This document shows, piece after piece, positions 1 through 64,000 of a DNA stretch of 64,000 nucleotides. Every line of letters begins with the position of its first letter. The first letter of the stretch is position 1. Position numbers and translations under genes: made by a program. Location of the stretch: NCBI GenBank assembly GCA_965140585.1, contig OZ223270.1, positions 128,001 to 192,000 on the forward strand, read 5' to 3'. The stretch comes from Spirochaetia bacterium (GTDB lineage: Bacteria; Spirochaetota; Spirochaetia; UBA9216). The notes below the pieces were generated by a model, which was not told the DNA's origin, did no database searches, and saw only the letters and a list, made by a program, of their open reading frames with translations.

Positions 1-661
1 TTGGAAAATATAAAATTTTCCAATCATTTCTCTTTAAGCGAAGACACATATCAACTTCTTCAGAATACAGGAAGAATCTTTCGTCAAAAATTTCACATCC
101 TATGGCCTCTCGACGAATTAAAGAAAAAGCACCTGGCACCCAGTCGCACTCAAATTCAACATTCTGGTCCATATATGTCATATCTGGTCTACCAAATATT
201 AAAGATTCTGGGTATTTAGATGACAGCCCACTTAATATAAAAAAATTATTGAAAACATTAGGAAAACTACGCGCAGAGGGTTGCCATTCATTTTTCGGTC
301 CGACCAATTTAGCACCTATCAAACCAATATCATCATTTTCTTTTATTTTTCTAAGAGAATTTTTAAGACCGTCACCTTTAATAAAAGCATCTGAATTTAA
401 AAGAAGGATATAATCACCTTGAGCCTCTTTATAGGCTAGGTTATTTGCGCCTGCAAATCCAATATTTTTACTGCTCTGTATGAGTTTTACATTTGGGAAT
501 TCAGCCTTAACCATCTCACTTGAATTATCACTTGAAAAATTATCAACAACTATAATTTCACATTTTAGTCCAAGTGAAACGCGTTGACAGTCTTTAATAC
601 ATCTCCTAAGCAATTCTTTAGTATTAAATGAAACAATAATAATTGATAATTCTAAATTCAT
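1..661 (-). CDS. Glycosyltransferase family 2 (WbbL-like), truncated by window edge
   Basis: Not in ORF track; manual translation from ATG at 661 (SD GAGG upstream): MNLELSIIIVSFNTKELLRRCI...EIIVVDNFSSDNS...NIGFAGANN...YILLLNSDAF. Confidence 0.9.
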   Translation of the reverse strand, partial: MNLELSIIIVSFNTKELLRRCIKDCQRVSLGLKCEIIVVDNFSSDNSSEMVKAEFPNVKLIQSSKNIGFAGANNLAYKEAQGDYILLLNSDAFIKGDGLKNSLRKIKENDDIGLIGAKLVGPKNEWQPSARSFPNVFNNFFILSGLSSKYPESLIFGRPDMTYMDQNVEFECDWVPGAFSLIRREAIGCEIFDERFFLYSEEVDMCLRLKRNDWKILYFP

Positions 662-767
662 ACTACCTCTCAACACAAATAAAACAGAAAAAATATAAGA
701 ATAAAAAGAGTTAAATCATTCTTACTCTTTATATATCCATGAATTAAACTTTAAAACCCTCTCACTT

Positions 768-2858
768 TTATTTAATTACATTTAACCACGATATATGTGG
801 TAATGTTTCACCATGTCTATAATGCCATACACCGTCTGAATAAATAAACCCATTATCTCGAAAAACATTTCTACAAGGCATGTTACGCTCTAACTCTATA
901 ATCTCACCTTTGATAGGTATAGAATCGCAAGCCATTTTTAGTTCAGTAAGCATAGCAGTTTCAATTTTGTATCCAAAAACACGACATGATAATACAAAAT
1001 AATCAATTGAATAAAATTCTTTATATTTAGTTGCTATAATACAACTTATTATACCAGCATAACCAAATTTATCATCATACTCACCTATAAGCATTATTGC
1101 TTCTTTTGAATTATACATTTCTCGTATTTCACTTTGTGATATCTTAACTCCGCGTGTATTAAATTGATTAGTCTTACTAATCAACTCTTCAACTCTTTTT
1201 AATTCTTTTAATTCAGGTCTTCGTATCTTTAGATTAATTTCCAATTTTTTAAATCTTTCTTCCATAGAAAAATCATCTTGACTAGAGGATTTGGATAAAA
1301 AATGTTCCCTTTTTGTCCGTTCCTGATACTGCCGTGTTTTATCAACTGAATTATTCGCATCCAGCATCTCATACCAGAGATTAAAACGCTCCCAAGTAAC
1401 CTCATCGTTTGGGTCAAGACAAAGCATTTCTGGATATATTTCATTAGCCATAGCTCTTTCATCACTTCTGTCATCAATAAAAACATAATCTTTTGTAGTA
1501 ATATTTAAATCTTCAACCATATTTTTAAAACCTTCTACTTTTGGCTGCCAACTAATCTGTTGATAAACAAAATCAGATTCTGATAAGCATCCGCCATTCC
1601 ATTTAACATTTTCGGGATCATTTTTTGAATTCACCGATAGAATAATCCCTCTACTTTTCAATTTAAGGAGTATATTTTGTCTCTCTGTATAATGCACCAC
1701 ATCACCCTCACCAATAACACCAGCCCAAAGAGTCTCATCTAAATCACATACCACCATTTTTTTGCCTTTTAAATAGATTGCTACAAAAATAATATCAATA
1801 TAATGATATGCAATAATTCTAGAAAAATATGCTGGGTGACTAAGTTTAGAGTAGTGTAGATAACGTCCAAGCTTAAACGAGGAGTATCCAGAAGACAACC
1901 TTAGTTCATCAACGATATATATATGTTTGAACGATTGCTCATTAAAATGTTTAATAGAATCTGATATCCAGGTATTTATTTTTACTTTTAAGTACTTGCT
2001 TACTTTTCCTAATAAGGTATTGTTTATGAATCTCTTTAAAGGGTTGTCGCCTCTAATTATATTAGCAGTATTATGAACAAAAATAGCACAATCAAATGTA
2101 TCGGCTAATAAACCAATAATCTTCTTGATATCAATCAAAGTAGTCGCTAGAATTGATTCTATTTCTTTTTTCTTAAATCTTAAAGAGCTAAGTTTTAAAA
2201 ATTGATAATAGTTAGGATCAAAAGAGTATGTTAATGGACTATAAAATACAAAATCAAATTTTTTATTTGATAATTCACTTAAAGAATTAAGTAATTCAAA
2301 ATGATTCTTTGATGTAGCATATGTGGGCCTTATAGTAACCCCTAGATCTTTTAGCTCAGGAACAGCGAAGGACACTATATCCATAAAAACACAGTCACCA
2401 ATAAATAAAACATCAATAACTTTTTCTGTCTTAGACATTATAACTGAATAAATTTCTTCGATAATTTCAAAAAATTTTTCATATTCTTTTTCATTAAGTT
2501 GATTTTTAGCTAATTTTTTAAAAATTAAAATGTCTTTTTCTAAATTATTTTTTTTATTAATTTCATAAATACTTTCATCTACAGATTTGTCATAAATAAG
2601 TTTGAGTTTTTCACCCACATACAGTGATATGTATACAGGATCCAAACTTTCAAAGTATTTTTTTAGATATATAGGGAATATCATATATTCGCGTTCGACA
2701 TACTCTTCAATCACATCATTACTAACCGCCTTTGCATGCTGCTCATTCCAGCGTGGTAGAACATTGGCATTTTGCGCGAGAAGATTTGCAATTTCTGTTT
2801 TATTATGTTGAACAAATCGTTTTATGCGAGTTGAATGTTTCATTTTTATTTTTTCCAT
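768..2858 (-). CDS. FkbH-like HAD-IIIC glyceryl transferase/phosphatase with long N-terminal extension
   Basis: VCDLDETLWAGVIGEG (HAD motif I), SKND, FIDD, KTNQFN, VLSCRV; extra ~360 aa N-terminus with SGNH-like LFIGDC. Confidence 0.85.
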   Translation of the reverse strand: MEKIKMKHSTRIKRFVQHNKTEIANLLAQNANVLPRWNEQHAKAVSNDVIEEYVEREYMIFPIYLKKYFESLDPVYISLYVGEKLKLIYDKSVDESIYEINKKNNLEKDILIFKKLAKNQLNEKEYEKFFEIIEEIYSVIMSKTEKVIDVLFIGDCVFMDIVSFAVPELKDLGVTIRPTYATSKNHFELLNSLSELSNKKFDFVFYSPLTYSFDPNYYQFLKLSSLRFKKKEIESILATTLIDIKKIIGLLADTFDCAIFVHNTANIIRGDNPLKRFINNTLLGKVSKYLKVKINTWISDSIKHFNEQSFKHIYIVDELRLSSGYSSFKLGRYLHYSKLSHPAYFSRIIAYHYIDIIFVAIYLKGKKMVVCDLDETLWAGVIGEGDVVHYTERQNILLKLKSRGIILSVNSKNDPENVKWNGGCLSESDFVYQQISWQPKVEGFKNMVEDLNITTKDYVFIDDRSDERAMANEIYPEMLCLDPNDEVTWERFNLWYEMLDANNSVDKTRQYQERTKREHFLSKSSSQDDFSMEERFKKLEINLKIRRPELKELKRVEELISKTNQFNTRGVKISQSEIREMYNSKEAIMLIGEYDDKFGYAGIISCIIATKYKEFYSIDYFVLSCRVFGYKIETAMLTELKMACDSIPIKGEIIELERNMPCRNVFRDNGFIYSDGVWHYRHGETLPHISWLNVIK

Positions 2859-3026
2859 GTATATGATATTTCATAAGTGATTCTCGCTTATCATATTCTA
2901 TTCAATTTTCAAACATGACAAGACAATGTAAACTTAGAATAATTTTCTCCAAGAAAATATACTAAGAACTCAATTTGAACAATCTCAATCGACTTTACTC
3001 TCTTATTTTGGCAGATTCAATTGCCT

Positions 3027-4154
3027 TTAAAATCTGAGAACTTCTTCTTTTTCAACTTTTTCCCATGTGTAATTTTGCGCTTGTTCCTTTGCATTTTTTG
3101 AAAAAAGATTACGCAATTCTATATTATCTACCATTTCCTTTAACGCAGAAATCCAATCATTTTTATTTAAAGGATCTAATATATATCCATCAACTCTATC
3201 TCGAACAATCCCCGCTGATCCCATCGATGTAGCTAAAACAGCTAACCCTCGAGACATAGCTTCATAGGTCACAAGAGGACTGCCTTCTTCAAGAGAGGGC
3301 ATCAAAAAGACGTCACATTCTGAATAAATTTTTCCAATATCATTTACAAAATCCAGGTATTCAACATCTTCTCTTTTAAAAAAGTGTTCACATAGTTCCT
3401 TTACATAACCATCTTCAATATCTCCGGCTATTACCAAGCTAGCATCCACACCAGATTCATTCCATGCATCAAAAAGCAAAGGAATTCCTTTTCGCAAGCA
3501 TACAAAACCGACAAATAAGAATTTTATCTTTTTTTTTCTCTTAATGAAATTCTCATTTTTTAATCGAGCACTTGACCAACCATAACTTGAATCTAATATT
3601 TTACATTCAGGTACTCCAGATTCTATTAATGATTTCCTAACATCTGGAGAAGGTGAAAATATAAAATCAGCTAATTCTTTTTCACTTCTTTCTTGCTTGA
3701 TACATTCTTCTGATATCCCATGAGTTACTGGAAGATTTAGTCGCTTGTATTCTTTCGCAAGTAATTTAGAGGCATATGCTGTATGTGTATTAATATTTTC
3801 AGATACTATAATGCATCCAATATCTTTTATTTTCCTAATAGTCTTTGTGCTTACTCCAGGCCATAAGTATACAATATCATCCTTATCCAACTTCTTCAGA
3901 AAAATATGCTCTGTAATCTTATTAAGTGTTTCAGTTTTGAAAAACTTATAGGCAATTCTTTTCAAAATTCCATTTAAAGCACTGTGATAAAATTCATGAT
4001 TTACTGAATCATCTGAAGCAGTCCCCAAAACGCTTACATTAAAAACATCGTTATTTATTCCTTCAGCGATCGATAAACACGTATACCCTGGTCCTCTTTC
4101 ACGAAAATAAAGCGGGAAGATTATCTTCAAATTCATTAAATGAGCTCCTTTCAC
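3027..4154 (-). CDS. Glycosyltransferase family 4
   Basis: FVGFVCLRKG and PSLEEGSPLVTYEAM (EX7E) motifs. Confidence 0.9.
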   Translation of the reverse strand: MKGAHLMNLKIIFPLYFRERGPGYTCLSIAEGINNDVFNVSVLGTASDDSVNHEFYHSALNGILKRIAYKFFKTETLNKITEHIFLKKLDKDDIVYLWPGVSTKTIRKIKDIGCIIVSENINTHTAYASKLLAKEYKRLNLPVTHGISEECIKQERSEKELADFIFSPSPDVRKSLIESGVPECKILDSSYGWSSARLKNENFIKRKKKIKFLFVGFVCLRKGIPLLFDAWNESGVDASLVIAGDIEDGYVKELCEHFFKREDVEYLDFVNDIGKIYSECDVFLMPSLEEGSPLVTYEAMSRGLAVLATSMGSAGIVRDRVDGYILDPLNKNDWISALKEMVDNIELRNLFSKNAKEQAQNYTWEKVEKEEVLRF

Positions 4155-4171
4155 ATTACAATTTTAATTGA

Positions 4172-5092
4172 TTAAAAAATTCTATCTTCTTTAATCTTCC
4201 AAGGTTTTTGAAAGAATAAAAAGTAAAAAAAACCAAAATCAACCTTAACAACTTTTAATATATTATAAATCAATTTCATGATCGAGAGAGGTTTGAGTGA
4301 TAAATGATAACTACAATTATAATACCAGTATCGAAATCGATGCCTAATGAGTCTTTCCTTTATTAAATTTTTAACCTCTATCTGCTTACTGAAATCTTCT
4401 TTTAATAACTTATGTATCAATATAACTCCAAATTTATAAACCTTTAATCCGCTTTTTGTAATCGAATTTTCTACAGGTCTGTAAATCGCATGACCACCTT
4501 CAGTTCTAACAACTTTTCCACCATTTAAAACTATACTTATCCGGAGACTGGAATCAGCAAAGGCTTTCATCGTTTCATCAAATCCACCATATTTTTTAAC
4601 AGTTGTAGCTCTGTACATTTCACAAGCAGGAAAAGGTGGGGCTTTCAGAAGGAATAGTTCTATGGGAGTTGACGGCGTATCTGGCCAGTTAGATTTAGAA
4701 AGGTCAGATAGTGAGCCATTTTCCTTCACATAAAGATTATCCGAACAGCAAATATCTATTACTGGCCACTTTTTAAAAGTATCTATCTGCTTTTCTATAA
4801 GATCATTTGAAATCCAATCATCAGAGTCAAGAAAAATTAGAAATTCACCTGAGGCATGGTTAATTCCATTATTTCGAGCAGAACTCACTCCAGAATTATC
4901 TTGATAAATATACTTGACATCTTCTCCATAACTTTTAACAACTTCTGCAGAACGATCTTGAGAACCATCATCAATTACGATTATTTCAATATTGTCATAA
5001 GTTTGTGTTAACACACTGTCAATGGCATCTTTTATATAACGCTCCCTATTATAACAAGGGATTATGACGCTTACTAAAACACTTTCTTCCAT
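4172..5092 (-). CDS. Glycosyltransferase family 2
   Basis: VSVIIPCYN, IDDGSQD, GVSSARN, FLDSDD. Confidence 0.92.
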   Translation of the reverse strand: MEESVLVSVIIPCYNRERYIKDAIDSVLTQTYDNIEIIVIDDGSQDRSAEVVKSYGEDVKYIYQDNSGVSSARNNGINHASGEFLIFLDSDDWISNDLIEKQIDTFKKWPVIDICCSDNLYVKENGSLSDLSKSNWPDTPSTPIELFLLKAPPFPACEMYRATTVKKYGGFDETMKAFADSSLRISIVLNGGKVVRTEGGHAIYRPVENSITKSGLKVYKFGVILIHKLLKEDFSKQIEVKNLIKERLIRHRFRYWYYNCSYHLSLKPLSIMKLIYNILKVVKVDFGFFYFLFFQKPWKIKEDRIF

Positions 5093-5312
5093 AAATAAAT
5101 CATCTCCATTTTTTTGCTTAGGCAGCCTTCAACTCTTATCTTACAATATTTTCCAAAGAATTTAATTCCTGTTTAAAAAGATTTCAACAAATTAATCCTT
5201 TTTATCGATACTTCTATTGAGGTTTATTCTATTTTTTAGGATTGTATAACTTAAAATTAGTTTTAATTGAAAAAACTTTTTATAATATCATTTTAATTAA
5301 ATTTTCAAACTT

Positions 5313-7088
5313 TTAGTATATTACCTTTATCCCACTAGGCTTTACACTCTGTCGACCACTCCAAAAATTATATTCTATAGCCCCAATATCCGGTAGACTA
5401 TCTCGTAATTTTCCTAAAGCGTCTACAGGAAAATAATTAAGAGGCAAACGATCTACTAAAGGAGAAGTATCACTTTTAGGCATTCCAATATATTTTATAT
5501 CATCAGTAGAAGTGATAATTTCAGGATCCCCTATAGATTGAGAAACATCAGGATCAGAGTCTGGCGATTTAGCTCTATAGTGAGGGCGTTTATCACTACC
5601 AATCCCCTCTCCAGTAACTGCGGAATACTGAAAATGATTATTAAGAAATACATTCCCTTCACTATTTCCAGGCAGAGTCCAATCAGGATCTACATAATCA
5701 GATTCACTAAAATCAAGCCACTCATCAAACAAACAACCAATCATAGAGGAATTAGTCCATCCGCTACCCATATAATAAAACCAACCACCAAGGAAAGTAC
5801 AGTTCCACAAAAGAACATGATCCCAGTTCCCTACCATCCCTCCAGCATCAAGAATTATCTTTTGAGTCGAATTGTCAAAGTCATAACGTCCAGGACCGCG
5901 CATCTCAATCAGAACATTTACAAATGCAATATTAGTATTACTAGTATGGTCAATATTATTATCTATATAAAAGCCTTGATAATGGCAATTTGTCGCATGA
6001 AGTCCATAGATGATAAAGTTATCTTTATCATATCTCCACATTTGGTATACATCAGCATGGTTGTATGTGTCTTCTGGATCAATGTCATCAACTGTGCAGT
6101 TGATAACACACTCAACATTCTGAAAAGCATCATTTGCTATGTGCTCAATATCACATCCACGGCAAAAATATGCTTCACGAAAAGCCATATCGACATTATA
6201 GACATAGCAGTCTGTGAACCAGCAAGGGTAATCACTTCTAGAAACACCGTCACGTCTTATTGGGCTACTATCTGTAACTGTCCGATTAAAACCGATTATA
6301 TCTACATTATCACACCATAGGTTTGAAGGACTATGCCATGTAATTCTATTTTTTGTTACTTTGTTTGAAATAGTCAAATCCTTAAAACACCCCCAAGTGG
6401 TACCATGGGCAGTACCACCAGTATCAATTATAACATTCTCTTTAGACGCTCCAGGTGCTTTTGTAAAATAAATCCACTCATCAACAGTTAATGTCGAATA
6501 AGTATAGGAAGTACCTAAAGTCCACGCCCCCTCTTCAAGATATATTTTAGCTCCATCACATTTTGATTCATTTGACAATGCCTGAACAGCATTTATTGCT
6601 GCTAAAATTGTTTCAAACGGACGCTCGGGGTTCCCAACTAACCCGGTAGAATCATTACCATTATGATTATCACACCAGACTTCATATGCCTCTAATGTCC
6701 CAGCACCATCTACTATCAATATTAAGGGGTCTAATTCTTTTACACCACCATCCTTTCCTGTAACAGTAGCGACAATCGAAATTTTCCCACTACCAGTAAA
6801 ATCTGACGGATCTAAAGTAATAAAATATTCCCAAACATCTGTTCTTGTATTCAATTCCATTGAAAATACTTTTTGTGTTGATGGACCCGCATATCCTTGC
6901 CCACTCACATCGAAGGAAACATCTAAAACTCCAGCTTTGGAAAAGGCAACAACTCCAGCGTCAAAGTTTTTTTCGATACGTTGATGCGGAACAACATCCC
7001 ATCGCGCTATTGGAATTACTGCAAAAATAAACATCGGTAAGATGAATAGATTCAAAAATATAAAAATTGATTTCCTTGATATAGCCAT
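5313..7088 (-). CDS. Secreted pectin-lyase-fold (beta-helix) protein, putative polysaccharide lyase/hydrolase
   Basis: Signal-like N-terminus; GNDSTG...PFETILAAI; Asn/Asp-rich short strands; HADVYQ; C-terminal PDIGAIEY. Confidence 0.6.
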   Translation of the reverse strand: MAISRKSIFIFLNLFILPMFIFAVIPIARWDVVPHQRIEKNFDAGVVAFSKAGVLDVSFDVSGQGYAGPSTQKVFSMELNTRTDVWEYFITLDPSDFTGSGKISIVATVTGKDGGVKELDPLILIVDGAGTLEAYEVWCDNHNGNDSTGLVGNPERPFETILAAINAVQALSNESKCDGAKIYLEEGAWTLGTSYTYSTLTVDEWIYFTKAPGASKENVIIDTGGTAHGTTWGCFKDLTISNKVTKNRITWHSPSNLWCDNVDIIGFNRTVTDSSPIRRDGVSRSDYPCWFTDCYVYNVDMAFREAYFCRGCDIEHIANDAFQNVECVINCTVDDIDPEDTYNHADVYQMWRYDKDNFIIYGLHATNCHYQGFYIDNNIDHTSNTNIAFVNVLIEMRGPGRYDFDNSTQKIILDAGGMVGNWDHVLLWNCTFLGGWFYYMGSGWTNSSMIGCLFDEWLDFSESDYVDPDWTLPGNSEGNVFLNNHFQYSAVTGEGIGSDKRPHYRAKSPDSDPDVSQSIGDPEIITSTDDIKYIGMPKSDTSPLVDRLPLNYFPVDALGKLRDSLPDIGAIEYNFWSGRQSVKPSGIKVIY

Positions 7089-7339
7089 GTCTCTCCCTCC
7101 GAATAGTATTATTTAATATCGATGACCTTGTCAAAGGAAGCAAAATATATGCCAACACTACACAAAACATCAACACTTATAACTACTTATAATTTAACAA
7201 GATACATTTTTTTCATTTTATTAATAGTTATTAAAATGGTACTCTTTTCATTTCAAAACGGTAAATAAGTTTCAAATTTGTAATTAAGGAAAATTTAACT
7301 AAATACTAAGTCTATATAATTAGAATATGATTTTAAAGT

Positions 7340-7948
7340 CTATTTATCTTTAAAAAAGTAACGAACTCGCTGCTTTACCAACTCATCTTCTAAGGAGTAG
7401 TAATCTTCCTCATCATTCCGTTTAGAAATAAGATCGTACCAAGGATATTGAAGAGTTTGATTTTCTATTTTTGAAATATAATCATTAGTTTTACCAATGA
7501 ATTTCGCAGGTACTCCGCCAACGATAGTACCACTTTCTACATTTTCATTTACGACGGCCCCTGCGGCAACAATACAGTTGTCCCCAATTGTTACATCCGG
7601 TAGAATAATCGCTCCTTGTCCAATAAAACAATTATTACCGATAATTATCGGACCAACCTTATCAAGAATCTTTCCTGTCGACACTGCAAAAACAGCAACA
7701 GAAGCATCATGTCCTATCAGACTGCAATTGGATAAACAGCAATTATTCCCAATTGAAAAATATTTTGGATCTGTAAAGATCGCACCTCTATTAATTACAG
7801 TTCCCTCACCTAAATGATACAAAAATCCTCTAGCCCTGATGTAATCTGCATATTCAGCATTGCCCGGATTATTAATCTTTAGATATAACCTAGTTAATTT
7901 GCCCTTTTTAAAAGCAAAATATTTTAATAAACTCTTAATCAAACCCAT
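7340..7948 (-). CDS. Hexapeptide-repeat (left-handed beta-helix) O-acyltransferase
   Basis: IGNNCFIGQGAIILPDVTIGDNCIVAAGAVV...GGVPAK. Confidence 0.9.
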   Translation of the reverse strand: MGLIKSLLKYFAFKKGKLTRLYLKINNPGNAEYADYIRARGFLYHLGEGTVINRGAIFTDPKYFSIGNNCCLSNCSLIGHDASVAVFAVSTGKILDKVGPIIIGNNCFIGQGAIILPDVTIGDNCIVAAGAVVNENVESGTIVGGVPAKFIGKTNDYISKIENQTLQYPWYDLISKRNDEEDYYSLEDELVKQRVRYFFKDK

Positions 7949-7989
7949 TAAAATTCTCCAATTTACAAGTATACACGCCTATACTTCAA

Positions 7990-9129
7990 CTATATAGTAA
8001 AGGTACAAATAACTTTATCTATTTTACATTTAGAATAAATCAACAACCTATCTTCAAGATATTTAATTCTTAGTAATTCAATAACTGAACAAACTGTAAA
8101 AACTATTACGATACTAAATACCGCCAACAAAGGGTAGAAATGGGAATTATACTGACTTATTACAGATAAAATTTTATTCCAAATTAATGCTCGTAATATT
8201 TCTGAATCATGTATTAAATATACGCCAAACGTAGTGGCTGAGAACAAATTTATTACTCTATTATTTTCAATCTGAATGCTTTTAAAAATTAAAAATATAG
8301 AAACAGCTATAATTGGCTTAAACACACTCTCAGCTACTAAATTTGTCAGCTCATGAATCACACTCCATGTTGCATTAAACTCTGTAAATCTTACATTAAA
8401 AAATAACTGTAAACCTAAACAAATCCAGAGAATAAGACTTACAACAAATGGTACCATTGTTGACTTTAGGTCACGTCCATAATAACGTAAATACCCCCCT
8501 AAAGAGTAGTAAAAAACTGCTTTTTGTAAAATAAAAAATGAAGTATTAAGCTTAGCCGCAAAAGTATACCAAAAAACCCAAAGAACTAAAATTATAAAAA
8601 TAAATCCTTTCCTATTCAGTCTACATAATAATGTGTTTAATAAAGGTGTTATTAAATACAATGTAAAATAAGCAGTAACAAACCACCAGGAACCGCCTAA
8701 TACAGGCATTGTACTACGAAGAATATATCGGGCGGTAAATCCTGAAACCAGCCCATTATCACCTAAATATTCAGGATAATTATATATTTTTAAAATATAT
8801 GTAAGAAAGAATATTACTAAGGAAAACACTGAGTAATATAAAACCTGTAACAGCATTCTTAATATTTTGATTGATTTTACATTACTTTTTATTTGGAAGT
8901 ACCCAGTAAGAATAAAAAAGATTGCTACACCGATCTCACCTCCTGGAATCAGAAATGATGTGAATAACACTTTAAAATCAGAACCTTCAAGCCATAATCC
9001 ACAAGTGGGCATCCCACCCCAATGAGATTGTTTAATCCCATGAACAGCATAATGACAAGCTACTATACACAACATTGAAAAGATTCTTAACAATTCAAGA
9101 TTTGAGTTACGTTTAAAACTGTTACTCAT
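7990..9129 (-). CDS. Acyltransferase family 3 (membrane O-acyltransferase)
   Basis: RNSNLELLRIFSMLCIVACH, FFILTGYF, WWFVTAY, FGVYLIH; polytopic membrane protein. Confidence 0.88.
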   Translation of the reverse strand: MSNSFKRNSNLELLRIFSMLCIVACHYAVHGIKQSHWGGMPTCGLWLEGSDFKVLFTSFLIPGGEIGVAIFFILTGYFQIKSNVKSIKILRMLLQVLYYSVFSLVIFFLTYILKIYNYPEYLGDNGLVSGFTARYILRSTMPVLGGSWWFVTAYFTLYLITPLLNTLLCRLNRKGFIFIILVLWVFWYTFAAKLNTSFFILQKAVFYYSLGGYLRYYGRDLKSTMVPFVVSLILWICLGLQLFFNVRFTEFNATWSVIHELTNLVAESVFKPIIAVSIFLIFKSIQIENNRVINLFSATTFGVYLIHDSEILRALIWNKILSVISQYNSHFYPLLAVFSIVIVFTVCSVIELLRIKYLEDRLLIYSKCKIDKVICTFTI

Positions 9130-9151
9130 ACAGATTACCTACTTGTTTATT

Positions 9152-11956
9152 CTATTTAACTAATACTTTCTTTTTTCGGTTTTTATATTTATAAACAAAA
9201 CGTCCAGAAACTTCCATAAAAACGGTCCATAATCGATAAGAAACCACCCCACTAATCAACCCAATCAATACCTGAACGGGCCAAATTGACGGCATTCCTA
9301 AATTTGATAATTCTGAGAGTACAAAAGAATGAACGATGTAAATAAACAATGAAGCAGAAGCTATCTCGAGGATGATTGTTTTTAGATTCTTAGGAAACCG
9401 GATTCTGTCTATCCATATAATCAATAACATGACAAGATAAAACGATATAGGCAAGTAACGATATGTCACCAATCCGGGAATATCCAATCTTGTTAATACA
9501 AACGGAATAAATAGACTAACTGTTAGAAAAATCCGCTCCTTCGTACATGTGGTGCTAGAGATCGCTACACCAAATGCAATTGGCCAAAGCCAGGGAAATG
9601 GTCCGATACTTTCACTTCCAAGACTGCCATTCCAAAATCCAGTTAAGCTCTGTAATACTCCAAGGACAATAGCCCCTAGAGATACTGTCATATCTAGCTT
9701 GAATTGACTATCTTGGTTAGGAACTCTCTGTGTTTTACCTTTTTTCCAGGAATATAGTACAATCAAAGTAACGACGGAAAGGATTAATATATTCGCTGTC
9801 AAAATATCAAGAAACCAATACCCCCAACGGCCATTTCCTGGTTTTTGAAACATTGTGTTAAGAAGAAAAAAGTCAGGTAGCCAAAAACGATGATTTTGAA
9901 TAGAGCATAATGCATTCCATAAAAATACAGGAAATCCATAGCTAAAAATAAATCTAAAAATTCCGTTAAGATTTCCTTTCTGGTAAATTGTAGGACGTAA
10001 AAACTTCCCAAAACTGAGCCCTGATAATACAAATAGAACCGAGGCATCTGGCAGATGATTAAAACCTAAATGACCCATTATAACAAATGTGATAGCAATA
10101 GCACGAAACAAGCTTGTCATATCAATATAAGTCCAGACTTTTGATTTTTGTTTAGTCTTTTTTTTACCGAGCAACACATTAAGGGGCATTATTTCCCACC
10201 TATCCGGCAAATAGCCTATATGTTTTTCAATGAATAATGAAACCCTAATGTACGATAATGAATCACCTCCTAAAGCAACAAACGATGACTCTATAGTATC
10301 TATATGCCTGCCTAATACTGATTCTATCTTTTTTATAATGACTATATCTGATGGATCAATATCCTCAAGGCGATATAAATCTTCAGAAGGCTTACTACAA
10401 CTTGAATCAATATCCATTAAGGCTAGAGCCTTACGATCCGTTTTGCCATTTAATGTAAGAGGATATTCATCCACCTGCATAAAGAGATTTGGAATCATAT
10501 AAGTAGGCAAGATATTAGATAAGTCTTTCTTTATCGCTTCAACATTTATATCTCTACCATCTTTAGCAATAATATATGCAGCAAGCTGCTTGTTACATTT
10601 GGAGAGCTCCTTAGCCACAACCACAGCGTTATGAATTGAAGGATTATTCATTAATGCATATTCAATATCTCCTAGCTCAATCCTATAGCCCCTTATCTTG
10701 ACTTGAAAATCAGATCTTCCAATATACTCAATATTTCCATCTTCATGATAACGGCAAACATCTCCGGTTTTATACAACCGGTCGGTATCAAGCCCCCATT
10801 CAGAAGGACATGTTAGAAACCTTTCAGAGGTTAACTCATCCCTGTTTAAGTATCCTAAAGACAGCCCGATACCGCCGATATATAATTCACCTGTCTCGCC
10901 AATAGTTACCGGATTAAGCTGATCATCAAGTATTATCATTACTGTATTATCTATTGGCTTCCCAATAAGAGGTTGCTGGTTACACCCTCTCAACCTGAAA
11001 GCTGAAGACCATACTGTTGTTTCTGTAGGACCATAAAAGTTCCAGACTTCATCACAATTTTCAGTAAGTTTATTAGCAATATCAGCTGACACGGCTTCTC
11101 CACCGCATACAATTTTTTTCAAAGAAGAATTTTTCCAACCATAGTCAAAAAACATTTGGAAAGATGTAGAGGTAGCCTGCATCATAGTAACCGAATTCTT
11201 ATCAATATATTCGATAAGCCGCCCGATATCTCTGGCCATTTTGGTAGTCGCCAATACTATTGTGGCTCCAACGATAAAAGATAGATAAAGTTCAGGAACA
11301 GACATATCAAATGAGATAGTTGCAAGAGCAAGGAATTTATCGTCTTCAGTAATTCCAGGCTTCTTCTTCATTGATAATAAAAGGTTTAGAAGAGCTCTGT
11401 GTTGAATCTGAACGCCTTTTGGGGTCCCGGTTGATCCTGAAGTGTATATTATATAAGCTAAAAAATCACCCTCGATCTTTATTGCAGGCGGTAAAGCCTC
11501 TTCTTTATCTATTTGCGCCTTCTCATCTTCGATAACCATAACATCTACATCAGCATTATCGAAAAGTTTTTCAACTAATGCTTTTTGAGATATTATAGAA
11601 GCAAGTCCAGAGTCATCAACCATATAAGAAAGTCTGGATTTTGGAAAATGAGGATCCATAGGAATATAACACGCACCTGTTTTTAAAATACCTAGCAGAA
11701 CAGGTAACAGATCAATATTTCTTTCCAAGCATACACCAACAATAGTTCCATTTTTAATATCTTTTTTAATAAAGTAGTTTGCATATTTGTTGGAAAGAAT
11801 ATCAAGTTCTCTATATGAAATTTTATGGTCTTCAAAGATTACTGCAGTATTATTATTTTCTTTACTTACATCTTTAAAAATTTCAAGGAAATTTGAGTGC
11901 TTCCCTAAATCCACAGTAGTATTATTTATTTCTTTTATTATGCTCTCCAGCATCAC
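9152..11956 (-). CDS. NRPS-like fusion: adenylation domain + peptidyl carrier domain + AT3-like membrane acyltransferase
   Basis: YTSGSTGTPKG, FYGPTE, YKTGD, GRSDFQVKIRGYRIELG, NGKTDR; carrier motif LGGDSL; C-terminal TM region LFRAIAITFVIMGH, LFVLSG, YWFLD, SLFIYIVH. Confidence 0.88.
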   Translation of the reverse strand: MMLESIIKEINNTTVDLGKHSNFLEIFKDVSKENNNTAVIFEDHKISYRELDILSNKYANYFIKKDIKNGTIVGVCLERNIDLLPVLLGILKTGACYIPMDPHFPKSRLSYMVDDSGLASIISQKALVEKLFDNADVDVMVIEDEKAQIDKEEALPPAIKIEGDFLAYIIYTSGSTGTPKGVQIQHRALLNLLLSMKKKPGITEDDKFLALATISFDMSVPELYLSFIVGATIVLATTKMARDIGRLIEYIDKNSVTMMQATSTSFQMFFDYGWKNSSLKKIVCGGEAVSADIANKLTENCDEVWNFYGPTETTVWSSAFRLRGCNQQPLIGKPIDNTVMIILDDQLNPVTIGETGELYIGGIGLSLGYLNRDELTSERFLTCPSEWGLDTDRLYKTGDVCRYHEDGNIEYIGRSDFQVKIRGYRIELGDIEYALMNNPSIHNAVVVAKELSKCNKQLAAYIIAKDGRDINVEAIKKDLSNILPTYMIPNLFMQVDEYPLTLNGKTDRKALALMDIDSSCSKPSEDLYRLEDIDPSDIVIIKKIESVLGRHIDTIESSFVALGGDSLSYIRVSLFIEKHIGYLPDRWEIMPLNVLLGKKKTKQKSKVWTYIDMTSLFRAIAITFVIMGHLGFNHLPDASVLFVLSGLSFGKFLRPTIYQKGNLNGIFRFIFSYGFPVFLWNALCSIQNHRFWLPDFFLLNTMFQKPGNGRWGYWFLDILTANILILSVVTLIVLYSWKKGKTQRVPNQDSQFKLDMTVSLGAIVLGVLQSLTGFWNGSLGSESIGPFPWLWPIAFGVAISSTTCTKERIFLTVSLFIPFVLTRLDIPGLVTYRYLPISFYLVMLLIIWIDRIRFPKNLKTIILEIASASLFIYIVHSFVLSELSNLGMPSIWPVQVLIGLISGVVSYRLWTVFMEVSGRFVYKYKNRKKKVLVK

Positions 11957-12012
11957 ACCTTCTTCATTTGTTAACTAAATTCATTACGATTAATGAAAAT
12001 AGTATTAAAATT

Positions 12013-13221
12013 TTACTCGTTAAAAAGCATTTCTAGAACAGCTCCTTCCTTAACTGTATCATGCTTCAACATTGTCAATTCTCTACCTTTATTTGCCATA
12101 GTCTCCAGCTCATCCAAAGGGGCTTCGAGGGCTTCAAGCATAGCATCTACAAGCTTCTCACTGTTTCCGGAAGGAACTAACCATCCATTTTCTTTGTGCA
12201 CAACCAGCTCGGGAATGCCAGCTATGTATGTTGAAATTACTGGTCGTCCGACAGCAAAAGACTCCATGATAACCATTGGAAGCCCTTCTGCAAAACTAGG
12301 CAAGACCATTGCCCTGCTTTCTATAAGAAATTCTTTTACTTTATCTTCAGATACATACCCTGAGATCTCTACATTATCTGCTATATTAAAAGCCTTTATC
12401 TTTCTCTCAATAGTCGATCGTAATTCTCCATCTCCAACAAAAATCAACTTTGCATCAGGAGCTTTAGCTAACAGTTCATGAAAAGCATCTAACAACACCA
12501 ACTGCCCCTTCTGCGGAGCTAAACGACCAATACAGACAAATGTCTTGCTGTCTACCATAGGTTCTTTCCTTGAAAAAAAGTCTTCGCCTACAGTACACCC
12601 CACAGTATGAATCTTATGCCAGTCTTCCAGCCTGCACCACCTTTTTAGTTGAGCTGAACAAAAATCTGTTATTGCAACAGTAAATTTAGAATCCTCAATC
12701 TTACCAGACAAGTCATATCCTAAAGGAGAATCAAACTCATCAGGCCCATGAACTGTAAAACTATAGCTGGGCCCGCCAAGATGCCTTATAATTCTGGTAA
12801 TAGCAGCAGTGTTTCTTCCAAAGTGCGAATGAATATGTTTAACCTGTTTTTGTTCAGCATGGTTAAGAAAAGCTACAGCTTCTAACAAGTAAACAAAATG
12901 CCTCAGTAAAGACTTCTCACTGTATTTATGCATCGACAGAATAAGTCGTATTGATTTAGAGAATTTGGATGGCCTTACCAATAACCAGATAATTGAAGAA
13001 AAAATCTTTCTAAAGATTGAATCTTTGAAGAAATAGAACGTTTTTTCTTCTTCTTTAAAGTCAATATCATTTACCAATGGCGCATCAGATCTCCTCAATG
13101 CCATTCGTACAACTTCATGTCCTCGTCTTTCTATTTCCAATAACTCTCTTCGTATAAAAGTATGACTGACGGATGGATATTTAGTTGTTAAATATGCAAT
13201 CTTTACACGTTCCCCTAACAT
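12013..13221 (-). CDS. Glycosyltransferase family 4 (WcaL-like)
   Basis: YPSVSHTFIRRE, HIHSHFG, IGRLAPQKG, PSFAEGLPMVIME. Confidence 0.9.
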   Translation of the reverse strand: MLGERVKIAYLTTKYPSVSHTFIRRELLEIERRGHEVVRMALRRSDAPLVNDIDFKEEEKTFYFFKDSIFRKIFSSIIWLLVRPSKFSKSIRLILSMHKYSEKSLLRHFVYLLEAVAFLNHAEQKQVKHIHSHFGRNTAAITRIIRHLGGPSYSFTVHGPDEFDSPLGYDLSGKIEDSKFTVAITDFCSAQLKRWCRLEDWHKIHTVGCTVGEDFFSRKEPMVDSKTFVCIGRLAPQKGQLVLLDAFHELLAKAPDAKLIFVGDGELRSTIERKIKAFNIADNVEISGYVSEDKVKEFLIESRAMVLPSFAEGLPMVIMESFAVGRPVISTYIAGIPELVVHKENGWLVPSGNSEKLVDAMLEALEAPLDELETMANKGRELTMLKHDTVKEGAVLEMLFNE

Positions 13222-13282
13222 TTCTACTCCTCATTAAAACAACTAAGATTTTTATACTGACGGGTTTAATAATTTCAGTGAA

Positions 13283-14269
13283 CTATTTATGCTCTATGAT
13301 TTTATATTTTTTACCTAAAACTCGTCTCCATAATAGCAAAACGATACCAAAGGTTTGAGGTACTGGTGTTAGAATACTAAATGATGAATAAATAAGAGAC
13401 GAGCGTATATTTTTTATTTCTTTCTTTTTTCTTAAGAATATTCTGATGAATCTATAAATATAAATCAGATATAAGGTGAAAAACCATAATGATCCCAAAA
13501 GACCTAAGATAAAAACTGAAATTGGAAAAAAGACTCCCCAGACAAGAGCCCGAACGACCTGCGGAAAATAATAACCTTTACCGTCTTTATAATGCGTAAG
13601 AAAACCCTGGGCATAAGCGTGACCTGCCCTAATGCTTCTTCTCCACCACTGACTGAATTTTTTCATGGCTGCATCATGGTATGTCATATCATGATCATAC
13701 CTATAAATTTTCCAATCTAACTTCCTTAATCTGTAACATAAATCAGGCTCTTCACCAGCAATAATAAACGGATTAAACCCATCTACCTCTTTAAAACTCT
13801 TTACCTTGACAAGAAAATCTCCACCACATGCTTCTGTTTCACCGATTGGAGTATTCCATTCAATATCACAAAGAAGATTATATACCGAGGCCATTGGAAA
13901 TTGCTCTTTTCTCTGTCCGGCAACAATAGCATATTCTGTGTTATCATCTAAGAACTTCATAGCAATATTTAGCCATTCGGGATTCAGGAGACAATCCCCG
14001 TCTATAAATTGTACATATTCCAGATTTTCATTTTTCTCAATGAGAGAAAAGAAGCCCGCATTCCTGGCTCGCGCAGCGCTAAAAGGGATACTCATATCAA
14101 GTTCTATATAATCAATATCTTTACTCTTACAAAAGCCTAAGCTATCATCTGTAGATCCAGAATCAACATATACAATTTTATTTGAATGATCTAAAATACT
14201 GATAATACAACTCTTTAATCTTTCACCTTCATTTCTTCCAATTACAACTATTCCTAAATTATTAAGCAT
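13283..14269 (-). CDS. Glycosyltransferase family 2 with C-terminal TM helices
   Basis: VVIGRNEGERL, VDSGSTD, FIDGD, AGEEPDLC. Confidence 0.9.
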   Translation of the reverse strand: MLNNLGIVVIGRNEGERLKSCIISILDHSNKIVYVDSGSTDDSLGFCKSKDIDYIELDMSIPFSAARARNAGFFSLIEKNENLEYVQFIDGDCLLNPEWLNIAMKFLDDNTEYAIVAGQRKEQFPMASVYNLLCDIEWNTPIGETEACGGDFLVKVKSFKEVDGFNPFIIAGEEPDLCYRLRKLDWKIYRYDHDMTYHDAAMKKFSQWWRRSIRAGHAYAQGFLTHYKDGKGYYFPQVVRALVWGVFFPISVFILGLLGSLWFFTLYLIYIYRFIRIFLRKKKEIKNIRSSLIYSSFSILTPVPQTFGIVLLLWRRVLGKKYKIIEHK

Positions 14270-14294
14270 GCTTGTTCTTCGTCAGCTCCTTTTT

Positions 14295-15641
14295 TCAGGG
14301 ATTCCGGGATACGTTGACATAATATTGCGAGACTAAAGCCCCAGCACAAAAAACATAGACTGGATTAAACATTGAATTCATTAGTGAATCTATCATAAAA
14401 AAAGTAACTAATATGCATAGTAAAAAAAGATAAAGTCTTCGTTTTTCGGAATTAATATCTAAAGGGACTTCTTTATTTTTATAGTACTTCAGAATAAAAT
14501 ATGCACCGCTCCCGAGAGTAAAAAAAACGCTAAACAACCCCGCAATGCCATAGGTGCTGAATATTCCAAGCCAAAGGGAGTCTAAAATAGAGAAAAGCTC
14601 TTTACCAGTAACCGGATCAACAGGATATGCCCGCCGATAGCCAGCCCATCCGAACCAAAATCGTTGAAGAGTTTTTTCAGCAAATAAATCCTCCTGCCAC
14701 ATCCTAAAGAGTAATGAGGCAACTCTATTAGAGTCAAATATAATGCTAAAAAGCTGTCCAAACCTTCTGACAGGTATAATATTAAATATTCTAGTAATAA
14801 AATAAATAGGGATACCGCTCATTATTACACGAAGCCATTTAATAGCATTGTGACTATTTCGTTTGTATATATAAATTAAGAATAAACCTAAAGTCAAGAA
14901 AATCCAACCATTGGCTGATTTACATAAAATTGTTAGTACAATAAAGAGTACAGATAGAAATGACAACTTTAGCTTACCTAACTTTTGAATATACCCCATT
15001 TTCCAGTTACTGTATGAAAAGATAGTTACCATAGTCATCCAAAATGAAACCATTAACCCATGCTGCATAAAAACTATAGGTCTCCATCCTCCATAGCGCA
15101 TATGCTGAATCAATTTATGCTGAAGCCAGCCATATAATAACTCATGAAAAAAAGGCCCCTTTGATAATTCAACAATAATAAAAGGAATATATATCACTCC
15201 TCCTATAATAACACCTCGTACAAGTCTGAACAGGGATTCATCATCATTAATAAACTTACGGCCTGCCCAATATAGAGCTCCCCATGTAAGCAGATTACTC
15301 AAACTTTCTGAGACACCGCCATATAAACTCAAGCCATTTGAAAGTGCGGTTATAACAGGAAGGAGTGAGCACCATAGCAACATCGGGATGTCTACCGGTC
15401 TAAACTTATCAATAATTTTGGTATTTGGACTAATCTTTACACTTCCAATAAATAAAGAAACGCCGATTGCAATATTTTTGTTATACTGAGGAAATCCAGG
15501 CAGATCCAAATAAGCCATTGGTAAAAATAAAACACCGCCGATCAGTACAATCAATACAGCCTTTGTAGCATCAACGACTCTAAAAAGAATTACAGAGAAT
15601 AGTATCCACCCATATATCATTACAGTTGCCAAGACTGTCAT
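14295..15641 (-). CDS. Wzy/O-antigen-ligase-like polysaccharide polymerase
   Basis: Polytopic membrane protein with RYGGWRP, CKSANG, RFWFGWAG, DSLW; adjacent to flippase. Confidence 0.72.
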   Translation of the reverse strand: MTVLATVMIYGWILFSVILFRVVDATKAVLIVLIGGVLFLPMAYLDLPGFPQYNKNIAIGVSLFIGSVKISPNTKIIDKFRPVDIPMLLWCSLLPVITALSNGLSLYGGVSESLSNLLTWGALYWAGRKFINDDESLFRLVRGVIIGGVIYIPFIIVELSKGPFFHELLYGWLQHKLIQHMRYGGWRPIVFMQHGLMVSFWMTMVTIFSYSNWKMGYIQKLGKLKLSFLSVLFIVLTILCKSANGWIFLTLGLFLIYIYKRNSHNAIKWLRVIMSGIPIYFITRIFNIIPVRRFGQLFSIIFDSNRVASLLFRMWQEDLFAEKTLQRFWFGWAGYRRAYPVDPVTGKELFSILDSLWLGIFSTYGIAGLFSVFFTLGSGAYFILKYYKNKEVPLDINSEKRRLYLFLLCILVTFFMIDSLMNSMFNPVYVFCAGALVSQYYVNVSRNP

Positions 15642-15675
15642 ATATTTTAATTTCCCCGCCTTAAGATTGCTAAGT

Positions 15676-17031
15676 TCAGATCAACCCTCCTGGGAAACCT
15701 AAATTAAAAACCATTCTTAGAGACAAAAATATCGCAATCAAAAGAAATAGAAAAAGTGTCGCGACCAAGTCCTGTTTAATTAAAGAAAATTTCTCCCGAA
15801 CTAAAGCAATGTTAATAACTATATAAACAGCAATATCATTAAAAACTATACCCAGTATAGTTCCAATATCGCCAAATAAATGAAACAATAATGGTACAAT
15901 TGAAATCATATATAAAAATTTTAGCAAATTTCCCAATGTCAAATATTGTGGTTTTCCAATCGACATTAGAACACGGTCTATAGTAACAATCAAAATTAAT
16001 GGCCACATTCCTACAGCAAGAAGTGGCAAAATCCATGCCGCTGCTGCATACCTGTCGTCATAAAGAAATAAAATTATGAAATCACCAAAACAGCTGAAGA
16101 TTGATACAAAAACAGCCATAGCAAGTAAAATTAGTCTTCTTGGTTTTGCAATTTTTGCTCTTAAATCATCTGCAGGCAGATGATTAAACTTGGAAATAAG
16201 TGGGTAGATGACCGTATTGCTCAATTTTTCCAATACCTTTTTTGGCAATTCGGAAAAGTTTAATGCAATATTATAGACCCCAAACATGGTAATAGAGAAA
16301 AGTTTACCTAGTAATAATCTGTCAGACTGTGCTGCTAAAAACATAACAGCTGTAGACATCCAAATCCACATCCCAAAATGAAGCAGTTCGGAAAGGGAGG
16401 TTTTTTCCAGCCTGAATCTATTCTTTATTCCCTCGTTTATCTTATGACTCCATAAAGTTTTTACTATTTCAGAAACCAATCCACGAATTATCAGAGACCA
16501 AACACTCCCGGTAAGATACGCAACTATTACCATTATTATCAAACTAACTAATTGAACACCTAATTCCAGTATTACGAGTTTTTTTTGATTTAACTCTTTA
16601 TTCAATAAAAACAATGATGTGGAAGAAAACCCACTAACCAAAGAGTTAATTGCAATAACGGGTAACAATTGCAGTAAAATGGGCTGTTCATAAACTCTGG
16701 AAACAGGATATGCACAAATCACCAATGCAATAGCAAGGATAACACCTCTCAAAACTTGCAAAGTCCAGGCAGTATTTATAAAATCTTCTTCATGTACTCT
16801 ATCACTTCGAATAACACAAGGGCCAAGCCCTATATCTGAAAACAAGGCGAGTCCAAGCTGAAAAACTGTACCAATGGCTACAATACCGAATAATTCCGGT
16901 GCCAGCAACCTTGTTAATACGACATTTCCAAGAAGACGTAGAAATTGAGAAGACCCGAACCCAAAAACTATAAAAAGTGAAGATTCTATCGCTTTTTTCT
17001 TTAATATTTTATCAGATTCATCATTAACCAA
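15676..17031 (-). CDS. wzx: Wzx oligosaccharide flippase
   Basis: LTRLLAPELFG, FSDIGLG, DRLLLGK...GVY; many TM helices. Confidence 0.85.
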   Translation of the reverse strand: MVNDESDKILKKKAIESSLFIVFGFGSSQFLRLLGNVVLTRLLAPELFGIVAIGTVFQLGLALFSDIGLGPCVIRSDRVHEEDFINTAWTLQVLRGVILAIALVICAYPVSRVYEQPILLQLLPVIAINSLVSGFSSTSLFLLNKELNQKKLVILELGVQLVSLIIMVIVAYLTGSVWSLIIRGLVSEIVKTLWSHKINEGIKNRFRLEKTSLSELLHFGMWIWMSTAVMFLAAQSDRLLLGKLFSITMFGVYNIALNFSELPKKVLEKLSNTVIYPLISKFNHLPADDLRAKIAKPRRLILLAMAVFVSIFSCFGDFIILFLYDDRYAAAAWILPLLAVGMWPLILIVTIDRVLMSIGKPQYLTLGNLLKFLYMISIVPLLFHLFGDIGTILGIVFNDIAVYIVINIALVREKFSLIKQDLVATLFLFLLIAIFLSLRMVFNLGFPGGLI

Positions 17032-17386
17032 AAATTTTTTCCTTTGCTAATATCAGTCATTGAGTATCAGGCTGAAATATTATTCACAAATAAACTACAT
17101 CAATTATAAAATTAAGAGGAATCACTCCTATGCCCTCCTTTAAAGGTAAACAGATAGACCATTTTAATTTTTGATAAGTTAACCCGATATTATAATACAT
17201 TCAAGAACGTATCATAGCCTTCTTACATCTATCAAAAATAAATAATTATACACTGTTCAAAAAACGTTGGCTCAGTGTTTGATTCACTTAAACTATATTA
17301 TCATTTTTATTGTGGTATTTATAAAAAAAGGTAATTCTTATTTTTATCCACTTGCGCTTCTATTGACTATTTATATTTAAATACTT

Positions 17387-17857
17387 TTAGTTCCTAATAA
17401 ATTCACTGATATAACTAAGAAGACTTTCAGACGCAAAATCGCCTATATATCCTGGATATGCTATAATATTATCATCAAGCTGACTTTTAAGCTCATCCGA
17501 GGAAAAGGCAACTTTAATATAACCCTTTAAAAAAAAACTTTTTGCTGTTGCCAATTGATGATCATTCCTGTGCTCATCATATGCAACCTCTCTGGGCATA
17601 ACTAAAATTGGTTTTTTCTTCTGCAAAGCAGAAATTATAGTACCCATTCCTGCATGCGACACAATTAAATCAGTCCTATTAAACAACTCTCGCATTTCTT
17701 GAGGATCAAAAAAAGATTTATATTTCATATTCATTGGCTTGTATTTGGAATTTCCAATCTGTGCGATGATTTCAAGCTCCTGACTTTCTCCCCATTCATC
17801 TACAGCTTTAACTAATCGATCAAAAGGAAGCTGAGTCCCTACCGTTAAAAATATCAT
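17387..17857 (-). CDS. PssE/Cps14G-like glycosyltransferase subunit (Alg13-like)
   Basis: MIFLTVGTQLPFDRL, SHAGMGT, EHRNDHQ. Confidence 0.9.
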   Translation of the reverse strand: MIFLTVGTQLPFDRLVKAVDEWGESQELEIIAQIGNSKYKPMNMKYKSFFDPQEMRELFNRTDLIVSHAGMGTIISALQKKKPILVMPREVAYDEHRNDHQLATAKSFFLKGYIKVAFSSDELKSQLDDNIIAYPGYIGDFASESLLSYISEFIRN

Positions 17858-18300
17858 ATGACAGCCCCATAATATAATACCTTTTCACCATCTGATAGAA
17901 TTTCCCATTGAGTTAGAACCTTATCAGCTAAATGTACCGCTATTTTACCAGAGATCGATAAGGTTTCTGCATTTGCGATACTGTCAACCCACAACGTCTT
18001 TGCTCCAAAAATCTTTCCCCATAAGATACAAATAATACCTGGTGCAGCACCTGTTGAAACAACTATATCCGGCCTAACTTTTTTTACAATCTTAAAAGCA
18101 TCTATAAATGTTTTTACTAACTTTAGTTTAGTATTAAAATTCGAATCCGTTATCAAGAAAAATGGCCCACTAATTTCATCAGCCATTTTTAAACTTGTTG
18201 AGCACCAACTAACCTTTGTGTCCTCAAAAGACGGGAGAAGGCGCAATAACTGAATCCAGTGCCCACCACCAGAACTAATTGCTAAAAGTTTCTTTTTCAA
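17854..18300 (-). CDS. PssD/Cps14F-like glycosyltransferase subunit (Alg14-like)
   Basis: SSGGGHWIQL, VSTGAAPG, LTQW; 4-nt overlap with the pssE-like gene. Confidence 0.9.
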   Translation of the reverse strand: MKKKLLAISSGGGHWIQLLRLLPSFEDTKVSWCSTSLKMADEISGPFFLITDSNFNTKLKLVKTFIDAFKIVKKVRPDIVVSTGAAPGIICILWGKIFGAKTLWVDSIANAETLSISGKIAVHLADKVLTQWEILSDGEKVLYYGAVI

Positions 18301-19151
18301 AGATCTTTTTCCTTATTATGTCGTACAGACTCATCACGTGCCCAACCAGAAAAATCTTGCTTTTTATATTTTTTAGCTGCCACTGTCTTCATTATAATTT
18401 TTAAAACAAAATACATAAAAACTGAAATAGTTTTGGTCGGCACAAAAAGTATTTTTAAAAAATATCTAGAATTATTGATATTTTCATTTTCCAGCAACTC
18501 TGGATATTTCTGAGATAATTCCATATTCCCCAGATGGGATCTTACTTTAATTTTTATTAATCCTTTTAGGTCATATGGTGCAGTAACAAGAAAAGTTTTT
18601 TCGGTATTTATATATTTCTCACAACTCTTAAAAAGCAGCCTAATGTAACCATCATCCGATATTACATTAGGAAATTCAGAAAAAACCGCTCGCCCCTCCT
18701 CTGTCAAACCATATAACCCTGATCCAATCATAGAATCACGACAATATGGAGTTGATAGCCATATTTTGTAGTAATTTTTGATTAGATATTTGCGACTCTC
18801 ATAATCGATCTGGAGTTTAGGAGCACCCGCTTTAAATCCATACCTCACCATCTTTTCAGCAGTATCCGCCAAAGCAGAACCATCAACTATAATGTCAGCA
18901 TCTAAATAAAATCTAGGAAAATATTTGGCTTCTCGATCTCCTATATTGAGTGCATTTATTTTCGAGGGAATATTTGTTTCAATAACTGTAACCTCAGAAT
19001 AAGCTCTACACACTTCAGCAGTTGCATCCTTACAGCCATTACAAACCACAATAACCTGAATGCCTTCCAAAGTCCCGTTTATATGCAGTCTATCGATACA
19101 ATTTCCTATTAAGGCTTCTTCATTATGTGCTGGAATAATTATAGAAATCAT
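18297..19151 (-). CDS. Glycosyltransferase family 2
   Basis: ISIIIPAHNEE, VCNGCKD, YLDADI. Confidence 0.9.
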   Translation of the reverse strand: MISIIIPAHNEEALIGNCIDRLHINGTLEGIQVIVVCNGCKDATAEVCRAYSEVTVIETNIPSKINALNIGDREAKYFPRFYLDADIIVDGSALADTAEKMVRYGFKAGAPKLQIDYESRKYLIKNYYKIWLSTPYCRDSMIGSGLYGLTEEGRAVFSEFPNVISDDGYIRLLFKSCEKYINTEKTFLVTAPYDLKGLIKIKVRSHLGNMELSQKYPELLENENINNSRYFLKILFVPTKTISVFMYFVLKIIMKTVAAKKYKKQDFSGWARDESVRHNKEKDL

Positions 19152-19310
19152 AGGTTGATTACACCCTAAACCTTTAACTTTTTCTGTATTATACGAAGAG
19201 TCGCTTAAACATACAATAGCGAGTATATAATTAAGATTTAACTACCGCTGCCGAAACAAGCTGGTTGACCTTTGTTCTAATATTTTATTTTAACATTAAT
19301 TTCAATTAAA

Positions 19311-20492
19311 TTATTGAACTTTCCTGTGTTGCAAACTGTAGTTAATACCTTCGGGAATTTTATTTGAACCAAACTTAGATGCGACGGACTCAAACATCAT
19401 ACCTAAAATGACAACAGGCGTTCTAATAATAATCCTAAGGTCGTTTAACAGACTCATATTTTTGGCATAACTTATATCAAGCCTAATCATCTCTTTAAAT
19501 GTAAGCTTATTCTTTCCACTAACCTGCCAAAGGCCCGTCATACCAGGAACTGTATCAAACCTATGCGTATGCCACCGCAGGTACTCATCAGCTTCATAGG
19601 GGATACATGGTCTGGGCCCAACAAGACTCATATCACCAAAAAGCACATTTAATAGCTGAGGAAGTTCATCGATACATGATTTTCTAAAAAACTGACCACC
19701 CGGAATAATTCGAGGGTCTTTATCATCAAGCTTCTCCATAGGAACATCACCATTCTTAATAAAGGTCTGGGCATGTTTCCCATGGAAACTCTGGTTATTA
19801 TCATGTTTCATTGAGCGAAATTTATAGAATTTAAAAGGTCTACCTTTATAACCAATCCTTGTCTGTGTAAAAAAAACAGGTCCTGGAGAAACAATCTTAA
19901 TATACAGACTGACAGCTGCAAATAGTGGTGATAAAACAAGAAGCATTATGAATGTTACAGAAACATCCATGGCTTTTTTCCACACAGGGATCTTCATAGT
20001 GAACATATCTTCAGTACAAGCACTTACATCAATTTTTTTATCAGAACAGCCTTCATTTTTATATCCAGATGAAGCATCCTTATTTTTTAACCACTTATCA
20101 GGATAGGTATATATGTCAAAACTGTTATGGTCTTGTTTAATAATAGGAATCTGCTCTAAAATTTTTTTACCAAGAATCAACGCGCCTTTTTCTGCTGTAT
20201 CGGGAAGAAGAATTGCTACATGCTTTTTATCATACCAGCCGATATGATCAATTACCCGAACTAACGTTTTAACTTCTTCAACAAAGATGTTAACCTTCTT
20301 TTTGCTTGAATAAAGAAGGTCCGAAGTAAATAAAATAATAGAAAAAACGGAACCATTACGATCCGCTCTGACTCTTTCATAATTTATTAACTCTTTGAAT
20401 TCTTTTGAAGAATAAATATCATTACTCTTCCATGTCTCTTCAGAAAAAGACTGAAGCTTATTCCATTTTTGTCTTTTTTTTAAAGACTGCAT
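19311..20492 (-). CDS. Priming undecaprenyl-phosphate sugar-1-phosphate transferase with N-terminal degenerate GGDEF-like domain
   Basis: C-terminal KFRSM, DPRI, DELPQLLNVLFGDMSLVGPRP, PGMTGLWQV; N-terminal ERVRADR...FSIILF...RVIDHIGWYDKKHVAILLPDT. Confidence 0.88.
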   Translation of the reverse strand: MQSLKKRQKWNKLQSFSEETWKSNDIYSSKEFKELINYERVRADRNGSVFSIILFTSDLLYSSKKKVNIFVEEVKTLVRVIDHIGWYDKKHVAILLPDTAEKGALILGKKILEQIPIIKQDHNSFDIYTYPDKWLKNKDASSGYKNEGCSDKKIDVSACTEDMFTMKIPVWKKAMDVSVTFIMLLVLSPLFAAVSLYIKIVSPGPVFFTQTRIGYKGRPFKFYKFRSMKHDNNQSFHGKHAQTFIKNGDVPMEKLDDKDPRIIPGGQFFRKSCIDELPQLLNVLFGDMSLVGPRPCIPYEADEYLRWHTHRFDTVPGMTGLWQVSGKNKLTFKEMIRLDISYAKNMSLLNDLRIIIRTPVVILGMMFESVASKFGSNKIPEGINYSLQHRKVQ

Positions 20493-20507
20493 TTATTCCA
20501 CCTTCAT

Positions 20508-20882
20508 TTATAAGGACAATTGCTCATTTAACAATTCAACAGGGGTTATCTTGTAATTACTGGAGAATTTCACGGCAAGCCCCTGAGCTGTAGCACGTGT
20601 AACCATTCCCTCAACTGTGAGCTTAACCTTGTTTGATACTTCAAAAAGCTCTTTCAGCTTATCTACCGTAAGAATCAGTTCAACATTAACCTTACTGCCC
20701 GGACCCATTGCTTGCTCTGAGGTCTCAATAAACACACCACCAGAGGAAACATCTCTTGTTTCTGCTGCTTCCAGGCTGGAGCCTGATTCATCTTCTGTTA
20801 ACTTTACCGGGACTCGCAACGAATATCGTTCTACCCGTCTGTTTTCTCTATTATTCATATCGCAATTGTAATTATATCCCAA
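20508..20882 (-). CDS. PilZ domain protein
   Basis: RxxxR (RRVER) and DxSxxG (DVSSGG) c-di-GMP motifs. Confidence 0.88.
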   Translation of the reverse strand: MGYNYNCDMNNRENRRVERYSLRVPVKLTEDESGSSLEAAETRDVSSGGVFIETSEQAMGPGSKVNVELILTVDKLKELFEVSNKVKLTVEGMVTRATAQGLAVKFSSNYKITPVELLNEQLSL

Positions 20883-20959
20883 TATGATTTTTACAAAATA
20901 CGCTAAGAGTATGATATTTGAATGGATTGAAACTGGTCTATTTACAATTTGTAGTAATA

Positions 20960-20983
20960 ACCTAGTACTATACCTAGTACTAT
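20960..20983. repeat. Tandem 12-bp direct repeat ACCTAGTACTAT x2 (palindromic TAGTACTA core)
   Basis: Seen directly; lies within an AATTTGTAG...CTACAAATT inverted repeat (20946-21000) between the LuxR and PilZ genes. Confidence 0.7.
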
Positions 20984-20991
20984 TTTATGAA

Positions 20992-21663
20992 CTACAAATT
21001 CTGGGCTGCCCAGAGTGCTGCTTGAAGACGGTTAGGAACATTTATTTTTTTAAATATATTATATAAATGAGTTTTAACGGTATTCGGACTTATAAACATT
21101 TTTTCTGCGATTTCATCATTTGTTGATCCCATGCTTATTAAAGATAGTATCTCAATCTCTCTGGGAGTCAGTGAAGTTTTCTCTTCAATGATGGCCTTCT
21201 TTTCATCAAAACTCTCAAAAACATACTCTAATAAAATCTTTCTGGATATCCATATTTCTCCATCTATTATCGCCTTGATTCCCTTTAGAAAAATCTCAAA
21301 CTGGTCATCTTTATAAAAGAAACCTCTTATTTGCCTAGACAGAGCCTTTTTCTCAACCTTTGCATTCTCATGAAGATTAAAAAGCGCTATAAGTGATTTT
21401 GAAAGATTATTATTGGTAGCTATATTTTTTAATATTTCCTCGAAACTCTGCTCTTCACTATCTATAAGGATAAGAGTCTTCGAATCGTTATGAAATTCTT
21501 CTTTTTTTATACTCTCCGAGAAAGCGTTTAGATCCCTATCATATATAGTGCATTTTGCACCAATTTCTTTTTGAATAACATATAAAAAGAATTCACTCTG
21601 AAGAGTAAGGGAGCTTATTATAAAAATATTTACTTTGCTATAATCTGTTATCTGTTCTTCCAT
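20992..21663 (-). CDS. VpsT/CsgD-like LuxR-family transcription factor
   Basis: Atypical receiver domain, GEIWISR, HTH LTPREIEIL...ISPNTVKTHLYNIFKKI..NRLQAALWA. Confidence 0.88.
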   Translation of the reverse strand: MEEQITDYSKVNIFIISSLTLQSEFFLYVIQKEIGAKCTIYDRDLNAFSESIKKEEFHNDSKTLILIDSEEQSFEEILKNIATNNNLSKSLIALFNLHENAKVEKKALSRQIRGFFYKDDQFEIFLKGIKAIIDGEIWISRKILLEYVFESFDEKKAIIEEKTSLTPREIEILSLISMGSTNDEIAEKMFISPNTVKTHLYNIFKKINVPNRLQAALWAAQNL

Positions 21664-21714
21664 ACTGAATGCACAAGTCTTTACAATAAAAAATATAAAC
21701 TATATTATCATTTC

Positions 21715-22929
21715 ATGGAAAAAAATCAAAGTACATTAACTGAAGAAAGAAGTTTAGTTGAAATATTTCTGCAATATTTGTCCATTATTTTACGATATAA
21801 AGTTTTTGTTGTAGTCATCACTGCTACTGCAGCAATCTCTATAGTAACATTCTCAATAGTTTCACTGAAATTGCCCCCAGAGCGTAGCCCTCTACCTAAT
21901 AATTACAAATCTGATGCAAAATTAATTTTTCAGTCAAGTAGCGATGCAGGAGGAATGTCCTCAATGATGGCTATGTTTGGTGTAGATACATCAACCAGCA
22001 GCATTAATGATCCTTCTCAAATGGCTTTACAAGTCCTACAAAGCAGACCATTCCTAGATAGCATTTCAGAAAGCCTAAATCTAGCAGAAAAGTTCGATCT
22101 CAACGATAAAGATGATAAATCTACTATACGGCGTATAATTTTTCTTGGCTCAACATATTATTATAATAAAACAACAGGAACGCTCTCAATCTCATTCATC
22201 AGCACCGAACCTGAATTCGCTAAACAGGTTGTTGACACAGAGGTTGCACTATTGAGTGAATGGTTTCAAAAAGAAGGGGTTTCAATGCGCTCGAGCCAAC
22301 TCCAAATGCTTGAAGACAAACTTAGCGAATTATCAATAGAAATAACAAAAATCGAGAATGAAATAGAAGCTTTTCAAAAGGAGCTTGGCGTTCTTGATAT
22401 TGAACAACTTGCTCAAACACAAGCAGCACTACTACTAGACCTTAGAACTAGATTGAATCAGATTGAACTCGAAATAGGGGAGTATTCTGAATACTCCACT
22501 ATTGAAGATCCTGCACTTGTTAGACTAAATGCGCAAAAATCGAATATCATTAGCCAGATACGGAGGGTTGAAAGAGGATATATAAGTAGTGATGGAAGAA
22601 AAATGCCCTCAACCGAAGAACTTCCCCAGTTATCGCTTAAATTTTCTCACCTTAAAACCGACTTAGAACTTCAAATGCAGCTCTACCAGACCCTATCCGA
22701 ACGATACGAAGTAACTAAACTTGCCGCCGCAGAGGAAGGCGTTTTTAGCATCCTTGAACCTGCAGAAGTTCCAACTGAAAAAGAAGGTCCTTCAAGAGGA
22801 AAACTCTGTATGATAGTAACAGCGGGAGCTTTTTTCGGTAGTATAGTTATAGCTTTACTGATAAATCTGCTGTTAAGTGTTATAAAGGATCCTGACAAGA
22901 TTAAAAAAGTAAACAGGGTAACTTTCTAA
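21715..22929 (+). CDS. Polysaccharide co-polymerase / chain length determinant (Wzz/GumC-like, no kinase domain)
   Basis: Two TM helices flanking a coiled coil; ILEPAEVPTEKEGPSR motif. Confidence 0.85.
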   Translation: MEKNQSTLTEERSLVEIFLQYLSIILRYKVFVVVITATAAISIVTFSIVSLKLPPERSPLPNNYKSDAKLIFQSSSDAGGMSSMMAMFGVDTSTSSINDPSQMALQVLQSRPFLDSISESLNLAEKFDLNDKDDKSTIRRIIFLGSTYYYNKTTGTLSISFISTEPEFAKQVVDTEVALLSEWFQKEGVSMRSSQLQMLEDKLSELSIEITKIENEIEAFQKELGVLDIEQLAQTQAALLLDLRTRLNQIELEIGEYSEYSTIEDPALVRLNAQKSNIISQIRRVERGYISSDGRKMPSTEELPQLSLKFSHLKTDLELQMQLYQTLSERYEVTKLAAAEEGVFSILEPAEVPTEKEGPSRGKLCMIVTAGAFFGSIVIALLINLLLSVIKDPDKIKKVNRVTF

Positions 22930-24476
22930 TGAAAAAAAACTTTTTAGTTTTATTATTTCTATCCCATGCCGTTTTATTCGCACAGGATTTCAGACTTTCC
23001 AGTCAAAACCAACAAGAAAGTTCTGCCATCCAATATCTTCCTCAGGCAGTCATACCGTTACAGGCAGTAACTGAAGAAGCAAGCAATCTGCAAATTGCCA
23101 TTTCAAGTCGTAATTATCCGGTCACTCCGGGTGATGTTTATACTCTTACCTTTCTTCTTGCAGGAGAAACAGTGTCAAACACGTTACTAGTTGAAAGTGA
23201 TTACACGATAAACATGACAATATTCGGAAAGATAAATGCTGAAGGAATGACATTTGCGCAGCTAAAACCAATAATTGAACAGAAAATTGCCGATGCATAC
23301 CCGAGAAGTCTTCCTTCAGTTACAATAACTTCAGTCGGCGTTTTTCAGGTACCGGTACTTGGCGAAGTCCCGGAATCCCGCTTTGTTACGGCATGGGGGC
23401 TTTCCAGACTTAGTGAAATAATCGAAGGTAATTTGACTGATTATTCCTCAATAAGAGATATAAAAATAATTCATGGAGACGGAAAAACAGAGAGCTTTGA
23501 CATTCTCAGAGCCCTGAATCATGGCGAACTGGAAGAAAACCCTAATGTAAAACCAAGCGATAAAATCATTATTTCAAGGCTTCATAGAGAAATTGCAATA
23601 TCCGGCGAAGTCTATCGTCCAGGGGATTTTCAACTGCTTGATAGTGATAGCGTCGAACAGGTCACATATTACACAGGCGGATTTACACCGCGTGCTGACA
23701 TGTCCCGCATTAAAATAGACCGCTATTCCTCAGGACAGCCCGAATCATTTACACTAGATTTTAATAACCTGCCAGCTGATTTTAGATTTGAAAACGGGGA
23801 TGTAATCATTGTCCCTACAGTCATAAATAGGCAGCCTGTTGTATACATTGATGGCGGCGTTAGCGGTGAGCGGACTACTATTGGTTCACAGACATCAATA
23901 CAAGATCTAAATTCACAAGCACAAAACTATAACAGGCTCGTCTCCCCACTAAAAAGCGGCGAAACCTTATATGACATACTCAACAATGTACGCAAAAGTC
24001 TACTGCCCTTTGCTGATCTTGAACATGGATTTGTAATCCGAGGCGAAGAGATAATTGCAATCGATATGCAGGATCTCATTTATGACTTCAATATGGCAAG
24101 AGACCTTACCCTAGAACCTTTTGATAGGATCATAATTCCAGTAAATAGACCTGAAGTCTATGTAACAGGAGCTGCAAACATACCAGGCGTTTACCCGTAC
24201 AACCCTGAAGAGGATTATACCTATTATGTAAACCTTGCCGGAGGATTCGATCCAATTCGAAACAAAAACAGAGTTGCAGTGCTGATGGACCGGGATGGAA
24301 ACAGAAAAAATATAAAGGATCCAATCTTACCAGGAGATACTGTAAATGTTCTATCGAATGATTTTCTTTATAATTTTAATCAATACTTCCCGGCTATAAC
24401 TACAGGTTTAACTTTTATTATCACATTAATTACATTATCACAGTACCTAAACCAGACTTATGATACATCACAGTAA
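22929..24476 (+). CDS. Polysaccharide export protein with SLBB repeats (Wza/KpsD-like)
   Basis: Signal peptide, YPVTPGD, GEVYRPG, AGGF, LPGDTV repeats. Confidence 0.85.
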   Translation: MKKNFLVLLFLSHAVLFAQDFRLSSQNQQESSAIQYLPQAVIPLQAVTEEASNLQIAISSRNYPVTPGDVYTLTFLLAGETVSNTLLVESDYTINMTIFGKINAEGMTFAQLKPIIEQKIADAYPRSLPSVTITSVGVFQVPVLGEVPESRFVTAWGLSRLSEIIEGNLTDYSSIRDIKIIHGDGKTESFDILRALNHGELEENPNVKPSDKIIISRLHREIAISGEVYRPGDFQLLDSDSVEQVTYYTGGFTPRADMSRIKIDRYSSGQPESFTLDFNNLPADFRFENGDVIIVPTVINRQPVVYIDGGVSGERTTIGSQTSIQDLNSQAQNYNRLVSPLKSGETLYDILNNVRKSLLPFADLEHGFVIRGEEIIAIDMQDLIYDFNMARDLTLEPFDRIIIPVNRPEVYVTGAANIPGVYPYNPEEDYTYYVNLAGGFDPIRNKNRVAVLMDRDGNRKNIKDPILPGDTVNVLSNDFLYNFNQYFPAITTGLTFIITLITLSQYLNQTYDTSQ

Positions 24477-24511
24477 TTAACTTTAAAATATTTTATTTTA
24501 ATTTATATAAA

Positions 24512-25723
24512 GGGGCTGACTCATAAGAAGTCAGCCCCTTTTAAAATTTACATCAGATCTTAATCATGCTAGAATTCCTTACGCCAAAGGGAGTAAGTGA
24601 TAAATTAACTCTCAAGCCGTATGATGTCGGTCAGGGTGAATTGATTCTGCCTACGGCCGACGAGCTAATACCAGCCAACCATTTAGTGAGGATAGTTAAT
24701 TCAACCCTAGAACAACTTGATCTCTCACAGCTTCTAAAACAGTACAAAGGCGGTGGAGCCAGCCGATATAATCCTTTGATGCTCTTGAAGGTTCTTGTGT
24801 ATGGTTACCTGAATAATGTATACAGCGGTCGGATGTTGGCAAAAGCAGTTAAAGAGAACATATATTTTCGCTGGATAACCGGATGTCAGATGTCCGATTT
24901 CCGAACAATCAACTTATTTCGTAAAGATAAACTTGCCCCGGTAGTAAATGAGGTATTTGTGGAAGTAGTAAAGCTTCTGCACAAACAGGGATACGTACAG
25001 CTATATACAGTTTACGTTGATGGGACAAAGATAGAATCAAGAGCAAATAGATATACCCTTGTCTGGAGGAAAGCAGTGGATACATTCTACAGTCGTCTTG
25101 AATCCAAGGTGAGAAGCTGTCTTGAAGATGCAAAACGGATAGCAGATGAAGAAGATGGGAAAGAAGTAAAAAAAAACTAACAAAGATTTATAAAAGTCTA
25201 ACCCGGGATTTCTTACCCCGCAAAAAGAAGTATGAATATCACAGAGAACAATTTAACGGCCGGAACAGTTATTCAAAGACTGATAAAGATGCCACGTTCA
25301 TGCGGATGAAAGAAGAGCATATGAGAAACGGCCAGCTGAAACCAGGATACAATATTCAGGTTGGAACCGAGTCCGGTTTTGTAACTACGTATGGGATCTA
25401 CCCAAATCCAACTGACGCTAGAACGCTGCCGTTGGTGTTGGAACAATTTTAAAACGATTACTCTCATTATCCAAAGAACCTCATTGCAGACAAAGGCTGG
25501 AGATTGTACCGGAAACGAGCGGCAGAGGTTGAAACGGTATTTGGTCAGATTAAAGGGAATCAGAGGTTCCGAAGATTCAATGGATGGGGGAAATTGAATG
25601 CCTCCTGCGAGTGGGACCTTCTGATGATGGCTTATAATATGAAGAATCTGACAATTACCTCATCGAGTTAGGTGGTGAGGTATAAAAAAGGGGGCTGGCT
25701 AAGATTAGTTCTTAGTCAGCCCC
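24512..25723 (+). mobile_element. IS1182-family element, decayed
   Basis: Terminal GGGGCTGACT / AGTCAGCCCC inverted repeats, each within a palindrome; transposase fragments inside. Confidence 0.8.
24566..25660 (+). pseudogene. IS1182 transposase pseudogene (stop, frameshifts, internal deletions)
   Basis: MLLKVLVYGY...DFRTINLFR, VDGTKIE; downstream fragments [13 protein letters not shown]...KPGYNIQ and LYRKRAAEVETVFGQIK. Confidence 0.88.
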
Positions 25724-25904
25724 CTTTTTTATTGCCAGTCTTCTTTGAAATCAATACAATCTTCATTATATATTTTTTTACTTATACATAAAGAATTAAA
25801 TGATTACCATAATGTATTTTATTTATTTTGAAGTTTTAATAAGAATAATTTAAATTTGATTATTATAGTCTTTCATATAGAAAGACAAAAGGAGAACTCT
25901 TACC

Positions 25905-26216
25905 ATGATACAAGCAAATGTAAACCCAGGAGCATGTGGATTAAAAACAGTAATCATAGCCGAATCTTTAGACATGATAACCGCAACTGTGACAATATCA
26001 TCAGATTGCCCGGCAGTTATTAAATACGCAAAGCAGTTAAATACTATTGAGGCAATAAAAGAAGTCTTTGCTCCTTTCGGCACCTCAATTGTGTTCAAAG
26101 CCGCAGAAACCACCATCTCACACCCGGCATGCCCTGTTCCTACAGCAGTTCTAAAAGCAGTTGAAGCGGCATGTTCTCTGGCGCTACCTATCGATGTGGA
26201 GATAAAATTTTCTTAA
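25905..26216 (+). CDS. Small conserved Cys-containing protein (DUF6951-like)
   Basis: AAGGAG SD; PGACG...SDC...HPACPVP..VLKAVE...LALP. Confidence 0.65.
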   Translation: MIQANVNPGACGLKTVIIAESLDMITATVTISSDCPAVIKYAKQLNTIEAIKEVFAPFGTSIVFKAAETTISHPACPVPTAVLKAVEAACSLALPIDVEIKFS

Positions 26217-26363
26217 ATATTAAAGTAATACGAATACAAATAAAATTGTTATATAGTACTAAATCGAAATTTTTGTTTTAAATTTCGATTTTATCGTTAT
26301 ATAATTACCAAGAATAATTATAGCTTATAAAATTCTTTATTAAAAATACAAGGATTATCAAAA

Positions 26364-27782
26364 GTGGTCTTCTCGTCATTAAAATTCATTTTTTTTCTAC
26401 TTATTGTTCTTATTTCATTCTTCATTCTTGGAAAGTTCAAGAAATACATTTTAGCAAAGCTATTATTAGTTATTTCGTCGCTTTTCTTCTATGCTCAAGG
26501 TAGTTATTCATTCTTTCCTTTCTTCCTGGCGTCAATTTTTGGAAATTACTTCATAGGAACAGCGCTTATCCGTATAAAACAAAATTATCTTCTACGAAAA
26601 GTTGTTATTATATTAGGAATTCTTGCGAACTGTGCATTACTTGGATATTATAAATATGTTGATTTTTTCATTGAAAATATTAACTTTCTCTTTACCTGCG
26701 GAATTCCTTATAGAAACATAATATTACCGATTGGAATTTCATTCTTTACTTTTCAACTGATCGCTTATTTAGTTGATTCATATCGTGGTTTTACAAATGA
26801 TTATAATATTTTAGATTATTTACTTTTTATAACATTTTTTCCTCAGTTGATTGTAGGCCCTATAGTACATCACTCCGAAATGGTTCCACAGTTTGAAACA
26901 ATAAATACTCATCAATTAGACAAATTCAATCTATCAAAAGGGTTATTTCTATTTTCAATAGGTTTAGCAAAGAAAGTTCTAATAGCAGATAATCTAACAA
27001 ATGATGCACAGACGTTCTTTATTAATTATTTTAATCCTACTATATATGAGGCATGGTATCATTCAATACAGTATACTATCTCATACTATTTTGATTTATC
27101 CGGTTATGCAGATATGGCAATAGGTATTGGCTGGATGTTCAATATTAAAATACCCACAAATTTTAACTCTCCTTACAAAGCAAGAGATTTTCAGGAATAC
27201 TGGCGAAGATGGCACATAACTCTCTCTAGATTTTTGGGAGATTACATCTTTAAATCTTATTATAAGAAAGGAAATAGAATTAGGAATTATTATTGGGCCA
27301 CCATGCTAACTTTTTTTGTATCGGGTTTTTGGCATGGTTCCGGCTGGACTTTTGTTATATGGGGACTCATAAATGGACTTCTGGTTTGTCTTGCAGCTTA
27401 TACCAACAGAAAGAATATGAAAGTTCCTATTATCCCTGCATTTATTCTGACGCAGATTGCTGTTGTCCTATTGAGAACTTTATTTGTAGCCAATGACTTT
27501 ACAACAGCAATAGATATATATACGGCTATGTTTAATTTCCATTCTCTTGGAAGCAATTTTATGGAATTTAAATCTAATCTACTATTATTTTTAATCAAAA
27601 ATAGAAGGGTGGGTTATTACCTTTTTATAGGAGTTATTATTGCCTGGTTTTTACCTAATTCAAATAGATTAACCGAACGTTTCGATGGTTCGTTTAAGTA
27701 TGCCATCTTTTCAGGAAGTCTGCTTGCCATCTCCTTTACACAAATTAGCAAAGTGGCTGATTTCTTATATTTCCAGTTTTAG
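26364..27782 (+). CDS. MBOAT family O-acyltransferase (AlgI/DltB-like)
   Basis: LPIGISFFTFQ, FFPQLIVGPI, YWRRWHITLS, GFWHG, C-terminal FLYFQF. Confidence 0.92.
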   Translation: MVFSSLKFIFFLLIVLISFFILGKFKKYILAKLLLVISSLFFYAQGSYSFFPFFLASIFGNYFIGTALIRIKQNYLLRKVVIILGILANCALLGYYKYVDFFIENINFLFTCGIPYRNIILPIGISFFTFQLIAYLVDSYRGFTNDYNILDYLLFITFFPQLIVGPIVHHSEMVPQFETINTHQLDKFNLSKGLFLFSIGLAKKVLIADNLTNDAQTFFINYFNPTIYEAWYHSIQYTISYYFDLSGYADMAIGIGWMFNIKIPTNFNSPYKARDFQEYWRRWHITLSRFLGDYIFKSYYKKGNRIRNYYWATMLTFFVSGFWHGSGWTFVIWGLINGLLVCLAAYTNRKNMKVPIIPAFILTQIAVVLLRTLFVANDFTTAIDIYTAMFNFHSLGSNFMEFKSNLLLFLIKNRRVGYYLFIGVIIAWFLPNSNRLTERFDGSFKYAIFSGSLLAISFTQISKVADFLYFQF

Positions 27783-27791
27783 AGGCCAAAA

Positions 27792-28733
27792 GTGAAAAAT
27801 AGAAAATTTTTTATTAGTTTAATTGCCACTTTTACTAGTCTCTTTATTTTAGTCAATTTCATGGTAGCACTACGTTTACCGATTTACAAAATAAAAGATG
27901 AGGGCAAATTTATCAATATACCTAATAATATCCTAATTTCTAATGTAGGAGGCAGCCATGGATTAAGAGGAATTGATTGGTCTGTAATTGATGATGATAG
28001 ATGTTTTAACTTTACACTATCAGCCCAAACTCTTTCTTACAGTCTTCGTGTAGTGGAATGTTTTAAAGAAAACTTTTCCTCTGGAGGGGTTCTTGTTATT
28101 AATGTTGGATTTGGATATCTAAGCTATGATGAAAAACCACAAATAAATTTCCCTTCTAAAAATAAGCGTTACTATTCATTTCTTGCTCCAGAATACATCA
28201 AAGATTATAAATTACTTGATGCTATAAAATATAAATTTCCAGTTTTTTATTACAGTTATGACATAATCAATCTCATTAGACAACTCATCTTTACCGAACC
28301 AGAATTAGCGTCTGAGGTTGGTAAACGCAAAATCGATCTAAGCAAAGTTGATTTGCAGGCTAAAATGGCGATAGAGGAACACATAATCCAATATAATAAA
28401 CAGTTTAACCAGAGGGAAATTGAGGCTCTTTATGGTATTATTAATTTTTGTAAAGAGAATAACATTACACCAGTAATAATCACCTTCCCGCATTTAGATG
28501 AATATCTTGAACTGATTCCAATAGATTTTAAAAAGGAATTCTATAAAAAGATTGAGTATATTTCCAATGAAATTAGTGTGAATTACTATGACTATTCTAA
28601 CGATCAACGATTTAGAAGATATGATTTATATTTAAATTCCGATCATCTAAATAATTATGGTGCTGAAGTTTTCACAAAAATCATTATTGAGGAAATTCCT
28701 GAAATAAAGAAAACCTTAGACGTCTTAGATTGA
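27792..28733 (+). CDS. SGNH-fold partner of the MBOAT (DltD/AlgJ-like)
   Basis: N-terminal TM anchor, GGSH block I and DHLN motif; directly downstream of the MBOAT. Confidence 0.72.
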   Translation: MKNRKFFISLIATFTSLFILVNFMVALRLPIYKIKDEGKFINIPNNILISNVGGSHGLRGIDWSVIDDDRCFNFTLSAQTLSYSLRVVECFKENFSSGGVLVINVGFGYLSYDEKPQINFPSKNKRYYSFLAPEYIKDYKLLDAIKYKFPVFYYSYDIINLIRQLIFTEPELASEVGKRKIDLSKVDLQAKMAIEEHIIQYNKQFNQREIEALYGIINFCKENNITPVIITFPHLDEYLELIPIDFKKEFYKKIEYISNEISVNYYDYSNDQRFRRYDLYLNSDHLNNYGAEVFTKIIIEEIPEIKKTLDVLD

Positions 28734-28842
28734 GAGCCTATTAATTTTAAAGCGCATAGAATTATCCTCTTAGAGACAAAAATAGAAAGTCATGTTCTAG
28801 GTATTGATTCAAAAAGTAATTTTTTTCTAAAATCTTTATAGA

Positions 28843-29892
28843 TTATAACCATTTCTTATAAAATAAATTAATCTTATTTAAAGCAATAGCAGACAGGATT
28901 GAAAAAAATAATACGGAAATATAATAAGTCATACTATTTATATCAAAAAAGGACTTTCGAAGTAATATCAAAAACAAATTATGTATCAAATAAAGCTCTA
29001 AACTAATTTGCCCTAAAAAAACACTTATCTTATTTGAAAATCTTAACTTTAGAAAAATTAATACACAAGTAAATATAAAAAATATTGACGTTAGTAATTC
29101 TAAAAAGAATTTTATCAATTCATTGCATGATAAAAACTTTATAGCCAAATTCTTTGCTAAAAACAATGAAATAAGTAAAGAAAATGAAATCAGTAACTTA
29201 ATAAAATAAAATTTCTTCAAAGATTCTGATATTTCTTTTTTATAAGCAAAAAGCACACCAAGATTAAATGTTATACAGGAATTATACCAAAATCTCCCTT
29301 TATCAAACAAAATACAAACTATTATATATATAAATGTCGTTAAACAAGATAATAAAAATATCAGTTTCTCTTTGTTAGTAATTTTTACGGTTATAAAGAA
29401 TAGTACATAAAAATATATGACTGCATGAATATACCAAGCCTGTATGTTTACTAGAATAATTCCAGAAATCTTTTCAATTGCCCCAAAAACACTGAAATTT
29501 CCTTTTTCGAGAATTAGAAAGTATAACAAATTTATTATAAAAAACGGTATTATTAATCCAAATATTCTTTTTCTAAAAAAGTTTTTTAAATAATCTTTTT
29601 TGTATTTATAGCTGTACATAACTCCGTATCCAGAGAAAAAAAAGAAAACACTTACACATAAATAGCCAGTTATCAAAAAAGGATATAATAAAATTTCATT
29701 TTGAAGGACTTGGCTCAAATGATGATAAATTACAACTAAAACGCAAATACCTCTTATTGAAACTGTAGAGTCAAACGACAGATAGTCCTCGTAAAAAGAG
29801 TTTCCTTTTATTACCTTGCAATTCCAAAAGACTACTACTAATAGTAGTAAAACTGTAATAAACATTATTAACAACCTCACAAGAAAAAGCAA
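28843..29892 (-). CDS. Acyltransferase family 3
   Basis: IRGICVLVVIYHH, FFFFSGYG, WYI, SLELYLIH. Confidence 0.85.
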   Translation of the reverse strand: MLFLVRLLIMFITVLLLLVVVFWNCKVIKGNSFYEDYLSFDSTVSIRGICVLVVIYHHLSQVLQNEILLYPFLITGYLCVSVFFFFSGYGVMYSYKYKKDYLKNFFRKRIFGLIIPFFIINLLYFLILEKGNFSVFGAIEKISGIILVNIQAWYIHAVIYFYVLFFITVKITNKEKLIFLLSCLTTFIYIIVCILFDKGRFWYNSCITFNLGVLFAYKKEISESLKKFYFIKLLISFSLLISLFLAKNLAIKFLSCNELIKFFLELLTSIFFIFTCVLIFLKLRFSNKISVFLGQISLELYLIHNLFLILLRKSFFDINSMTYYISVLFFSILSAIALNKINLFYKKWL

Positions 29893-30055
29893 ACGATTGT
29901 TTATTTTTAAATATATTCAGCCTCTTTCTTGCATCCACAGAAAATTATACCAAAGATTTACAAGAGAACAAGTTATTTTATACAAACACTGTATTTACAT
30001 ATTCTGTAACCAATTAAAATCTAAAGCTTTTAATTGCCCTTCTTTTCGTTTAATC

Positions 30056-30607
30056 TATGAAAAATTACAACCTCGGTTGACAGATCCATTAAACTTTTTT
30101 ACTGAGATGAAAGATGGATATTTATCAACAGAAAATTGTTAAAAAGATGAAAAAGTCTTCGCTCATGCAAATGAATCTTAGAATATGTCAAAGACTTGCC
30201 GATATTTCGCTATCCCCCGGAAAACTATTTATGCATGAAAGAGAGCCCACTTAGAATTATGAGATGATGGCCTGGTTAACACGAAGCCAGGTTTTGCTGT
30301 TGGGTACAGCCCCAAGCAATATTACACTGGCATCTTAAGGACCTTGGAATCAATCATGTTTATATAAAACCGGGAACTCTACTACCTAACGGCAAAGTTA
30401 AACGCTCTCATAGAACTGACAAGGAATAGTTCTATCAACTTTTCGACTATATTGGTGCTAGGAATTTAAAGAAGTAACTGAAAAACTGGGAAAACTTTTA
30501 TAATTTCCATCGTCCGCATTATTCATTATCAGAAAAACACCTATTGAAGTTTTTAAGGGATTATTAAAAAAAAGAAATGTCTGTCAGGCTTGGTTGTGAT
30601 TCACACA
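30056..30607 (+). mobile_element. IS481-family remnant with degenerate terminal inverted repeats
   Basis: Manual translation: SKTCRYFAIPRKTIYA*KR (HTH) joined to HWHLKDLGINHVYIKPG...NGKVKRSHRTDKE*FY...YNFHRPH; ends AATTACAACC..TGACAGA / TCTGTCA..GGTTGTGATTCACACA. Confidence 0.75.
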
Positions 30608-30652
30608 TTTAGTCTAACAAATACTTCACCACCCCGCAATTCACCCCTCTTA

Positions 30653-30681
30653 TTGACAAAGCCTAAAAACCTCCATATATT
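30653..30681 (+). promoter_or_regulatory. Sigma70-type promoter upstream of gnd
   Basis: TTGACA-N17-TATATT; a second TATAAT (30783-30788) lies 6 nt before the ATG. Confidence 0.55.
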
Positions 30682-30794
30682 TTAATAAACTTATCGGCGC
30701 ATCATTTTTATATTTATGTGAACGTTGGCGCATATAAAAACTGGAGGTAAAAATAAAGATTTCCTCTTGAGGTTATTTTTACTATAATTAAATC

Positions 30795-32294
30795 ATGAAA
30801 AACGCAGATATCGGATTAATAGGCCTTGCCGTAATGGGCCAGAACCTTGTACTTAACCTGGCCGACCATGGCTACAGTATTGCCGTTTACAACCGCTCAT
30901 CGGAAAAAACCGATGAGTTTGTTAAAAACGGGCTTGGAACAAGCAAATCACCTGAAAATATAATCCCCTTTCATGAACTAAAAGACTTTGTCGCATCAAT
31001 CAGCCGCCCCAGACGAATACTCCTTATGGTGAAAGCCGGAGCAAGCGTAGATGCTGTAATTAAATCAATTCTACCATACCTTGAGAAAGGCGACCTTGTT
31101 GCGGATCTGGGAAATTCCTACTTCAAAGATAGCGAACGCCGTATCGCAGAAATGGCCGACAGGGGCATTCTGTATGCCGGCGTCGGTGTTTCAGGCGGAG
31201 AGGAAGGCGCAAGAAGAGGGCCATCCATAATGCCCGGAGGCGGAGCTGAGGCAAAGGAACTGCTTGAGAAGGTTCTTGTTTCAATCAGCGCAGAAGCCTC
31301 TGATGACAGCGGAAAAGACTTCCGGTGCTGCAGATGGACAGGCAGCGGTGGATCGGGCCATTTCGTAAAGATGGTTCACAACGGAATTGAATACGGCGAT
31401 ATGCAGATCATCTCTGAAGCCTTCCACCTGATGTGCCCAGGGGAAGATGTCGGCTTAAGCCGTGATGAAGCTGCCGAAGTCTTTAAGGGATGGAATGATA
31501 CCGAACTCTCAGGCTTCCTCAATGAAATAACTGTCAACATCCTCGCATATAAAGATACAGACGGAAAACCGCTTGTCGATAAAATAGTCGATTCAGCAGG
31601 CCAGAAGGGTACGGGCAAATGGACAGTTGAGGAAAGCTTCAACCTGGGACAGCCTGTCACTGTTATAAGCGAGGCAGTCTTTGCCAGAGCTCTATCCTCT
31701 GTGAAGGATATGCGAGTTGAAGCTGCCGGAATAGTCGAAGGAGCCTCACTTGATGCAGGAGCTTTAATTCCAGGCGGTGAAACTCAGCAGCAGATGCTAG
31801 ACGACATAAAGGATGCGATGCTCGCTTCACGGATTATCTCATATGCCCAGGGTTTTGCAATGCTCAGGGCAGCATCAGCCGAATACAAATGGAATCTTGA
31901 CATGGCAGGAATTGCTGAGATCTGGCAGGGCGGCTGCATCATCCGAAGCTATCTTCTCAATCCTATTAAAAAAGCCTTCGAAAAGAATACTAATCTTAAG
32001 CACCTGCTTTTTGATGACTGGTTTGTAAAAACCATGAAGGAAATCCTTCCCGGATGGCGGCGAACCGTAGCCCGGGCAGCTTTGTGGGGCATCCCGGTAC
32101 CGGGAATATCATCAGCCCTGGCCTACTTTGACGGCTTCAGGACCGAAAAGATGCCTGCCAACCTGATTCAGGCACAGCGGGACTATTTCGGAGGGCACAT
32201 GTACGAACGGACTGACAAGCCGAGGGGCGAGTTCTTCCATACCGACTGGACCGGTCACGGCGGAATCGCATCTTCAACCGCATATAATGTATAA
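30795..32294 (+). CDS. gnd: 6-phosphogluconate dehydrogenase, NADP-dependent, decarboxylating
   Basis: GLAVMG, VSGGEEGA, VKMVHNGIEYG, QKGTGKWT, QAQRDYFG. Confidence 0.97.
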   Translation: MKNADIGLIGLAVMGQNLVLNLADHGYSIAVYNRSSEKTDEFVKNGLGTSKSPENIIPFHELKDFVASISRPRRILLMVKAGASVDAVIKSILPYLEKGDLVADLGNSYFKDSERRIAEMADRGILYAGVGVSGGEEGARRGPSIMPGGGAEAKELLEKVLVSISAEASDDSGKDFRCCRWTGSGGSGHFVKMVHNGIEYGDMQIISEAFHLMCPGEDVGLSRDEAAEVFKGWNDTELSGFLNEITVNILAYKDTDGKPLVDKIVDSAGQKGTGKWTVEESFNLGQPVTVISEAVFARALSSVKDMRVEAAGIVEGASLDAGALIPGGETQQQMLDDIKDAMLASRIISYAQGFAMLRAASAEYKWNLDMAGIAEIWQGGCIIRSYLLNPIKKAFEKNTNLKHLLFDDWFVKTMKEILPGWRRTVARAALWGIPVPGISSALAYFDGFRTEKMPANLIQAQRDYFGGHMYERTDKPRGEFFHTDWTGHGGIASSTAYNV

Positions 32295-32311
32295 TCCCGG
32301 AGGCTATTGCA

Positions 32312-33043
32312 ATGATAGAATTAAAAGTTTTTGATACACCCCATTCAATTGCGGAACAGACAGCCGGTATGCTTACCGGGAAAGGACAGGATAAATCTGC
32401 CGCACTCTCTTGCGGGTCGACATACACCGAAATCTATGCCTTCTGGGAAGAGATTTTCAAACAGAAAACTGTTGCTGGGGAGAAGCTTTCTCTACCGTCT
32501 TTTTTTGCAGCTGATGAGAGGCTTGTAGATTTTGAGGACTCTGCAAGCAACTGGGGAACCATCTGGAAGATCTTCATGTCTGAGTTCGGTACAGAAGCGG
32601 ATCTGAAGCGTTTTGCATCCGGAAAAGCCAAATATGAAAAGATAGTCTCAATCTGGTTTAATAAGAATAAGCCGATGTTTGACCTGGTATTCCTGGGAAT
32701 CGGCCCGGACGGACATACAGCAAGCCTGTTTCCCGGGTCATGCCCGGAAGCTGAGGATCAGAACTGGAAAGCCCTTGTGCTTGAGACAACGGCGCCCTTT
32801 AATCCTCCTGAAAGGCTTACATTGGGACCAGAGGTTATCGCATCCGCCGGAGAACTTGTCATCATCATAACCGGTAACAAAAAATCGGGAGTCGCAGCTG
32901 ATATTCTGAACCTCGATCACAGTCTGCCGCCGGTGAAAATCATAAAAAGACGGGGAGAACTGGGAATGAAAACAAGCTTTCTGATAGATGAAGCCTGTGC
33001 TTCAAAGATAGACCACCAGCTTATGGAGAAGTACCTGAAATGA
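32312..33043 (+). CDS. pgl: 6-phosphogluconolactonase
   Basis: ADER, LGIGPDGHTASLFPG, RLTL; between gnd and zwf. Confidence 0.9.
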   Translation: MIELKVFDTPHSIAEQTAGMLTGKGQDKSAALSCGSTYTEIYAFWEEIFKQKTVAGEKLSLPSFFAADERLVDFEDSASNWGTIWKIFMSEFGTEADLKRFASGKAKYEKIVSIWFNKNKPMFDLVFLGIGPDGHTASLFPGSCPEAEDQNWKALVLETTAPFNPPERLTLGPEVIASAGELVIIITGNKKSGVAADILNLDHSLPPVKIIKRRGELGMKTSFLIDEACASKIDHQLMEKYLK

Positions 33044-34398
33044 AGTTTCCTAAAGTAGGCACAAAAAAAACAGTAAACCCGGCTGAAAAATCAGCTATAA
33101 TAATCCTTGGGGCATCCGGAGACCTGGCAAAGCGAAAGCTGATACCCGCGCTCTCGGTTCTCCGGGAACAGAACATGATAAGCGGCGATTCGGTAATAAT
33201 CGGAGAAGGCAGAAGCGCATTTACCGACGAAAGCTTCCGCAAGCGTTTCGAGATTACAGATGAATTTGCAGCCCAGATGTTCTATTATCAGGGGCTGAAA
33301 GGCCTTAGAGAATACACCCTTACAAAGGGAGAGTTTAAGCGAATCATCATATTCCTCTCACTCCCCCCTGAGAGTTACGCAGGAACCATAGAGGAACTCT
33401 ATATCGAGGGATTCCGCAACGAAGTGAGTATAGTCATAGAAAAGCCTTTCGGACGCGATTACGACAGCGCCAGGGCTCTCAATGAAGCTATTCACAGATA
33501 CTACCCGGAGGACCAGATATTCAGAAGTGATCACTACCTTGCCAAGGAAGCAGTCCAGAACATCCTGATTTTCCGCTTTGCAAACTCTATCTTTGAAGCA
33601 TCATGGAACAGCAACTACATCGAATCAATCCAGATTAACGCTTTTGAATCGATTGGAGTGGAGGAACGGGGACAGTACTTTGACACATCCGGTTCAATCC
33701 GTGACATGATTCAGAATCACCTGTTACAGATGCTCTGTCTGATCACTATGGATCCGCCTGTGAGCCTTGACCCCGAAGATATCCGTATCCAGAAATTCAG
33801 CATATTGAAATCAATTGAAATTGAAGAATTCAAACGGGGACAGTATATAGGCTATACCGAAGAGAAGGATGTGAACCCGGATTCAAATACTGAAACATGG
33901 GCCGAGATGAAGCTCAAGATAAACAACCACCGCTGGGCGGGAACCCCGGTTTACATCAGGACAGGAAAGGCCCTGGACAGAAAGGGAACTGAAATCGGAC
34001 TGAGATTCAGAAAACGCCCCCACGCCCTCTACAACCCTCCCGAGGGAACCGAGGCCAACGAGATCATCTTCAAGGTTCAGCCCTCAGAAGGCATCATCCT
34101 GCAGCTGACAGGCAAGAACCCTGGAATGGAACTTCAGCTGAGCCGTACAGACATGGCATTCTGTTATAACGACAGCTTTGACGAAGATATCCCTGAAGCC
34201 TACCAGAAACTGCTGATGGACGCTCTGCGCGGCGATCATACAATCTTTGTAAGTTCACGCGAGACTGAAATGGCCTGGCAGAAAATCGCGGAGGCACTGG
34301 ACAAGGGAAAACTGATGTTCTACCGGAAGGGAGAAGTCCCCGAGTCAATATTCGGAGACATCTGGATTAACTTTGAGAATTACGCAAATATCTGCTGA
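33040..34398 (+). CDS. zwf: Glucose-6-phosphate 1-dehydrogenase
   Basis: GASGDLAKRK, EKPFG, DHYLAKE, RDMIQNH. Confidence 0.96.
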   Translation: MKFPKVGTKKTVNPAEKSAIIILGASGDLAKRKLIPALSVLREQNMISGDSVIIGEGRSAFTDESFRKRFEITDEFAAQMFYYQGLKGLREYTLTKGEFKRIIIFLSLPPESYAGTIEELYIEGFRNEVSIVIEKPFGRDYDSARALNEAIHRYYPEDQIFRSDHYLAKEAVQNILIFRFANSIFEASWNSNYIESIQINAFESIGVEERGQYFDTSGSIRDMIQNHLLQMLCLITMDPPVSLDPEDIRIQKFSILKSIEIEEFKRGQYIGYTEEKDVNPDSNTETWAEMKLKINNHRWAGTPVYIRTGKALDRKGTEIGLRFRKRPHALYNPPEGTEANEIIFKVQPSEGIILQLTGKNPGMELQLSRTDMAFCYNDSFDEDIPEAYQKLLMDALRGDHTIFVSSRETEMAWQKIAEALDKGKLMFYRKGEVPESIFGDIWINFENYANIC

Positions 34399-35557
34399 CC
34401 AGGTAAAATACCAGGCTTAAAGCTACCGAAACTGCTGATATAACGTAAATTGCCGAATACCCAAGGGAGTTTGATATATAGCCAAGCAGTATCGAGCCTC
34501 CGCCGACCCCCAGATCCAGAGCGATGTAAAAGGTAGCATTTGCAGCGCCCCTTCTTTTCTGCTCAACATCCTTTACTGCTATTGCGTTGAATGTCGGCTG
34601 AAGAGTTCCGTAGCCTACACCGTATAATGCAGCAGCTACAGAAAAGGCCAGCATTGATTTTGCACCGGCAATCATCAGCAGGGCAATTACGGCAAGAACC
34701 ATCCCTGGTATTATTACTACCTGATACCCGAATCGGTCTCCGGCCTTACCGGCAAAAAGCCTTGAAAGGATCACCATTACAGGATATATGACAAAGAAGA
34801 ACTGCATGTTTTCAATTCCAAGGGAATAACCGTAAGAGGCAACAAAGGTTATCAGTGCGCCATAGGAAAGCGATGCCAGAACCATCATGATTGATGCTGG
34901 AATTGCCTTGGTTTCGATAGAGTATACCTTTTTTAGAAGTGCAAGCCCCTTTACCGGTGTATCATCGTGATGAAGGGCTCTCTTATCCTTACTCAGAAAA
35001 AAGGCGAGAATCACCGAAACGCAGCTTATCGGAACAATTATCATAAAAAGAAAATCGTAGCCGAACGCGCCGAGAATTGTCAGACCGATCAGCGGGCCGA
35101 CGGCATTACAAACTGTTACAACTACTGCATAGTAGCCTATTCCCTCAGACATTCTTGATTTGGGGACAAGGTCGGTAACGATTGTAGCAAAAGCGGTTGA
35201 GATTATTGAAAAACCGATGCCCTGTATCAATCTTATTACAAGGTTAAGAGTAACCGAATCTGTGAAATTGAGCATGATAACACCGGCTATCATCGGAATA
35301 AATCCAAGAAGGGTTATCATCTTTCTGCCGTGGTTATCGAGAAAATAGCCGATTACCGGGCGCATTAACATCGCAGAGAAGGAGTAAATACCCGTTGCAA
35401 GCCCGGCAGCTGTATTATTGCCGCCGATGGATTTTATGTAAAGCGGCATGGCTACCAGAAGGATAAAATGTACAATAAAGGATGAGAGGTTAAGCAACAT
35501 TATCAGGTTGTATTGGCGCGTCCAGAGCTTTTCGGACGGGTGGTTAGTCATATTCAT
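34367..35557 (-). CDS. MFS transporter
   Basis: 12-TM pattern, GYFLDNHGRK and AGDRFG motif A. Confidence 0.9.
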   Translation of the reverse strand: MNMTNHPSEKLWTRQYNLIMLLNLSSFIVHFILLVAMPLYIKSIGGNNTAAGLATGIYSFSAMLMRPVIGYFLDNHGRKMITLLGFIPMIAGVIMLNFTDSVTLNLVIRLIQGIGFSIISTAFATIVTDLVPKSRMSEGIGYYAVVVTVCNAVGPLIGLTILGAFGYDFLFMIIVPISCVSVILAFFLSKDKRALHHDDTPVKGLALLKKVYSIETKAIPASIMMVLASLSYGALITFVASYGYSLGIENMQFFFVIYPVMVILSRLFAGKAGDRFGYQVVIIPGMVLAVIALLMIAGAKSMLAFSVAAALYGVGYGTLQPTFNAIAVKDVEQKRRGAANATFYIALDLGVGGGSILLGYISNSLGYSAIYVISAVSVALSLVFYLVSRYLRNSQS

Positions 35558-35778
35558 GTAAGCAATTATACAGGCCGGAAATTATATAAACAACGCACTG
35601 TATAAAACATAGCGGTATCATTTTTATACTTTGCGGTAAACTACTAGTAAAAAATCATTATGTTAAAATCATACTTTTCAGCCTGCCGGAAATCTTGTTT
35701 ATATATGAATCAGTGATATAATATATGCTATATAGGTATAAAATCTATTTTGATTCTTATATCTTGGGAGGAAATATT

Positions 35779-35988
35779 ATGAAAAAAACATATACAAAAC
35801 CGGTTGTTCAAAGCGAAAAACTGGAGTTCGGTGTATTCGGACGCTACCACATCGTATCAAACGGGAGACCGGGAAATAACGGTATTGGGAATGCATTTGG
35901 ATTTCCGGGTAATGATCCGAACAAATTCGGCAACAACGGAAAGGACCATGATTTTCACTGGCCTTTTGGAAGACATAAAAATCCATAA
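35779..35988 (+). CDS. 69-aa peptide with RiPP-leader-like N-terminus
   Basis: Strong GGGAGG SD, MKKTYTKP (YxxP) leader, Gly/Asn-rich C-terminal half, own terminator. Confidence 0.65.
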   Translation: MKKTYTKPVVQSEKLEFGVFGRYHIVSNGRPGNNGIGNAFGFPGNDPNKFGNNGKDHDFHWPFGRHKNP

Positions 35989-36010
35989 TCAGTTTTATTT
36001 GCATAATCAG

Positions 36011-36039
36011 GGAAGCCGGTACAGACGGCTTCCTTTTTT
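36011..36039 (+). terminator. Intrinsic terminator after the small peptide gene
   Basis: GGAAGCCG-N7-CGGCTTCC followed by a T-tract. Confidence 0.8.
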
Positions 36040-36107
36040 ATTTTCAAGCCCTTCTTTTTTCACTCTTTTAATGCAATACTTATTTTATCGGGAACAAGGA
36101 TTAGAAA

Positions 36108-37985
36108 TTGGGAATTCTAAAAAAGCGAATCAGTGATCTTCGTCTCATCACACGTACGGTAAAGCTTGTATGGAACTGCTGCAGGGGCCTGACTGCGACA
36201 TCATTTCTGATCATGTTTCTTCAGGGCGCCCTGCCTATTGTTCCTGTGTACATCATAAAACTGATAGTTGACGCAGTTGCAGCACAGCAGCCTTTTGGTC
36301 GGATTCTGCCCTATGTTATCGCAATCGGCGGAGCTATAATCCTGAATGCCCTTTTAAAATCTGTGGGCGGCTACATAAGCAATAAGCAGTCTCTTATACT
36401 GGTAGACTACATGCAGGAACTGATTCAGGACAAGTCGCTTGAACTGGACCTGTCATTTTATGATAATCCCGATTTTTTTGATAAAATGCACCGTGCCCAG
36501 CAGGAAGCGCCTACCCTGCCGGCCCAGATTATAAATAACCTTATGGGAATCATCTGCTCCGGCATTTCAACCGCAGGGATAGCGGGACTGCTTATAGTTA
36601 CCCTGCCCTGGTATATCGTAATCATCCTTGTTATAACAGCCCTGCCAATGGTAGCTGTCAGGATCATTAATTCCAAAAGATCCTACGCCTGGTATATGAA
36701 GAACACTACCGCAGCCCGGCGCGTAGATTACCTTAACTGGCTGCTTACAGGACAGGGCCATGCAAGAGAACTGCGGCTGCTTGGACTTGGAAAGCTATTG
36801 AAGGAACGGTCTCAAAAAGGCAGGGAATACCTGCGCAGCGGCAGGCTGGAGCTTTCTGCAAAACGGACAAGAGGTGAGTTTATCACAACGGGGATTCAGG
36901 CTGCGGTCACCGCCGGGCTTATCGGCTACTTCGCGTACAACAGCATCTATTCCGACGGCTCACTCGGAGATCTGGTGCTGTTTTTTCAGGCTATACAGAA
37001 GGGACAGCAGGTTTTAGGCGATCTGCTTCAGGGCGGAGCGGTATTGTATGAATCGACACTCTACCTTCAGAATGTCTACGATTTCATGGACCTTGAACCA
37101 GCAATCAGAAAGAATGAAAATAAAAGCTCCGCAGAAACAGGCAGCCCGGAAGATAGCAACAGCGGTATAATTGTGAAAAATGTCAGCTTCTCCTACCCGG
37201 GAATCGACAGAAAGGTGCTGCAGAATATTAACATAGAAGCCGGACCAAAGGAGTTTATCGCGATTGTCGGGGACAACGGTGCGGGAAAATCAACACTGAC
37301 AAAACTGCTTTCCAGATTTTATGACCCCTCAGATGGAGTGATTATGTTAAACGGCAGCGACATGCGTGCACTGAATGATGAATCCATACGTTCCTGCATG
37401 GCCGTCCTTCAGCAGGATTTTACCGACTACCACTACTCTGCTGCAGAGAACATCTGGCTTGGAGATATATCAAAAGAAAAAAATGCAGAGAACATTGCTC
37501 AAGCCGCCCGGAAGGCTGGAATTGATAAAACACTTCAAAGCCTTCCGCAGGGATACGACACAATGCTCGGACGCTACATAGAAGACGGCAGCCAGCTAAG
37601 CGGCGGCCAATGGAAGAAGCTTGCCCTCGCCCGAGCCCTTTTTCGCGAAGCACCCATCGTTATCCTGGATGAACCGACGGCCAACCTCGATCCGATAGCC
37701 GAAACCGAGTTTATCGACAGCTTGCCCGACCTGGCGGAAGGAAGATGCCTGATCATGATCAGCCACAAAATAGCCTCTGTAAGGCAGGCTGACAGGATTT
37801 ATGTCATGCGTGACGGGCGGGTTATTGAAACAGGCAGTCATGACGAGCTTATCAGGCAAAACGGATACTATGCAGGACTCTACCACACCCAGCTGCGCCA
37901 GATGGGGAAATCAGAAAATGACAAAGATATTATTAATGCAGGAATTGAGACCCTGCGTGAGTCGACTAAAGATGATGAATGGTAA
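36108..37985 (+). CDS. ABC exporter, fused permease/ATPase
   Basis: TM domain; GDNGAGKST, LSGGQ, ILDEPT. Confidence 0.92.
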   Translation: MGILKKRISDLRLITRTVKLVWNCCRGLTATSFLIMFLQGALPIVPVYIIKLIVDAVAAQQPFGRILPYVIAIGGAIILNALLKSVGGYISNKQSLILVDYMQELIQDKSLELDLSFYDNPDFFDKMHRAQQEAPTLPAQIINNLMGIICSGISTAGIAGLLIVTLPWYIVIILVITALPMVAVRIINSKRSYAWYMKNTTAARRVDYLNWLLTGQGHARELRLLGLGKLLKERSQKGREYLRSGRLELSAKRTRGEFITTGIQAAVTAGLIGYFAYNSIYSDGSLGDLVLFFQAIQKGQQVLGDLLQGGAVLYESTLYLQNVYDFMDLEPAIRKNENKSSAETGSPEDSNSGIIVKNVSFSYPGIDRKVLQNINIEAGPKEFIAIVGDNGAGKSTLTKLLSRFYDPSDGVIMLNGSDMRALNDESIRSCMAVLQQDFTDYHYSAAENIWLGDISKEKNAENIAQAARKAGIDKTLQSLPQGYDTMLGRYIEDGSQLSGGQWKKLALARALFREAPIVILDEPTANLDPIAETEFIDSLPDLAEGRCLIMISHKIASVRQADRIYVMRDGRVIETGSHDELIRQNGYYAGLYHTQLRQMGKSENDKDIINAGIETLRESTKDDEW

Positions 37986-38112
37986 ATATCACATTAAAAT
38001 TTCATGCAGTTTTTAAATCAATTATCTTATCTTCAAGACTGGCGGCGGCATACTCAAGAGCCTGTTTAAGATCTTCACGACTCTCGTATAATGCAAGAAG
38101 TTCAGCAACTCT
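37981..38112 (-). pseudogene. Relic of DUF433 antitoxin 3' end and PIN-like (DUF5615-type) toxin 5' end
   Basis: Manual translation RVAELLALYESREDLKQALEYAAASLEDKIIDLKTA* overlapping (ATGA) with MKF*CDIY. Confidence 0.55.
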
Positions 38113-38120
38113 TTTTATCA

Positions 38121-38148
38121 AAAAAAACCCGGACGGCGGCCCGGGTTC
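38121..38148 (-). terminator. Intrinsic terminator of pyrG
   Basis: Minus strand AACCCGG-N9-CCGGGTT followed by a T-tract. Confidence 0.75.
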
Positions 38149-38172
38149 TGAATTATCAACTTAAACTCAAAA

Positions 38173-39783
38173 CTACTTTGAGCTCTTCTTTTCTATTGCG
38201 CCCTTAATGAATCCGGCGAAAAGCGGATGCGGGTCTGTGGGCTTTGAGGTAAACTCGGGGTGGAACTGTACACCGGTGCTCCAGCAGTGATTCGGCCACT
38301 GTACAGCCTCAACAAGCTGGTTGCCGGGAGTAGTTCCACCGATGATAAGGCCTGATTCTTCAAGGATCTCACGGTATTTGACCGAAACCTCGTAGCGGTG
38401 TCGGTGACGCTCATGGATGAGCGGTGTGCCGTAGCATTCGCGGATAAGACTTCCGTCTTTGAGGTGAGATTCGCTTCGGCCAAGACGCATTGTTCCGCCG
38501 TAGTCCTTAACATCAAGCTGCTCTTCAAGCAGACTGATTACCGGAGCCTCGCATTCCGGCTGGAACTCGGTACTGTTTGCATCGGCAAGGCCGGCTACAA
38601 AGCGGGCGTACTCGATTACCATTATCTGCATTCCAAGACAGATTCCCAGAATCGGAATATTTTTGGTTCTTGCATAGTTGGCCGCAAGAATCATTCCTTC
38701 AATACCGCGCTTTCCGAAGCCTCCGGGAATGAGGATTCCGTCGAGATTATCAAGCTGCTTGAGCTGCTTGGTATCCTTTTCAAGATTCTCGGAATCAACC
38801 CTTACAATTTCAACCTTCACTCCGTTGGCTATTCCACCGTGGCAGAGTGCTTCATTGATGGACTTATAGGCATCGTTGAGTTCAACGTACTTGCCGACCA
38901 TTCCGATTTTGATCGTATCTGCCGGATTATTATAAACTTCCGACACCTTTTCCCACTTGGATTTATCAGGCTCAACATATTCAAGCCCTAGTCTTTTGAG
39001 AACTATACGATCGAATCCCTGATTGGCATAAACCAGAGGGATTTCATAAATTGTTCCGTCTACGTCATATGCAGAGATTACACAGTCCTTATCGACATTG
39101 GTAAAAAGCGAAATTTTACGCTTCATCTCGTCATCAAGCGGCTTTGTTGAACGGCAGAGGAGAACATCAGGCTGAATACCTATCTCACGAAGCTCCTTGG
39201 CCGAATGCTGGGTAGGTTTGGTTTTAAATTCCTCGCCTGCGACCATCGGCACGAGTGTAAGATGAACAAAAACAACGTTCTCGCGTCCGACATCCGAGCT
39301 GAACTGCCTTGCAGCTTCCAGATAGGGAACCGATTCGATATCACCAACGGTTCCTCCTACTTCGACTATTGTAACTTCAGAGTCATTGTCGTTACCCGCA
39401 AGTGAAATTCTGCGTTTGATCTCGTCAGTTATATGGGGAATAACCTGAACAGTGCGTCCCAGGTAGCGTCCCTCACGTTCCTTTCTTATAACTTCCTGAT
39501 AAATCTGGCCGGTGGTTATTGTCTGATTCTTTGTGACCGGTGATGATGTGAACCGGAAATAGTTTCCAAGGTCCAGATCGGTTTCAGCCCCGTCATCTGT
39601 TACGTAAACTTCTCCATGCTGGAAGGGGCTCATAGTTCCGGCATCAACATTCAGATATGGATCAATCTTGACCATGCAGACCCTCAGTCCATGACATTCT
39701 AACAGGGTCCCGATAGAGGCCGCAGCGACCCCTTTACCCAGGCTGGAACAGACTCCGCCCGTTACAAAAACATACTTCTTCAT
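38173..39783 (-). CDS. pyrG: CTP synthase
   Basis: GGVCSSLGKG, KTKPTQHS, GICLGMQ, QFHPE. Confidence 0.98.
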   Translation of the reverse strand: MKKYVFVTGGVCSSLGKGVAAASIGTLLECHGLRVCMVKIDPYLNVDAGTMSPFQHGEVYVTDDGAETDLDLGNYFRFTSSPVTKNQTITTGQIYQEVIRKEREGRYLGRTVQVIPHITDEIKRRISLAGNDNDSEVTIVEVGGTVGDIESVPYLEAARQFSSDVGRENVVFVHLTLVPMVAGEEFKTKPTQHSAKELREIGIQPDVLLCRSTKPLDDEMKRKISLFTNVDKDCVISAYDVDGTIYEIPLVYANQGFDRIVLKRLGLEYVEPDKSKWEKVSEVYNNPADTIKIGMVGKYVELNDAYKSINEALCHGGIANGVKVEIVRVDSENLEKDTKQLKQLDNLDGILIPGGFGKRGIEGMILAANYARTKNIPILGICLGMQIMVIEYARFVAGLADANSTEFQPECEAPVISLLEEQLDVKDYGGTMRLGRSESHLKDGSLIRECYGTPLIHERHRHRYEVSVKYREILEESGLIIGGTTPGNQLVEAVQWPNHCWSTGVQFHPEFTSKPTDPHPLFAGFIKGAIEKKSSK

Positions 39784-39791
39784 GTAGATAT

Positions 39792-39820
39792 ATTATCCAG
39801 TTCGCGGGCCTGTATGTCAA
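39792..39820 (-). promoter_or_regulatory. pyrG promoter, probably leaderless
   Basis: TTGACA-N17-GATAAT, 8 nt before ATG, no SD. Confidence 0.6.
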
Positions 39821-39888
39821 AGGGAAAACCACTAATTCCTTAACGATTCACTGACAATTTACTACCCCCCGTGATGATTGAAGGATTA

Positions 39889-40194
39889 CTAAGAAGCTTT
39901 TATCTGAGGTATTCTTTCTAATTCGTAAGCGATTTTTTCTCTTTCTTTTCTTAGATCATATTCATCCTGAATCCCTAACCAAAAATCTGCAGAATTTCCA
40001 AAATATTTAGAAAATCTCAAAGCTGTATCTGCTGTTATCTTTCTATTGCCCTTTATTATCTGGGAAACCCTTGTGGCTGGTACATTGGTGTCTTTAGCTA
40101 ATCGATAAGCTGAAATATTCAAGGGAATGAGAAATTCTTCTAACAAAATCTCTCCAGGCGTTATTGTAGGTATTCTTTCCATATCTTCACCCAT
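39889..40194 (-). CDS. higA: HigA-family antitoxin
   Basis: TPGEILLEEFL...ITADTALRFSKYFG...FWL. Confidence 0.9.
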   Translation of the reverse strand: MGEDMERIPTITPGEILLEEFLIPLNISAYRLAKDTNVPATRVSQIIKGNRKITADTALRFSKYFGNSADFWLGIQDEYDLRKEREKIAYELERIPQIKAS

Positions 40195-40195
40195 G

Positions 40196-40477
40196 CTAAT
40201 GATAATCTGTTATTTCTACATCACTTGCAGAACCGTTACTCCAATGAAAGCATATTCTCCATTGATTATTTATTCTTATGCTATATTGGCCCTTCCTATT
40301 TCCAGTTAATTGTTCTAAATAATTTCCCGGAGGAACTCTTAAATCAATTACATCTTTCGCTCGATGAATCATGATAAGCTTTCTCAAATCTATTCTCTGA
40401 ATATCTTTAGGAAATCGTTTTGAATAAATTTCTTCCCAGATTTTTCTGGTTTCTTTATCTTTAAATGATTCAATCAC
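40196..40477 (-). CDS. higB: HigB (RelE-like) toxin
   Basis: GTG start; IESFKDKET...DLRVPPGNYLEQL...QYSIRINNQWRICF...DYH; toxin-first order. Confidence 0.9.
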   Translation of the reverse strand: MIESFKDKETRKIWEEIYSKRFPKDIQRIDLRKLIMIHRAKDVIDLRVPPGNYLEQLTGNRKGQYSIRINNQWRICFHWSNGSASDVEITDYH

Positions 40478-40558
40478 TAAAAAAATAATAACGCCTAACA
40501 TTATTAACGCCAAGAGTTAATATATTTTCGAATGTTAAAAAATCGAAGCCAACTACTA

Positions 40559-40683
40559 AAAAATCAAAAGTGAGAAACTTTTGATTTTTATACCTTAGAT
40601 GTAAAGGAACAATATTTTTGCAATTTATTGCTAAAATATTGTTCAAGTTAAAAAATCAGAGCGTACCGGCTCTGATTTTTTAA
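40559..40683. repeat. Three-hairpin intergenic element, copy A
   Basis: Stems 40559-40589, 40607-40644, 40648-40683; core ACCTTAGATGTAAA 40592-40605. Confidence 0.75.
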
Positions 40684-40710
40684 CACAATCCTAACAAATT
40701 TCTAACAATT
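40680..40710 (+). promoter_or_regulatory. Putative Pho box
   Basis: Three TAACA repeats at 11-bp period directly upstream of pstC. Confidence 0.6.
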
Positions 40711-40761
40711 CAAGAACGCTCTGCTAATAGTTTATACCTGCAAACTATTAGGAGATATATT

Positions 40762-41673
40762 TTGAAACAAAACTCTGATAACCAGAGAAAGATGCTTAAA
40801 GATATTGGCCGCAGAGCCGCACAGGAAAGAAGTGTTGAGATGATTCTTCTGGTCTGTGCGCTTGTTTCGGTTGTAAGCGTACTGTTCATATCGTTTTTCA
40901 TCTTTCAGAGAGGTCTTCCGCTTTTCAAGTCTGTCGGCGTCTTTGAGTTTCTGCTCGGAACTGACTGGTCACCTTCAAATGATACAAATCCTTCGTACGG
41001 AATACTTCCTTTTATTGTGGGATCGATATATGTAACCCTCGGCTCACTCGTACTGGCGGTTCCCATAGGCATTTTAACCGCTGTATTTATGGCTGAGATT
41101 GCAGGCACGAAGGTAGCAGACTTCATGAGAAGTGTTGTTCAGCTGCTTGCAGGAATACCCTCAGTCATTTATGGATTCTTCGGCGTTATAGTGATTTCAA
41201 AGTTCATACGTGAAACCTTCGGGGGTACCGGCTACAGCATGCTTTCGGGGTCCATCATCCTTGCAATCATGGTTCTTCCTACAATAATTAACATCACCGA
41301 GGTTTCTATAACTTCCCTTCCCCGAAACATCAAGGAAGGCTCACTTGCTCTCGGCGGTACAAGGTGGCAGACTATAATCAGGGTACAGATTCCGGCCGCT
41401 AAATCCGGAATAATTGCCGGGATTGTACTTGGTATGGGCCGGGCGCTTGGAGAGACAATGGCGGTTCTGATGGTTGCCGGTAATGCACCGATTATGCCGC
41501 AGGGACCTCTGTCCAAGGTGCGGACACTCACAATGAACATTGTAACCGATATGGGATACGCATCCGGAGATCATATGACGGCACTTTTCACAACGAGTAT
41601 CGTACTCTTCCTCTTCATCCTGATACTAAACCTTCTGGTCAACCTCCTGAAGGGCAAGGCGGAGGCCGTATAA
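40762..41673 (+). CDS. pstC: Phosphate ABC transporter permease PstC
   Basis: LLAGIPSVIYG, GMGRALGETMAV. Confidence 0.95.
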   Translation: MKQNSDNQRKMLKDIGRRAAQERSVEMILLVCALVSVVSVLFISFFIFQRGLPLFKSVGVFEFLLGTDWSPSNDTNPSYGILPFIVGSIYVTLGSLVLAVPIGILTAVFMAEIAGTKVADFMRSVVQLLAGIPSVIYGFFGVIVISKFIRETFGGTGYSMLSGSIILAIMVLPTIINITEVSITSLPRNIKEGSLALGGTRWQTIIRVQIPAAKSGIIAGIVLGMGRALGETMAVLMVAGNAPIMPQGPLSKVRTLTMNIVTDMGYASGDHMTALFTTSIVLFLFILILNLLVNLLKGKAEAV

Positions 41674-43322
41674 TGAATGTAACTTTTCAGGCAGAACCGG
41701 TAGATTCCAAAAATATTTTAAATGATATTCTGAAACGCGAGAAAAAAAAGGCTGAAACAAACTATATAAAAACCAACCGGATGAACAACCTTGCAACAGG
41801 GCTGCTCTGGGCAGCGGCTATAGTGACCTTCGGAATACTGGTTTATATTCTAGGATTCATCCTTTACCGCGGTTTCCGTTCAGACAATATCCTTGAACAG
41901 GATCACGTGTACATCAAGACAACTGAAACTCCCCTGCCCTGGCTTGAAGGCGATTCAGTTGTAATAGTCAACAAGGATGTCAGGATAAAGGAGATAAGCT
42001 ACTCCGATTTAAGCGGGCTTATCGGCGGTAAGCCGTCAAACTGGGGAAATATCAACGAACAGGACCTTGACGTTTTTCCCTATCTCCCGGATGGCGCCGA
42101 AGGCAAGACGGGAAAGAATATGACCTTTATGCCCTCAACTGCTGACATCATAAGTGCGGTAGCATCCCAAAAGGGCGGACTGGGAATAATTTCAGCGGAT
42201 AACGCCGAAACATCGGATTTATCTGACGTCAGAATCCTTCCGGTTATTCCCTTCTCAATTGCTGTTAACAGCTCGGTCCTTGAGATTCAGAATAATATAA
42301 AGATAAGGTTTACCGATGAAGACGGACTCAAGGCTCTTTTCAGCGGAAAGATTACAAACTGGCAGGACGCAGGCGGCATAGACCTGGCGGTGACACCAAT
42401 AATCCCTCCGGCCGGCAGTAAGGAATACGATGAATATCTGAGGCTTACAGGCCTTACGGCGAAGTCACTTCCTGCAAATGCAGTAAAAAGCACTTCGGAT
42501 ACCGACTATATTGAAAAACTCAACAGCACAAGCGGAGCGGTTGGTCTTGTGTTCACCGAAACAGCGGATGAGCTCAAACTGGATATTCTGAATTACCAGT
42601 ACCGGAAAACCGGAATGAACCTGCAGTGGTGGTTTCTCTTTGAAGAACCCAAGCGAGCTGGCCGTGTCGGCGGTATTTCATCGATTGTAGTTAACACGAT
42701 TTACATGGTGCTTCTGACAGTCCTGTTTTCAACCCCGATAGGCATAGGGGCAGCTGTTTACCTCACCGAGTATGCAAAGCAGGGAATACTGATAAAAATA
42801 CTGAGACTCGGAACAGAGACTCTGGCCGGTATTCCGTCAATCATCTTCGGTCTTTTCGGCTTCATAGTCTTTGTAGGATACATGCACCTGGGAATAGGGC
42901 TGCTTTCAGGAACGCTGACTCTGACGCTTATGATTCTGCCGACAATCATCAGAACAGCGGAAGAGGCAATAAAGGGTGTTCCGCAGTCGTTCAGGGCCGG
43001 AAGCCTTGCGCTTGGAGCCGGCAAGTGGCAGACAATATACAAGGTTGTAATACCAGCCGCAGCACCGGGAATACTCACCGGCGTAATCCTTGCAATCGGA
43101 CGTGCGGTCGGCGAAACAGCAGCCCTGCTTTTCACTATGGGCTTTGACTACCGGAGGGCAGAAAACCTTTCAACATCAGCCCGTGTCCTCTCAACCCATT
43201 TGTACCAGCTTGTCAAGGAAGGTATTTCCTTTGACCGGGCATTCGCAACAGCAACAATCCTTATAGTGATAATTCTTATTGTTAACGTTCTTTCTACAAG
43301 ACTCATCAGAAGGAAATACTGA
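41673..43322 (+). CDS. pstA: Phosphate ABC transporter permease PstA with large PstS-like periplasmic insertion
   Basis: C-terminal LAGIPSIIFG, GRAVGETAAL; insertion containing LFSGKITNWQDAGG. Confidence 0.9.
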   Translation: MNVTFQAEPVDSKNILNDILKREKKKAETNYIKTNRMNNLATGLLWAAAIVTFGILVYILGFILYRGFRSDNILEQDHVYIKTTETPLPWLEGDSVVIVNKDVRIKEISYSDLSGLIGGKPSNWGNINEQDLDVFPYLPDGAEGKTGKNMTFMPSTADIISAVASQKGGLGIISADNAETSDLSDVRILPVIPFSIAVNSSVLEIQNNIKIRFTDEDGLKALFSGKITNWQDAGGIDLAVTPIIPPAGSKEYDEYLRLTGLTAKSLPANAVKSTSDTDYIEKLNSTSGAVGLVFTETADELKLDILNYQYRKTGMNLQWWFLFEEPKRAGRVGGISSIVVNTIYMVLLTVLFSTPIGIGAAVYLTEYAKQGILIKILRLGTETLAGIPSIIFGLFGFIVFVGYMHLGIGLLSGTLTLTLMILPTIIRTAEEAIKGVPQSFRAGSLALGAGKWQTIYKVVIPAAAPGILTGVILAIGRAVGETAALLFTMGFDYRRAENLSTSARVLSTHLYQLVKEGISFDRAFATATILIVIILIVNVLSTRLIRRKY

Positions 43323-43325
43323 TTT

Positions 43326-44093
43326 ATGGAGAATACAATGACTGATAATAAACTGTCCGTTATGGACCTCGATTTCTTTTACGGAGATTTCAAGGCGCTG
43401 CACGGCATTTCAATGGAGATAGAGCAGAATAAGGTGACAGCCCTGATAGGCCCTTCAGGCTGCGGAAAGTCAACCTTCCTAAAAACCTTGAACCGGATGA
43501 ACGACCTTGTTGTCGGGTCAAAGGTAGACGGAACTATTCTTTATGACGGCGAGGATATCTACGGAAAGTATGATATAATTCAGCTTAGAAAGAAGATTGG
43601 AATGGTGTTTCAGAGCCCCAATCCCTTTGCAATGTCGATATTTGACAACATAGCCTACGGTCCCAGAATCCACGGGATAAAAAACCGTAAGGTTCTTGAT
43701 GAGATAGTTGAGAAAAGCCTTTCACAGGCGGCAATATGGGATGAGGTAAAGGACAGGCTTAACAAGCCGGCACTTGGACTTTCCGGAGGCCAGCAGCAGA
43801 GGCTCTGTATAGCCAGGGTTCTTGCTGTTGAACCTGATGTCATTCTTATGGATGAGCCTACAAGCGCCCTCGATCCGATATCAACATCAAGAATTGAGGA
43901 CCTGGTTGATGAACTTAAACAGGACTATACCATCGTAATAGTCACTCACAACATGCAGCAGGCGGGAAGGATTTCAGACTATACAGCCTTCTTTCTGCAC
44001 GGATACCTTGAAGAAATGGGACCGACAGAGCGTATCTTCTTCAATCCTGAAAGCAAAAAAACAGAAGATTATATATCAGGCCGATTCGGCTGA
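43326..44093 (+). CDS. pstB: Phosphate ABC transporter ATPase
   Basis: [29 protein letters not shown]. Confidence 0.97.
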
Positions 44094-44108
44094 TATCCGG
44101 AGTAAAAA

Positions 44109-44768
44109 ATGAGTAAACCGAGATTACATTTTTCAAATGAAATGACAAACCTTAACGATCAGATCCTTCTGATGGGTACATATGTTGAAGAGGCATTGAA
44201 GAAATCTATAGAGGCTCTGAAAAACCAGGACGAAGTTCTGGCTGATCAGGTAATAAACGAAGACGAAAAAATAAACATTATGGAAACAGCCCTGTTCGAC
44301 AAGGTTTCAATAATCCTTGCAACCGAACAGCCTGTAGCAACCGACCTGAGGCATCTGACCGGCGCCATCAAGATAATTACAGATCTTGAGCGGGCGGGCG
44401 ACTATGCTGTTCACATAGCAAAGGGTGCAAAGCGGCTTTCAAAAGAAAACTACATTGCTCCAATCCAGCAGATTCCTGAAGCGGGGGAAACGGCACGGGG
44501 AATGCTCAGGGATGCGCTTACAGCCTTTGTAAACATGGATGAAGAGCTTGCAAGAGATGTTGCTGCAAGGGATGATGCCCTTGATAAAATCCACAAGAAG
44601 CTTCTGAAAAAGATGCTGAAATATATGAATAAAGAAGATGAAGCCAATATCGAACAGGCTACAAACTTGATCTTTCTGGCAAGATTTCTTGAACGCCTCG
44701 GCGATCATGTAACCAATATCTGCGAATGGGTGGTTTATACAAAAACCGGCCATCATGTTGAATTATAG
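44109..44768 (+). CDS. phoU: Phosphate signalling protein PhoU
   Basis: QPVATDLR, DLERAGD, LERLGDH. Confidence 0.95.
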   Translation: MSKPRLHFSNEMTNLNDQILLMGTYVEEALKKSIEALKNQDEVLADQVINEDEKINIMETALFDKVSIILATEQPVATDLRHLTGAIKIITDLERAGDYAVHIAKGAKRLSKENYIAPIQQIPEAGETARGMLRDALTAFVNMDEELARDVAARDDALDKIHKKLLKKMLKYMNKEDEANIEQATNLIFLARFLERLGDHVTNICEWVVYTKTGHHVEL

Positions 44769-44780
44769 CAGGAGGTTGAA

Positions 44781-45470
44781 ATGCCCGGTGAAAAAATCCT
44801 TGTAATCGAGGATGAACAGGACATTAGAGAACTGATAGCCTTCAATCTTGAAAACGAAGGCTATAAAATTCTGAAAGCTGCTACCGGTATTGAGGGCCTT
44901 GAAAAGGCAAGAAAGCATGCGCCCGATCTGGTACTGCTTGATATAATGCTGCCTGACGTGGACGGCCTTGAAATATGTAAAAAACTAAAACGCGATGAGA
45001 CAACCTCCGATATTCCTGTAATTATGCTGACCGCAAAATCAGAGGATTCGGATATCATTTCAGGACTGGAGCTTGGAGCTGACGACTATATAACAAAACC
45101 CTTCAGCCCACGGGTCCTGCTTGCCCGTATAAGAACAGTACTCCGGAGGAACACCGACGGGGAAGATGACGGGAACCAGCTGATCCGGGTCCATGAAATA
45201 CAGATAGATATAAAAAAGCACGAAGTCCTCAGCAGCGAAGAAGATGTGAATCTTTCGGCAACCGAGTTTGCAATCCTCAGCCATCTCGCATCCAATCCGG
45301 GATGGGTGTTTTCAAGAAACCAGATAATTGACGCAGTACGCGGACAGAACTATCCGGTTACAGAGCGCTCTGTAGATGTACAGATTCTGGGAATCAGGAA
45401 AAAGCTCGGATCTCAGGGCAGATATATTGAAACCGTCCGCGGAGTCGGTTATCGTCTGAAGAGTGACTGA
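44781..45470 (+). CDS. phoB: PhoB/PhoP-like OmpR-family response regulator
   Basis: Receiver LDIMLP, KPFSP, wHTH ETVRGVGY; pst context. Confidence 0.88.
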   Translation: MPGEKILVIEDEQDIRELIAFNLENEGYKILKAATGIEGLEKARKHAPDLVLLDIMLPDVDGLEICKKLKRDETTSDIPVIMLTAKSEDSDIISGLELGADDYITKPFSPRVLLARIRTVLRRNTDGEDDGNQLIRVHEIQIDIKKHEVLSSEEDVNLSATEFAILSHLASNPGWVFSRNQIIDAVRGQNYPVTERSVDVQILGIRKKLGSQGRYIETVRGVGYRLKSD

Positions 45471-45471
45471 T

Positions 45472-45615
45472 CCAAATTTAAAACGCGGTTGGTTTTAAAT
45501 TTGGCTTTGAAGATTTTTGATGTTAAGTAAATATAAATACTTGAGTGAACCTATGCAAAAATCTTCATTTACATCCAAGGTAAGAATAATAAAAGTCGCT
45601 AACTTTTATTATTCT
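45472..45615. repeat. Three-hairpin intergenic element, copy B (inverted relative to A and C)
   Basis: Stems 45472-45504, 45508-45567, 45583-45615; core TTTACATCCAAGGT 45568-45581. Confidence 0.75.
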
Positions 45616-45641
45616 AAATTTTTCTTACAAAAAGGACACGA

Positions 45642-47411
45642 ATGAAAAAGCGCCCTCTATTCCGGCAGAGCTTTCTGGTACTGATGCTGATGATGCTCAT
45701 CGCGATAGTACCTATAGCCGTCTTCAACACCTATAACTTTAAAACCTTTTATTACAGTGAAACCGAAGAATACCTGAAGGAAAGCTGTATCCTGCTAAAA
45801 AATGTTTTTCCGCAGAGCCTTGCATCAACCGACATAGCGGGAATCGAGAAATTCGCGTACACGGCATCCAGCGAAACCGACATGCGTGTTACCATCATAA
45901 ACGAAAACGGACTCGTGCTGGCCGATTCCCAGAACGACCCTGACAGCATGAACAACCACGCAGACCGGCCGGAGGTCTCTGCAGCTCTTTCCGGAAACTA
46001 CGGGTCCTCAACCCGCAACAGCGCAACCATGTCTTTTGAAATGATGTATTCGGCCGTTCCGGTAAGCTTCAGTGATTCGACCAACGGTGCCATCAGGCTT
46101 GCACGTTCACTTGAAGACATCGACTCAAGATTGTCACTCATAAACCGGAGCGTTGTAATACTGAGCATCATTCTTTTTATAGCGGTCGGAGTTCTCAGCT
46201 ACATCCTTGCCGGCTGGGTAAGCCGGATAATCAATGAACTCAAGCAGACCGCGGCAATGTACGCGGCCGGTGATTTTTCAAAAAAGCTGTTTATTGAACG
46301 CCCTCAGGAAATTTCCGAACTCTCGGATGATATCAACTCGATGGGTATGCAGCTGCAGGATCGTATAAACAAGGTTGAAACACAGAAAAACGAGCTTCAG
46401 CTGATTCTCAACAATATGACAGAACCGGTTCTCTTCACCGACAGAAGGCTGCATATACTCAGGATTAATTCGGCCGCGGAAACGCTGTTTCATTTTAACG
46501 AAGAGAACGACAGAGGCAGAAGCATTCTTGAACTTTTCCGGAACTCGGATCTGAATAACTTCGCACAGAGTATGGTTGAGACAGGAACCTCGAAAACAGA
46601 AATTATCACCCTGGATCTTCCCCGACCTGCTCACCTTGAAATTCACGGAACCGTGGTTAAGGATGCCGAAGGGGAAGTAAGCGCCCTTCTGCTTGTAATG
46701 CACGACATCACCCGGATGAAACAGCTGGAACAGATGCGCAAGGATTTTGTAGCCAATGTATCACACGAACTTAAGACTCCGGTCACGATGATTAAGGGAT
46801 ATATTGAAACCCTGCTGGACAGCATGTCCCCGGAGGAAGGTGAAAATAACACCATTAAATTCCTGGGAATCATGGAGAAGCACTCTTCCAGAATCGAGGC
46901 TATTATCGATGACCTGCTTCTGCTCTCGGGTATAGAAAAAAATGACGGAAATGCTCCGCTTTTTGAAGAGATTCCTGCAATAGACCTGCTCACAAGCGCG
47001 GTTACCAGCTGCGAGCCCAGAGCCGAGGATAAAAATATAAAACTTAAAATGAACTGCCCTGAAAACATCATTCTGAGGGTTCACCCCCTGCTTGCTGAAC
47101 AGGCTGTAATAAACCTGATCGACAATGGAATTAAATACAGCGGAACTAATACCGAGATAAAGGTTTCTGTAAAACAGAATGATGAAGGCAAAACCTGTAT
47201 AAGTGTTAAGGACCAGGGCTGCGGAATATCGCAGGAAGATCAGGAACGGATTTTTGAAAGGTTCTACCGCGTAGACAAGGCGCGCAGCAGGGAATCAGGC
47301 GGTACAGGCCTGGGGCTGTCGATAGTCAAGCATATTGCCCTCAGCCACAACGGAAGCATCTCGGTTGAGAGCACTCCGGGAAAGGGCTCAACTTTTACTA
47401 TCTGCCTGTAG
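45642..47411 (+). CDS. phoR: PhoR-like sensor histidine kinase (HAMP, PAS)
   Basis: FVANVSHELKTP, NLIDNGIKY, RFYRVDKARSR..GGTGLGL. Confidence 0.9.
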   Translation: MKKRPLFRQSFLVLMLMMLIAIVPIAVFNTYNFKTFYYSETEEYLKESCILLKNVFPQSLASTDIAGIEKFAYTASSETDMRVTIINENGLVLADSQNDPDSMNNHADRPEVSAALSGNYGSSTRNSATMSFEMMYSAVPVSFSDSTNGAIRLARSLEDIDSRLSLINRSVVILSIILFIAVGVLSYILAGWVSRIINELKQTAAMYAAGDFSKKLFIERPQEISELSDDINSMGMQLQDRINKVETQKNELQLILNNMTEPVLFTDRRLHILRINSAAETLFHFNEENDRGRSILELFRNSDLNNFAQSMVETGTSKTEIITLDLPRPAHLEIHGTVVKDAEGEVSALLLVMHDITRMKQLEQMRKDFVANVSHELKTPVTMIKGYIETLLDSMSPEEGENNTIKFLGIMEKHSSRIEAIIDDLLLLSGIEKNDGNAPLFEEIPAIDLLTSAVTSCEPRAEDKNIKLKMNCPENIILRVHPLLAEQAVINLIDNGIKYSGTNTEIKVSVKQNDEGKTCISVKDQGCGISQEDQERIFERFYRVDKARSRESGGTGLGLSIVKHIALSHNGSISVESTPGKGSTFTICL

Positions 47412-47424
47412 ACTCAGAGACGGC

Positions 47425-48228
47425 TCAGAATACCAGAAAGCCGCCGTTTTTAAGAGTCTGCTTGTTATAGGGAAATTCGCTGCCGTCAAGGCTGGTACAG
47501 CTGCGGCCGGCACCCTCTACTACTGCATGGGCGGCGGCGGTGTCCCACTCCATTGTGGGGCTGAAGCGGGGATAGATATCGGCGGTTCCTTCTGCGATCA
47601 TGCAGAACTTGAGACTGCTTCCGGCTGTAATGATTTCAACAGAACTGCAGCCCTTTTCTTTTGCCCAGTCATTTACAAACTTGTCAAATTCTTCACTGCG
47701 ATGGGAACGGCTTCCTGCTGCAACAAGTACATCATCACGCCGGTTAATTGATTCATCCGGCAGCTGAACCGAATTCACGGCTTTTCCGTTTTTAACATCA
47801 GCGCGGAAACTACCGGTCGGCTCAGAACCGTAATAAACAACTCCGGTAACAGGAACATAGACAATACCGGCATAAGGCCGGCTGCTTTTCATAAGGGCTA
47901 TATTGACTGTAAACTCACCGTTCTTTTTTACAAATTCCTTGGTACCGTCCAGTGGATCTATCAGCCAGTAATAATCCCAATACTGTCTTTGCGTGTAAGG
48001 GGCAATATCTCCCTCTTCAGAAATGAGCGGGATGATTCCGCCTTCAACTTTTATCGTTTCAAGCCTGCTGCAGATGTACTCATGAGAAGCCTGATCGGCC
48101 CGGGTAAGCGGGGAATTATCCTCTTTCATTTCAACAGGAAAATCCCTGCTGTAAACATCAAGAATAAGTTCACCTGCATGAGCGCAGATTGAAACAAGGG
48201 TGTCGAAGATATTATTCAAATTTTCCAT
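47425..48228 (-). CDS. cysQ: 3'(2'),5'-bisphosphate nucleotidase
   Basis: SPLTRAD, SEE, IDPLDGTKEF, GSSLK, MEWDTAA; ATG at 48228 preferred. Confidence 0.93.
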   Translation of the reverse strand: MENLNNIFDTLVSICAHAGELILDVYSRDFPVEMKEDNSPLTRADQASHEYICSRLETIKVEGGIIPLISEEGDIAPYTQRQYWDYYWLIDPLDGTKEFVKKNGEFTVNIALMKSSRPYAGIVYVPVTGVVYYGSEPTGSFRADVKNGKAVNSVQLPDESINRRDDVLVAAGSRSHRSEEFDKFVNDWAKEKGCSSVEIITAGSSLKFCMIAEGTADIYPRFSPTMEWDTAAAHAVVEGAGRSCTSLDGSEFPYNKQTLKNGGFLVF

Positions 48229-48241
48229 AAATCGGGAAAAA

Positions 48242-48598
48242 TCAGTCTTCAAGCTCCATATAAGTTGCAATCTTCTCAAGTTTTCGCTCAACAAGAACTC
48301 TGACAGCCCCGGGAAGTCCCGCAGCCTTCATTTCATTAATAAAGTAGTTCTCGATATAGGCTCTGAGTTCATTAACATTTTCACTTTCAGCCTTGGCTTT
48401 TTCCACGGCCTTGGAAACATTTTCAAGCCCTAGAACTTCTCTTTTCAGAAGGCTGGTATTCTCTAGAAAAACATATTCGGTTATTTCATGTTCATCAAAC
48501 CGGCGTTTCATATTTTCTTCATTGAATTCAATGTCATATATCAGATCTTCAAGCTCGATTTTTAGTATCTCGAGATATTTCTTCATTTTGTTGTCCAT
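48242..48598 (-). CDS. Hypothetical helical protein
   Basis: GGAGG SD, 118-aa ORF in tandem with cysQ. Confidence 0.7.
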   Translation of the reverse strand: MDNKMKKYLEILKIELEDLIYDIEFNEENMKRRFDEHEITEYVFLENTSLLKREVLGLENVSKAVEKAKAESENVNELRAYIENYFINEMKAAGLPGAVRVLVERKLEKIATYMELED

Positions 48599-48668
48599 AT
48601 TTAAACCCTCCGTTTAAAGTATATATACACTGTTATCTGATCGCAATAAATGATAATATACAGATTAT

Positions 48669-49907
48669 ATGAATGCGCCGAGATTGTCTGCATTTTTTTT
48701 CAGTTTAGCCTTACTTCTTGCCTACCCTGCTTCAGCATCCGGAGCTGATAATTCCGGAACCCTCATCATCAAAAACAGAGAACTTACCAGGGTTATAGTC
48801 TCCACCGACAACATCACCGACAAGGGGCTTGCTCTTTTACTAAACGGAACAGGCGAACTGAAGGCTGTCTCAGAAAGTCAGTCATATACCGCCTCTTTTT
48901 CCTCGGGCAGCAGGCCGGTAAAAATCTCACTGTACCCCTCTCTGCTGGGATTTTTCCCTGATAACGTTGAGATACAGAGCTCCGGTACAGAGTTTGATCT
49001 GCTCTCATCAGAGGTATTCGATATTGACGGTGAAACACCGCTGGATGCCGATATTGGCCATATAATTTTCTCGGATTTTTCTCCGCGCGGGGGACATGAC
49101 TGGGAAGTGTACCGCTGGAACCTCTACCCGGACATACTGATTTTCGATACCGAGAACTATGAAGCACAGGCAAGACTCTTTAAGAGGCTTGCATTCTTCG
49201 TTGAAAAGCCGGGTTTCGTGGGAACCATTGTATCAAACGAGGGTCTCGAAGGCCGTCACGGCTGGAATGCACATGATTACCGGCCCGAAGATCTGGCCGA
49301 TTTTTTCAACAAGGCTATGGAAACACCGGAGATACTGAACACCGAAGAGATATACCTCCGCGACCTGCTTGTATCCGAAGGTATTTTGATAGATTTGAAT
49401 GGAACATACAGAGCAGGAAAGGGAGCTGTGCTGTCAGTTTCAAGGGAATCACTGCCTGACTGGCGCTACCGTTTTTTAACTCATGAATGTCTGCACGGAA
49501 TTTTCTTTACCGATCCTGATTTCAGGGCGCAGTCAGAGAGGATTTTCTTCAGCATGCAGCCGGATGAAATTACCTTCTGGAAAAAACTTCTGGATTACCG
49601 TGGATACGACGTGAGCAATGACTACCTGCTGGTAAACGAGTTTATGGCTTACATACTGCAGCAACCCTTTGAGGATATCAACGACTATTTTAAAACCTTT
49701 CTCTATGTACGCATGACCGCGGCCAGACCCTATGAAACAGGTTTTGTCGAAACTTTTGAAAGGAACTATCCGGATTCTTTTATCAATTCAACCGAAAACA
49801 TGTCCGCTCTGCTGTACAGCAAATGCGGGAGGACAAGCGGCCACCTATCCAATCTAATCCCGGACAGCATGGGGGATGGTTTCTTCAATTTGTTTCCGGT
49901 ATACTGA
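48669..49907 (+). CDS. Secreted hypothetical protein with HExxH motif
   Basis: Signal peptide; THECLHG with downstream NEFMAY. Confidence 0.7.
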   Translation: MNAPRLSAFFFSLALLLAYPASASGADNSGTLIIKNRELTRVIVSTDNITDKGLALLLNGTGELKAVSESQSYTASFSSGSRPVKISLYPSLLGFFPDNVEIQSSGTEFDLLSSEVFDIDGETPLDADIGHIIFSDFSPRGGHDWEVYRWNLYPDILIFDTENYEAQARLFKRLAFFVEKPGFVGTIVSNEGLEGRHGWNAHDYRPEDLADFFNKAMETPEILNTEEIYLRDLLVSEGILIDLNGTYRAGKGAVLSVSRESLPDWRYRFLTHECLHGIFFTDPDFRAQSERIFFSMQPDEITFWKKLLDYRGYDVSNDYLLVNEFMAYILQQPFEDINDYFKTFLYVRMTAARPYETGFVETFERNYPDSFINSTENMSALLYSKCGRTSGHLSNLIPDSMGDGFFNLFPVY

Positions 49908-50003
49908 TACAGCAATAGTGTTAAAAAAAAGTAAAAAGATTGAATTTCGAAATTATCGGGAATATAATTACGACCTAATCTGTCAATCTGGAGATAGCTG
50001 ATA

Positions 50004-50939
50004 ATGTCTGCACCAAAAAAATGGATACCGGCCCGCAAAAGTCATCTGCTCTACTATGATGATATTCCGCTGTATTACCGAACACCAAGCGGAAATATAA
50101 CATTGTACAAGCCGGCAGGAATGTCGTTTACCCACGAAAGCCTGGAAAGAAAATATGCAATCGACGAGTTCTTCATACATCCCGACAACAGACTGGAAAG
50201 TATTGAAGCAGCTCAGCGCGGATTTCAAAAGAAACTTGAAACAACCAAAGACATCACAACAGTAAAGGATTCCCTTGTTGATCTTGTAGAGGAAACACTG
50301 GCAGCCCCAAGGGCCGGAGGTCTTAAACGGGCTCCGAATACGGTTAACCATCTTATCGATGGATTTTCATTACAGCCCAATGTCCTCAAGAATTTCGCAA
50401 GAATGTCCTTCAACGACTACACAACCGCCCTGCATTCAGTCAATGTTATGGCTCTGACAGTGGGATACTGTTACTACATTTCGCTTACAGAAGAGGAAAC
50501 CAAAAAACTCGGCCTGGCAGCCCTGCTTCATGATGTTGGAAAGACCGAGGTTCCGAATTACATCCTCAAGGCCAGCCGAAGACTCACTGATGAGGAATTT
50601 GACAAGATAAAATCTCATACGACTCTCGGCTTTGAGATCCTTCAGCTTTATTCGGATGAGGATTTCTCCGAGATAGCACTTGCCAGCAAGGAGCACCATG
50701 AAAAGCTGGACGGCTCCGGGTATCCTGAAGGAAAAACCGACATATCATATATGGGAAGGGTTCTGGCTATTATCGATTGTTATGAAGCTATTACCAATGA
50801 CGACAGGCCTTACAGGACAGCGCTGAGCCCGCTTAACGCGCTTGAGCTGATAAAGAAGGATGTTGATCAGGGAAAACTTGACAGAGCCATATTCAAGGAT
50901 TTTGCCTACAGCCTTACGAACTTTAAAAATAAGGCTTAA
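50004..50939 (+). CDS. HD-GYP domain protein (putative c-di-GMP phosphodiesterase)
   Basis: LLHDVGK, HHEKLDGSGYP, RPYR. Confidence 0.9.
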   Translation: MSAPKKWIPARKSHLLYYDDIPLYYRTPSGNITLYKPAGMSFTHESLERKYAIDEFFIHPDNRLESIEAAQRGFQKKLETTKDITTVKDSLVDLVEETLAAPRAGGLKRAPNTVNHLIDGFSLQPNVLKNFARMSFNDYTTALHSVNVMALTVGYCYYISLTEEETKKLGLAALLHDVGKTEVPNYILKASRRLTDEEFDKIKSHTTLGFEILQLYSDEDFSEIALASKEHHEKLDGSGYPEGKTDISYMGRVLAIIDCYEAITNDDRPYRTALSPLNALELIKKDVDQGKLDRAIFKDFAYSLTNFKNKA

Positions 50940-50950
50940 AAATAAAAAAA

Positions 50951-50979
50951 GGGGGGGCAGCCGCAAAAAAGCTGCCCCC
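50951..50979. terminator. Probable terminator between convergent genes
   Basis: GGGGGCAGC...GCTGCCCCC stem with an A-tract on the left. Confidence 0.7.
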
Positions 50980-50986
50980 TGATATT

Positions 50987-51433
50987 CTAAAATGCGCCCA
51001 GCTGGCAGCTGTGTATCTTTATCGACATCAAATCACAGACAGCCGCAGCCTGAGCCTTGGTAGAGCCGGCTTTTTCCGCAGCCGTCCAGAGAGTACGGCA
51101 GCTGATACCGCCGTTCCGCGAGTCCTCCTCAATTATTTCTTTGAGTACATCCACATCATCCTCAGAAGGCAGGGTTTTATCGACCTCATCCTTATCTTTG
51201 CCGAACAGTCCAAGCTGACAGCCTATGATTCTGATCTCAAGAAGATCCATGTTCCTGCCGGTTTCAGCCGGGCTCACACCCAGTTCCGACGCAATCCGGT
51301 GGGCTGTAGTACAGCTTAACCGTCCATTTTCGGCTTCTGCCTTCAGCACTTCAGCAATCCGCTCATTCAAGGCTGATTTGTCCGGATGTTTTCCGGCGTA
51401 ATTTCCTTCGTCCTGATGCATTTCATCCTCCAT
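50987..51433 (-). CDS. Hypothetical protein with internally duplicated Cys-containing domain
   Basis: Two repeats ending in CQLGLF / CQLGAF. Confidence 0.7.
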   Translation of the reverse strand: MEDEMHQDEGNYAGKHPDKSALNERIAEVLKAEAENGRLSCTTAHRIASELGVSPAETGRNMDLLEIRIIGCQLGLFGKDKDEVDKTLPSEDDVDVLKEIIEEDSRNGGISCRTLWTAAEKAGSTKAQAAAVCDLMSIKIHSCQLGAF

Positions 51434-51434
51434 G

Positions 51435-54400
51435 TCAGAGATCCCAGCTGTTTTCAACGAAACTGCCTTCTTCTCCGTTTTTAGTTACTGTAATGAATGT
51501 ATCTATTTCCTGTTTAAGCTCCTGTACGTGTGAAATCACACCTACGGTTCTGTTTTCATGTTTAAGTGATTTAAGGCTGTCAAAGACAAGTTCAAGAGAC
51601 TCCCTGTCCAGAGAACCGAAGCCCTCATCGAGAAAGAAGAACTCAGCCTTTCCCTTCTCCATGTTGTCGGCAAGAGCGAGTGCAAGGGAAAATGCCGCCT
51701 GAAAAGTCTGTCCGCCGGAAAGGGTCTTTACTGATCTTGTTTTTCCGTCATTGAGATAGTCCCGTATGATGAAGTTATTTGATTCATCAAGCTCAATCCG
51801 AAGTGATTCACGTGTCAGTATACGAAAGCGGCTGTTTGCAGAGTTACAGAGTTCCTTGAGGTAGACTGTCGCAACATAATCGACAAACTTGTTTCCCTGA
51901 AGCATAAACTTCAGCAATTTCAGATTTTCAGCCCTGGTATCAAGCTCCTTTTTCTGCTTCAAAAGCTCAGTCTTTTTTTCAAGATCGGCAGCAGCCCTTT
52001 TAAGCTCGGATTCATAACGCCCCGCATCACCTGACAGCCTCTGAACCTCCTGCTTCAGTTGAGTATTACGCATTTTTTCGGCCTGAAAGGCATCCTCATC
52101 AAAGCTTTCTCCCAGGGTAAGTTCTTTAAGATGCGCAATCCTTGCCGAAACCTCTTGAAAGGCTTTCTCAAATTCCTGAACCCGGCTTCGAATTACCTCT
52201 ATTTCAGAAGCGCGGCTTAGAATTGCAGAAACCTCTTCGATTGAATCGGCCTTTTTCTCTTCAAGCATTTCATTTATCTTCTTTCTGAGTTCCGATATTG
52301 CAGCCTCTGTTTCAGAGAGCCTGGCCGACAGTTCTGATTTTTTGGAGTCAAGCCCGGCAGCAAGGGCCGTCAGTGATTCACGTTTTTCAGAAAGCCTCAT
52401 GTAATTATCCGAAATATTTTTTATGTTTTCATCATTTTCTCTCTGCAGCTTCTGAAGCACTTCCGTTCCGGAAGCGGAATGCACTTTTATGAAACCGGAA
52501 TCAATTCTTTCTTCGATACTTTCAATTCGGGCTGCTATTGCTGACCGGCTGTTCCTGAGCTCGGCAAGTTTTCCTGCGGCAGTCTCAGTTGCGAAACGAA
52601 GTTTCTCCATGTCAGCATTAATCCCGGACTGCGCACGTCTGATATCTTCCGTCCGTTTCTGATTATCAAGAAACCTGCGGTATTCCTGCCGGAAACCATC
52701 AGGATCAGAAGAATCGAACCTGTCGGAACTGAATGAAGCTTCAAAATCAAGGATAGCTGCCGATGCAGCAGCTGCTTCCCCGCGGCATTCGGCCGCAGAG
52801 GTCTCTGCAGATCGGAGGGAAGCACTCAGAGCTGTCAACTCAGTTTTAAGCCTTTCAAGAGCCGCTTTTCGCCTGCTCAGGGAATCTGCGGCTCCGGTCA
52901 GGGTATCTCCTCCGGATTGGGAGATTCCGGCGGGTGCCGGATGTTCGGTAGAACCGCAGAGTGGACAGGGTTTACCATCCTGAAGAGATGAACTGAGTCT
53001 TGCCATCTCATTCCGGACAGCCTCTTCTTTCTGCTTCTCCCGCAGAGCAAGATCCTCCCTGGACAGCCTCTCCTCAGCATCGGAGACAGCAGACAGCGCC
53101 TCATCTACTGAATGGATATCCGGAAATTTAAAGCCGGAGTTCTCAGCAGCTTCCCCGGAAATCATATGAAAAAACTCATCTTCATTCTGTTTCTGCCGAT
53201 TTACAACCGCAGCCAGTCTTTCAAGCACAGCTTTCTCAGTATCCTTAAGAGCATCCATCTTTGAATACCACTCAGAAAGACCGCTCATCTGCTCGGCAGT
53301 ACCGGACTGCTGCAGTCCTTCAAGTTCGCTGTTCAAATTATCAAGCTCAGATTTAAATGCAGCAATTTTTTCAGCTGATTCCGCCGGAAATTTCTCAGCT
53401 GTCGATATATTAGAATCAAGCTGTTTAAGTTCAGCCCTGAAGCTCTGAAGCTCCAGGAGACCCTTAACCCATTCCGTTTTCTTTTTATAGTCATCAAGCT
53501 GTTCGTACTGCGCTCCTGCTTTTTCAAAAGCGGTATTCAGCTCAATCCGTTCCGATGTAATTTTCTGTATTTCTTTCTCAGCTTCTGAAAGCTGGGCAGC
53601 AGACCGATTCTCTTGTTTTTCGAGGTATGCAAGACGCTCAAGATCCGATTTAAAATATTCAACATAGATCTGATAAGCGGAAATGAGCTTTTTTTCTTCA
53701 TTGATATCAGAAGCTCTGGAGTCGAGCTCCTTTTTCTGAATCTCGTATCCCGAGAGCTCTGCGAAGCGTTCGGCCAGGCCCTTCATGCGCTCAAAGGCTT
53801 CACTGCTTTTATTAAAATCAACCTGTGCTTTCTCCAGCAGAGCGATGTTCGCTTCAGCCTCTACCTTCAGTTTTTCCAAATCCTCTTTGGAGATACTCTC
53901 AAGGCCGCTGAGGGCACCGTCAATTCCAGCAGCTTCCTTGCTGGTGCGGGAAGCAAGTATAGAAGCTCTGCCGAAAAGGTCAAAGCGACCGAGGCTGAAA
54001 AGATCCTTGAGCATGCTGGTTCGCTCGTTTTTTCCCAGATGAAGAAACTCCTGAAACTGCCCCTGCGGAACAATCACCGCGCGGCGGAAGCTGTTGTAAT
54101 TCATTCCAAGGATGCCCTCAGCTGAAACTTCATTAGTTTTATCGAAAAGAGGAATCCAGCTACCATTATCATCTCGATAAGCCGACCGCTCCGGCGTTTC
54201 AATTTTATCGAAAGTCTTCTTATTTCTTTTAACATCGAAGGTAAACCGGTAACGGCAGCCTTCATGACCGAAAATAAAATCAATACTCATAGTAGACGAT
54301 CTGAGATTCATCATATTATAAGTTCGGTTAGGCTTATCAAGTCTTACAATCTCACCGTACAGGACGAAGGTTATCGCCTCAAGGATAGCCGACTTTCCGC

Positions 54401-54515
54401 TGCCGACACTTCCGAATATACCAAACAGATCAGCTTCGGTGAGCCTTGTAAAATCAATCTCAGTCCTGCTGCGGTAGGAGTAAACACCCTCAAGAATAAG
54501 TTTTTCAGGTCTCAT
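51435..54515 (-). CDS. sbcC: SbcC (Rad50-like) ATPase
   Basis: GSVGSGKS, VPQGQF, CPLCGS zinc hook, LSGGQ, FLDEGFGSLD. Confidence 0.95.
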   Translation of the reverse strand: MRPEKLILEGVYSYRSRTEIDFTRLTEADLFGIFGSVGSGKSAILEAITFVLYGEIVRLDKPNRTYNMMNLRSSTMSIDFIFGHEGCRYRFTFDVKRNKKTFDKIETPERSAYRDDNGSWIPLFDKTNEVSAEGILGMNYNSFRRAVIVPQGQFQEFLHLGKNERTSMLKDLFSLGRFDLFGRASILASRTSKEAAGIDGALSGLESISKEDLEKLKVEAEANIALLEKAQVDFNKSSEAFERMKGLAERFAELSGYEIQKKELDSRASDINEEKKLISAYQIYVEYFKSDLERLAYLEKQENRSAAQLSEAEKEIQKITSERIELNTAFEKAGAQYEQLDDYKKKTEWVKGLLELQSFRAELKQLDSNISTAEKFPAESAEKIAAFKSELDNLNSELEGLQQSGTAEQMSGLSEWYSKMDALKDTEKAVLERLAAVVNRQKQNEDEFFHMISGEAAENSGFKFPDIHSVDEALSAVSDAEERLSREDLALREKQKEEAVRNEMARLSSSLQDGKPCPLCGSTEHPAPAGISQSGGDTLTGAADSLSRRKAALERLKTELTALSASLRSAETSAAECRGEAAAASAAILDFEASFSSDRFDSSDPDGFRQEYRRFLDNQKRTEDIRRAQSGINADMEKLRFATETAAGKLAELRNSRSAIAARIESIEERIDSGFIKVHSASGTEVLQKLQRENDENIKNISDNYMRLSEKRESLTALAAGLDSKKSELSARLSETEAAISELRKKINEMLEEKKADSIEEVSAILSRASEIEVIRSRVQEFEKAFQEVSARIAHLKELTLGESFDEDAFQAEKMRNTQLKQEVQRLSGDAGRYESELKRAAADLEKKTELLKQKKELDTRAENLKLLKFMLQGNKFVDYVATVYLKELCNSANSRFRILTRESLRIELDESNNFIIRDYLNDGKTRSVKTLSGGQTFQAAFSLALALADNMEKGKAEFFFLDEGFGSLDRESLELVFDSLKSLKHENRTVGVISHVQELKQEIDTFITVTKNGEEGSFVENSWDL

Positions 54516-55772
54516 TCATCATCCTCCCCGAGCGCAGAAAGCTCACCAAAAAGCGTCATCAGTGCTTCATCTGGAGGACTTCCCTTCACTGCCTCAAAAT
54601 AGGATGAAAAAAGTTCCGGTACGGATTTACCAAGATCCGGAAGGCTTTCCGAAGACTGCGTGCCGATGCCTTCATCAATCTCAAGCTCAGGAATCAAAGC
54701 AGTAATACCCGGGTGCAGGCTGTACAGCATCTTCCGCTCATCGGCGCTTATCCATGACTCGCAGCGGACGATAAGCTCAACATAGCAGTCCTGGTTTTCC
54801 TTCAGCCAGGCTTCGGCTTCACTGATTCCGGGAAACCGCTTTCTGAGAATCCGCTTTCCCGATCTAACAGGGATTTTTTCAACCACGGCTTTTGCGCCGG
54901 GCTTAGCATCAATAAGTACAGCATACTTCTGCTGGTTTTCCTCGCTGAGTCCGAAAGCAAGCGGACTGCCTGAGTACACTGCAGGGGCTCCGGACGGCGT
55001 GTTAATCTCAGAGAAGCGATGAAGATGCCCGAGGGCTGTATACTGAATCTGCGGAGGCACCAGAGCGGCGTCAATCATTTCAAGCCCGCCGGGATGAAGG
55101 ATTGAACGCTCTCCCTCAGGTTCGGGATTCTCCGGCAGTTCTTCACTGAAAAGCGGTCCGATCTCCGAGCCTGCACTCATAAACAGGTGTGCTGCAAGAA
55201 TATTTACAGCCTTATCATCACAGGTACTTATCAGCAAGCTCCTTCCAGAGCTGTCCGAGAACCTCTGAAATTTTCTGTTCACGGTCTTCAGCACCGAGAT
55301 ATCTTCGAAGCCTGTTTTCATTCGCATAGGCTGTAGTAATGATCCGTGCCTTTTCACCGCCGGCAGTTTCTACTTCAAGGATTCCTCGATCGGGAAAGCT
55401 GATATGTGTTCCGCATTCGAGTACTGTCTCTTTTTTCTGCATCTCGGGGTAGCCCACAAAGAAAATACCGCATTCAGCGGCGAGGGGGTCCGGAGCCTCG
55501 ATGCGGTCTGGTGAATCATGGTTGCCCGCAATAGCAATTACCGGCCGTCTGCCGTCATCGGAAAGTTTTTTCAGCTCCCGGTAAAGCAGTTCGGCAGCTT
55601 CAACCGGAGGGTTAAAGGTATCAAAAAGATCACCTGCAACAATAACCAGCGATACATCATTCTGTTCCGCAATTTGCTTTATCTCTTCGAGGACCTCTTT
55701 CTGTTCATCTATCCTGCTGTAATCTCCAAGTCTGGCTCCGAGGTGCCAGTCCGACGTATGTAAAATCTTCAA
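54512..55772 (-). pseudogene. sbcD: SbcD (Mre11-like) nuclease split by a one-base frameshift near 55222
   Basis: HTSDWHLG, AGDLFD, GNHD in 55218-55772; ALGHLH, YSGSP in the next frame. Confidence 0.85.
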
Positions 55773-55798
55773 TAGGTGCTCCGGATTTTTTCAATTAG

Positions 55799-55947
55799 GG
55801 AAAATCAAAAATCGGGGATTTTTGATTTTCCGACCTTAATGTAAATGAAGAAAATTTTACAAGCTGAACTAAATCAGGAATTTGAATATTTATGTAAAAT
55901 TTTGCTTCTGAACATCTTTCAAAACTAACCAAGTCTTGAAAGATGTT
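55799..55947. repeat. Three-hairpin intergenic element, copy C
   Basis: Stems 55799-55831, 55847-55908, 55911-55947; core ACCTTAATGTAAA 55833-55845. Confidence 0.75.
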
Positions 55948-56032
55948 ACATTATACCTTTATTTTTTCCTTTCTGTGAATAAATGATTTATAAAGATGTA
56001 TTTATGGATGTCACAAAAATCGAGGTAATCAG

Positions 56033-56770
56033 ATGATAGAAATCAATGAAATCAGTAAAAGCTATTCAAAGGGCACGGTTAAAGCGGTCGACGGCCTGAA
56101 TCTCACAGTTGAACCGGGCCAGATTTTCGGTTTTCTCGGCCCCAACGGAGCAGGAAAATCAACAACAATTAAAATGCTTGCAGGCCTGCTGAACCCTGAC
56201 ATCGGAAAGCTTAAACTCTGCGGGATCGATATCGTGCAAAAACCCATTGAGGCAAAGAAGCTTATCGGATACGTACCGGATGAACCGGTATTCTATGACA
56301 AAATGAGCGGCCTAACCTTTCTCAAGTTCATTGCTGATATTTATGACTGCGATGAAAAACAGAGAGAAGCAGCCCTTGGCACAGCAGCTGAGTTCGGTCT
56401 AGAAGACAAGCTTTCCGAGCTAATCTCATCCTACTCTCACGGGATGAAGCAGAAACTTTCAATAACCGCAGCCCTCATGCATGAACCTGAAGTGTTTATA
56501 CTCGATGAGCCTATTTCAGGACTCGATCCCCAGTCGGCCTTCGTCTTAAAAACAAAAATGAGGGAACTCTGCGATCTGGGCAAAACGGTATTCTTCTCAA
56601 CCCATGTAATGGAAGTAGCCGAAAGAATCTGCGACCGGGTCGGAATAATTAGCCACGGAAAGATCAGGGCACTCGGCCGGATGGATGAGATTAAGACCGG
56701 AGCACAACCCGGCGATACTCTCGAAAAAATATTCCTGGAGCTTACAAATGAAAACAGCAGCACTGATTAA
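56033..56770 (+). CDS. ABC transporter ATP-binding protein
   Basis: GPNGAGKST, YSHGMKQK, LDEP. Confidence 0.92.
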   Translation: MIEINEISKSYSKGTVKAVDGLNLTVEPGQIFGFLGPNGAGKSTTIKMLAGLLNPDIGKLKLCGIDIVQKPIEAKKLIGYVPDEPVFYDKMSGLTFLKFIADIYDCDEKQREAALGTAAEFGLEDKLSELISSYSHGMKQKLSITAALMHEPEVFILDEPISGLDPQSAFVLKTKMRELCDLGKTVFFSTHVMEVAERICDRVGIISHGKIRALGRMDEIKTGAQPGDTLEKIFLELTNENSSTD

Positions 56771-58415
56771 AGCCAACATCCTCTCATCGGGTATGTTTTC
56801 AAAAGCATACTTCAGTCAGATGAAAGAAAAAGACAGGCTCTGGCTGATACCGATAGCCGGTCTTGGAATGCTCTCAGGCCTCGGAACATTCATGTTCATG
56901 CTGATAAGCAACTACCAGGCTATGCTGACAGCCGGAGTGATTGCCGGCAAACCCGAAACCGTACTTCTTGTTGCGTCGGCTGCAGCCTCATTCATGCTTT
57001 TCTTCGTATCAGTACCCATAGCGCTGTCGGTATTTTTCCAGTCGAAGGAAAACCGGCTGCTTTTAAGCCTGCCGATATCTATCTACGACATCATCATATC
57101 CAAATCAGCCTACATCTACATATTCACCCAGCCGATAAATCTATTTTTCTTCATACCCGCAGTAGTAGTATATCTGCAGTGGGCAGGGTCGGGCTTTATG
57201 CCGATTCTGGCAGCACTGTTCACCGTAATCTTACAGCCGCTTATCCCGATATGCATCGCAGCAGCGGCAGCGGCCCTGCTTTCGAAGCTGTCCGGAAGGG
57301 GTAAACACAAGAGCCTTCTGGAAATTGCGGGGATGCTGACAGGGGTTATCCTTATTGTCGCCATACAGACGCTATGGAGCCGCCAGTTGATGAACGGGGA
57401 CACTGCGGCCATTGCTGCCCTGCTTAACAGATATATCGGAATTCTTGAACAGGCCTTCTTCATTTCAAGGTTCGCAGCAGTTTCAATCGGTAACGGCAGC
57501 ATTATCTATGCACTGCTCCACGCGGCAACCTCAGCTGCTGTCTTCTGCGGTGTATTTCTTCTGATGAACAGGCTGATTCTTAACGCACTGCGAAGTGCGG
57601 GACAGACCGCGTCAGTACGGAAAAAGCGGCGCGCAGACAGCCGTTCGACCCAAAAGCACCACCTCCAGTTTCTGAAGAAGTCATCCCCCGGGGCGGCCTT
57701 AATGCTGCGAGAATGGAGAATACTCAGTTCTAACTCTACCTTTCTTTTTGAAGCGGCTGGAGAACTTCTTGTGCTGCCGATTATCCTGACAGTCTTCAGC
57801 TTTTCAATGCCCGATGAGTACATGAGCCAGATAATGCCGTTTTTCAACGGCTTCCCGGCCGCCCCTCTGCTGGTGTTTGCAGCGCTGGTACTTTTCAGCA
57901 CTATCAACAGCACCGCATCAACAAGCATCTCCCGTGAAGGAAGAAGTTTTACCCTCAGCAAGAGCATTCCGGTAAGCGGCAGAGAGCAGGTGCTGGCAAA
58001 GCTTTACTTTCAGCTGGTGCTGTTCTGCGGAAGCTGGTTTCTGAATATCATCATCATGTTTGCAATTTTCAGGTTCCCGGCCGCTCATCTGATTTATCTG
58101 CTGCCCGGGGGACCGGCATTCATCATGATTGGATTTGCCCTTGGACTGGGAATAGATCTATCACGGCCGGTACTCAATTGGGACAATCCCCAGCAGGCAA
58201 TAAAGCAGAACATGAATGTACTTGCAGGAATGGGGATGAGTCTGCTCCCGGCAATTGCAGGCGCAGCAGTGGGCGCAGGACTGTATTTCGCTGGCCTTCC
58301 GGTAGTGTTAATCGGGGTGGTAATAACCCTGGCGGCCGCAGCAGCAGCTATACTGCTGCTAAAAAGACTGCTTGGCACTGCAGACCGCCGCTATGCTGAG
58401 ATTATTCCCACCTGA
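56748..58415 (+). CDS. ABC transporter permease
   Basis: Polytopic membrane protein overlapping the ATPase gene; SISREG, PVLNWDNP. Confidence 0.8.
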   Translation: MKTAALIKANILSSGMFSKAYFSQMKEKDRLWLIPIAGLGMLSGLGTFMFMLISNYQAMLTAGVIAGKPETVLLVASAAASFMLFFVSVPIALSVFFQSKENRLLLSLPISIYDIIISKSAYIYIFTQPINLFFFIPAVVVYLQWAGSGFMPILAALFTVILQPLIPICIAAAAAALLSKLSGRGKHKSLLEIAGMLTGVILIVAIQTLWSRQLMNGDTAAIAALLNRYIGILEQAFFISRFAAVSIGNGSIIYALLHAATSAAVFCGVFLLMNRLILNALRSAGQTASVRKKRRADSRSTQKHHLQFLKKSSPGAALMLREWRILSSNSTFLFEAAGELLVLPIILTVFSFSMPDEYMSQIMPFFNGFPAAPLLVFAALVLFSTINSTASTSISREGRSFTLSKSIPVSGREQVLAKLYFQLVLFCGSWFLNIIIMFAIFRFPAAHLIYLLPGGPAFIMIGFALGLGIDLSRPVLNWDNPQQAIKQNMNVLAGMGMSLLPAIAGAAVGAGLYFAGLPVVLIGVVITLAAAAAAILLLKRLLGTADRRYAEIIPT

Positions 58416-59397
58416 AAAGAAGCGATGCGGCTAAAAGAAAAGCAGCAGTCATTGCACCTAAAACGGCAAACTGCGGAAGGACATCAATAAGGCCGGAACC
58501 GTCAATCATAATTTCCCTGGCCCCGTCAACAAAGTGGGTCAGCGGAAATATTTTTGAAAACTTCTGAAGCAGTTCAGGAGAGCCTTCAAGCGAAAAGAAT
58601 ACACCCGAGAATACCATCATCGGAAAACTGAAAATATTCATCAGCCCGTTGGCCAATTCCTCGCTTTTTATCCTTGCCGCAAATATCAGGCCGAAGGAAA
58701 TCATACAAAGAATGGCAAGGGCGGTTATAAGCAGAAGTAGCAGCCAGGATCCGTTCATTGTAAAATGCAGGAACAGGTTTGTTCCGGTGAATATAACAAC
58801 CGATGAAACAAGAGCAATTACAAAGCGGCTGCCCATCTGGGCTGTAACAAATACAAAGGGGGTTATCGGTGTAGCCTTCATACGCTTAAGCACCCCGTTT
58901 TTACGGTAACGTACAATTACAAAGCCGACTCCGAACATACAGCTGAAAAGCATGTTCATTCCGATAATTCCCGGAACAGCCCAGTCGATGTACCTAACCG
59001 GCTCGCCGGCGGCTTCTCTTTCAGAAAGCCCGGGAAGCATATCAACGGCGAAGTAACGCAAGACCTCGGCGGAGGAGGCTTCCGGGTTCAGGTAGAAAAC
59101 ACCTTCATTAAAATCAACAAGCATATCAAGCTGATGCTGCCTCACCTTCGACACCGCATCTTCCGGGGTGTCGGTTGAGACTATCTTATCCACCGATGAG
59201 AGATCAAAAAAAGCTGAGGCATTTTCAGGCACATCGCCGATAACCGCAGCCTTGAACAGGGCGTCATCGTCGCCTCCGAAGGCAAATGAGAACCCCACTA
59301 TCAGAAGCAGTGGGAAAAGCAGGTTCCAGAAAAGTGTACCCCTGTCCCTCACAAACTCCATCGTTCTGGCATGTACTATCGCATAAAATTTCTTCAT
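58402..59397 (-). CDS. ABC-2 type permease
   Basis: YIDWAVPG, GVLKRMKATP, SGVFF, PLTH. Confidence 0.88.
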   Translation of the reverse strand: MKKFYAIVHARTMEFVRDRGTLFWNLLFPLLLIVGFSFAFGGDDDALFKAAVIGDVPENASAFFDLSSVDKIVSTDTPEDAVSKVRQHQLDMLVDFNEGVFYLNPEASSAEVLRYFAVDMLPGLSEREAAGEPVRYIDWAVPGIIGMNMLFSCMFGVGFVIVRYRKNGVLKRMKATPITPFVFVTAQMGSRFVIALVSSVVIFTGTNLFLHFTMNGSWLLLLLITALAILCMISFGLIFAARIKSEELANGLMNIFSFPMMVFSGVFFSLEGSPELLQKFSKIFPLTHFVDGAREIMIDGSGLIDVLPQFAVLGAMTAAFLLAASLLFRWE

Positions 59398-59413
59398 TCT
59401 TATTTCTCCGCCT

Positions 59414-60289
59414 TCATGCCCGCAGCATAGTTCCCGTAAGTTTCAGGAAAAGATCTTCCAGATTCGGTTTCTGAATGGTCAACCCTTCAAGGTTGATATC
59501 ACAGTTGAGCAGATGACGCATGGTGTGATCGAGATCCGGCGTTTCAATCTTCAGAATACCGTTTTTAATCTCACCGTTTTCAAACTCAAAACAGGCTTCA
59601 TCCTTAATCGGCACCCTGACAATTGCACCGCTGAAATGCCTGTTAAGCAGGGCATGCGGCGTATCAATTTCGAGCAGTTTTCCGTGATCGATAATGCCTA
59701 TCTGGTCACATAGAATTTCAGCCTCATCCATATAATGGGTTGTAAGCAGGATAGTAGTGTTTTCAGCCTTAATTCTCTCTATCAGATCCCAGAAATTTCT
59801 TCTTGCCTGCGGATCAAGCCCGGTGGTCGGCTCATCAAGAAAGAGAATCTCAGGCCGGGGGATTATTGCCAGCCCCAGCAGCAGGCGCTGGCGCTGGCCT
59901 CCAGAAAGCTTACGGTTGTCCCTGTTAACAAACTCGGACAGCGAACAGATATCGATAATCTCATCAAGCTCACGCGGCTGCGGATATAGTGCCCGGAAAA
60001 GTTCGAGAGTTTCCTTTACCGTAATAAACTCAGGCAGGGCTGTGTTCTGAAACTGGATACCGACCTTCTGCTTGAAGTGGAAATCAATATCCCGGTCACG
60101 GAAAAGTATCCGGCCGGCAGTTGGCTTCAGTATCCCCTCCATCATTTCGATAGTGGTAGTTTTTCCTGCGCCGTTAGGCCCTAAAAGCCCGAAGCATACA
60201 CCTTCGGGAATGGAAAAGCTTATGCCTTCTACGGCCCTGACTTTCCCGTAATCCTTTACGAGGTTTTCAATCCTCATTATTTCAGTCAT
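59414..60289 (-). CDS. ABC transporter ATP-binding protein
   Basis: GPNGAGKTT, LSGGQRQR, LDEPTTGLD. Confidence 0.92.
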   Translation of the reverse strand: MTEIMRIENLVKDYGKVRAVEGISFSIPEGVCFGLLGPNGAGKTTTIEMMEGILKPTAGRILFRDRDIDFHFKQKVGIQFQNTALPEFITVKETLELFRALYPQPRELDEIIDICSLSEFVNRDNRKLSGGQRQRLLLGLAIIPRPEILFLDEPTTGLDPQARRNFWDLIERIKAENTTILLTTHYMDEAEILCDQIGIIDHGKLLEIDTPHALLNRHFSGAIVRVPIKDEACFEFENGEIKNGILKIETPDLDHTMRHLLNCDINLEGLTIQKPNLEDLFLKLTGTMLRA

Positions 60290-60359
60290 GTATCTAAAAA
60301 TATTGCTTTACCACCTCTCCGGTCAACGAAAAAAGATGAAATATCTGTTAAAATGAAGC

Positions 60360-62702
60360 ATGACCGAAACCGGCTACCTGCTTACAATGCACAGCCTCGA
60401 TATTAACGGCAGATGCGAGCTGCATTATTACGGAACCGGAGACTCCGGACCCTTTCTTGTGATCGTCAGCCCCCATAAACCGGTTTTCTTCATAAGAGAG
60501 GACTGCCCCGAGCAGGAAACAGCAGGGCTTGAAAGAAAAACACTTGATTTAAGCGATTTCGACGGAATCCGGGTCGACGGACTTTACTTCAACAGCCTTG
60601 ACAACTACTTCCATAACCGCAGAAGGCTGCGCGACAGAAACATACGGGTATACGAATCGGATATCAGGGCGGAAGACCGATTTTTGATGGAACGCTACAT
60701 TAAATGCGGTGTTCAAATAGAGGGAAATGTTCAAAAACAGAACAATCTTAATGTTTTTATAAATCCCGCCCTGAGCCCGTCAGACTACCGTCCGGAACTT
60801 CGGGTTATGTCGCTTGATATCGAAACAGGGACCGACGGCAGTATCTATTCAATCGCGGAGCATACAACATACGGCGCCTCCGAGTATAAATTAGTGCTGA
60901 TGCGCGGGGAACCTGCAAATCCGGTTAATACTGCGAATAGAGAATCCGGTAATAATTCCGGAAGCAACCAGGAGCTTAGATATCTGCCGGATGAGCAGTC
61001 TCTGCTTCTCGGCTTTGAAAGACATCTAAAGGAACGTGATCCCGATATCATAGTCGGATGGCATGTCATAGGCTTCGACCTTGATTTTATCAAAAGGCGG
61101 TCGGAGTTCTTCGGCAGGTCCTTTACTGCAGGCCGCGGATTCAGACACAGGGAGCTTCGGATATTCCAGAAAAGAAGCGGAATGTACTCAGCCGAAACAA
61201 ACGGACGAATAATTATCGACGGTCCGCAGAGCCTGCGGACCGCATTCTACAAATTTGAAAACTACAAGCTTGAAACTGTCGCCGGAGAACTGCTGGGCCG
61301 CGGTAAGGACATCACCCCCGACGAGGACAAGGTTGCAGAAATAGAGCGGCGGTTCCGTGAGGATAAACCCGCCCTGGCCCGCTATAATCTTGAGGACTGC
61401 GTACTTGTTACCGAGATATTTCAGAAGACCGCAATCATCGATCAGCTTGTAACCAGAAGCCTCATCACCGGGCTCCCTGCCGACAAGGTTCACATGTCGG
61501 TAGCATCCTTCGATTTTTTCATGCTGCCGCTGGTGCACCGCAAGGGACTGGTCGCCATAGATACAGCCGATGTAATGGCCGGTCAGCATGCGGCCGGAGG
61601 CTTTGTTTTCACATCTGCGCCGGGGCTCTACCCTCATGTAATCGTTCTTGATTTTAAAAGCCTGTACCCCACCATCATCCGGACTTTCTTCATAGATCCG
61701 GTATCGAGGGTAAGATCGGATCTTAACCCGGTCACAACACCGGAAGGCATACGTTTTTCATCCACCGAGAACGTGCTTCCCGATTTTCTTGAAGGACTGA
61801 TGGATAAACGGGCTGATGCAAAACGGAACAACGATCCATACCTGTCCCAGGCAGTCAAGATTCTGATGAACAGCTTCTACGGTGTGATGGGAACCACCGG
61901 CTGCCGCTTCTACCACCCCGACCTGCCTACGGCAATAACCGGAACAGGACAGTGGATATTGAAGACCTGCAGGGCATATCTCACAGACCTCGGATATGAG
62001 GTAATCTACGGCGATACCGACTCTCTTTTTGTCTGCATGAAACCGGAGGAGCAGAACAGGGTTGATGCAGCCGGAGCAGAGCTTGCAGAGCAGGTGAACA
62101 ATCATTTTATCGATCTGATGAAAAGTGATTTCGGAGTTGAGTCGAAGCTGGAAATTGAATTTGAAAAGCACTACACCAAGTTTTTCCTGCCGCCGATGCG
62201 TTATACCAGCGAAGGGGCCCGCAAACGCTATGCCGGAATGCTTGAAGACGGAACGATAGATTTCAAAGGGCTTGAAACCGTCCGCTCCGACTGGACCGAC
62301 CTTGCCAAGAAGTTTCAGCAGGATCTGTTTTTCAGATTCTTTAACGATATAGAACTTGCCGGATGGATAAAGGGCTTTGTGGAGGATCTGAAAACCGGAA
62401 GCTTCGATGATCTGCTCATCTACAAACGTCAGCTCAACCGGAAAACATCTGAATATGTAAAATCCACACCGCCTCACGTTAAAGCCGCACTTAAACTTGA
62501 TCCCGACGGTTCAAAAAATCTCAGAAACGTCAGCTACATAATGACAGCCGAGGGGCCAACGCCTGTGGAAATATACAGCGGCGGAGCCGACTACAGCCAT
62601 TACATAGAAAAACAAATCCGCCCCATTGCCGACGGAGTACTCTTTGCCGCAGGCAGGGACTTTGATTCAATCATCGAAGGACAGCAGCTGGACCTGTTTT
62701 AA
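60360..62702 (+). CDS. polB: DNA polymerase II (family B)
   Basis: LDIET, DFKSLYP, KILMNSFYG, YGDTDS, KRYAG; C-terminal clamp motif QLDLF. Confidence 0.95.
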   Translation: MTETGYLLTMHSLDINGRCELHYYGTGDSGPFLVIVSPHKPVFFIREDCPEQETAGLERKTLDLSDFDGIRVDGLYFNSLDNYFHNRRRLRDRNIRVYESDIRAEDRFLMERYIKCGVQIEGNVQKQNNLNVFINPALSPSDYRPELRVMSLDIETGTDGSIYSIAEHTTYGASEYKLVLMRGEPANPVNTANRESGNNSGSNQELRYLPDEQSLLLGFERHLKERDPDIIVGWHVIGFDLDFIKRRSEFFGRSFTAGRGFRHRELRIFQKRSGMYSAETNGRIIIDGPQSLRTAFYKFENYKLETVAGELLGRGKDITPDEDKVAEIERRFREDKPALARYNLEDCVLVTEIFQKTAIIDQLVTRSLITGLPADKVHMSVASFDFFMLPLVHRKGLVAIDTADVMAGQHAAGGFVFTSAPGLYPHVIVLDFKSLYPTIIRTFFIDPVSRVRSDLNPVTTPEGIRFSSTENVLPDFLEGLMDKRADAKRNNDPYLSQAVKILMNSFYGVMGTTGCRFYHPDLPTAITGTGQWILKTCRAYLTDLGYEVIYGDTDSLFVCMKPEEQNRVDAAGAELAEQVNNHFIDLMKSDFGVESKLEIEFEKHYTKFFLPPMRYTSEGARKRYAGMLEDGTIDFKGLETVRSDWTDLAKKFQQDLFFRFFNDIELAGWIKGFVEDLKTGSFDDLLIYKRQLNRKTSEYVKSTPPHVKAALKLDPDGSKNLRNVSYIMTAEGPTPVEIYSGGADYSHYIEKQIRPIADGVLFAAGRDFDSIIEGQQLDLF

Positions 62703-62718
62703 GCAACAGCCAGCCGGT

Positions 62719-63384
62719 TTAAAGGCTGCTGTTTTTCTTTCCGTATTTGTTTTTGGCAAAATCCTGCATGATATCAATCTCTTCATTGCTGAACTTCCGT
62801 ACATCACCGCCGAGCAGTTTTGCAAACAGATAGATCTGGGCATTTTTCTCAAGCACCAGGCTGACTTTCAGCGCCGTTTTCATATCACGTCCCGTCACAA
62901 GGGCTCCATGTCCGGGCAGCAGTACCGCATTGTTCCGGCCCAGAGCCCTTACCGCAGCATCACCCAGTTCAGCGGTGCCCGGTAGTTCATATGGAAGCGC
63001 AACCTGTATCTCGGCACCTGCAATCTGGACGAAGTCCTCGCTCACTGCAGGCAGCGGCTTTTCTGCCGCACCGAACGCACTGGAATACACCGGATGTGTA
63101 TGTATAACAGCGTTTACATCCGGTCTGACCTTCAAAACAGCCGCATGCATGTGCTTCTCCACAGAAGGTTCCGCCTTCCCTTCAACAAGATTAAGATCTG
63201 TATCCATAACTACAACCAGATCAGGAGTAATCACCGAATAATCCACCCCGCTTGGGCTAATATACATCAAGCCAGTCTCCGGATCACGGCAGCTGATATT
63301 GCCCCATGTGCCGACTGTTATACCCTTCTCAAGCATTTCTATGCCGGTATCGACTATCAATTGTTTATATTCATTATTTACCAT
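62719..63384 (-). CDS. Class II aldolase/adducin family protein (L-fuculose-phosphate aldolase-like)
   Basis: GNIS, PSG, PSVEKHMH, IHTHP, HG. Confidence 0.88.
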   Translation of the reverse strand: MVNNEYKQLIVDTGIEMLEKGITVGTWGNISCRDPETGLMYISPSGVDYSVITPDLVVVMDTDLNLVEGKAEPSVEKHMHAAVLKVRPDVNAVIHTHPVYSSAFGAAEKPLPAVSEDFVQIAGAEIQVALPYELPGTAELGDAAVRALGRNNAVLLPGHGALVTGRDMKTALKVSLVLEKNAQIYLFAKLLGGDVRKFSNEEIDIMQDFAKNKYGKKNSSL

Positions 63385-63470
63385 ATGCCCGGTATTTTAG
63401 CATAAAGAGAATAAGGCTTCCATTTTTAAATTCTGTAGCCGGCAGTATATAAATGAGTTAAATTATAAAT

Positions 63471-64000
63471 ATGAAAATCAGTGTAATAATTCCCGCAAAG
63501 AATGAAGAAAAGTTTCTTCCCGTACTTCTTGAGAGTATAAAGAATCAGGATTTTGATGATTATGAAGTAATCGTCGCTGACGCCTTTTCTACCGACAGAA
63601 CAAGGGAAATCGCTGCTGAATACGGAGCCAGGGTTGTCGACGGCGGAATGCCGGGGCCGGGACGAAATGCAGGAGCAAGGGCTGCCGGGGGTGAATTCCT
63701 TATATTCCTTGATGCCGATGTAGTTATCCCCGAACATTTCCTGAAGAACCTGTATAACGAAATGCAGGAAAGATATATCGATGTCGCAACCTGCGCAATA
63801 AGACCGATGTCCGACATTCAGCTTGACCGGGTAATCCATAATGTCATCAACCTTACAGTAATGGCAAACCTCAGAATAAACCCGATGGCATTCGGTTTCT
63901 GCATATTTATAACAAAAAGACTTTTTGACAGAATCGGAGGTTTCGATGAAACCATCAAGGTTGCCGAAGACAACGATCTTGTAAAACGCGCATCAGACTA
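63471..64000 (+). CDS. Glycosyltransferase family 2, truncated by window edge
   Basis: Not in ORF track; MKISVIIPAKNEE...VADAFSTD...GRNAGA...FLDAD. Confidence 0.9.
   Translation, partial: MKISVIIPAKNEEKFLPVLLESIKNQDFDDYEVIVADAFSTDRTREIAAEYGARVVDGGMPGPGRNAGARAAGGEFLIFLDADVVIPEHFLKNLYNEMQERYIDVATCAIRPMSDIQLDRVIHNVINLTVMANLRINPMAFGFCIFITKRLFDRIGGFDETIKVAEDNDLVKRASD

Follow-up and report, generated by a model that had tools for sequence, protein, structure and literature searches.

The locus described here encodes a single polypeptide in which an adenylation (A) domain and a phosphopantetheinyl carrier (thiolation, T) domain are joined to a membrane domain of the acyltransferase-3 (AT3) type; the gene lies among genes for exopolysaccharide (EPS) production. 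The gene is found in a stretch of 64,000 nucleotides from a Spirochaetia bacterium (contig OZ223270.1, positions 128,001 to 192,000), termed the window, to which all coordinates refer. The original prediction, made from the DNA alone, described a fused machine for glycyl transfer onto an exopolysaccharide. The features of the gene product are the following.

9152..11956 (including the stop codon), minus strand: whole ORF, A-T-AT3, 934 aa (ORF call and translation)
10421..11872, minus strand: adenylation domain of the NRPS amino-acid type, residues 29-512 (PF00501, PF13193 and TIGR01733; the best PDB matches are NRPS A domains)
11009..11308, minus strand: substrate-pocket stretch with nine of the ten specificity residues, D217, M218, P221, Q260, V283, G285, F307, V315 and W316 (alignments)
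10442-10444, minus strand: tenth specificity residue, K505 (alignments)
10157..10351, minus strand: carrier (thiolation) domain, residues 536-600 (sub-threshold PP-binding match, conserved D565/S566, model helices)
10259-10261, minus strand: phosphopantetheine serine, Ser566 of LGGDSLS (motif and conservation)
9155..10126, minus strand: AT3-like membrane acyltransferase domain, residues 611-934 (sub-threshold PF01757 match, relatives, model)
10103-10105, minus strand: R618 of the AT3 R-X10-H motif
10070-10072, minus strand: H629 of the same motif

The A-T-AT3 architecture is genuine, with adenylation, carrier and AT3-like membrane domains in one chain; a single ORF spans exactly 9152-11956 on the minus strand. 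Translation from a GTG start yields 934 aa (933 aa from an ATG one codon downstream), and a ribosome-binding-like stretch, GAAGAAGG, is located directly upstream of the ORF. As originally noticed, the chain lacks condensation and thioesterase domains: neither was matched by Pfam at E ≤ 0.1 in the 934-aa protein.

The adenylation domain proved to be complete. Pfam AMP-binding (PF00501) covers residues 29-370 (E 6.7e-80, 269 bits versus a cut-off of 29.9), AMP-binding_C (PF13193) covers residues 431-505 of the 934-aa protein, and the NCBIfam model for an "amino acid adenylation domain" (TIGR01733) scored 406.7 bits versus a cut-off of 317.4. The translation contains intact YTSGSTGTPKG, FDMS, NFYGPTE, YKTGD, GRSDFQVKIRGYRIELGDIE and NGKTDRK motifs; YTSGSTGTPKG, NFYGPTE, YKTGD, GRSDFQVKIRG and NGKTDRK are presumably core motifs A3, A5, A7, A8 and A10, and K505 is taken to be the catalytic lysine. 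In the HMMER alignment D217 falls on the FD motif of A domains of known structure, and we take it to be the equivalent of Asp235, which serves the alpha-amino group of the substrate.

The GGDSL sequence previously ascribed to a carrier forms part of LGGDSLS, which includes Ser566. The match of the window protein to Pfam PP-binding (PF00550) reaches 16.6 bits, below the cut-off of 20.8, which was passed by 22 of the 29 relatives having a PP-binding match (P0009 and P0011, for example, at 27.2 bits). Both D565 and S566 are conserved in 93 of 93 aligned relatives. A family-specific LPxxWE motif occupies carrier residues 583-588, of which P584 and W587 are each present in 93 of 94 relatives. The carrier was modelled as a helical bundle, with helices at model residues 11-24, 42-56 and 68-72 and a pLDDT of 89-96 for the block.

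The assignment of the membrane domain required more indirect evidence. Pfam Acyl_transf_3 (PF01757) gave the window protein only 15.6 bits versus a cut-off of 31, although profile positions 6-319 of 326 were matched. Among 34 relatives scanned, 23 matched PF01757, always from about position 6 to 320 of the 326 in the profile, and 10 exceeded the curated cut-off (maximum, 50.1 bits). The R..AI..V...H pattern originally noticed corresponds to R618-x10-H629, and in an alignment of 101 family sequences R618 was conserved in 101 and H629 in 98, alongside the invariant G646 and G796. In AT3 proteins R-X10-H is absolutely conserved and essential, with the CoA thioester situated near the histidine, and a second motif, RXXR, lies where helix 3 reaches the cytoplasmic side (PMC9833829, in part). 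The latter motif is not clearly kept: R668 is present in the window protein, but position 672, before the conserved P676, is a serine (S672), and across the family position 668 is basic in 47 of 101 sequences and position 672 in 73 of 100.

An AlphaFold model of residues 525-934 (pLDDT 93.4, pTM 0.91) contains approximately ten membrane helices. No match at E ≤ 0.001 emerged when the model was compared with the PDB by Foldseek, and no bacterial AT3 structure was among the matches; the only ones with a probability of at least 0.9 were GWT1 and HGSNAT (0.90-0.97), both weak (E 0.03-0.1, TM 0.35-0.39). GWT1, HGSNAT and AT3 have been grouped into one superfamily (PMC12423673, in part). In the nearest ESM-Atlas cluster (score 0.96), 80% of the members carry PP-binding and 66% carry Acyl_transf_3. 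From the sequence and the model, the membrane domain thus appears as a divergent AT3, whose Pfam membership is transitive, via its relatives. A recent duplication of the adjacent stand-alone AT3 was considered as its origin and rejected, because BLASTP produced no match between the two (E 1.7). An hhalign comparison of the family alignment with the other canonical AT3 of the window (as a single sequence) was weak (E 0.093, probability 0.6) and is not counted as evidence of homology; the R/H and SG motifs were aligned in it. Co-prediction of the carrier and AT3 domains as separate chains, performed without controls, scored 0.23 and 0.19 versus a mark of 0.32, which speaks neither for nor against binding.

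The specificity code of the A domain, originally derived by hand as D-M-P-Q-V-G-F-V-W-K, was reproduced by HMMER alignments to solved A domains and by a MAFFT alignment. The glycine specificity code, DILQLG[LMV][IV]WK, is also visible in the alignments of 4ZXH and 5U89, and in pockets of this kind Q278, G301 and W331, together with bulky residues at 322 and 330, leave little room for a side chain. Among 203 segments from 119 NRPS matches, all of the 23 top-scoring A-domain segments carry DILQ[LI]G..WK. In contrast, DMPQVGFVWK is identical to the canonical glycine code at only 5 of 10 positions; it departs at 236 (M), 239 (P), 299 (V) and 322 (F), and these other four are hydrophobic. Among solved structures, the pocket region was matched best by AB3403 (PDB 4ZXH/4ZXI; 88.7 bits), whose crystal structure was obtained with glycine, and by DhbF module 1 (PDB 5U89; 78.8 bits), which is a glycine module (PMC10510592, in part). 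The variant DMPQVGFVW was found in 5 of 120 A domains, including the window protein and four others, and DMPQLGMVW in 14 of the 120, such that D[ML]PQ.G[FM]VW constitutes a recurrent sub-type separate from DILQLG. The solved stand-alone A domain 8www has DMPQ in common with the window protein. With the glycine code present in all 23 of its closest A domains, the domain is likely, though not proven, to activate glycine or an amino acid of comparably small size.

A HMMER search with the membrane domain detected 313 representative clusters at E ≤ 0.001, 81 at ≤ 1e-10 and 28 at ≤ 1e-30; a word-indexed search with the same domain returned the window's own protein only. Domain architecture was examined in 149 listed representatives, the window's own protein excluded. 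A carrier directly N-terminal to the membrane domain was evident in at least 123 of these 149, of which 99 combine A, T and membrane domains and 24 have T and membrane domains. In two further representatives an A domain accompanies the membrane domain, the T domain being missed by phmmer yet detected by Pfam, and by appearance only nine of the 149 comprise a stand-alone complete membrane domain. The loading domains in the family are diverse, and include glycine-like, aspartate-like, a dominant DPRHFGFQAK type and non-amino-acid types, as well as the KS-AT of polyketide synthases (PKS). As judged from these comparisons, the window protein is not a one-off but a member of a large unannotated family, in which the carrier-AT3 core is constant and the loading domain variable. 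Six loci obtained in a search of genome contigs for A-T-AT3 relatives were discarded; none of them had a membrane or carrier domain (tblastn E ≥ 0.49), and they are accordingly regarded as ordinary NRPS A domains. Three annotated relatives that were inspected, from Paracoccus, S. meliloti and Mycolicibacterium, lie outside polysaccharide loci, which indicates that the family is not tied to EPS. These three represent the non-amino-acid branch, and not the glycine-like branch.

The surroundings of the A-T-AT3 gene in the window are listed below.

2..9129, minus strand: downstream same-strand cluster genes (profile matches), which include a GT2 and a GT4 in addition to the next five entries
2-676, minus strand: GT2 that runs off the window
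768-2858, minus strand: FkbH-like HAD-IIIC protein
5313-7088, minus strand: 591-aa ORF
7340-7948, minus strand: hexapeptide acetyltransferase
7990-9129, minus strand: stand-alone AT3
12013..21663, minus strand: upstream EPS genes for a GT4, a GT2, a 448-aa membrane ORF, a Wzx-type flippase, an Alg13/Alg14-like pair and a GT2, with further genes of the block for a priming sugar-phosphate transferase, a PilZ protein and a VpsT/CsgD-like regulator
21715-22929, plus strand: divergent export gene, chain-length-determinant-like (export pair 21715..24476)
22929-24476, plus strand: divergent export gene, Wza-like Poly_export/SLBB (same pair)
26364-28733, strand opposite to that of the A-T-AT3 gene: MBOAT and DltD-like pair, 14 kb away past a transposase fragment, in the same low-GC island

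The glycosyltransferase surroundings described originally are thus borne out, with GT4, GT2, Wzx, Alg13/14-like and priming phosphotransferase neighbours on the same strand. The A-T-AT3 gene is embedded in a tightly packed, same-strand operon of the Wzx/Wzy type, in which 22 nt separate its stop codon from the next gene and the gap on the other side is 56 nt; the 448-aa membrane ORF is possibly the polymerase. No SGNH/DltD-type partner is adjacent to the gene. The FkbH-like neighbour was contemplated as another possible loader of the carrier and set aside. Among the ORFs scanned in the window no phosphopantetheinyl transferase was detected, and Rfam recognised no RNA family within the window.

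Taken together, these features suggest, with about an even chance of being right, that the single chain is a transmembrane aminoacyl transferase, which loads itself and modifies the exopolysaccharide produced by the surrounding Wzx/Wzy locus. According to sequence features and knowledge of the family, the A domain would adenylate a small alpha-amino acid, with glycine as the most probable one, and thioesterify it onto the phosphopantetheine arm at Ser566 of the adjoining carrier. A short lysine-rich linker may then keep the carrier where the AT3 pore opens to the cytoplasm, such that its aminoacyl-pantetheine arm would enter this pore as acetyl-CoA does with its own pantetheine arm in ordinary AT3 proteins. 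The aminoacyl group could then be transferred, on the outer side of the membrane and by way of the Arg618/His629 pair of helix 1, either to the lipid-linked repeat unit or to the nascent polymer; a hydroxyl or an amino group would accept it, and the product would be a glycan substituent bearing a free amino group. Conjectural in this scheme are the EPS as acceptor, the type of bond and the way in which the carrier would pass its load to the AT3 domain. The glycyl-transfer machine originally proposed is therefore supported in its A-T-AT3 layout devoid of condensation and thioesterase domains, its glycine-clade A domain and its polysaccharide operon, but glycine itself is not established.

The donor envisaged here runs counter to the AT3 literature, which favours acyl-CoA over carrier proteins (PMC9558356, in part). 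In that paper, "carrier protein" appears only where ACP is dismissed as a donor and in the list of abbreviations, and the words "adenylation" and "AMP-binding" are absent from the main text of both PMC9558356 and PMC12423673. No description of a carrier- or adenylation-fused AT3 was found in the literature searched.

Several other explanations have to be weighed against aminoacylation of the locus EPS. The same fused machine may handle a different small substrate, i.e., alanine, serine, beta-alanine or sarcosine. The four departures from the canonical glycine code, the existence of D[ML]PQ.G[FM]VW as a sub-type of its own and the clear exchangeability of the A domain within the A-T-AT3 family all favour such a substrate, which is nevertheless unlikely, though a serious contender: by overall similarity the domain groups with those of the glycine code, as in all 23 best segments, and Q278, G301, W331 and the bulky residues at 322 and 330 are retained. 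An acceptor other than the EPS, such as LPS, a membrane lipid or a periplasmic glucan, would render the position in the operon incidental. A wide range of acceptors is known for AT3 proteins (PMC9558356, in part), and the three annotated relatives have non-polysaccharide neighbourhoods. However, these relatives come from the non-amino-acid branch, and the gaps of just 22 and 56 nt to same-strand glycosyltransferase and acyltransferase genes make an incidental position improbable.

The remaining explanations concern the role of the membrane domain. The original prediction specified an AT3 rather than an MBOAT, which is correct for the fused domain, with the caveat that the MBOAT and DltD-like pair is encoded in the same low-GC island. 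The A-T part could conceivably serve this pair as its DltA and DltC, the AT3-like domain being mainly a membrane tether. The MBOAT reached 97.5 bits with PF03062 and 148 bits with the DltB model, the ORF next to it matched DltD at 21.7 bits versus a cut-off of 22.7, and the ORFs scanned in the island revealed no further A or carrier domain. Such a service is very unlikely, however, given that the DltB score is far under the equivalog cut-off of 375 and that the pair is distant, on the opposite strand and past a transposase fragment. Moreover, pairs of MBOAT and SGNH-like proteins are usually acetyl-CoA-dependent O-acetylation systems (PMC12148441, in part), and the conserved carrier-AT3 fusion with its invariant R/H, in at least 123 of the 149 representatives, argues for a catalytic AT3. 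Least probable of all is a membrane domain that does not act on the tethered substrate as an acyltransferase but is transporter-like or regulatory, as in the debated case of the VanT AT3 domain, with the thioester released by other means. The sub-threshold Pfam score would be in keeping with this, but the invariant R-X10-H, G646 and G796 fit a conserved active site, and the protein has no alternative release domain (C, TE or R).

The preferred reading, a carrier-fed AT3 acting on the EPS, has its closest parallel in the DltABCD(X) system. In both, an ATP-dependent A enzyme loads an amino acid onto a phosphopantetheinyl carrier, and a polytopic membrane acyltransferase passes, or in the window protein would pass, the aminoacyl group from the carrier arm outward to a surface polymer (PMC12148441, in part). 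DltB, however, is an MBOAT, whose fold is structurally distinct from AT3/TmAT (PMC12423673, in part), unlike the AT3-like membrane module of the window protein. The A domain gave good scores against the DltA models (301 and 273 bits), below their equivalog cut-offs (476 and 560, respectively). Dlt comprises five separate proteins, requires DltX and the SGNH protein DltD, and uses D-Ala, whereas in the window protein the A, carrier and membrane modules form one chain, the gene has no adjacent SGNH partner and the code is glycine-like. By analogy, the proposed logic would be that of DltA-DltC-DltB, fused into one polypeptide on an unrelated AT3 fold.

In AlmEFG, a glycine-activating A enzyme and a carrier feed a membrane-associated acyltransferase, which places glycine onto the lipid A of Vibrio cholerae. 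These are three proteins, of which AlmG is a member of the lipid A secondary acyltransferase family rather than an AT3. From this general description, AlmEFG is set apart by its separate proteins and its lipid A acceptor, as opposed to one chain and a predicted EPS acceptor. In the NRPS glycine modules of AB3403 and DhbF, the residues D235, Q278, G301, V/I330 and W331 are common to the window A domain; the A-T pairs there belong to peptide assembly lines and supply condensation domains, whereas here the A-T pair precedes a membrane acyltransferase.

The AT3 O-acyltransferases (OafA/OafB and OatA, and the stand-alone Oac, IcaC and GumF/G) resemble the membrane domain in Pfam family, by transitive evidence, in R-X10-H on helix 1, in the roughly 10 helices of its modelled core and in a role in acylation of envelope carbohydrates, the latter predicted for the window protein. 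Those described take acetyl or other acyl groups from acyl-CoA, whereas the predicted donor of the window protein is its own N-terminally fused, self-loaded carrier; RXXR, implicated in binding of the CoA 3'-phosphate, is the motif not clearly kept in it. In many described AT3 proteins the acyl group is passed to a fused C-terminal SGNH domain via a loop tyrosine, and the window protein has no SGNH domain.

Acylation of envelope polymers is considered to follow two routes, MBOAT with SGNH (from CoA, or from a carrier protein in Dlt) and AT3(-SGNH) with acetyl-CoA (PMC12148441, in part); a carrier-fed AT3 would supply the missing combination of donor and enzyme. Somewhat short of an even chance is the broader reading that AT3 includes a large unrecognised branch, which would take acyl groups from a fused phosphopantetheinyl carrier charged by swappable loaders (glycine-like, aspartate-like, the DPRHFGFQAK type, fatty-acyl-type adenylation domains and PKS KS-AT), with the window gene as its glycine-type member. 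If true, one protein would suffice for attaching amino acids, or other acyl groups of non-CoA origin, to glycans or lipids outside the cytoplasm, AT3 chemistry would broaden from acetyl and succinyl groups to amino acids, and a function would be assigned to hundreds of genes currently labelled just "AMP-binding protein". Under c-di-GMP control, the window gene itself would then give rise to a biofilm polysaccharide that is cationic and glycyl-esterified, and would offer a compact one-gene handle on exopolysaccharide charge, with a bearing on the properties of the biofilm matrix and on resistance to cationic peptides. Four members of the membrane-domain family carry the canonical glycine code itself.

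A single open reading frame at 9152-11956 on the reverse strand (934 codons from GTG, 933 from the following ATG) encodes P0001, in which an adenylation (A) domain, a carrier (T) domain and a membrane domain are joined in one polypeptide. A purine-rich GAAGAAGG stretch lies directly 5' of the frame, and 22 nt separate its stop codon from the start of the next gene. The following Pfam matches were obtained:

Residues 29-370: AMP-binding, E 6.7e-80
Residues 431-505: AMP-binding_C
Residues 540-581: PP-binding, weak (16.6 bits against a cut-off of 20.8)
Residues 616-905: Acyl_transf_3, weak (15.6 bits against a cut-off of 31; profile positions 6-319 of 326)

The NCBIfam model "amino acid adenylation domain" scored 406.7 bits, above its cut-off of 317.4, and the core motifs of the A domain are all legible in the translation. 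On the strength of these Pfam domains, the NCBIfam score and the readable motifs, the A-carrier-AT3 frame of the original prediction is therefore confirmed at the coordinates given for it. Its claim that condensation and thioesterase domains are lacking also held: at E ≤ 0.1, Pfam detected neither of these in P0001, nor a reductase or an epimerase domain.

Both parts with sub-threshold Pfam scores, the carrier and the membrane domain, are genuine. A HMMER scan of residues 590-934 against 1.84 billion representative proteins returned 313 matches at E ≤ 0.001, of which 81 reached ≤ 1e-10 and 28 reached ≤ 1e-30. Pfam was run on 34 of the 150 listed membrane-domain matches, including P0009 and P0011. 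Acyl_transf_3 was matched in 23 of the 34, every time across profile positions ~6-320, and exceeded the curated cut-off in 10 (32.0 to 50.1 bits); it was absent from 11 at E ≤ 0.01. In a family alignment of 101 sequences, R618 was kept in 101/101 and H629 in 98/101, G646 and G796 were invariant (each 101/101), and the Asp-Ser of the carrier was kept in 93/93. A family-specific LPxxWE motif follows directly past carrier helix 2 (P584 and W587, each 93/94). The R-X10-H motif is absolutely conserved and essential in AT3 proteins, and in simulations the thioester of acetyl-CoA sits beside its His (PMC9833829, in part). The AT3-like assignment originally made for the membrane domain is supported by the retained R618/H629 motif and by the 10 relatives above the cut-off, although P0001 itself stays below it. 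The second AT3 motif, RXXR of helix 3, was without clear retention in the alignment; this motif is linked in the AT3 literature to binding of the CoA 3'-phosphate, and a loss, if real, might go with a donor without this group.

Residues 525-934 were modelled by AlphaFold2 from the 101-sequence alignment; the model is confident (mean pLDDT 93.4, pTM 0.91) and consists of a small helical bundle followed by ~10 membrane helices. Foldseek yielded no PDB match to it at E ≤ 0.001; at a probability of ≥ 0.9 only GWT1 and human HGSNAT were retrieved, both weakly (E 0.03-0.1, TM 0.35-0.39). GWT1, HGSNAT and AT3 are grouped in one "TmAT" superfamily (PMC12423673, in part), and the match, weak as it is, points towards AT3. 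The nearest ESM Atlas cluster (score 0.96, 213/256 features shared) is a 379-aa family in which 80% of members carry PP-binding and 66% Acyl_transf_3.

The distribution of the three parts of P0001 was analyzed among 149 listed representatives, P0001 being left out. All three were present in 99. Carrier and membrane domain were found in 24, mostly of 350-590 aa, four of which were longer (800-864 aa) and carried a divergent AMP-binding domain according to Pfam. In two others the A and membrane domains were found, the carrier being detected by Pfam in both. The membrane domain alone was found in 24: 12 N-terminally truncated, one C-terminally truncated, two PKS-type (KS-AT, one with a Pfam carrier) and nine apparently complete stand-alone proteins. 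Larger forms bear additional domains at the front, either condensation or a sulfotransferase with partial condensation; in some members, KS-AT or the sulfotransferase pair precedes carrier-AT3. Judged by sequence, the A-T-membrane fusion characterizes the family, whose core is the junction of carrier and AT3. The closest membrane-domain relatives among those listed were P0122, with 45% identity and consisting of carrier-AT3 only, and P0123, with 44% and of the DVRHFALLAK type. Since their loaders are unlike that of P0001, it seems that the A domain was swapped in the course of evolution and that carrier and AT3 stayed joined.

Specificity codes for the family were taken from a MAFFT alignment of the A domains. 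The dominant code, DPRHFGFQAK (39 representatives within P0123-P0270), puts an Arg and a His into the pocket and is not known to have an assigned substrate. DVRHFALLAK was found in seven representatives, and DLTK[IV]GHVGK, an Asp-like code, in two family members. About 25 codes, [CST]YS.TAM.RK and relatives, lack the alpha-amino-binding Asp and occur in the 800-900-aa forms. The canonical glycine code was present in four members (P0009, P0011, P0182 and P0190), and DMPQVGFVWK occurred once, in P0001. Widespread and unannotated, the family is predicted to be a carrier-fed branch of AT3, in which the window gene would stand as a rare Gly-like member.

The code DMPQVGFVWK, originally derived by hand, was obtained again by alignment. 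Among 203 A-domain segments drawn from 119 NRPS matches of the whole-protein search, the 23 scoring highest to the A domain of P0001 were all of the DILQ[LI]G..WK type. With the pocket stretch only, the best solved match was AB3403 (88.7 bits, DILQLGVVW), accompanied by module 1 of DhbF (78.8 bits, DILQLGLIW) and by the 501-residue chain 8www (70.0 bits, DMPQLGWVW), whose only name is "Carrier domain-containing protein". The AB3403 crystal structure contains AMP and glycine, and the first DhbF module is a glycine module (PMC10510592, in part). In a pocket-focused database search D[ML]PQ.G[FM]VW was a recurrent variant, with DMPQLGMVW in 14/120 rows and DMPQVGFVW in 5/120, P0001 counted. Apart from P0001, DMPQVGFVW was present in a C-A-T-TE synthetase and in three soluble A-T proteins whose C-terminal halves are SGNH/GDSL-like. 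A substrate was found for no member of the variant; glycine, as proposed originally and as favored by the Gly-type codes of the highest-scoring NRPS domains, is therefore the best guess, with a similarly small amino acid as the main alternative.

The three soluble proteins (P0326, P0331 and P0339) show a C-terminal GDS(T) motif of the SGNH/GDSL-like type, duplicated in P0339. By their domain order they are a putative alternative, direct coupling of a Gly-like A-T pair to an acyl-transfer domain.

In terms of working principle, the closest analogue of P0001 is Dlt, in which carrier-borne D-Ala reaches teichoic acid through the MBOAT protein DltB and then DltX and DltD (PMC12148441, in part). 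P0001 falls outside Dlt by its different membrane fold and by the fusion of its parts. Its membrane domain has its closest homologues in the AT3 O-acyltransferases, for which acyl-CoA is favored as donor over carrier proteins (PMC9558356, in part). No description of a carrier- or adenylation-linked AT3 was found in the portions of the literature searched, which included the text of two AT3 overviews.

In the translation the linker is short and rich in lysine, and the C-terminal tail is basic. Basic stretches mark the cytoplasmic side (positive-inside rule), and both termini of the membrane domain are therefore placed in the cytoplasm. The N-terminus and helices 9-10 are described as framing the pore entrance of AT3 proteins (PMC9833829, in part), and this is exactly the site at which the carrier of P0001 is attached. 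The aminoacyl-pantetheine arm would enter this pore in place of the pantetheine of acyl-CoA, and His629 and Arg618 would then mediate transfer of the aminoacyl group to a sugar on the outer side of the membrane. Activation is at the carboxyl of the amino acid, and the product predicted from this is an O-aminoacyl ester or, on an amino sugar, an N-aminoacyl amide, in both cases with the amino group free; an amide linkage to a sugar carboxyl would not be expected.

The glycosyltransferase surroundings originally described were recovered, with GT2, GT4, Wzx and others on the same strand:

Upstream, same strand, distal first: VpsT/CsgD-like regulator, PilZ, priming sugar-phosphate transferase, GT2, Alg14/Alg13-like pair
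Upstream, continued toward the A-T-AT3 gene: Wzx, 448-aa membrane ORF, GT2, GT4
Downstream, same strand: stand-alone AT3, hexapeptide acetyltransferase, 591-aa ORF, GT2, GT4, FkbH-like HAD-IIIC, GT2
Adjoining the cluster: divergent chain-length and Wza-like export genes
20508-21663, reverse: PilZ-domain protein and VpsT/CsgD-like LuxR regulator, head of the cluster
7340-9129, reverse: stand-alone AT3 (72.3 bits) and hexapeptide-repeat acetyltransferase, directly downstream of the A-T-AT3 gene
5313-7088, reverse: 591-aa ORF with hydrophobic N-terminus, inside the exopolysaccharide (EPS) operon
768-2858, reverse: 696-aa FkbH-like protein, C-terminal half FkbH-domain (187 bits against 146.65), HAD-IIIC

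The PilZ protein and its neighboring regulator hint at c-di-GMP control of EPS. Pairwise similarity of the stand-alone AT3 (7990-9129) to the fused AT3 domain was undetectable (BLASTP E 1.7). Pfam and NCBIfam gave no match for the 591-aa ORF; a guess would be an exported enzyme that modifies polysaccharide. The Atlas also assigned the FkbH-like protein to FkbH_N/HAD-IIIC clusters (0.94-0.97). Enzymes of the FkbH type charge carrier proteins with glyceryl units; the sole carrier domain detected in the locus, however, is that of P0001, and the stretch 1-9200 showed no small ACP ORF. No phosphopantetheinyl transferase was found among the window ORFs scanned.

From 1 to ~30000, the polysaccharide island, G+C is 0.26-0.40, versus 0.40-0.49 in the rest of the window, where the housekeeping part (30000-64000) carries gnd, pgl, zwf, pyrG, pstCAB-phoU-phoBR, cysQ, sbcCD and polB. 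Further features of the island are:

24566-25180: DUF772 transposase fragment, inside the low-GC region
25905-26216, forward: DUF6951 protein of 103 aa (107.7 bits), directly upstream of the MBOAT gene
26364-29892: second acylation set of MBOAT, DltD-like ORF and convergent canonical AT3

The low G+C and the transposase fragment together suggest that the island was horizontally acquired. In the second set, the MBOAT matched PF03062 at 97.5 bits and the DltB model at 148 bits, below the cut-off of 375; the 313-aa ORF that follows matched DltD near threshold (21.7 versus 22.7 bits), and the convergent AT3, the third in the island, scored 91.9 bits. In total, the island encodes four membrane acyltransferases: the fused AT3, the stand-alone AT3, the MBOAT and the convergent AT3.

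Three annotated relatives, from Paracoccus zhejiangensis, Sinorhizobium meliloti and Mycolicibacterium rufum, were inspected in their own loci:

L007: 8660-11104
L008: 8537-11194
L009: 8603-11092

All are labeled "AMP-binding protein" only, and none lies in a polysaccharide locus; they lie next to a porin plus a gamma-glutamyltransferase, next to housekeeping genes, or next to an iron ABC transporter.

Follow-up and report, generated by a model that had tools for sequence, protein, structure and literature searches.

The bacterial MITEs include the Correia elements (CREE) of Neisseria, the RUP sequences of pneumococcus and the ERIC/MITEEc1 repeats of enterobacteria. As applied here, the definition of a MITE comprises a non-coding sequence of about 50-800 bp whose terminal inverted repeats measure roughly 10 bp or more and whose ends are flanked by a short target-site duplication. 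A different organization is found in the REP and BIME sequences of enterobacteria and pseudomonads, associated with RAYT enzymes, which are built of palindromic units and conserved linkers and occur also as solo units; REPs placed between the cistrons of an operon stabilise the upstream mRNA. The enzymes of the IS200/IS605 group direct insertion to a site beside a fixed short target and produce no duplication. IS1272, belonging to the IS1182 family, is reported to target and replace stem-loops, duplication of the whole hairpin being one possible outcome (PMC5678879); the same report describes the targets as unrelated hairpins and the insertions as free of target-site duplication. In a survey of prokaryotic MITEs, the average number of conserved MITEs per genome is reported as 145 for Spirochaetes (Leptospira, Sediminispirochaeta, Treponema) (PMC11602168).

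The window, i.e. the whole 64-kb stretch of Spirochaetia DNA that was analysed, contains three AT-rich intergenic elements, at 40559-40683 (+), 45472-45615 (-) and 55799-55947 (+), which are real; they represent a small non-coding repeat of a group of uncultured spirochaetes, in copies that have diverged. All three present the same layout: hairpin 1 is followed by the junction ACCTT(R)RATGTAAA, which is invariant, then by hairpin 2 with GAA..TTC at its base, and by hairpin 3. The elements had been located by a sequence-only reading, whose coordinates were borne out and whose quoted arm sequences agree with the window. Their parts are the following.

40559-40589, plus strand: element 1, hairpin 1, with 13-bp arms and a 5-nt loop.
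40592-40605, plus strand: element 1, junction ACCTTAGATGTAAA, invariant and unpaired in the fold.
40607-40644, plus strand: element 1, hairpin 2, with base GAA..TTC.
40648-40683, plus strand: element 1, hairpin 3, with 15-bp arms and loop GTACCG.
45583-45615, minus strand: element 2, hairpin 1, 26 nt from the phoR start codon, unchanged in the orthologue L072.
45568-45581, minus strand: element 2, junction ACCTTGGATGTAAA, unchanged in the orthologue.
45509-45566, minus strand: element 2, hairpin 2, with an 11-bp stem and a 36-nt loop.
45472-45504, minus strand: element 2, hairpin 3, with 13-bp arms and CAACC in the loop, beginning 1 nt past the phoB stop codon.
55799-55831, plus strand: element 3, hairpin 1, with 15-bp arms.
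55833-55845, plus strand: element 3, junction ACCTTAATGTAAA, with one R and not two.
55847-55908, plus strand: element 3, hairpin 2.
55911-55947, plus strand: element 3, hairpin 3, with TAACC in the loop.

In element 1 the outer bases of hairpin 1 and the end of hairpin 3 form an inverted repeat at 10 of 10 positions, and the one-R junction of element 3 is the form found in most family copies. The predicted fold of each window element consists of three hairpins and an unpaired junction of 15-17 nt. For elements 1, 2 and 3 the element strand has calculated energies of -51.3, -40.7 and -46.8 kcal/mol, and the opposite strand has -47.7, -42.1 and -51.0 kcal/mol; the two strands are thus predicted to be equally or similarly stable. 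Some folds pair the junction with upstream bases, but the partners are variable 4-mers, so this pairing does not count as conserved. A single open frame was noticed, of 27 codons in element 3; since the other copies interrupt it, it was rejected as a small protein. As for the gene context, which is the one given by the sequence-only reading (higB/pstC, phoB/phoR, sbcD/ABC), element 1 separates a HigB-like toxin and HigA from pstC-pstA-pstB-phoU-phoB, element 2 lies between phoB and phoR, and element 3 between sbcD and an ABC ATPase; the pst-pho cluster holds two of the three copies.

Exact junction matches in the 64 kb are only three, at 40592-40605 (+), 45568-45581 (-) and 55833-55845 (+), and any other junction-like match has at least one mismatch; by arithmetic, roughly 0.01 chance occurrences of an exact 12-base motif are expected in 128 kb for each variant. 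Hairpin 1 and the junction of the three copies were used to build a covariance model, and the window was searched with filters off. The elements score 77-81 bits (E about 1e-17), ranks 4 to 9 (15.3-31.4 bits) and further rows at 12.1 and 11.2 bits correspond to these elements again, through their reverse strands or their third hairpins, and the best site outside them reaches 12.4 bits (E 1.1). Neither the junction scan nor the model found a fourth copy in the window.

A strict motif was then scanned across 185,579 species genomes, yielding 88 loci, 21 of them with a spirochaete label. The model matches of at least 38 bits are 14 and all derive from four spirochaete MAG assemblies; the full three-hairpin layout is present outside the window at 12 loci, likewise confined to four spirochaete MAGs. 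One of these MAGs, which shares about 90% identity with the window, has orthologues of elements 2 and 3. Among the non-spirochaete matches of the motif, seven (L050, L007, L016, L020, L006, L002 and L036) lack the three-hairpin layout and were rejected, as was L060, where a GC-rich bidirectional terminator between convergent genes is followed by the motif by chance; the remaining 62 loci were judged solely on low model score or absence from the listed model matches. A larger genome-wide family had been proposed from the window, which is borne out only in part: in the close relative, the two megabase contigs contain five copies of the strict motif rather than hundreds. Within a genome, copies are 93-96% (CAXXYH01), 90-97% (JAQQAK01) or 95% (JAISQV01) identical, while identity across subfamilies is 50-80%.

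Across the family the element measures 115-160 bp. When complete, it starts with a palindrome of about 35 bp, having the left terminal inverted repeat, with tip GAGGC, as its outer arm; this is followed by the invariant junction of 13-14 nt, a variable hairpin with GAAG..CTTC at the base, a spacer of 2-4 nt and a palindrome of about 37 bp, in which the outer arm provides the right terminal inverted repeat, with tip GCCTC. Decay products were also recognised, namely a solo palindrome at 3037-3075 of L046, two truncated copies (L084 and L022) and a fragment at 4716-4749 of L010. Another L046 copy ends where the contig ends, and in an L046 copy a hairpin-3-type loop sits at the hairpin-1 position. 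The L010 copy gave no match in a plasmid collection by sensitive BLASTN, and full-text literature searches yielded no description of the element.

Covariation was evaluated on 15 aligned family members with 46 pairs. Changes on both sides affect 26 of the 46 pairs, a value reached by none of 500 shuffles, and 89.4% of the cells are paired; of 626 cells, 551 are Watson-Crick and 7 are G-U, and those changed on one side are 5 versus 94 changed on both. The covariation expected by the sequence-only reading is therefore strong. Its statement that stems differ while pairing is kept is right, all the more with 15 members, with two corrections: hairpin 1 is more conserved in sequence than claimed (hairpin 1 plus junction have a mean column identity of 82% across the three window copies); similarly, the junction is invariant, but it is not the only conserved sequence, since the apex of hairpin 3 is conserved too (AAAAC, loop yAACC, GTTTT).

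Nine copies carry the GAGGC..GCCTC tips, and in these the left 16 nt agree at 10-15 positions with the right 16 nt taken as reverse complement; in elements 2 and 3 of the window the terminal inverted repeats are weak. Directly outside both tips, identical 4-mers are found in seven of the nine (ATAA, ACTT twice, ATTA, AATT three times), and of the other two, one matches at 3 of 4 positions and the last shows a 3-nt repeat that is displaced by a single base. When left and right flanks of different copies are compared, 8 of 72 pairs match, and at offsets of 1-4 nt none of the nine copies does. The 4-mers lie outside the element, because near-identical copies of one genome have different ones; given the few kinds observed (AATT three times, ACTT twice), however, the duplication signal could be inflated by a strong target preference or by an origin from the element itself. 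A clean 4-nt duplication was not seen at the three window copies, although in element 3 ATTA is close to both ends, out of register.

Taken together, these features suggest that the repeat has most likely spread through these genomes by transposition, and that the elements probably represent a parasite of the genome rather than a ribozyme or riboswitch. We consider it fairly likely that the family consists of MITE-like mobile repeats of 115-160 bp, non-coding and with palindromic ends, which belong to an uncultured Spirochaetia clade and depend on a DDE-type enzyme encoded elsewhere. A miniature mobile element had already been envisaged by the sequence-only reading, and the dispersed family, the subfamilies of 90-97% identity, the terminal inverted repeats and the 4-nt direct repeats speak for it. 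Like the bacterial MITEs, the family is small, non-coding, intergenic and multi-copy, with within-genome subfamilies, and it has terminal inverted repeats, a short target-site duplication, stable hairpins, truncated and solo derivatives, and near-identical copies at unrelated sites. Differently from them, each end is a complete palindrome, leading to three local hairpins and not to one long hairpin, and the ends vary with compensating changes whereas the internal asymmetric junction of 13-14 nt is invariant. Features of its own are the 4-nt, AT-rich duplication and the lack of a parent insertion sequence in the window or the 88 loci. In the mechanism that we envisage, a DDE-type transposase encoded elsewhere would bind the ends, a staggered cut of 4 bp would be made at the target and the whole unit would be inserted; the palindromic ends would be constrained as double-stranded or hairpin DNA rather than as RNA. 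The window copies may be older insertions, or members of older subfamilies, so that tips and duplications would no longer be clear.

No transposase gene bounded by the element tips, and no autonomous element with the same ends, was found in the window or the 88 motif-scan loci. No HUH gene is present among the 19 neighbours examined and the scanned window ORFs. Next after the truncated copy in L022 there is an ORF of 108 aa with an HTH_38 domain, which matches IS30-family transposases and has no NCBIfam hit. This remnant has its own inverted repeats of about 31 bp, at 136-166 and 555-585, and beyond it the element does not resume with its right half; IS30 was thus rejected as the parent, and the remnant is a separate insertion sequence beside the truncated copy. 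A degenerate IS1182-family element occurs in the window at 24566-25180 and downstream, with similar GC-rich palindromes on both sides; it was rejected as a relative of the elements, with which it has only words of 8-11 nt in common, and no related transposase is present in the loci.

The conservation pattern is a point against the MITE-like reading: the internal asymmetric junction is best conserved and the ends vary, which is the reverse of a usual MITE. In the orthologous stretch, window 45282-61280 compared with L072 and L008, the sites of elements 2 and 3 are occupied in both genomes; the block orthologous to element 1, which by arithmetic would lie near 836.7 kb of CAXXYH010000004.1, is not among the motif-scan loci. 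Element 2 has 9 differences from its orthologue, 8 of them at the top of the hairpin 2 stem or in its loop. In element 3, the hairpin 3 region (55909-55947) differs at 16 of 39 bases, with 14 of 15 pairs kept in both genomes and flanks 96-100% identical. Over the two orthologous sites, leaving out hairpin 3 of element 3, stems and junction differ at 5 of 201 positions, whereas loops and spacers differ at 9 of 53 (Fisher p = 3.5e-4); other intergenic regions of the same stretch are also 85-96% identical. Preservation of stems and junction at a fixed locus is not predicted by selfish mobility, and an invariant junction with stems kept or compensated at orthologous sites is unaccounted for by the MITE-like reading. 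These elements might represent a new structural type of mobile element, having self-contained, exchangeable stem-loop ends recognised by shape, which would account for the Watson-Crick covariation and for the hairpin exchanged between orthologues, the junction as a sequence-specific handle and a structure-dependent movement related to IS1182, some fixed copies (phoB-phoR) being possibly adopted by the host as mRNA structures; we hold this to be rather unlikely.

A modular arrangement, P-X-P, was also weighed, where the end palindromes (P) are exchangeable stem-loops, X is the junction with hairpin 2, and either P or X moves in the manner proposed for IS1272; P1 and P3 would then derive from a duplicated or replaced target hairpin. 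The clean exchange of hairpin 3 of element 3 between genomes agrees with this proposal, and so do the hairpin-3-type loop at the hairpin-1 position in L046, the existence of a solo palindrome, the resemblance of hairpins 1 and 3 of one element to each other and the degenerate IS1182-family element with palindromes at both sides in the same window. With IS1182/IS1272 the family has in common palindromes at or beside the ends and the clean replacement of a hairpin, since IS1272 is reported to target and replace stem-loops (PMC5678879). IS1272 is, however, reported to make no duplication and to use unrelated target hairpins (PMC5678879). In the family, the palindromes of different loci are homologous and move together with the unit. 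Whole P1-X-P3 units are near-identical at different loci and have 4-nt duplications outside both palindromes, hence P1-X-P3 moves as one piece. Moreover, the loops of hairpin 1 differ consistently from those of hairpin 3 across genomes, unexpected from a simple duplication of the target hairpin, and the ends of the IS1182 remnant are without sequence similarity to the elements apart from the short words. An origin of this type is therefore regarded as unlikely.

The elements could also be a structured RNA serving the host, either a cis-acting mRNA element (for example an intercistronic stabiliser or attenuator between phoB and phoR, and 5' leaders of pstC and the ABC operon) or a repeated small RNA gene. 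Such a role would fit the conservation of stems and junction with changed loops at the orthologous sites, and the orientation of 8 of the 13 scorable copies (the L010 fragment counted), which aim at the next gene, whose start is 18-174 nt distant; one fragment is directly 5' of a ribosome-binding site, and two of the three window copies are in the pst-pho cluster. However, the other 5 of 13, including element 2, either look towards the 3' end of a convergently oriented gene or lie antisense to the genes on both sides, and insertion sites are AT-rich intergenic DNA beside unrelated genes, in either orientation, the 19 neighbour proteins being unrelated housekeeping products with no common function; a conserved small ORF is also lacking. 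Rfam gave no match at gathering score in the whole window, and at E up to 10 only a microRNA-model match of 19.8 bits (gathering score 180) touches element 1. In a structured RNA, strand-specific structure and G-U pairs among the compensating changes are expected; in the family G-U pairs are nearly absent, covariation is almost purely Watson-Crick, both strands fold equally well and orientation is mixed, so that the ribozyme-like or regulatory RNA also put forward in the sequence-only reading is unsupported. Promoter or terminator function was rejected, with counts in 40000-56500 at the level of shuffles (sigma-70-like sites 22 versus 22.7, terminator-like sites 22 versus 16.9), few and weak sites touching the elements, and no T-runs after the AT-rich hairpins 1 and 3. 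A host-functional RNA thus appears quite improbable.

Movement as single-stranded DNA hairpins by a HUH/Y1 enzyme, of the REP/BIME-RAYT or IS200/IS605-derived type, has in its favour the near-perfect hairpins, the conserved asymmetric loops, the conserved single-stranded junction and a pairing with only 7 G-U of 626 cells, as DNA hairpins would show. The alternation of palindromes and conserved linker recalls the BIMEs: like REP/BIME, the family is a palindrome/linker mosaic with solo units, intergenic and also found between cistrons. Unlike REP/BIME, the palindromes have no GTAG-type head, as was noted from the window already, and their feet read GAGGC, GGGAA, AGAAT or AAAAA; in addition, the copies have flanking duplications, their number is apparently low, and nothing resembling a RAYT gene was seen. 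Palindrome-associated elements derived from IS200/IS605 resemble the family in having end hairpins that are alike and a short single-stranded motif near the hairpin foot, but they use one fixed tetra- or pentanucleotide without duplication, whereas the flanking 4-mers of the family are duplicated and vary among near-identical copies. This difference, together with the missing HUH gene among the 19 neighbours and scanned ORFs, argues against the HUH/Y1 mechanism first proposed, and makes it very doubtful. Finally, hairpins are abundant in AT-rich intergenic DNA, and L060 is an ordinary terminator followed by the motif, but chance groupings of terminator-like hairpins are refuted by three exact junctions in 64 kb, model scores of 77-81 bits against a background of 12, the matches in four MAGs with 12 further five-part copies, and covariation.

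The definition of this repeat family through its boundaries, tips, duplication length and host clade allows it to be masked and annotated in spirochaete MAGs; such repeats break assemblies, and one copy here is at a contig end. In addition, three conspicuous structured intergenic elements are kept from being misfiled as candidates for ribozymes, riboswitches or small RNAs. With covarying ends, an invariant internal junction and one exchanged hairpin, the family offers a natural test case for the upkeep of palindrome pairing. Two of the copies are located in the phosphate-regulon cluster, where the phoB/phoR ratio could shift if the hairpins affect transcripts.

The three intergenic elements agree exactly with the window sequence in their positions and in all the arm sequences quoted by the sequence-only reading, and the window annotation bears out the flanking genes that it had named:

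40559-40683, forward strand: element 1, between a HigB-like toxin with HigA and pstC-pstA-pstB-phoU-phoB
45472-45615, reverse strand: element 2, between phoB and phoR, in antisense orientation
55799-55947, forward strand: element 3, between sbcD and an ABC ATPase gene

Folding gives three near-perfect hairpins per element, and the unpaired stretch of 15-17 nt between them holds the junction ACCTT(R)RATGTAAA; folding energies (kcal/mol, element strand / opposite strand) are -51.3 / -47.7 for element 1, -40.7 / -42.1 for element 2 and -46.8 / -51.0 for element 3. The exact junction occurs only three times in the window, once per element. A covariance model built on hairpin 1 and the junction was searched against the whole window with the filters off: the three elements score 77-81 bits, the matches at ranks 4-9 and two further down are the opposite strand or hairpin 3 of the same elements, and the top match outside them reaches 12.4 bits. 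The three-element observation is confirmed, far beyond chance.

Regarding the neighbouring genes, the HigB-like toxin/HigA antitoxin pair (39889-40513, reverse strand) lies directly upstream of element 1 and is transcribed away from it. The phosphate transport operon (40762-45470) starts with pstC, with no pstS upstream; its PstA (41673-43322) is unusually long, 549 aa, with the permease domain on residues 305-547 and a weak PstS-family match on residues 192-292. The sbcD gene (54512-55772, reverse strand) reads as two ORFs that overlap (55218-55772 and 54512-55357); since a related MAG carries one intact ORF of 419 aa that lacks the base at window 55223 (5513-6772 of locus L008), the split reflects either a frameshift or a sequencing error.

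Outside the window, species genomes were scanned with a pattern made of the hairpin 1 T-run, the junction and GAA, yielding 88 loci, 21 of them with a spirochaete label; all were selected by motif, so that every one gets some model score, and a clear score gap is nonetheless present. The matches of at least 38 bits (n=14) all belong to four MAG assemblies, classified as Spirochaetia, Spirochaetaceae (two) and Spirochaetales, while the non-spirochaete matches, among those inspected, were due to chance; in one of them the motif comes after an ordinary terminator. Folding and reading of the matches revealed that, besides the elements of the window, 12 loci have all five parts of the layout; incomplete copies are two truncated ones, one ended by a contig edge, one fragment and one solo palindrome. 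The fragment (L010, 4716-4749; 34 nt) runs from the last part of hairpin 1 through the junction, in which a single base is altered, into the first part of hairpin 2. The ribosome-binding site of an MFS transporter gene (4770-6134) follows about 10 nt downstream, and the fragment overlaps the terminal part of the glycoside hydrolase ORF that precedes this gene. Window 45282-61280 has a counterpart of about 90% identity, in reverse orientation, in the CAXXYH01 assembly, where orthologues of elements 2 and 3 are present; the block of this assembly expected to carry the element 1 orthologue is not among the 88 loci, and at this site either the motif is altered or the element is absent.

The proposal that pairing is conserved in stems of differing sequence, around a conserved junction, proved correct on the basis of pair counts, shuffles and a slid-partner control. 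In the three helices of an alignment of 15 full copies, 89.4% of the cells are paired, despite a misaligned 3' half of element 1, and 26 of 46 pairs show changes on both sides; none of 500 shuffles equalled the observed percentage paired, both-sided pairs or cells, or covariation score, and sliding the partners by 1-3 columns lowers pairing to 33-57%. G-U cells are 7 of 626, versus 551 Watson-Crick ones, one-sided changes at pairs are almost absent, and the two strands of the elements fold equally well. Watson-Crick covariation together with strand-equal folding is characteristic of a DNA palindrome rather than an RNA fold; this, and the lack of Rfam matches (none at the gathering score in the whole window, and no meaningful one in 40300-56200 with E allowed up to 10), tells against a ribozyme or riboswitch. 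Hairpins 1 and 3 have conserved apical parts (AAAAC..GTTTT), and the loop of hairpin 3 carries yAACC in most copies, with ACC in 15 of 15.

Copies within one genome are 93-96% identical in CAXXYH01, 90-97% in JAQQAK01 and 95% in JAISQV01, while identity between subfamilies is 50-80%, elements 1 and 2 of the window being the most isolated. Nine copies keep GAGGC..GCCTC tips; here the outer arm of hairpin 1 is an inverted repeat of that of hairpin 3, with 10-15 of 16 positions matching. The 4 nt immediately outside both tips are identical in 7 of the 9 (ATAA, ACTT twice, ATTA, AATT three times); of the other two, one matches at 3 of 4 positions and one has a 3-nt repeat one base out of register. 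For comparison, setting the left flank of one copy against the right flank of another gives a match in 8 of 72 pairs, and shifted flank offsets give none (0 of 9). Near-identical copies of one genome carry different 4-mers, which are therefore target sequence duplicated on insertion. The 19 neighbouring genes examined are unrelated genes with housekeeping roles, none of them for a recombinase, and orientation is mixed: eight copies, including the L010 fragment, face the start of the next gene, another five lie in convergent or antisense orientation, and the remaining two allow no assignment.

Because of copy identity, inverted ends, 4-nt repeats, unrelated neighbours and mixed orientation taken together, the elements fit a MITE-type non-autonomous transposon, which would be moved by a DDE-type enzyme with a 4-bp staggered cut. 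The miniature mobile element of the sequence-only reading is supported, while its HUH enzyme does not fit, since the flanking 4-nt duplications are marks of DDE-type insertion. The element works like a bacterial MITE and resembles one in its size, its inverted ends, the duplication and the presence of several copies; an autonomous partner or parent element was sought in the window and in the 88 loci and was not found. Conversely, the elements differ from REP/BIME, having duplications and no GTAG head, and from IS200/IS605-derived elements, as their flanks are variable and duplicated. One candidate parent was rejected: in L022, a locus of the JAQQAK01 MAG, the sequence after a copy is a 450 bp element (136-585) with an internally deleted IS30-type transposase gene, inverted repeats of about 31 bp and a fused 108-aa ORF. 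These repeats start right after the truncated copy, and beyond them the three-hairpin element does not resume with its right half; the IS30-type element is a second insertion sequence, landed in or beside the copy.

The MITE-type reading does not explain why the internal, asymmetric junction is best conserved while the ends are variable, nor why differences at orthologous sites spare stems and junction. At two such sites, with hairpin 3 of element 3 omitted, stems and junction differ at 5 of 201 positions versus 9 of 53 for loops and spacers (p = 3.5e-4), with the caveat that nearby intergenic regions are also 85-96% identical and third codon positions 70-92%. Two further points also go beyond this reading. 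Between hairpin 3 of element 3 and its orthologue, 16 of the 39 bases 55909-55947 differ, with 14 of 15 pairs intact in both genomes, and the intergenic DNA flanking the element is 100% (26 nt) and 96.5% (85 nt) identical; this looks as if the hairpin had been replaced whole rather than altered by point mutation. One copy has a hairpin-3-type loop at the hairpin 1 position, and one locus holds the solo palindrome. All this suggests that the palindromes at the two ends behave as exchangeable modules.

Such apparent exchange is a point for the main, less likely rival, a structure-dependent variant of movement comparable to that of IS1272, an IS1182-family element for which stem-loops are reported as targets replaced by the element (PMC5678879). 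An IS1182-family remnant between palindromes in the same window points the same way; against this rival, the whole unit clearly moves as one piece and the duplications lie outside both palindromes. The remnant is degenerate (24512-25723): ORF 24566-25180 has a DUF772 transposase domain and 40-46% identity to annotated IS1182-family transposases, and downstream the frame is broken into short pieces. Similar GC-rich, terminator-like palindromes (GGGGCTGACT..AGTCAGCCCC) flank both its ends, which fits the stem-loop targeting reported for the family (PMC5678879). The remnant sits within window 1-30000, a far more AT-rich region (GC 26-40% versus 40-49% in the remainder) containing a polysaccharide-synthesis cluster with many glycosyltransferases, a flippase, acyltransferases, a sugar transferase and an export protein; it may be a horizontally acquired surface-polysaccharide island.

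A full-text literature search, lying outside the supplementary sequences of a published MITE census (PMC11602168), returned no description of the three-hairpin element. According to that census, genomes of Spirochaetes are unusually rich in MITEs; for a miniature mobile element, the architecture found here is unusual.
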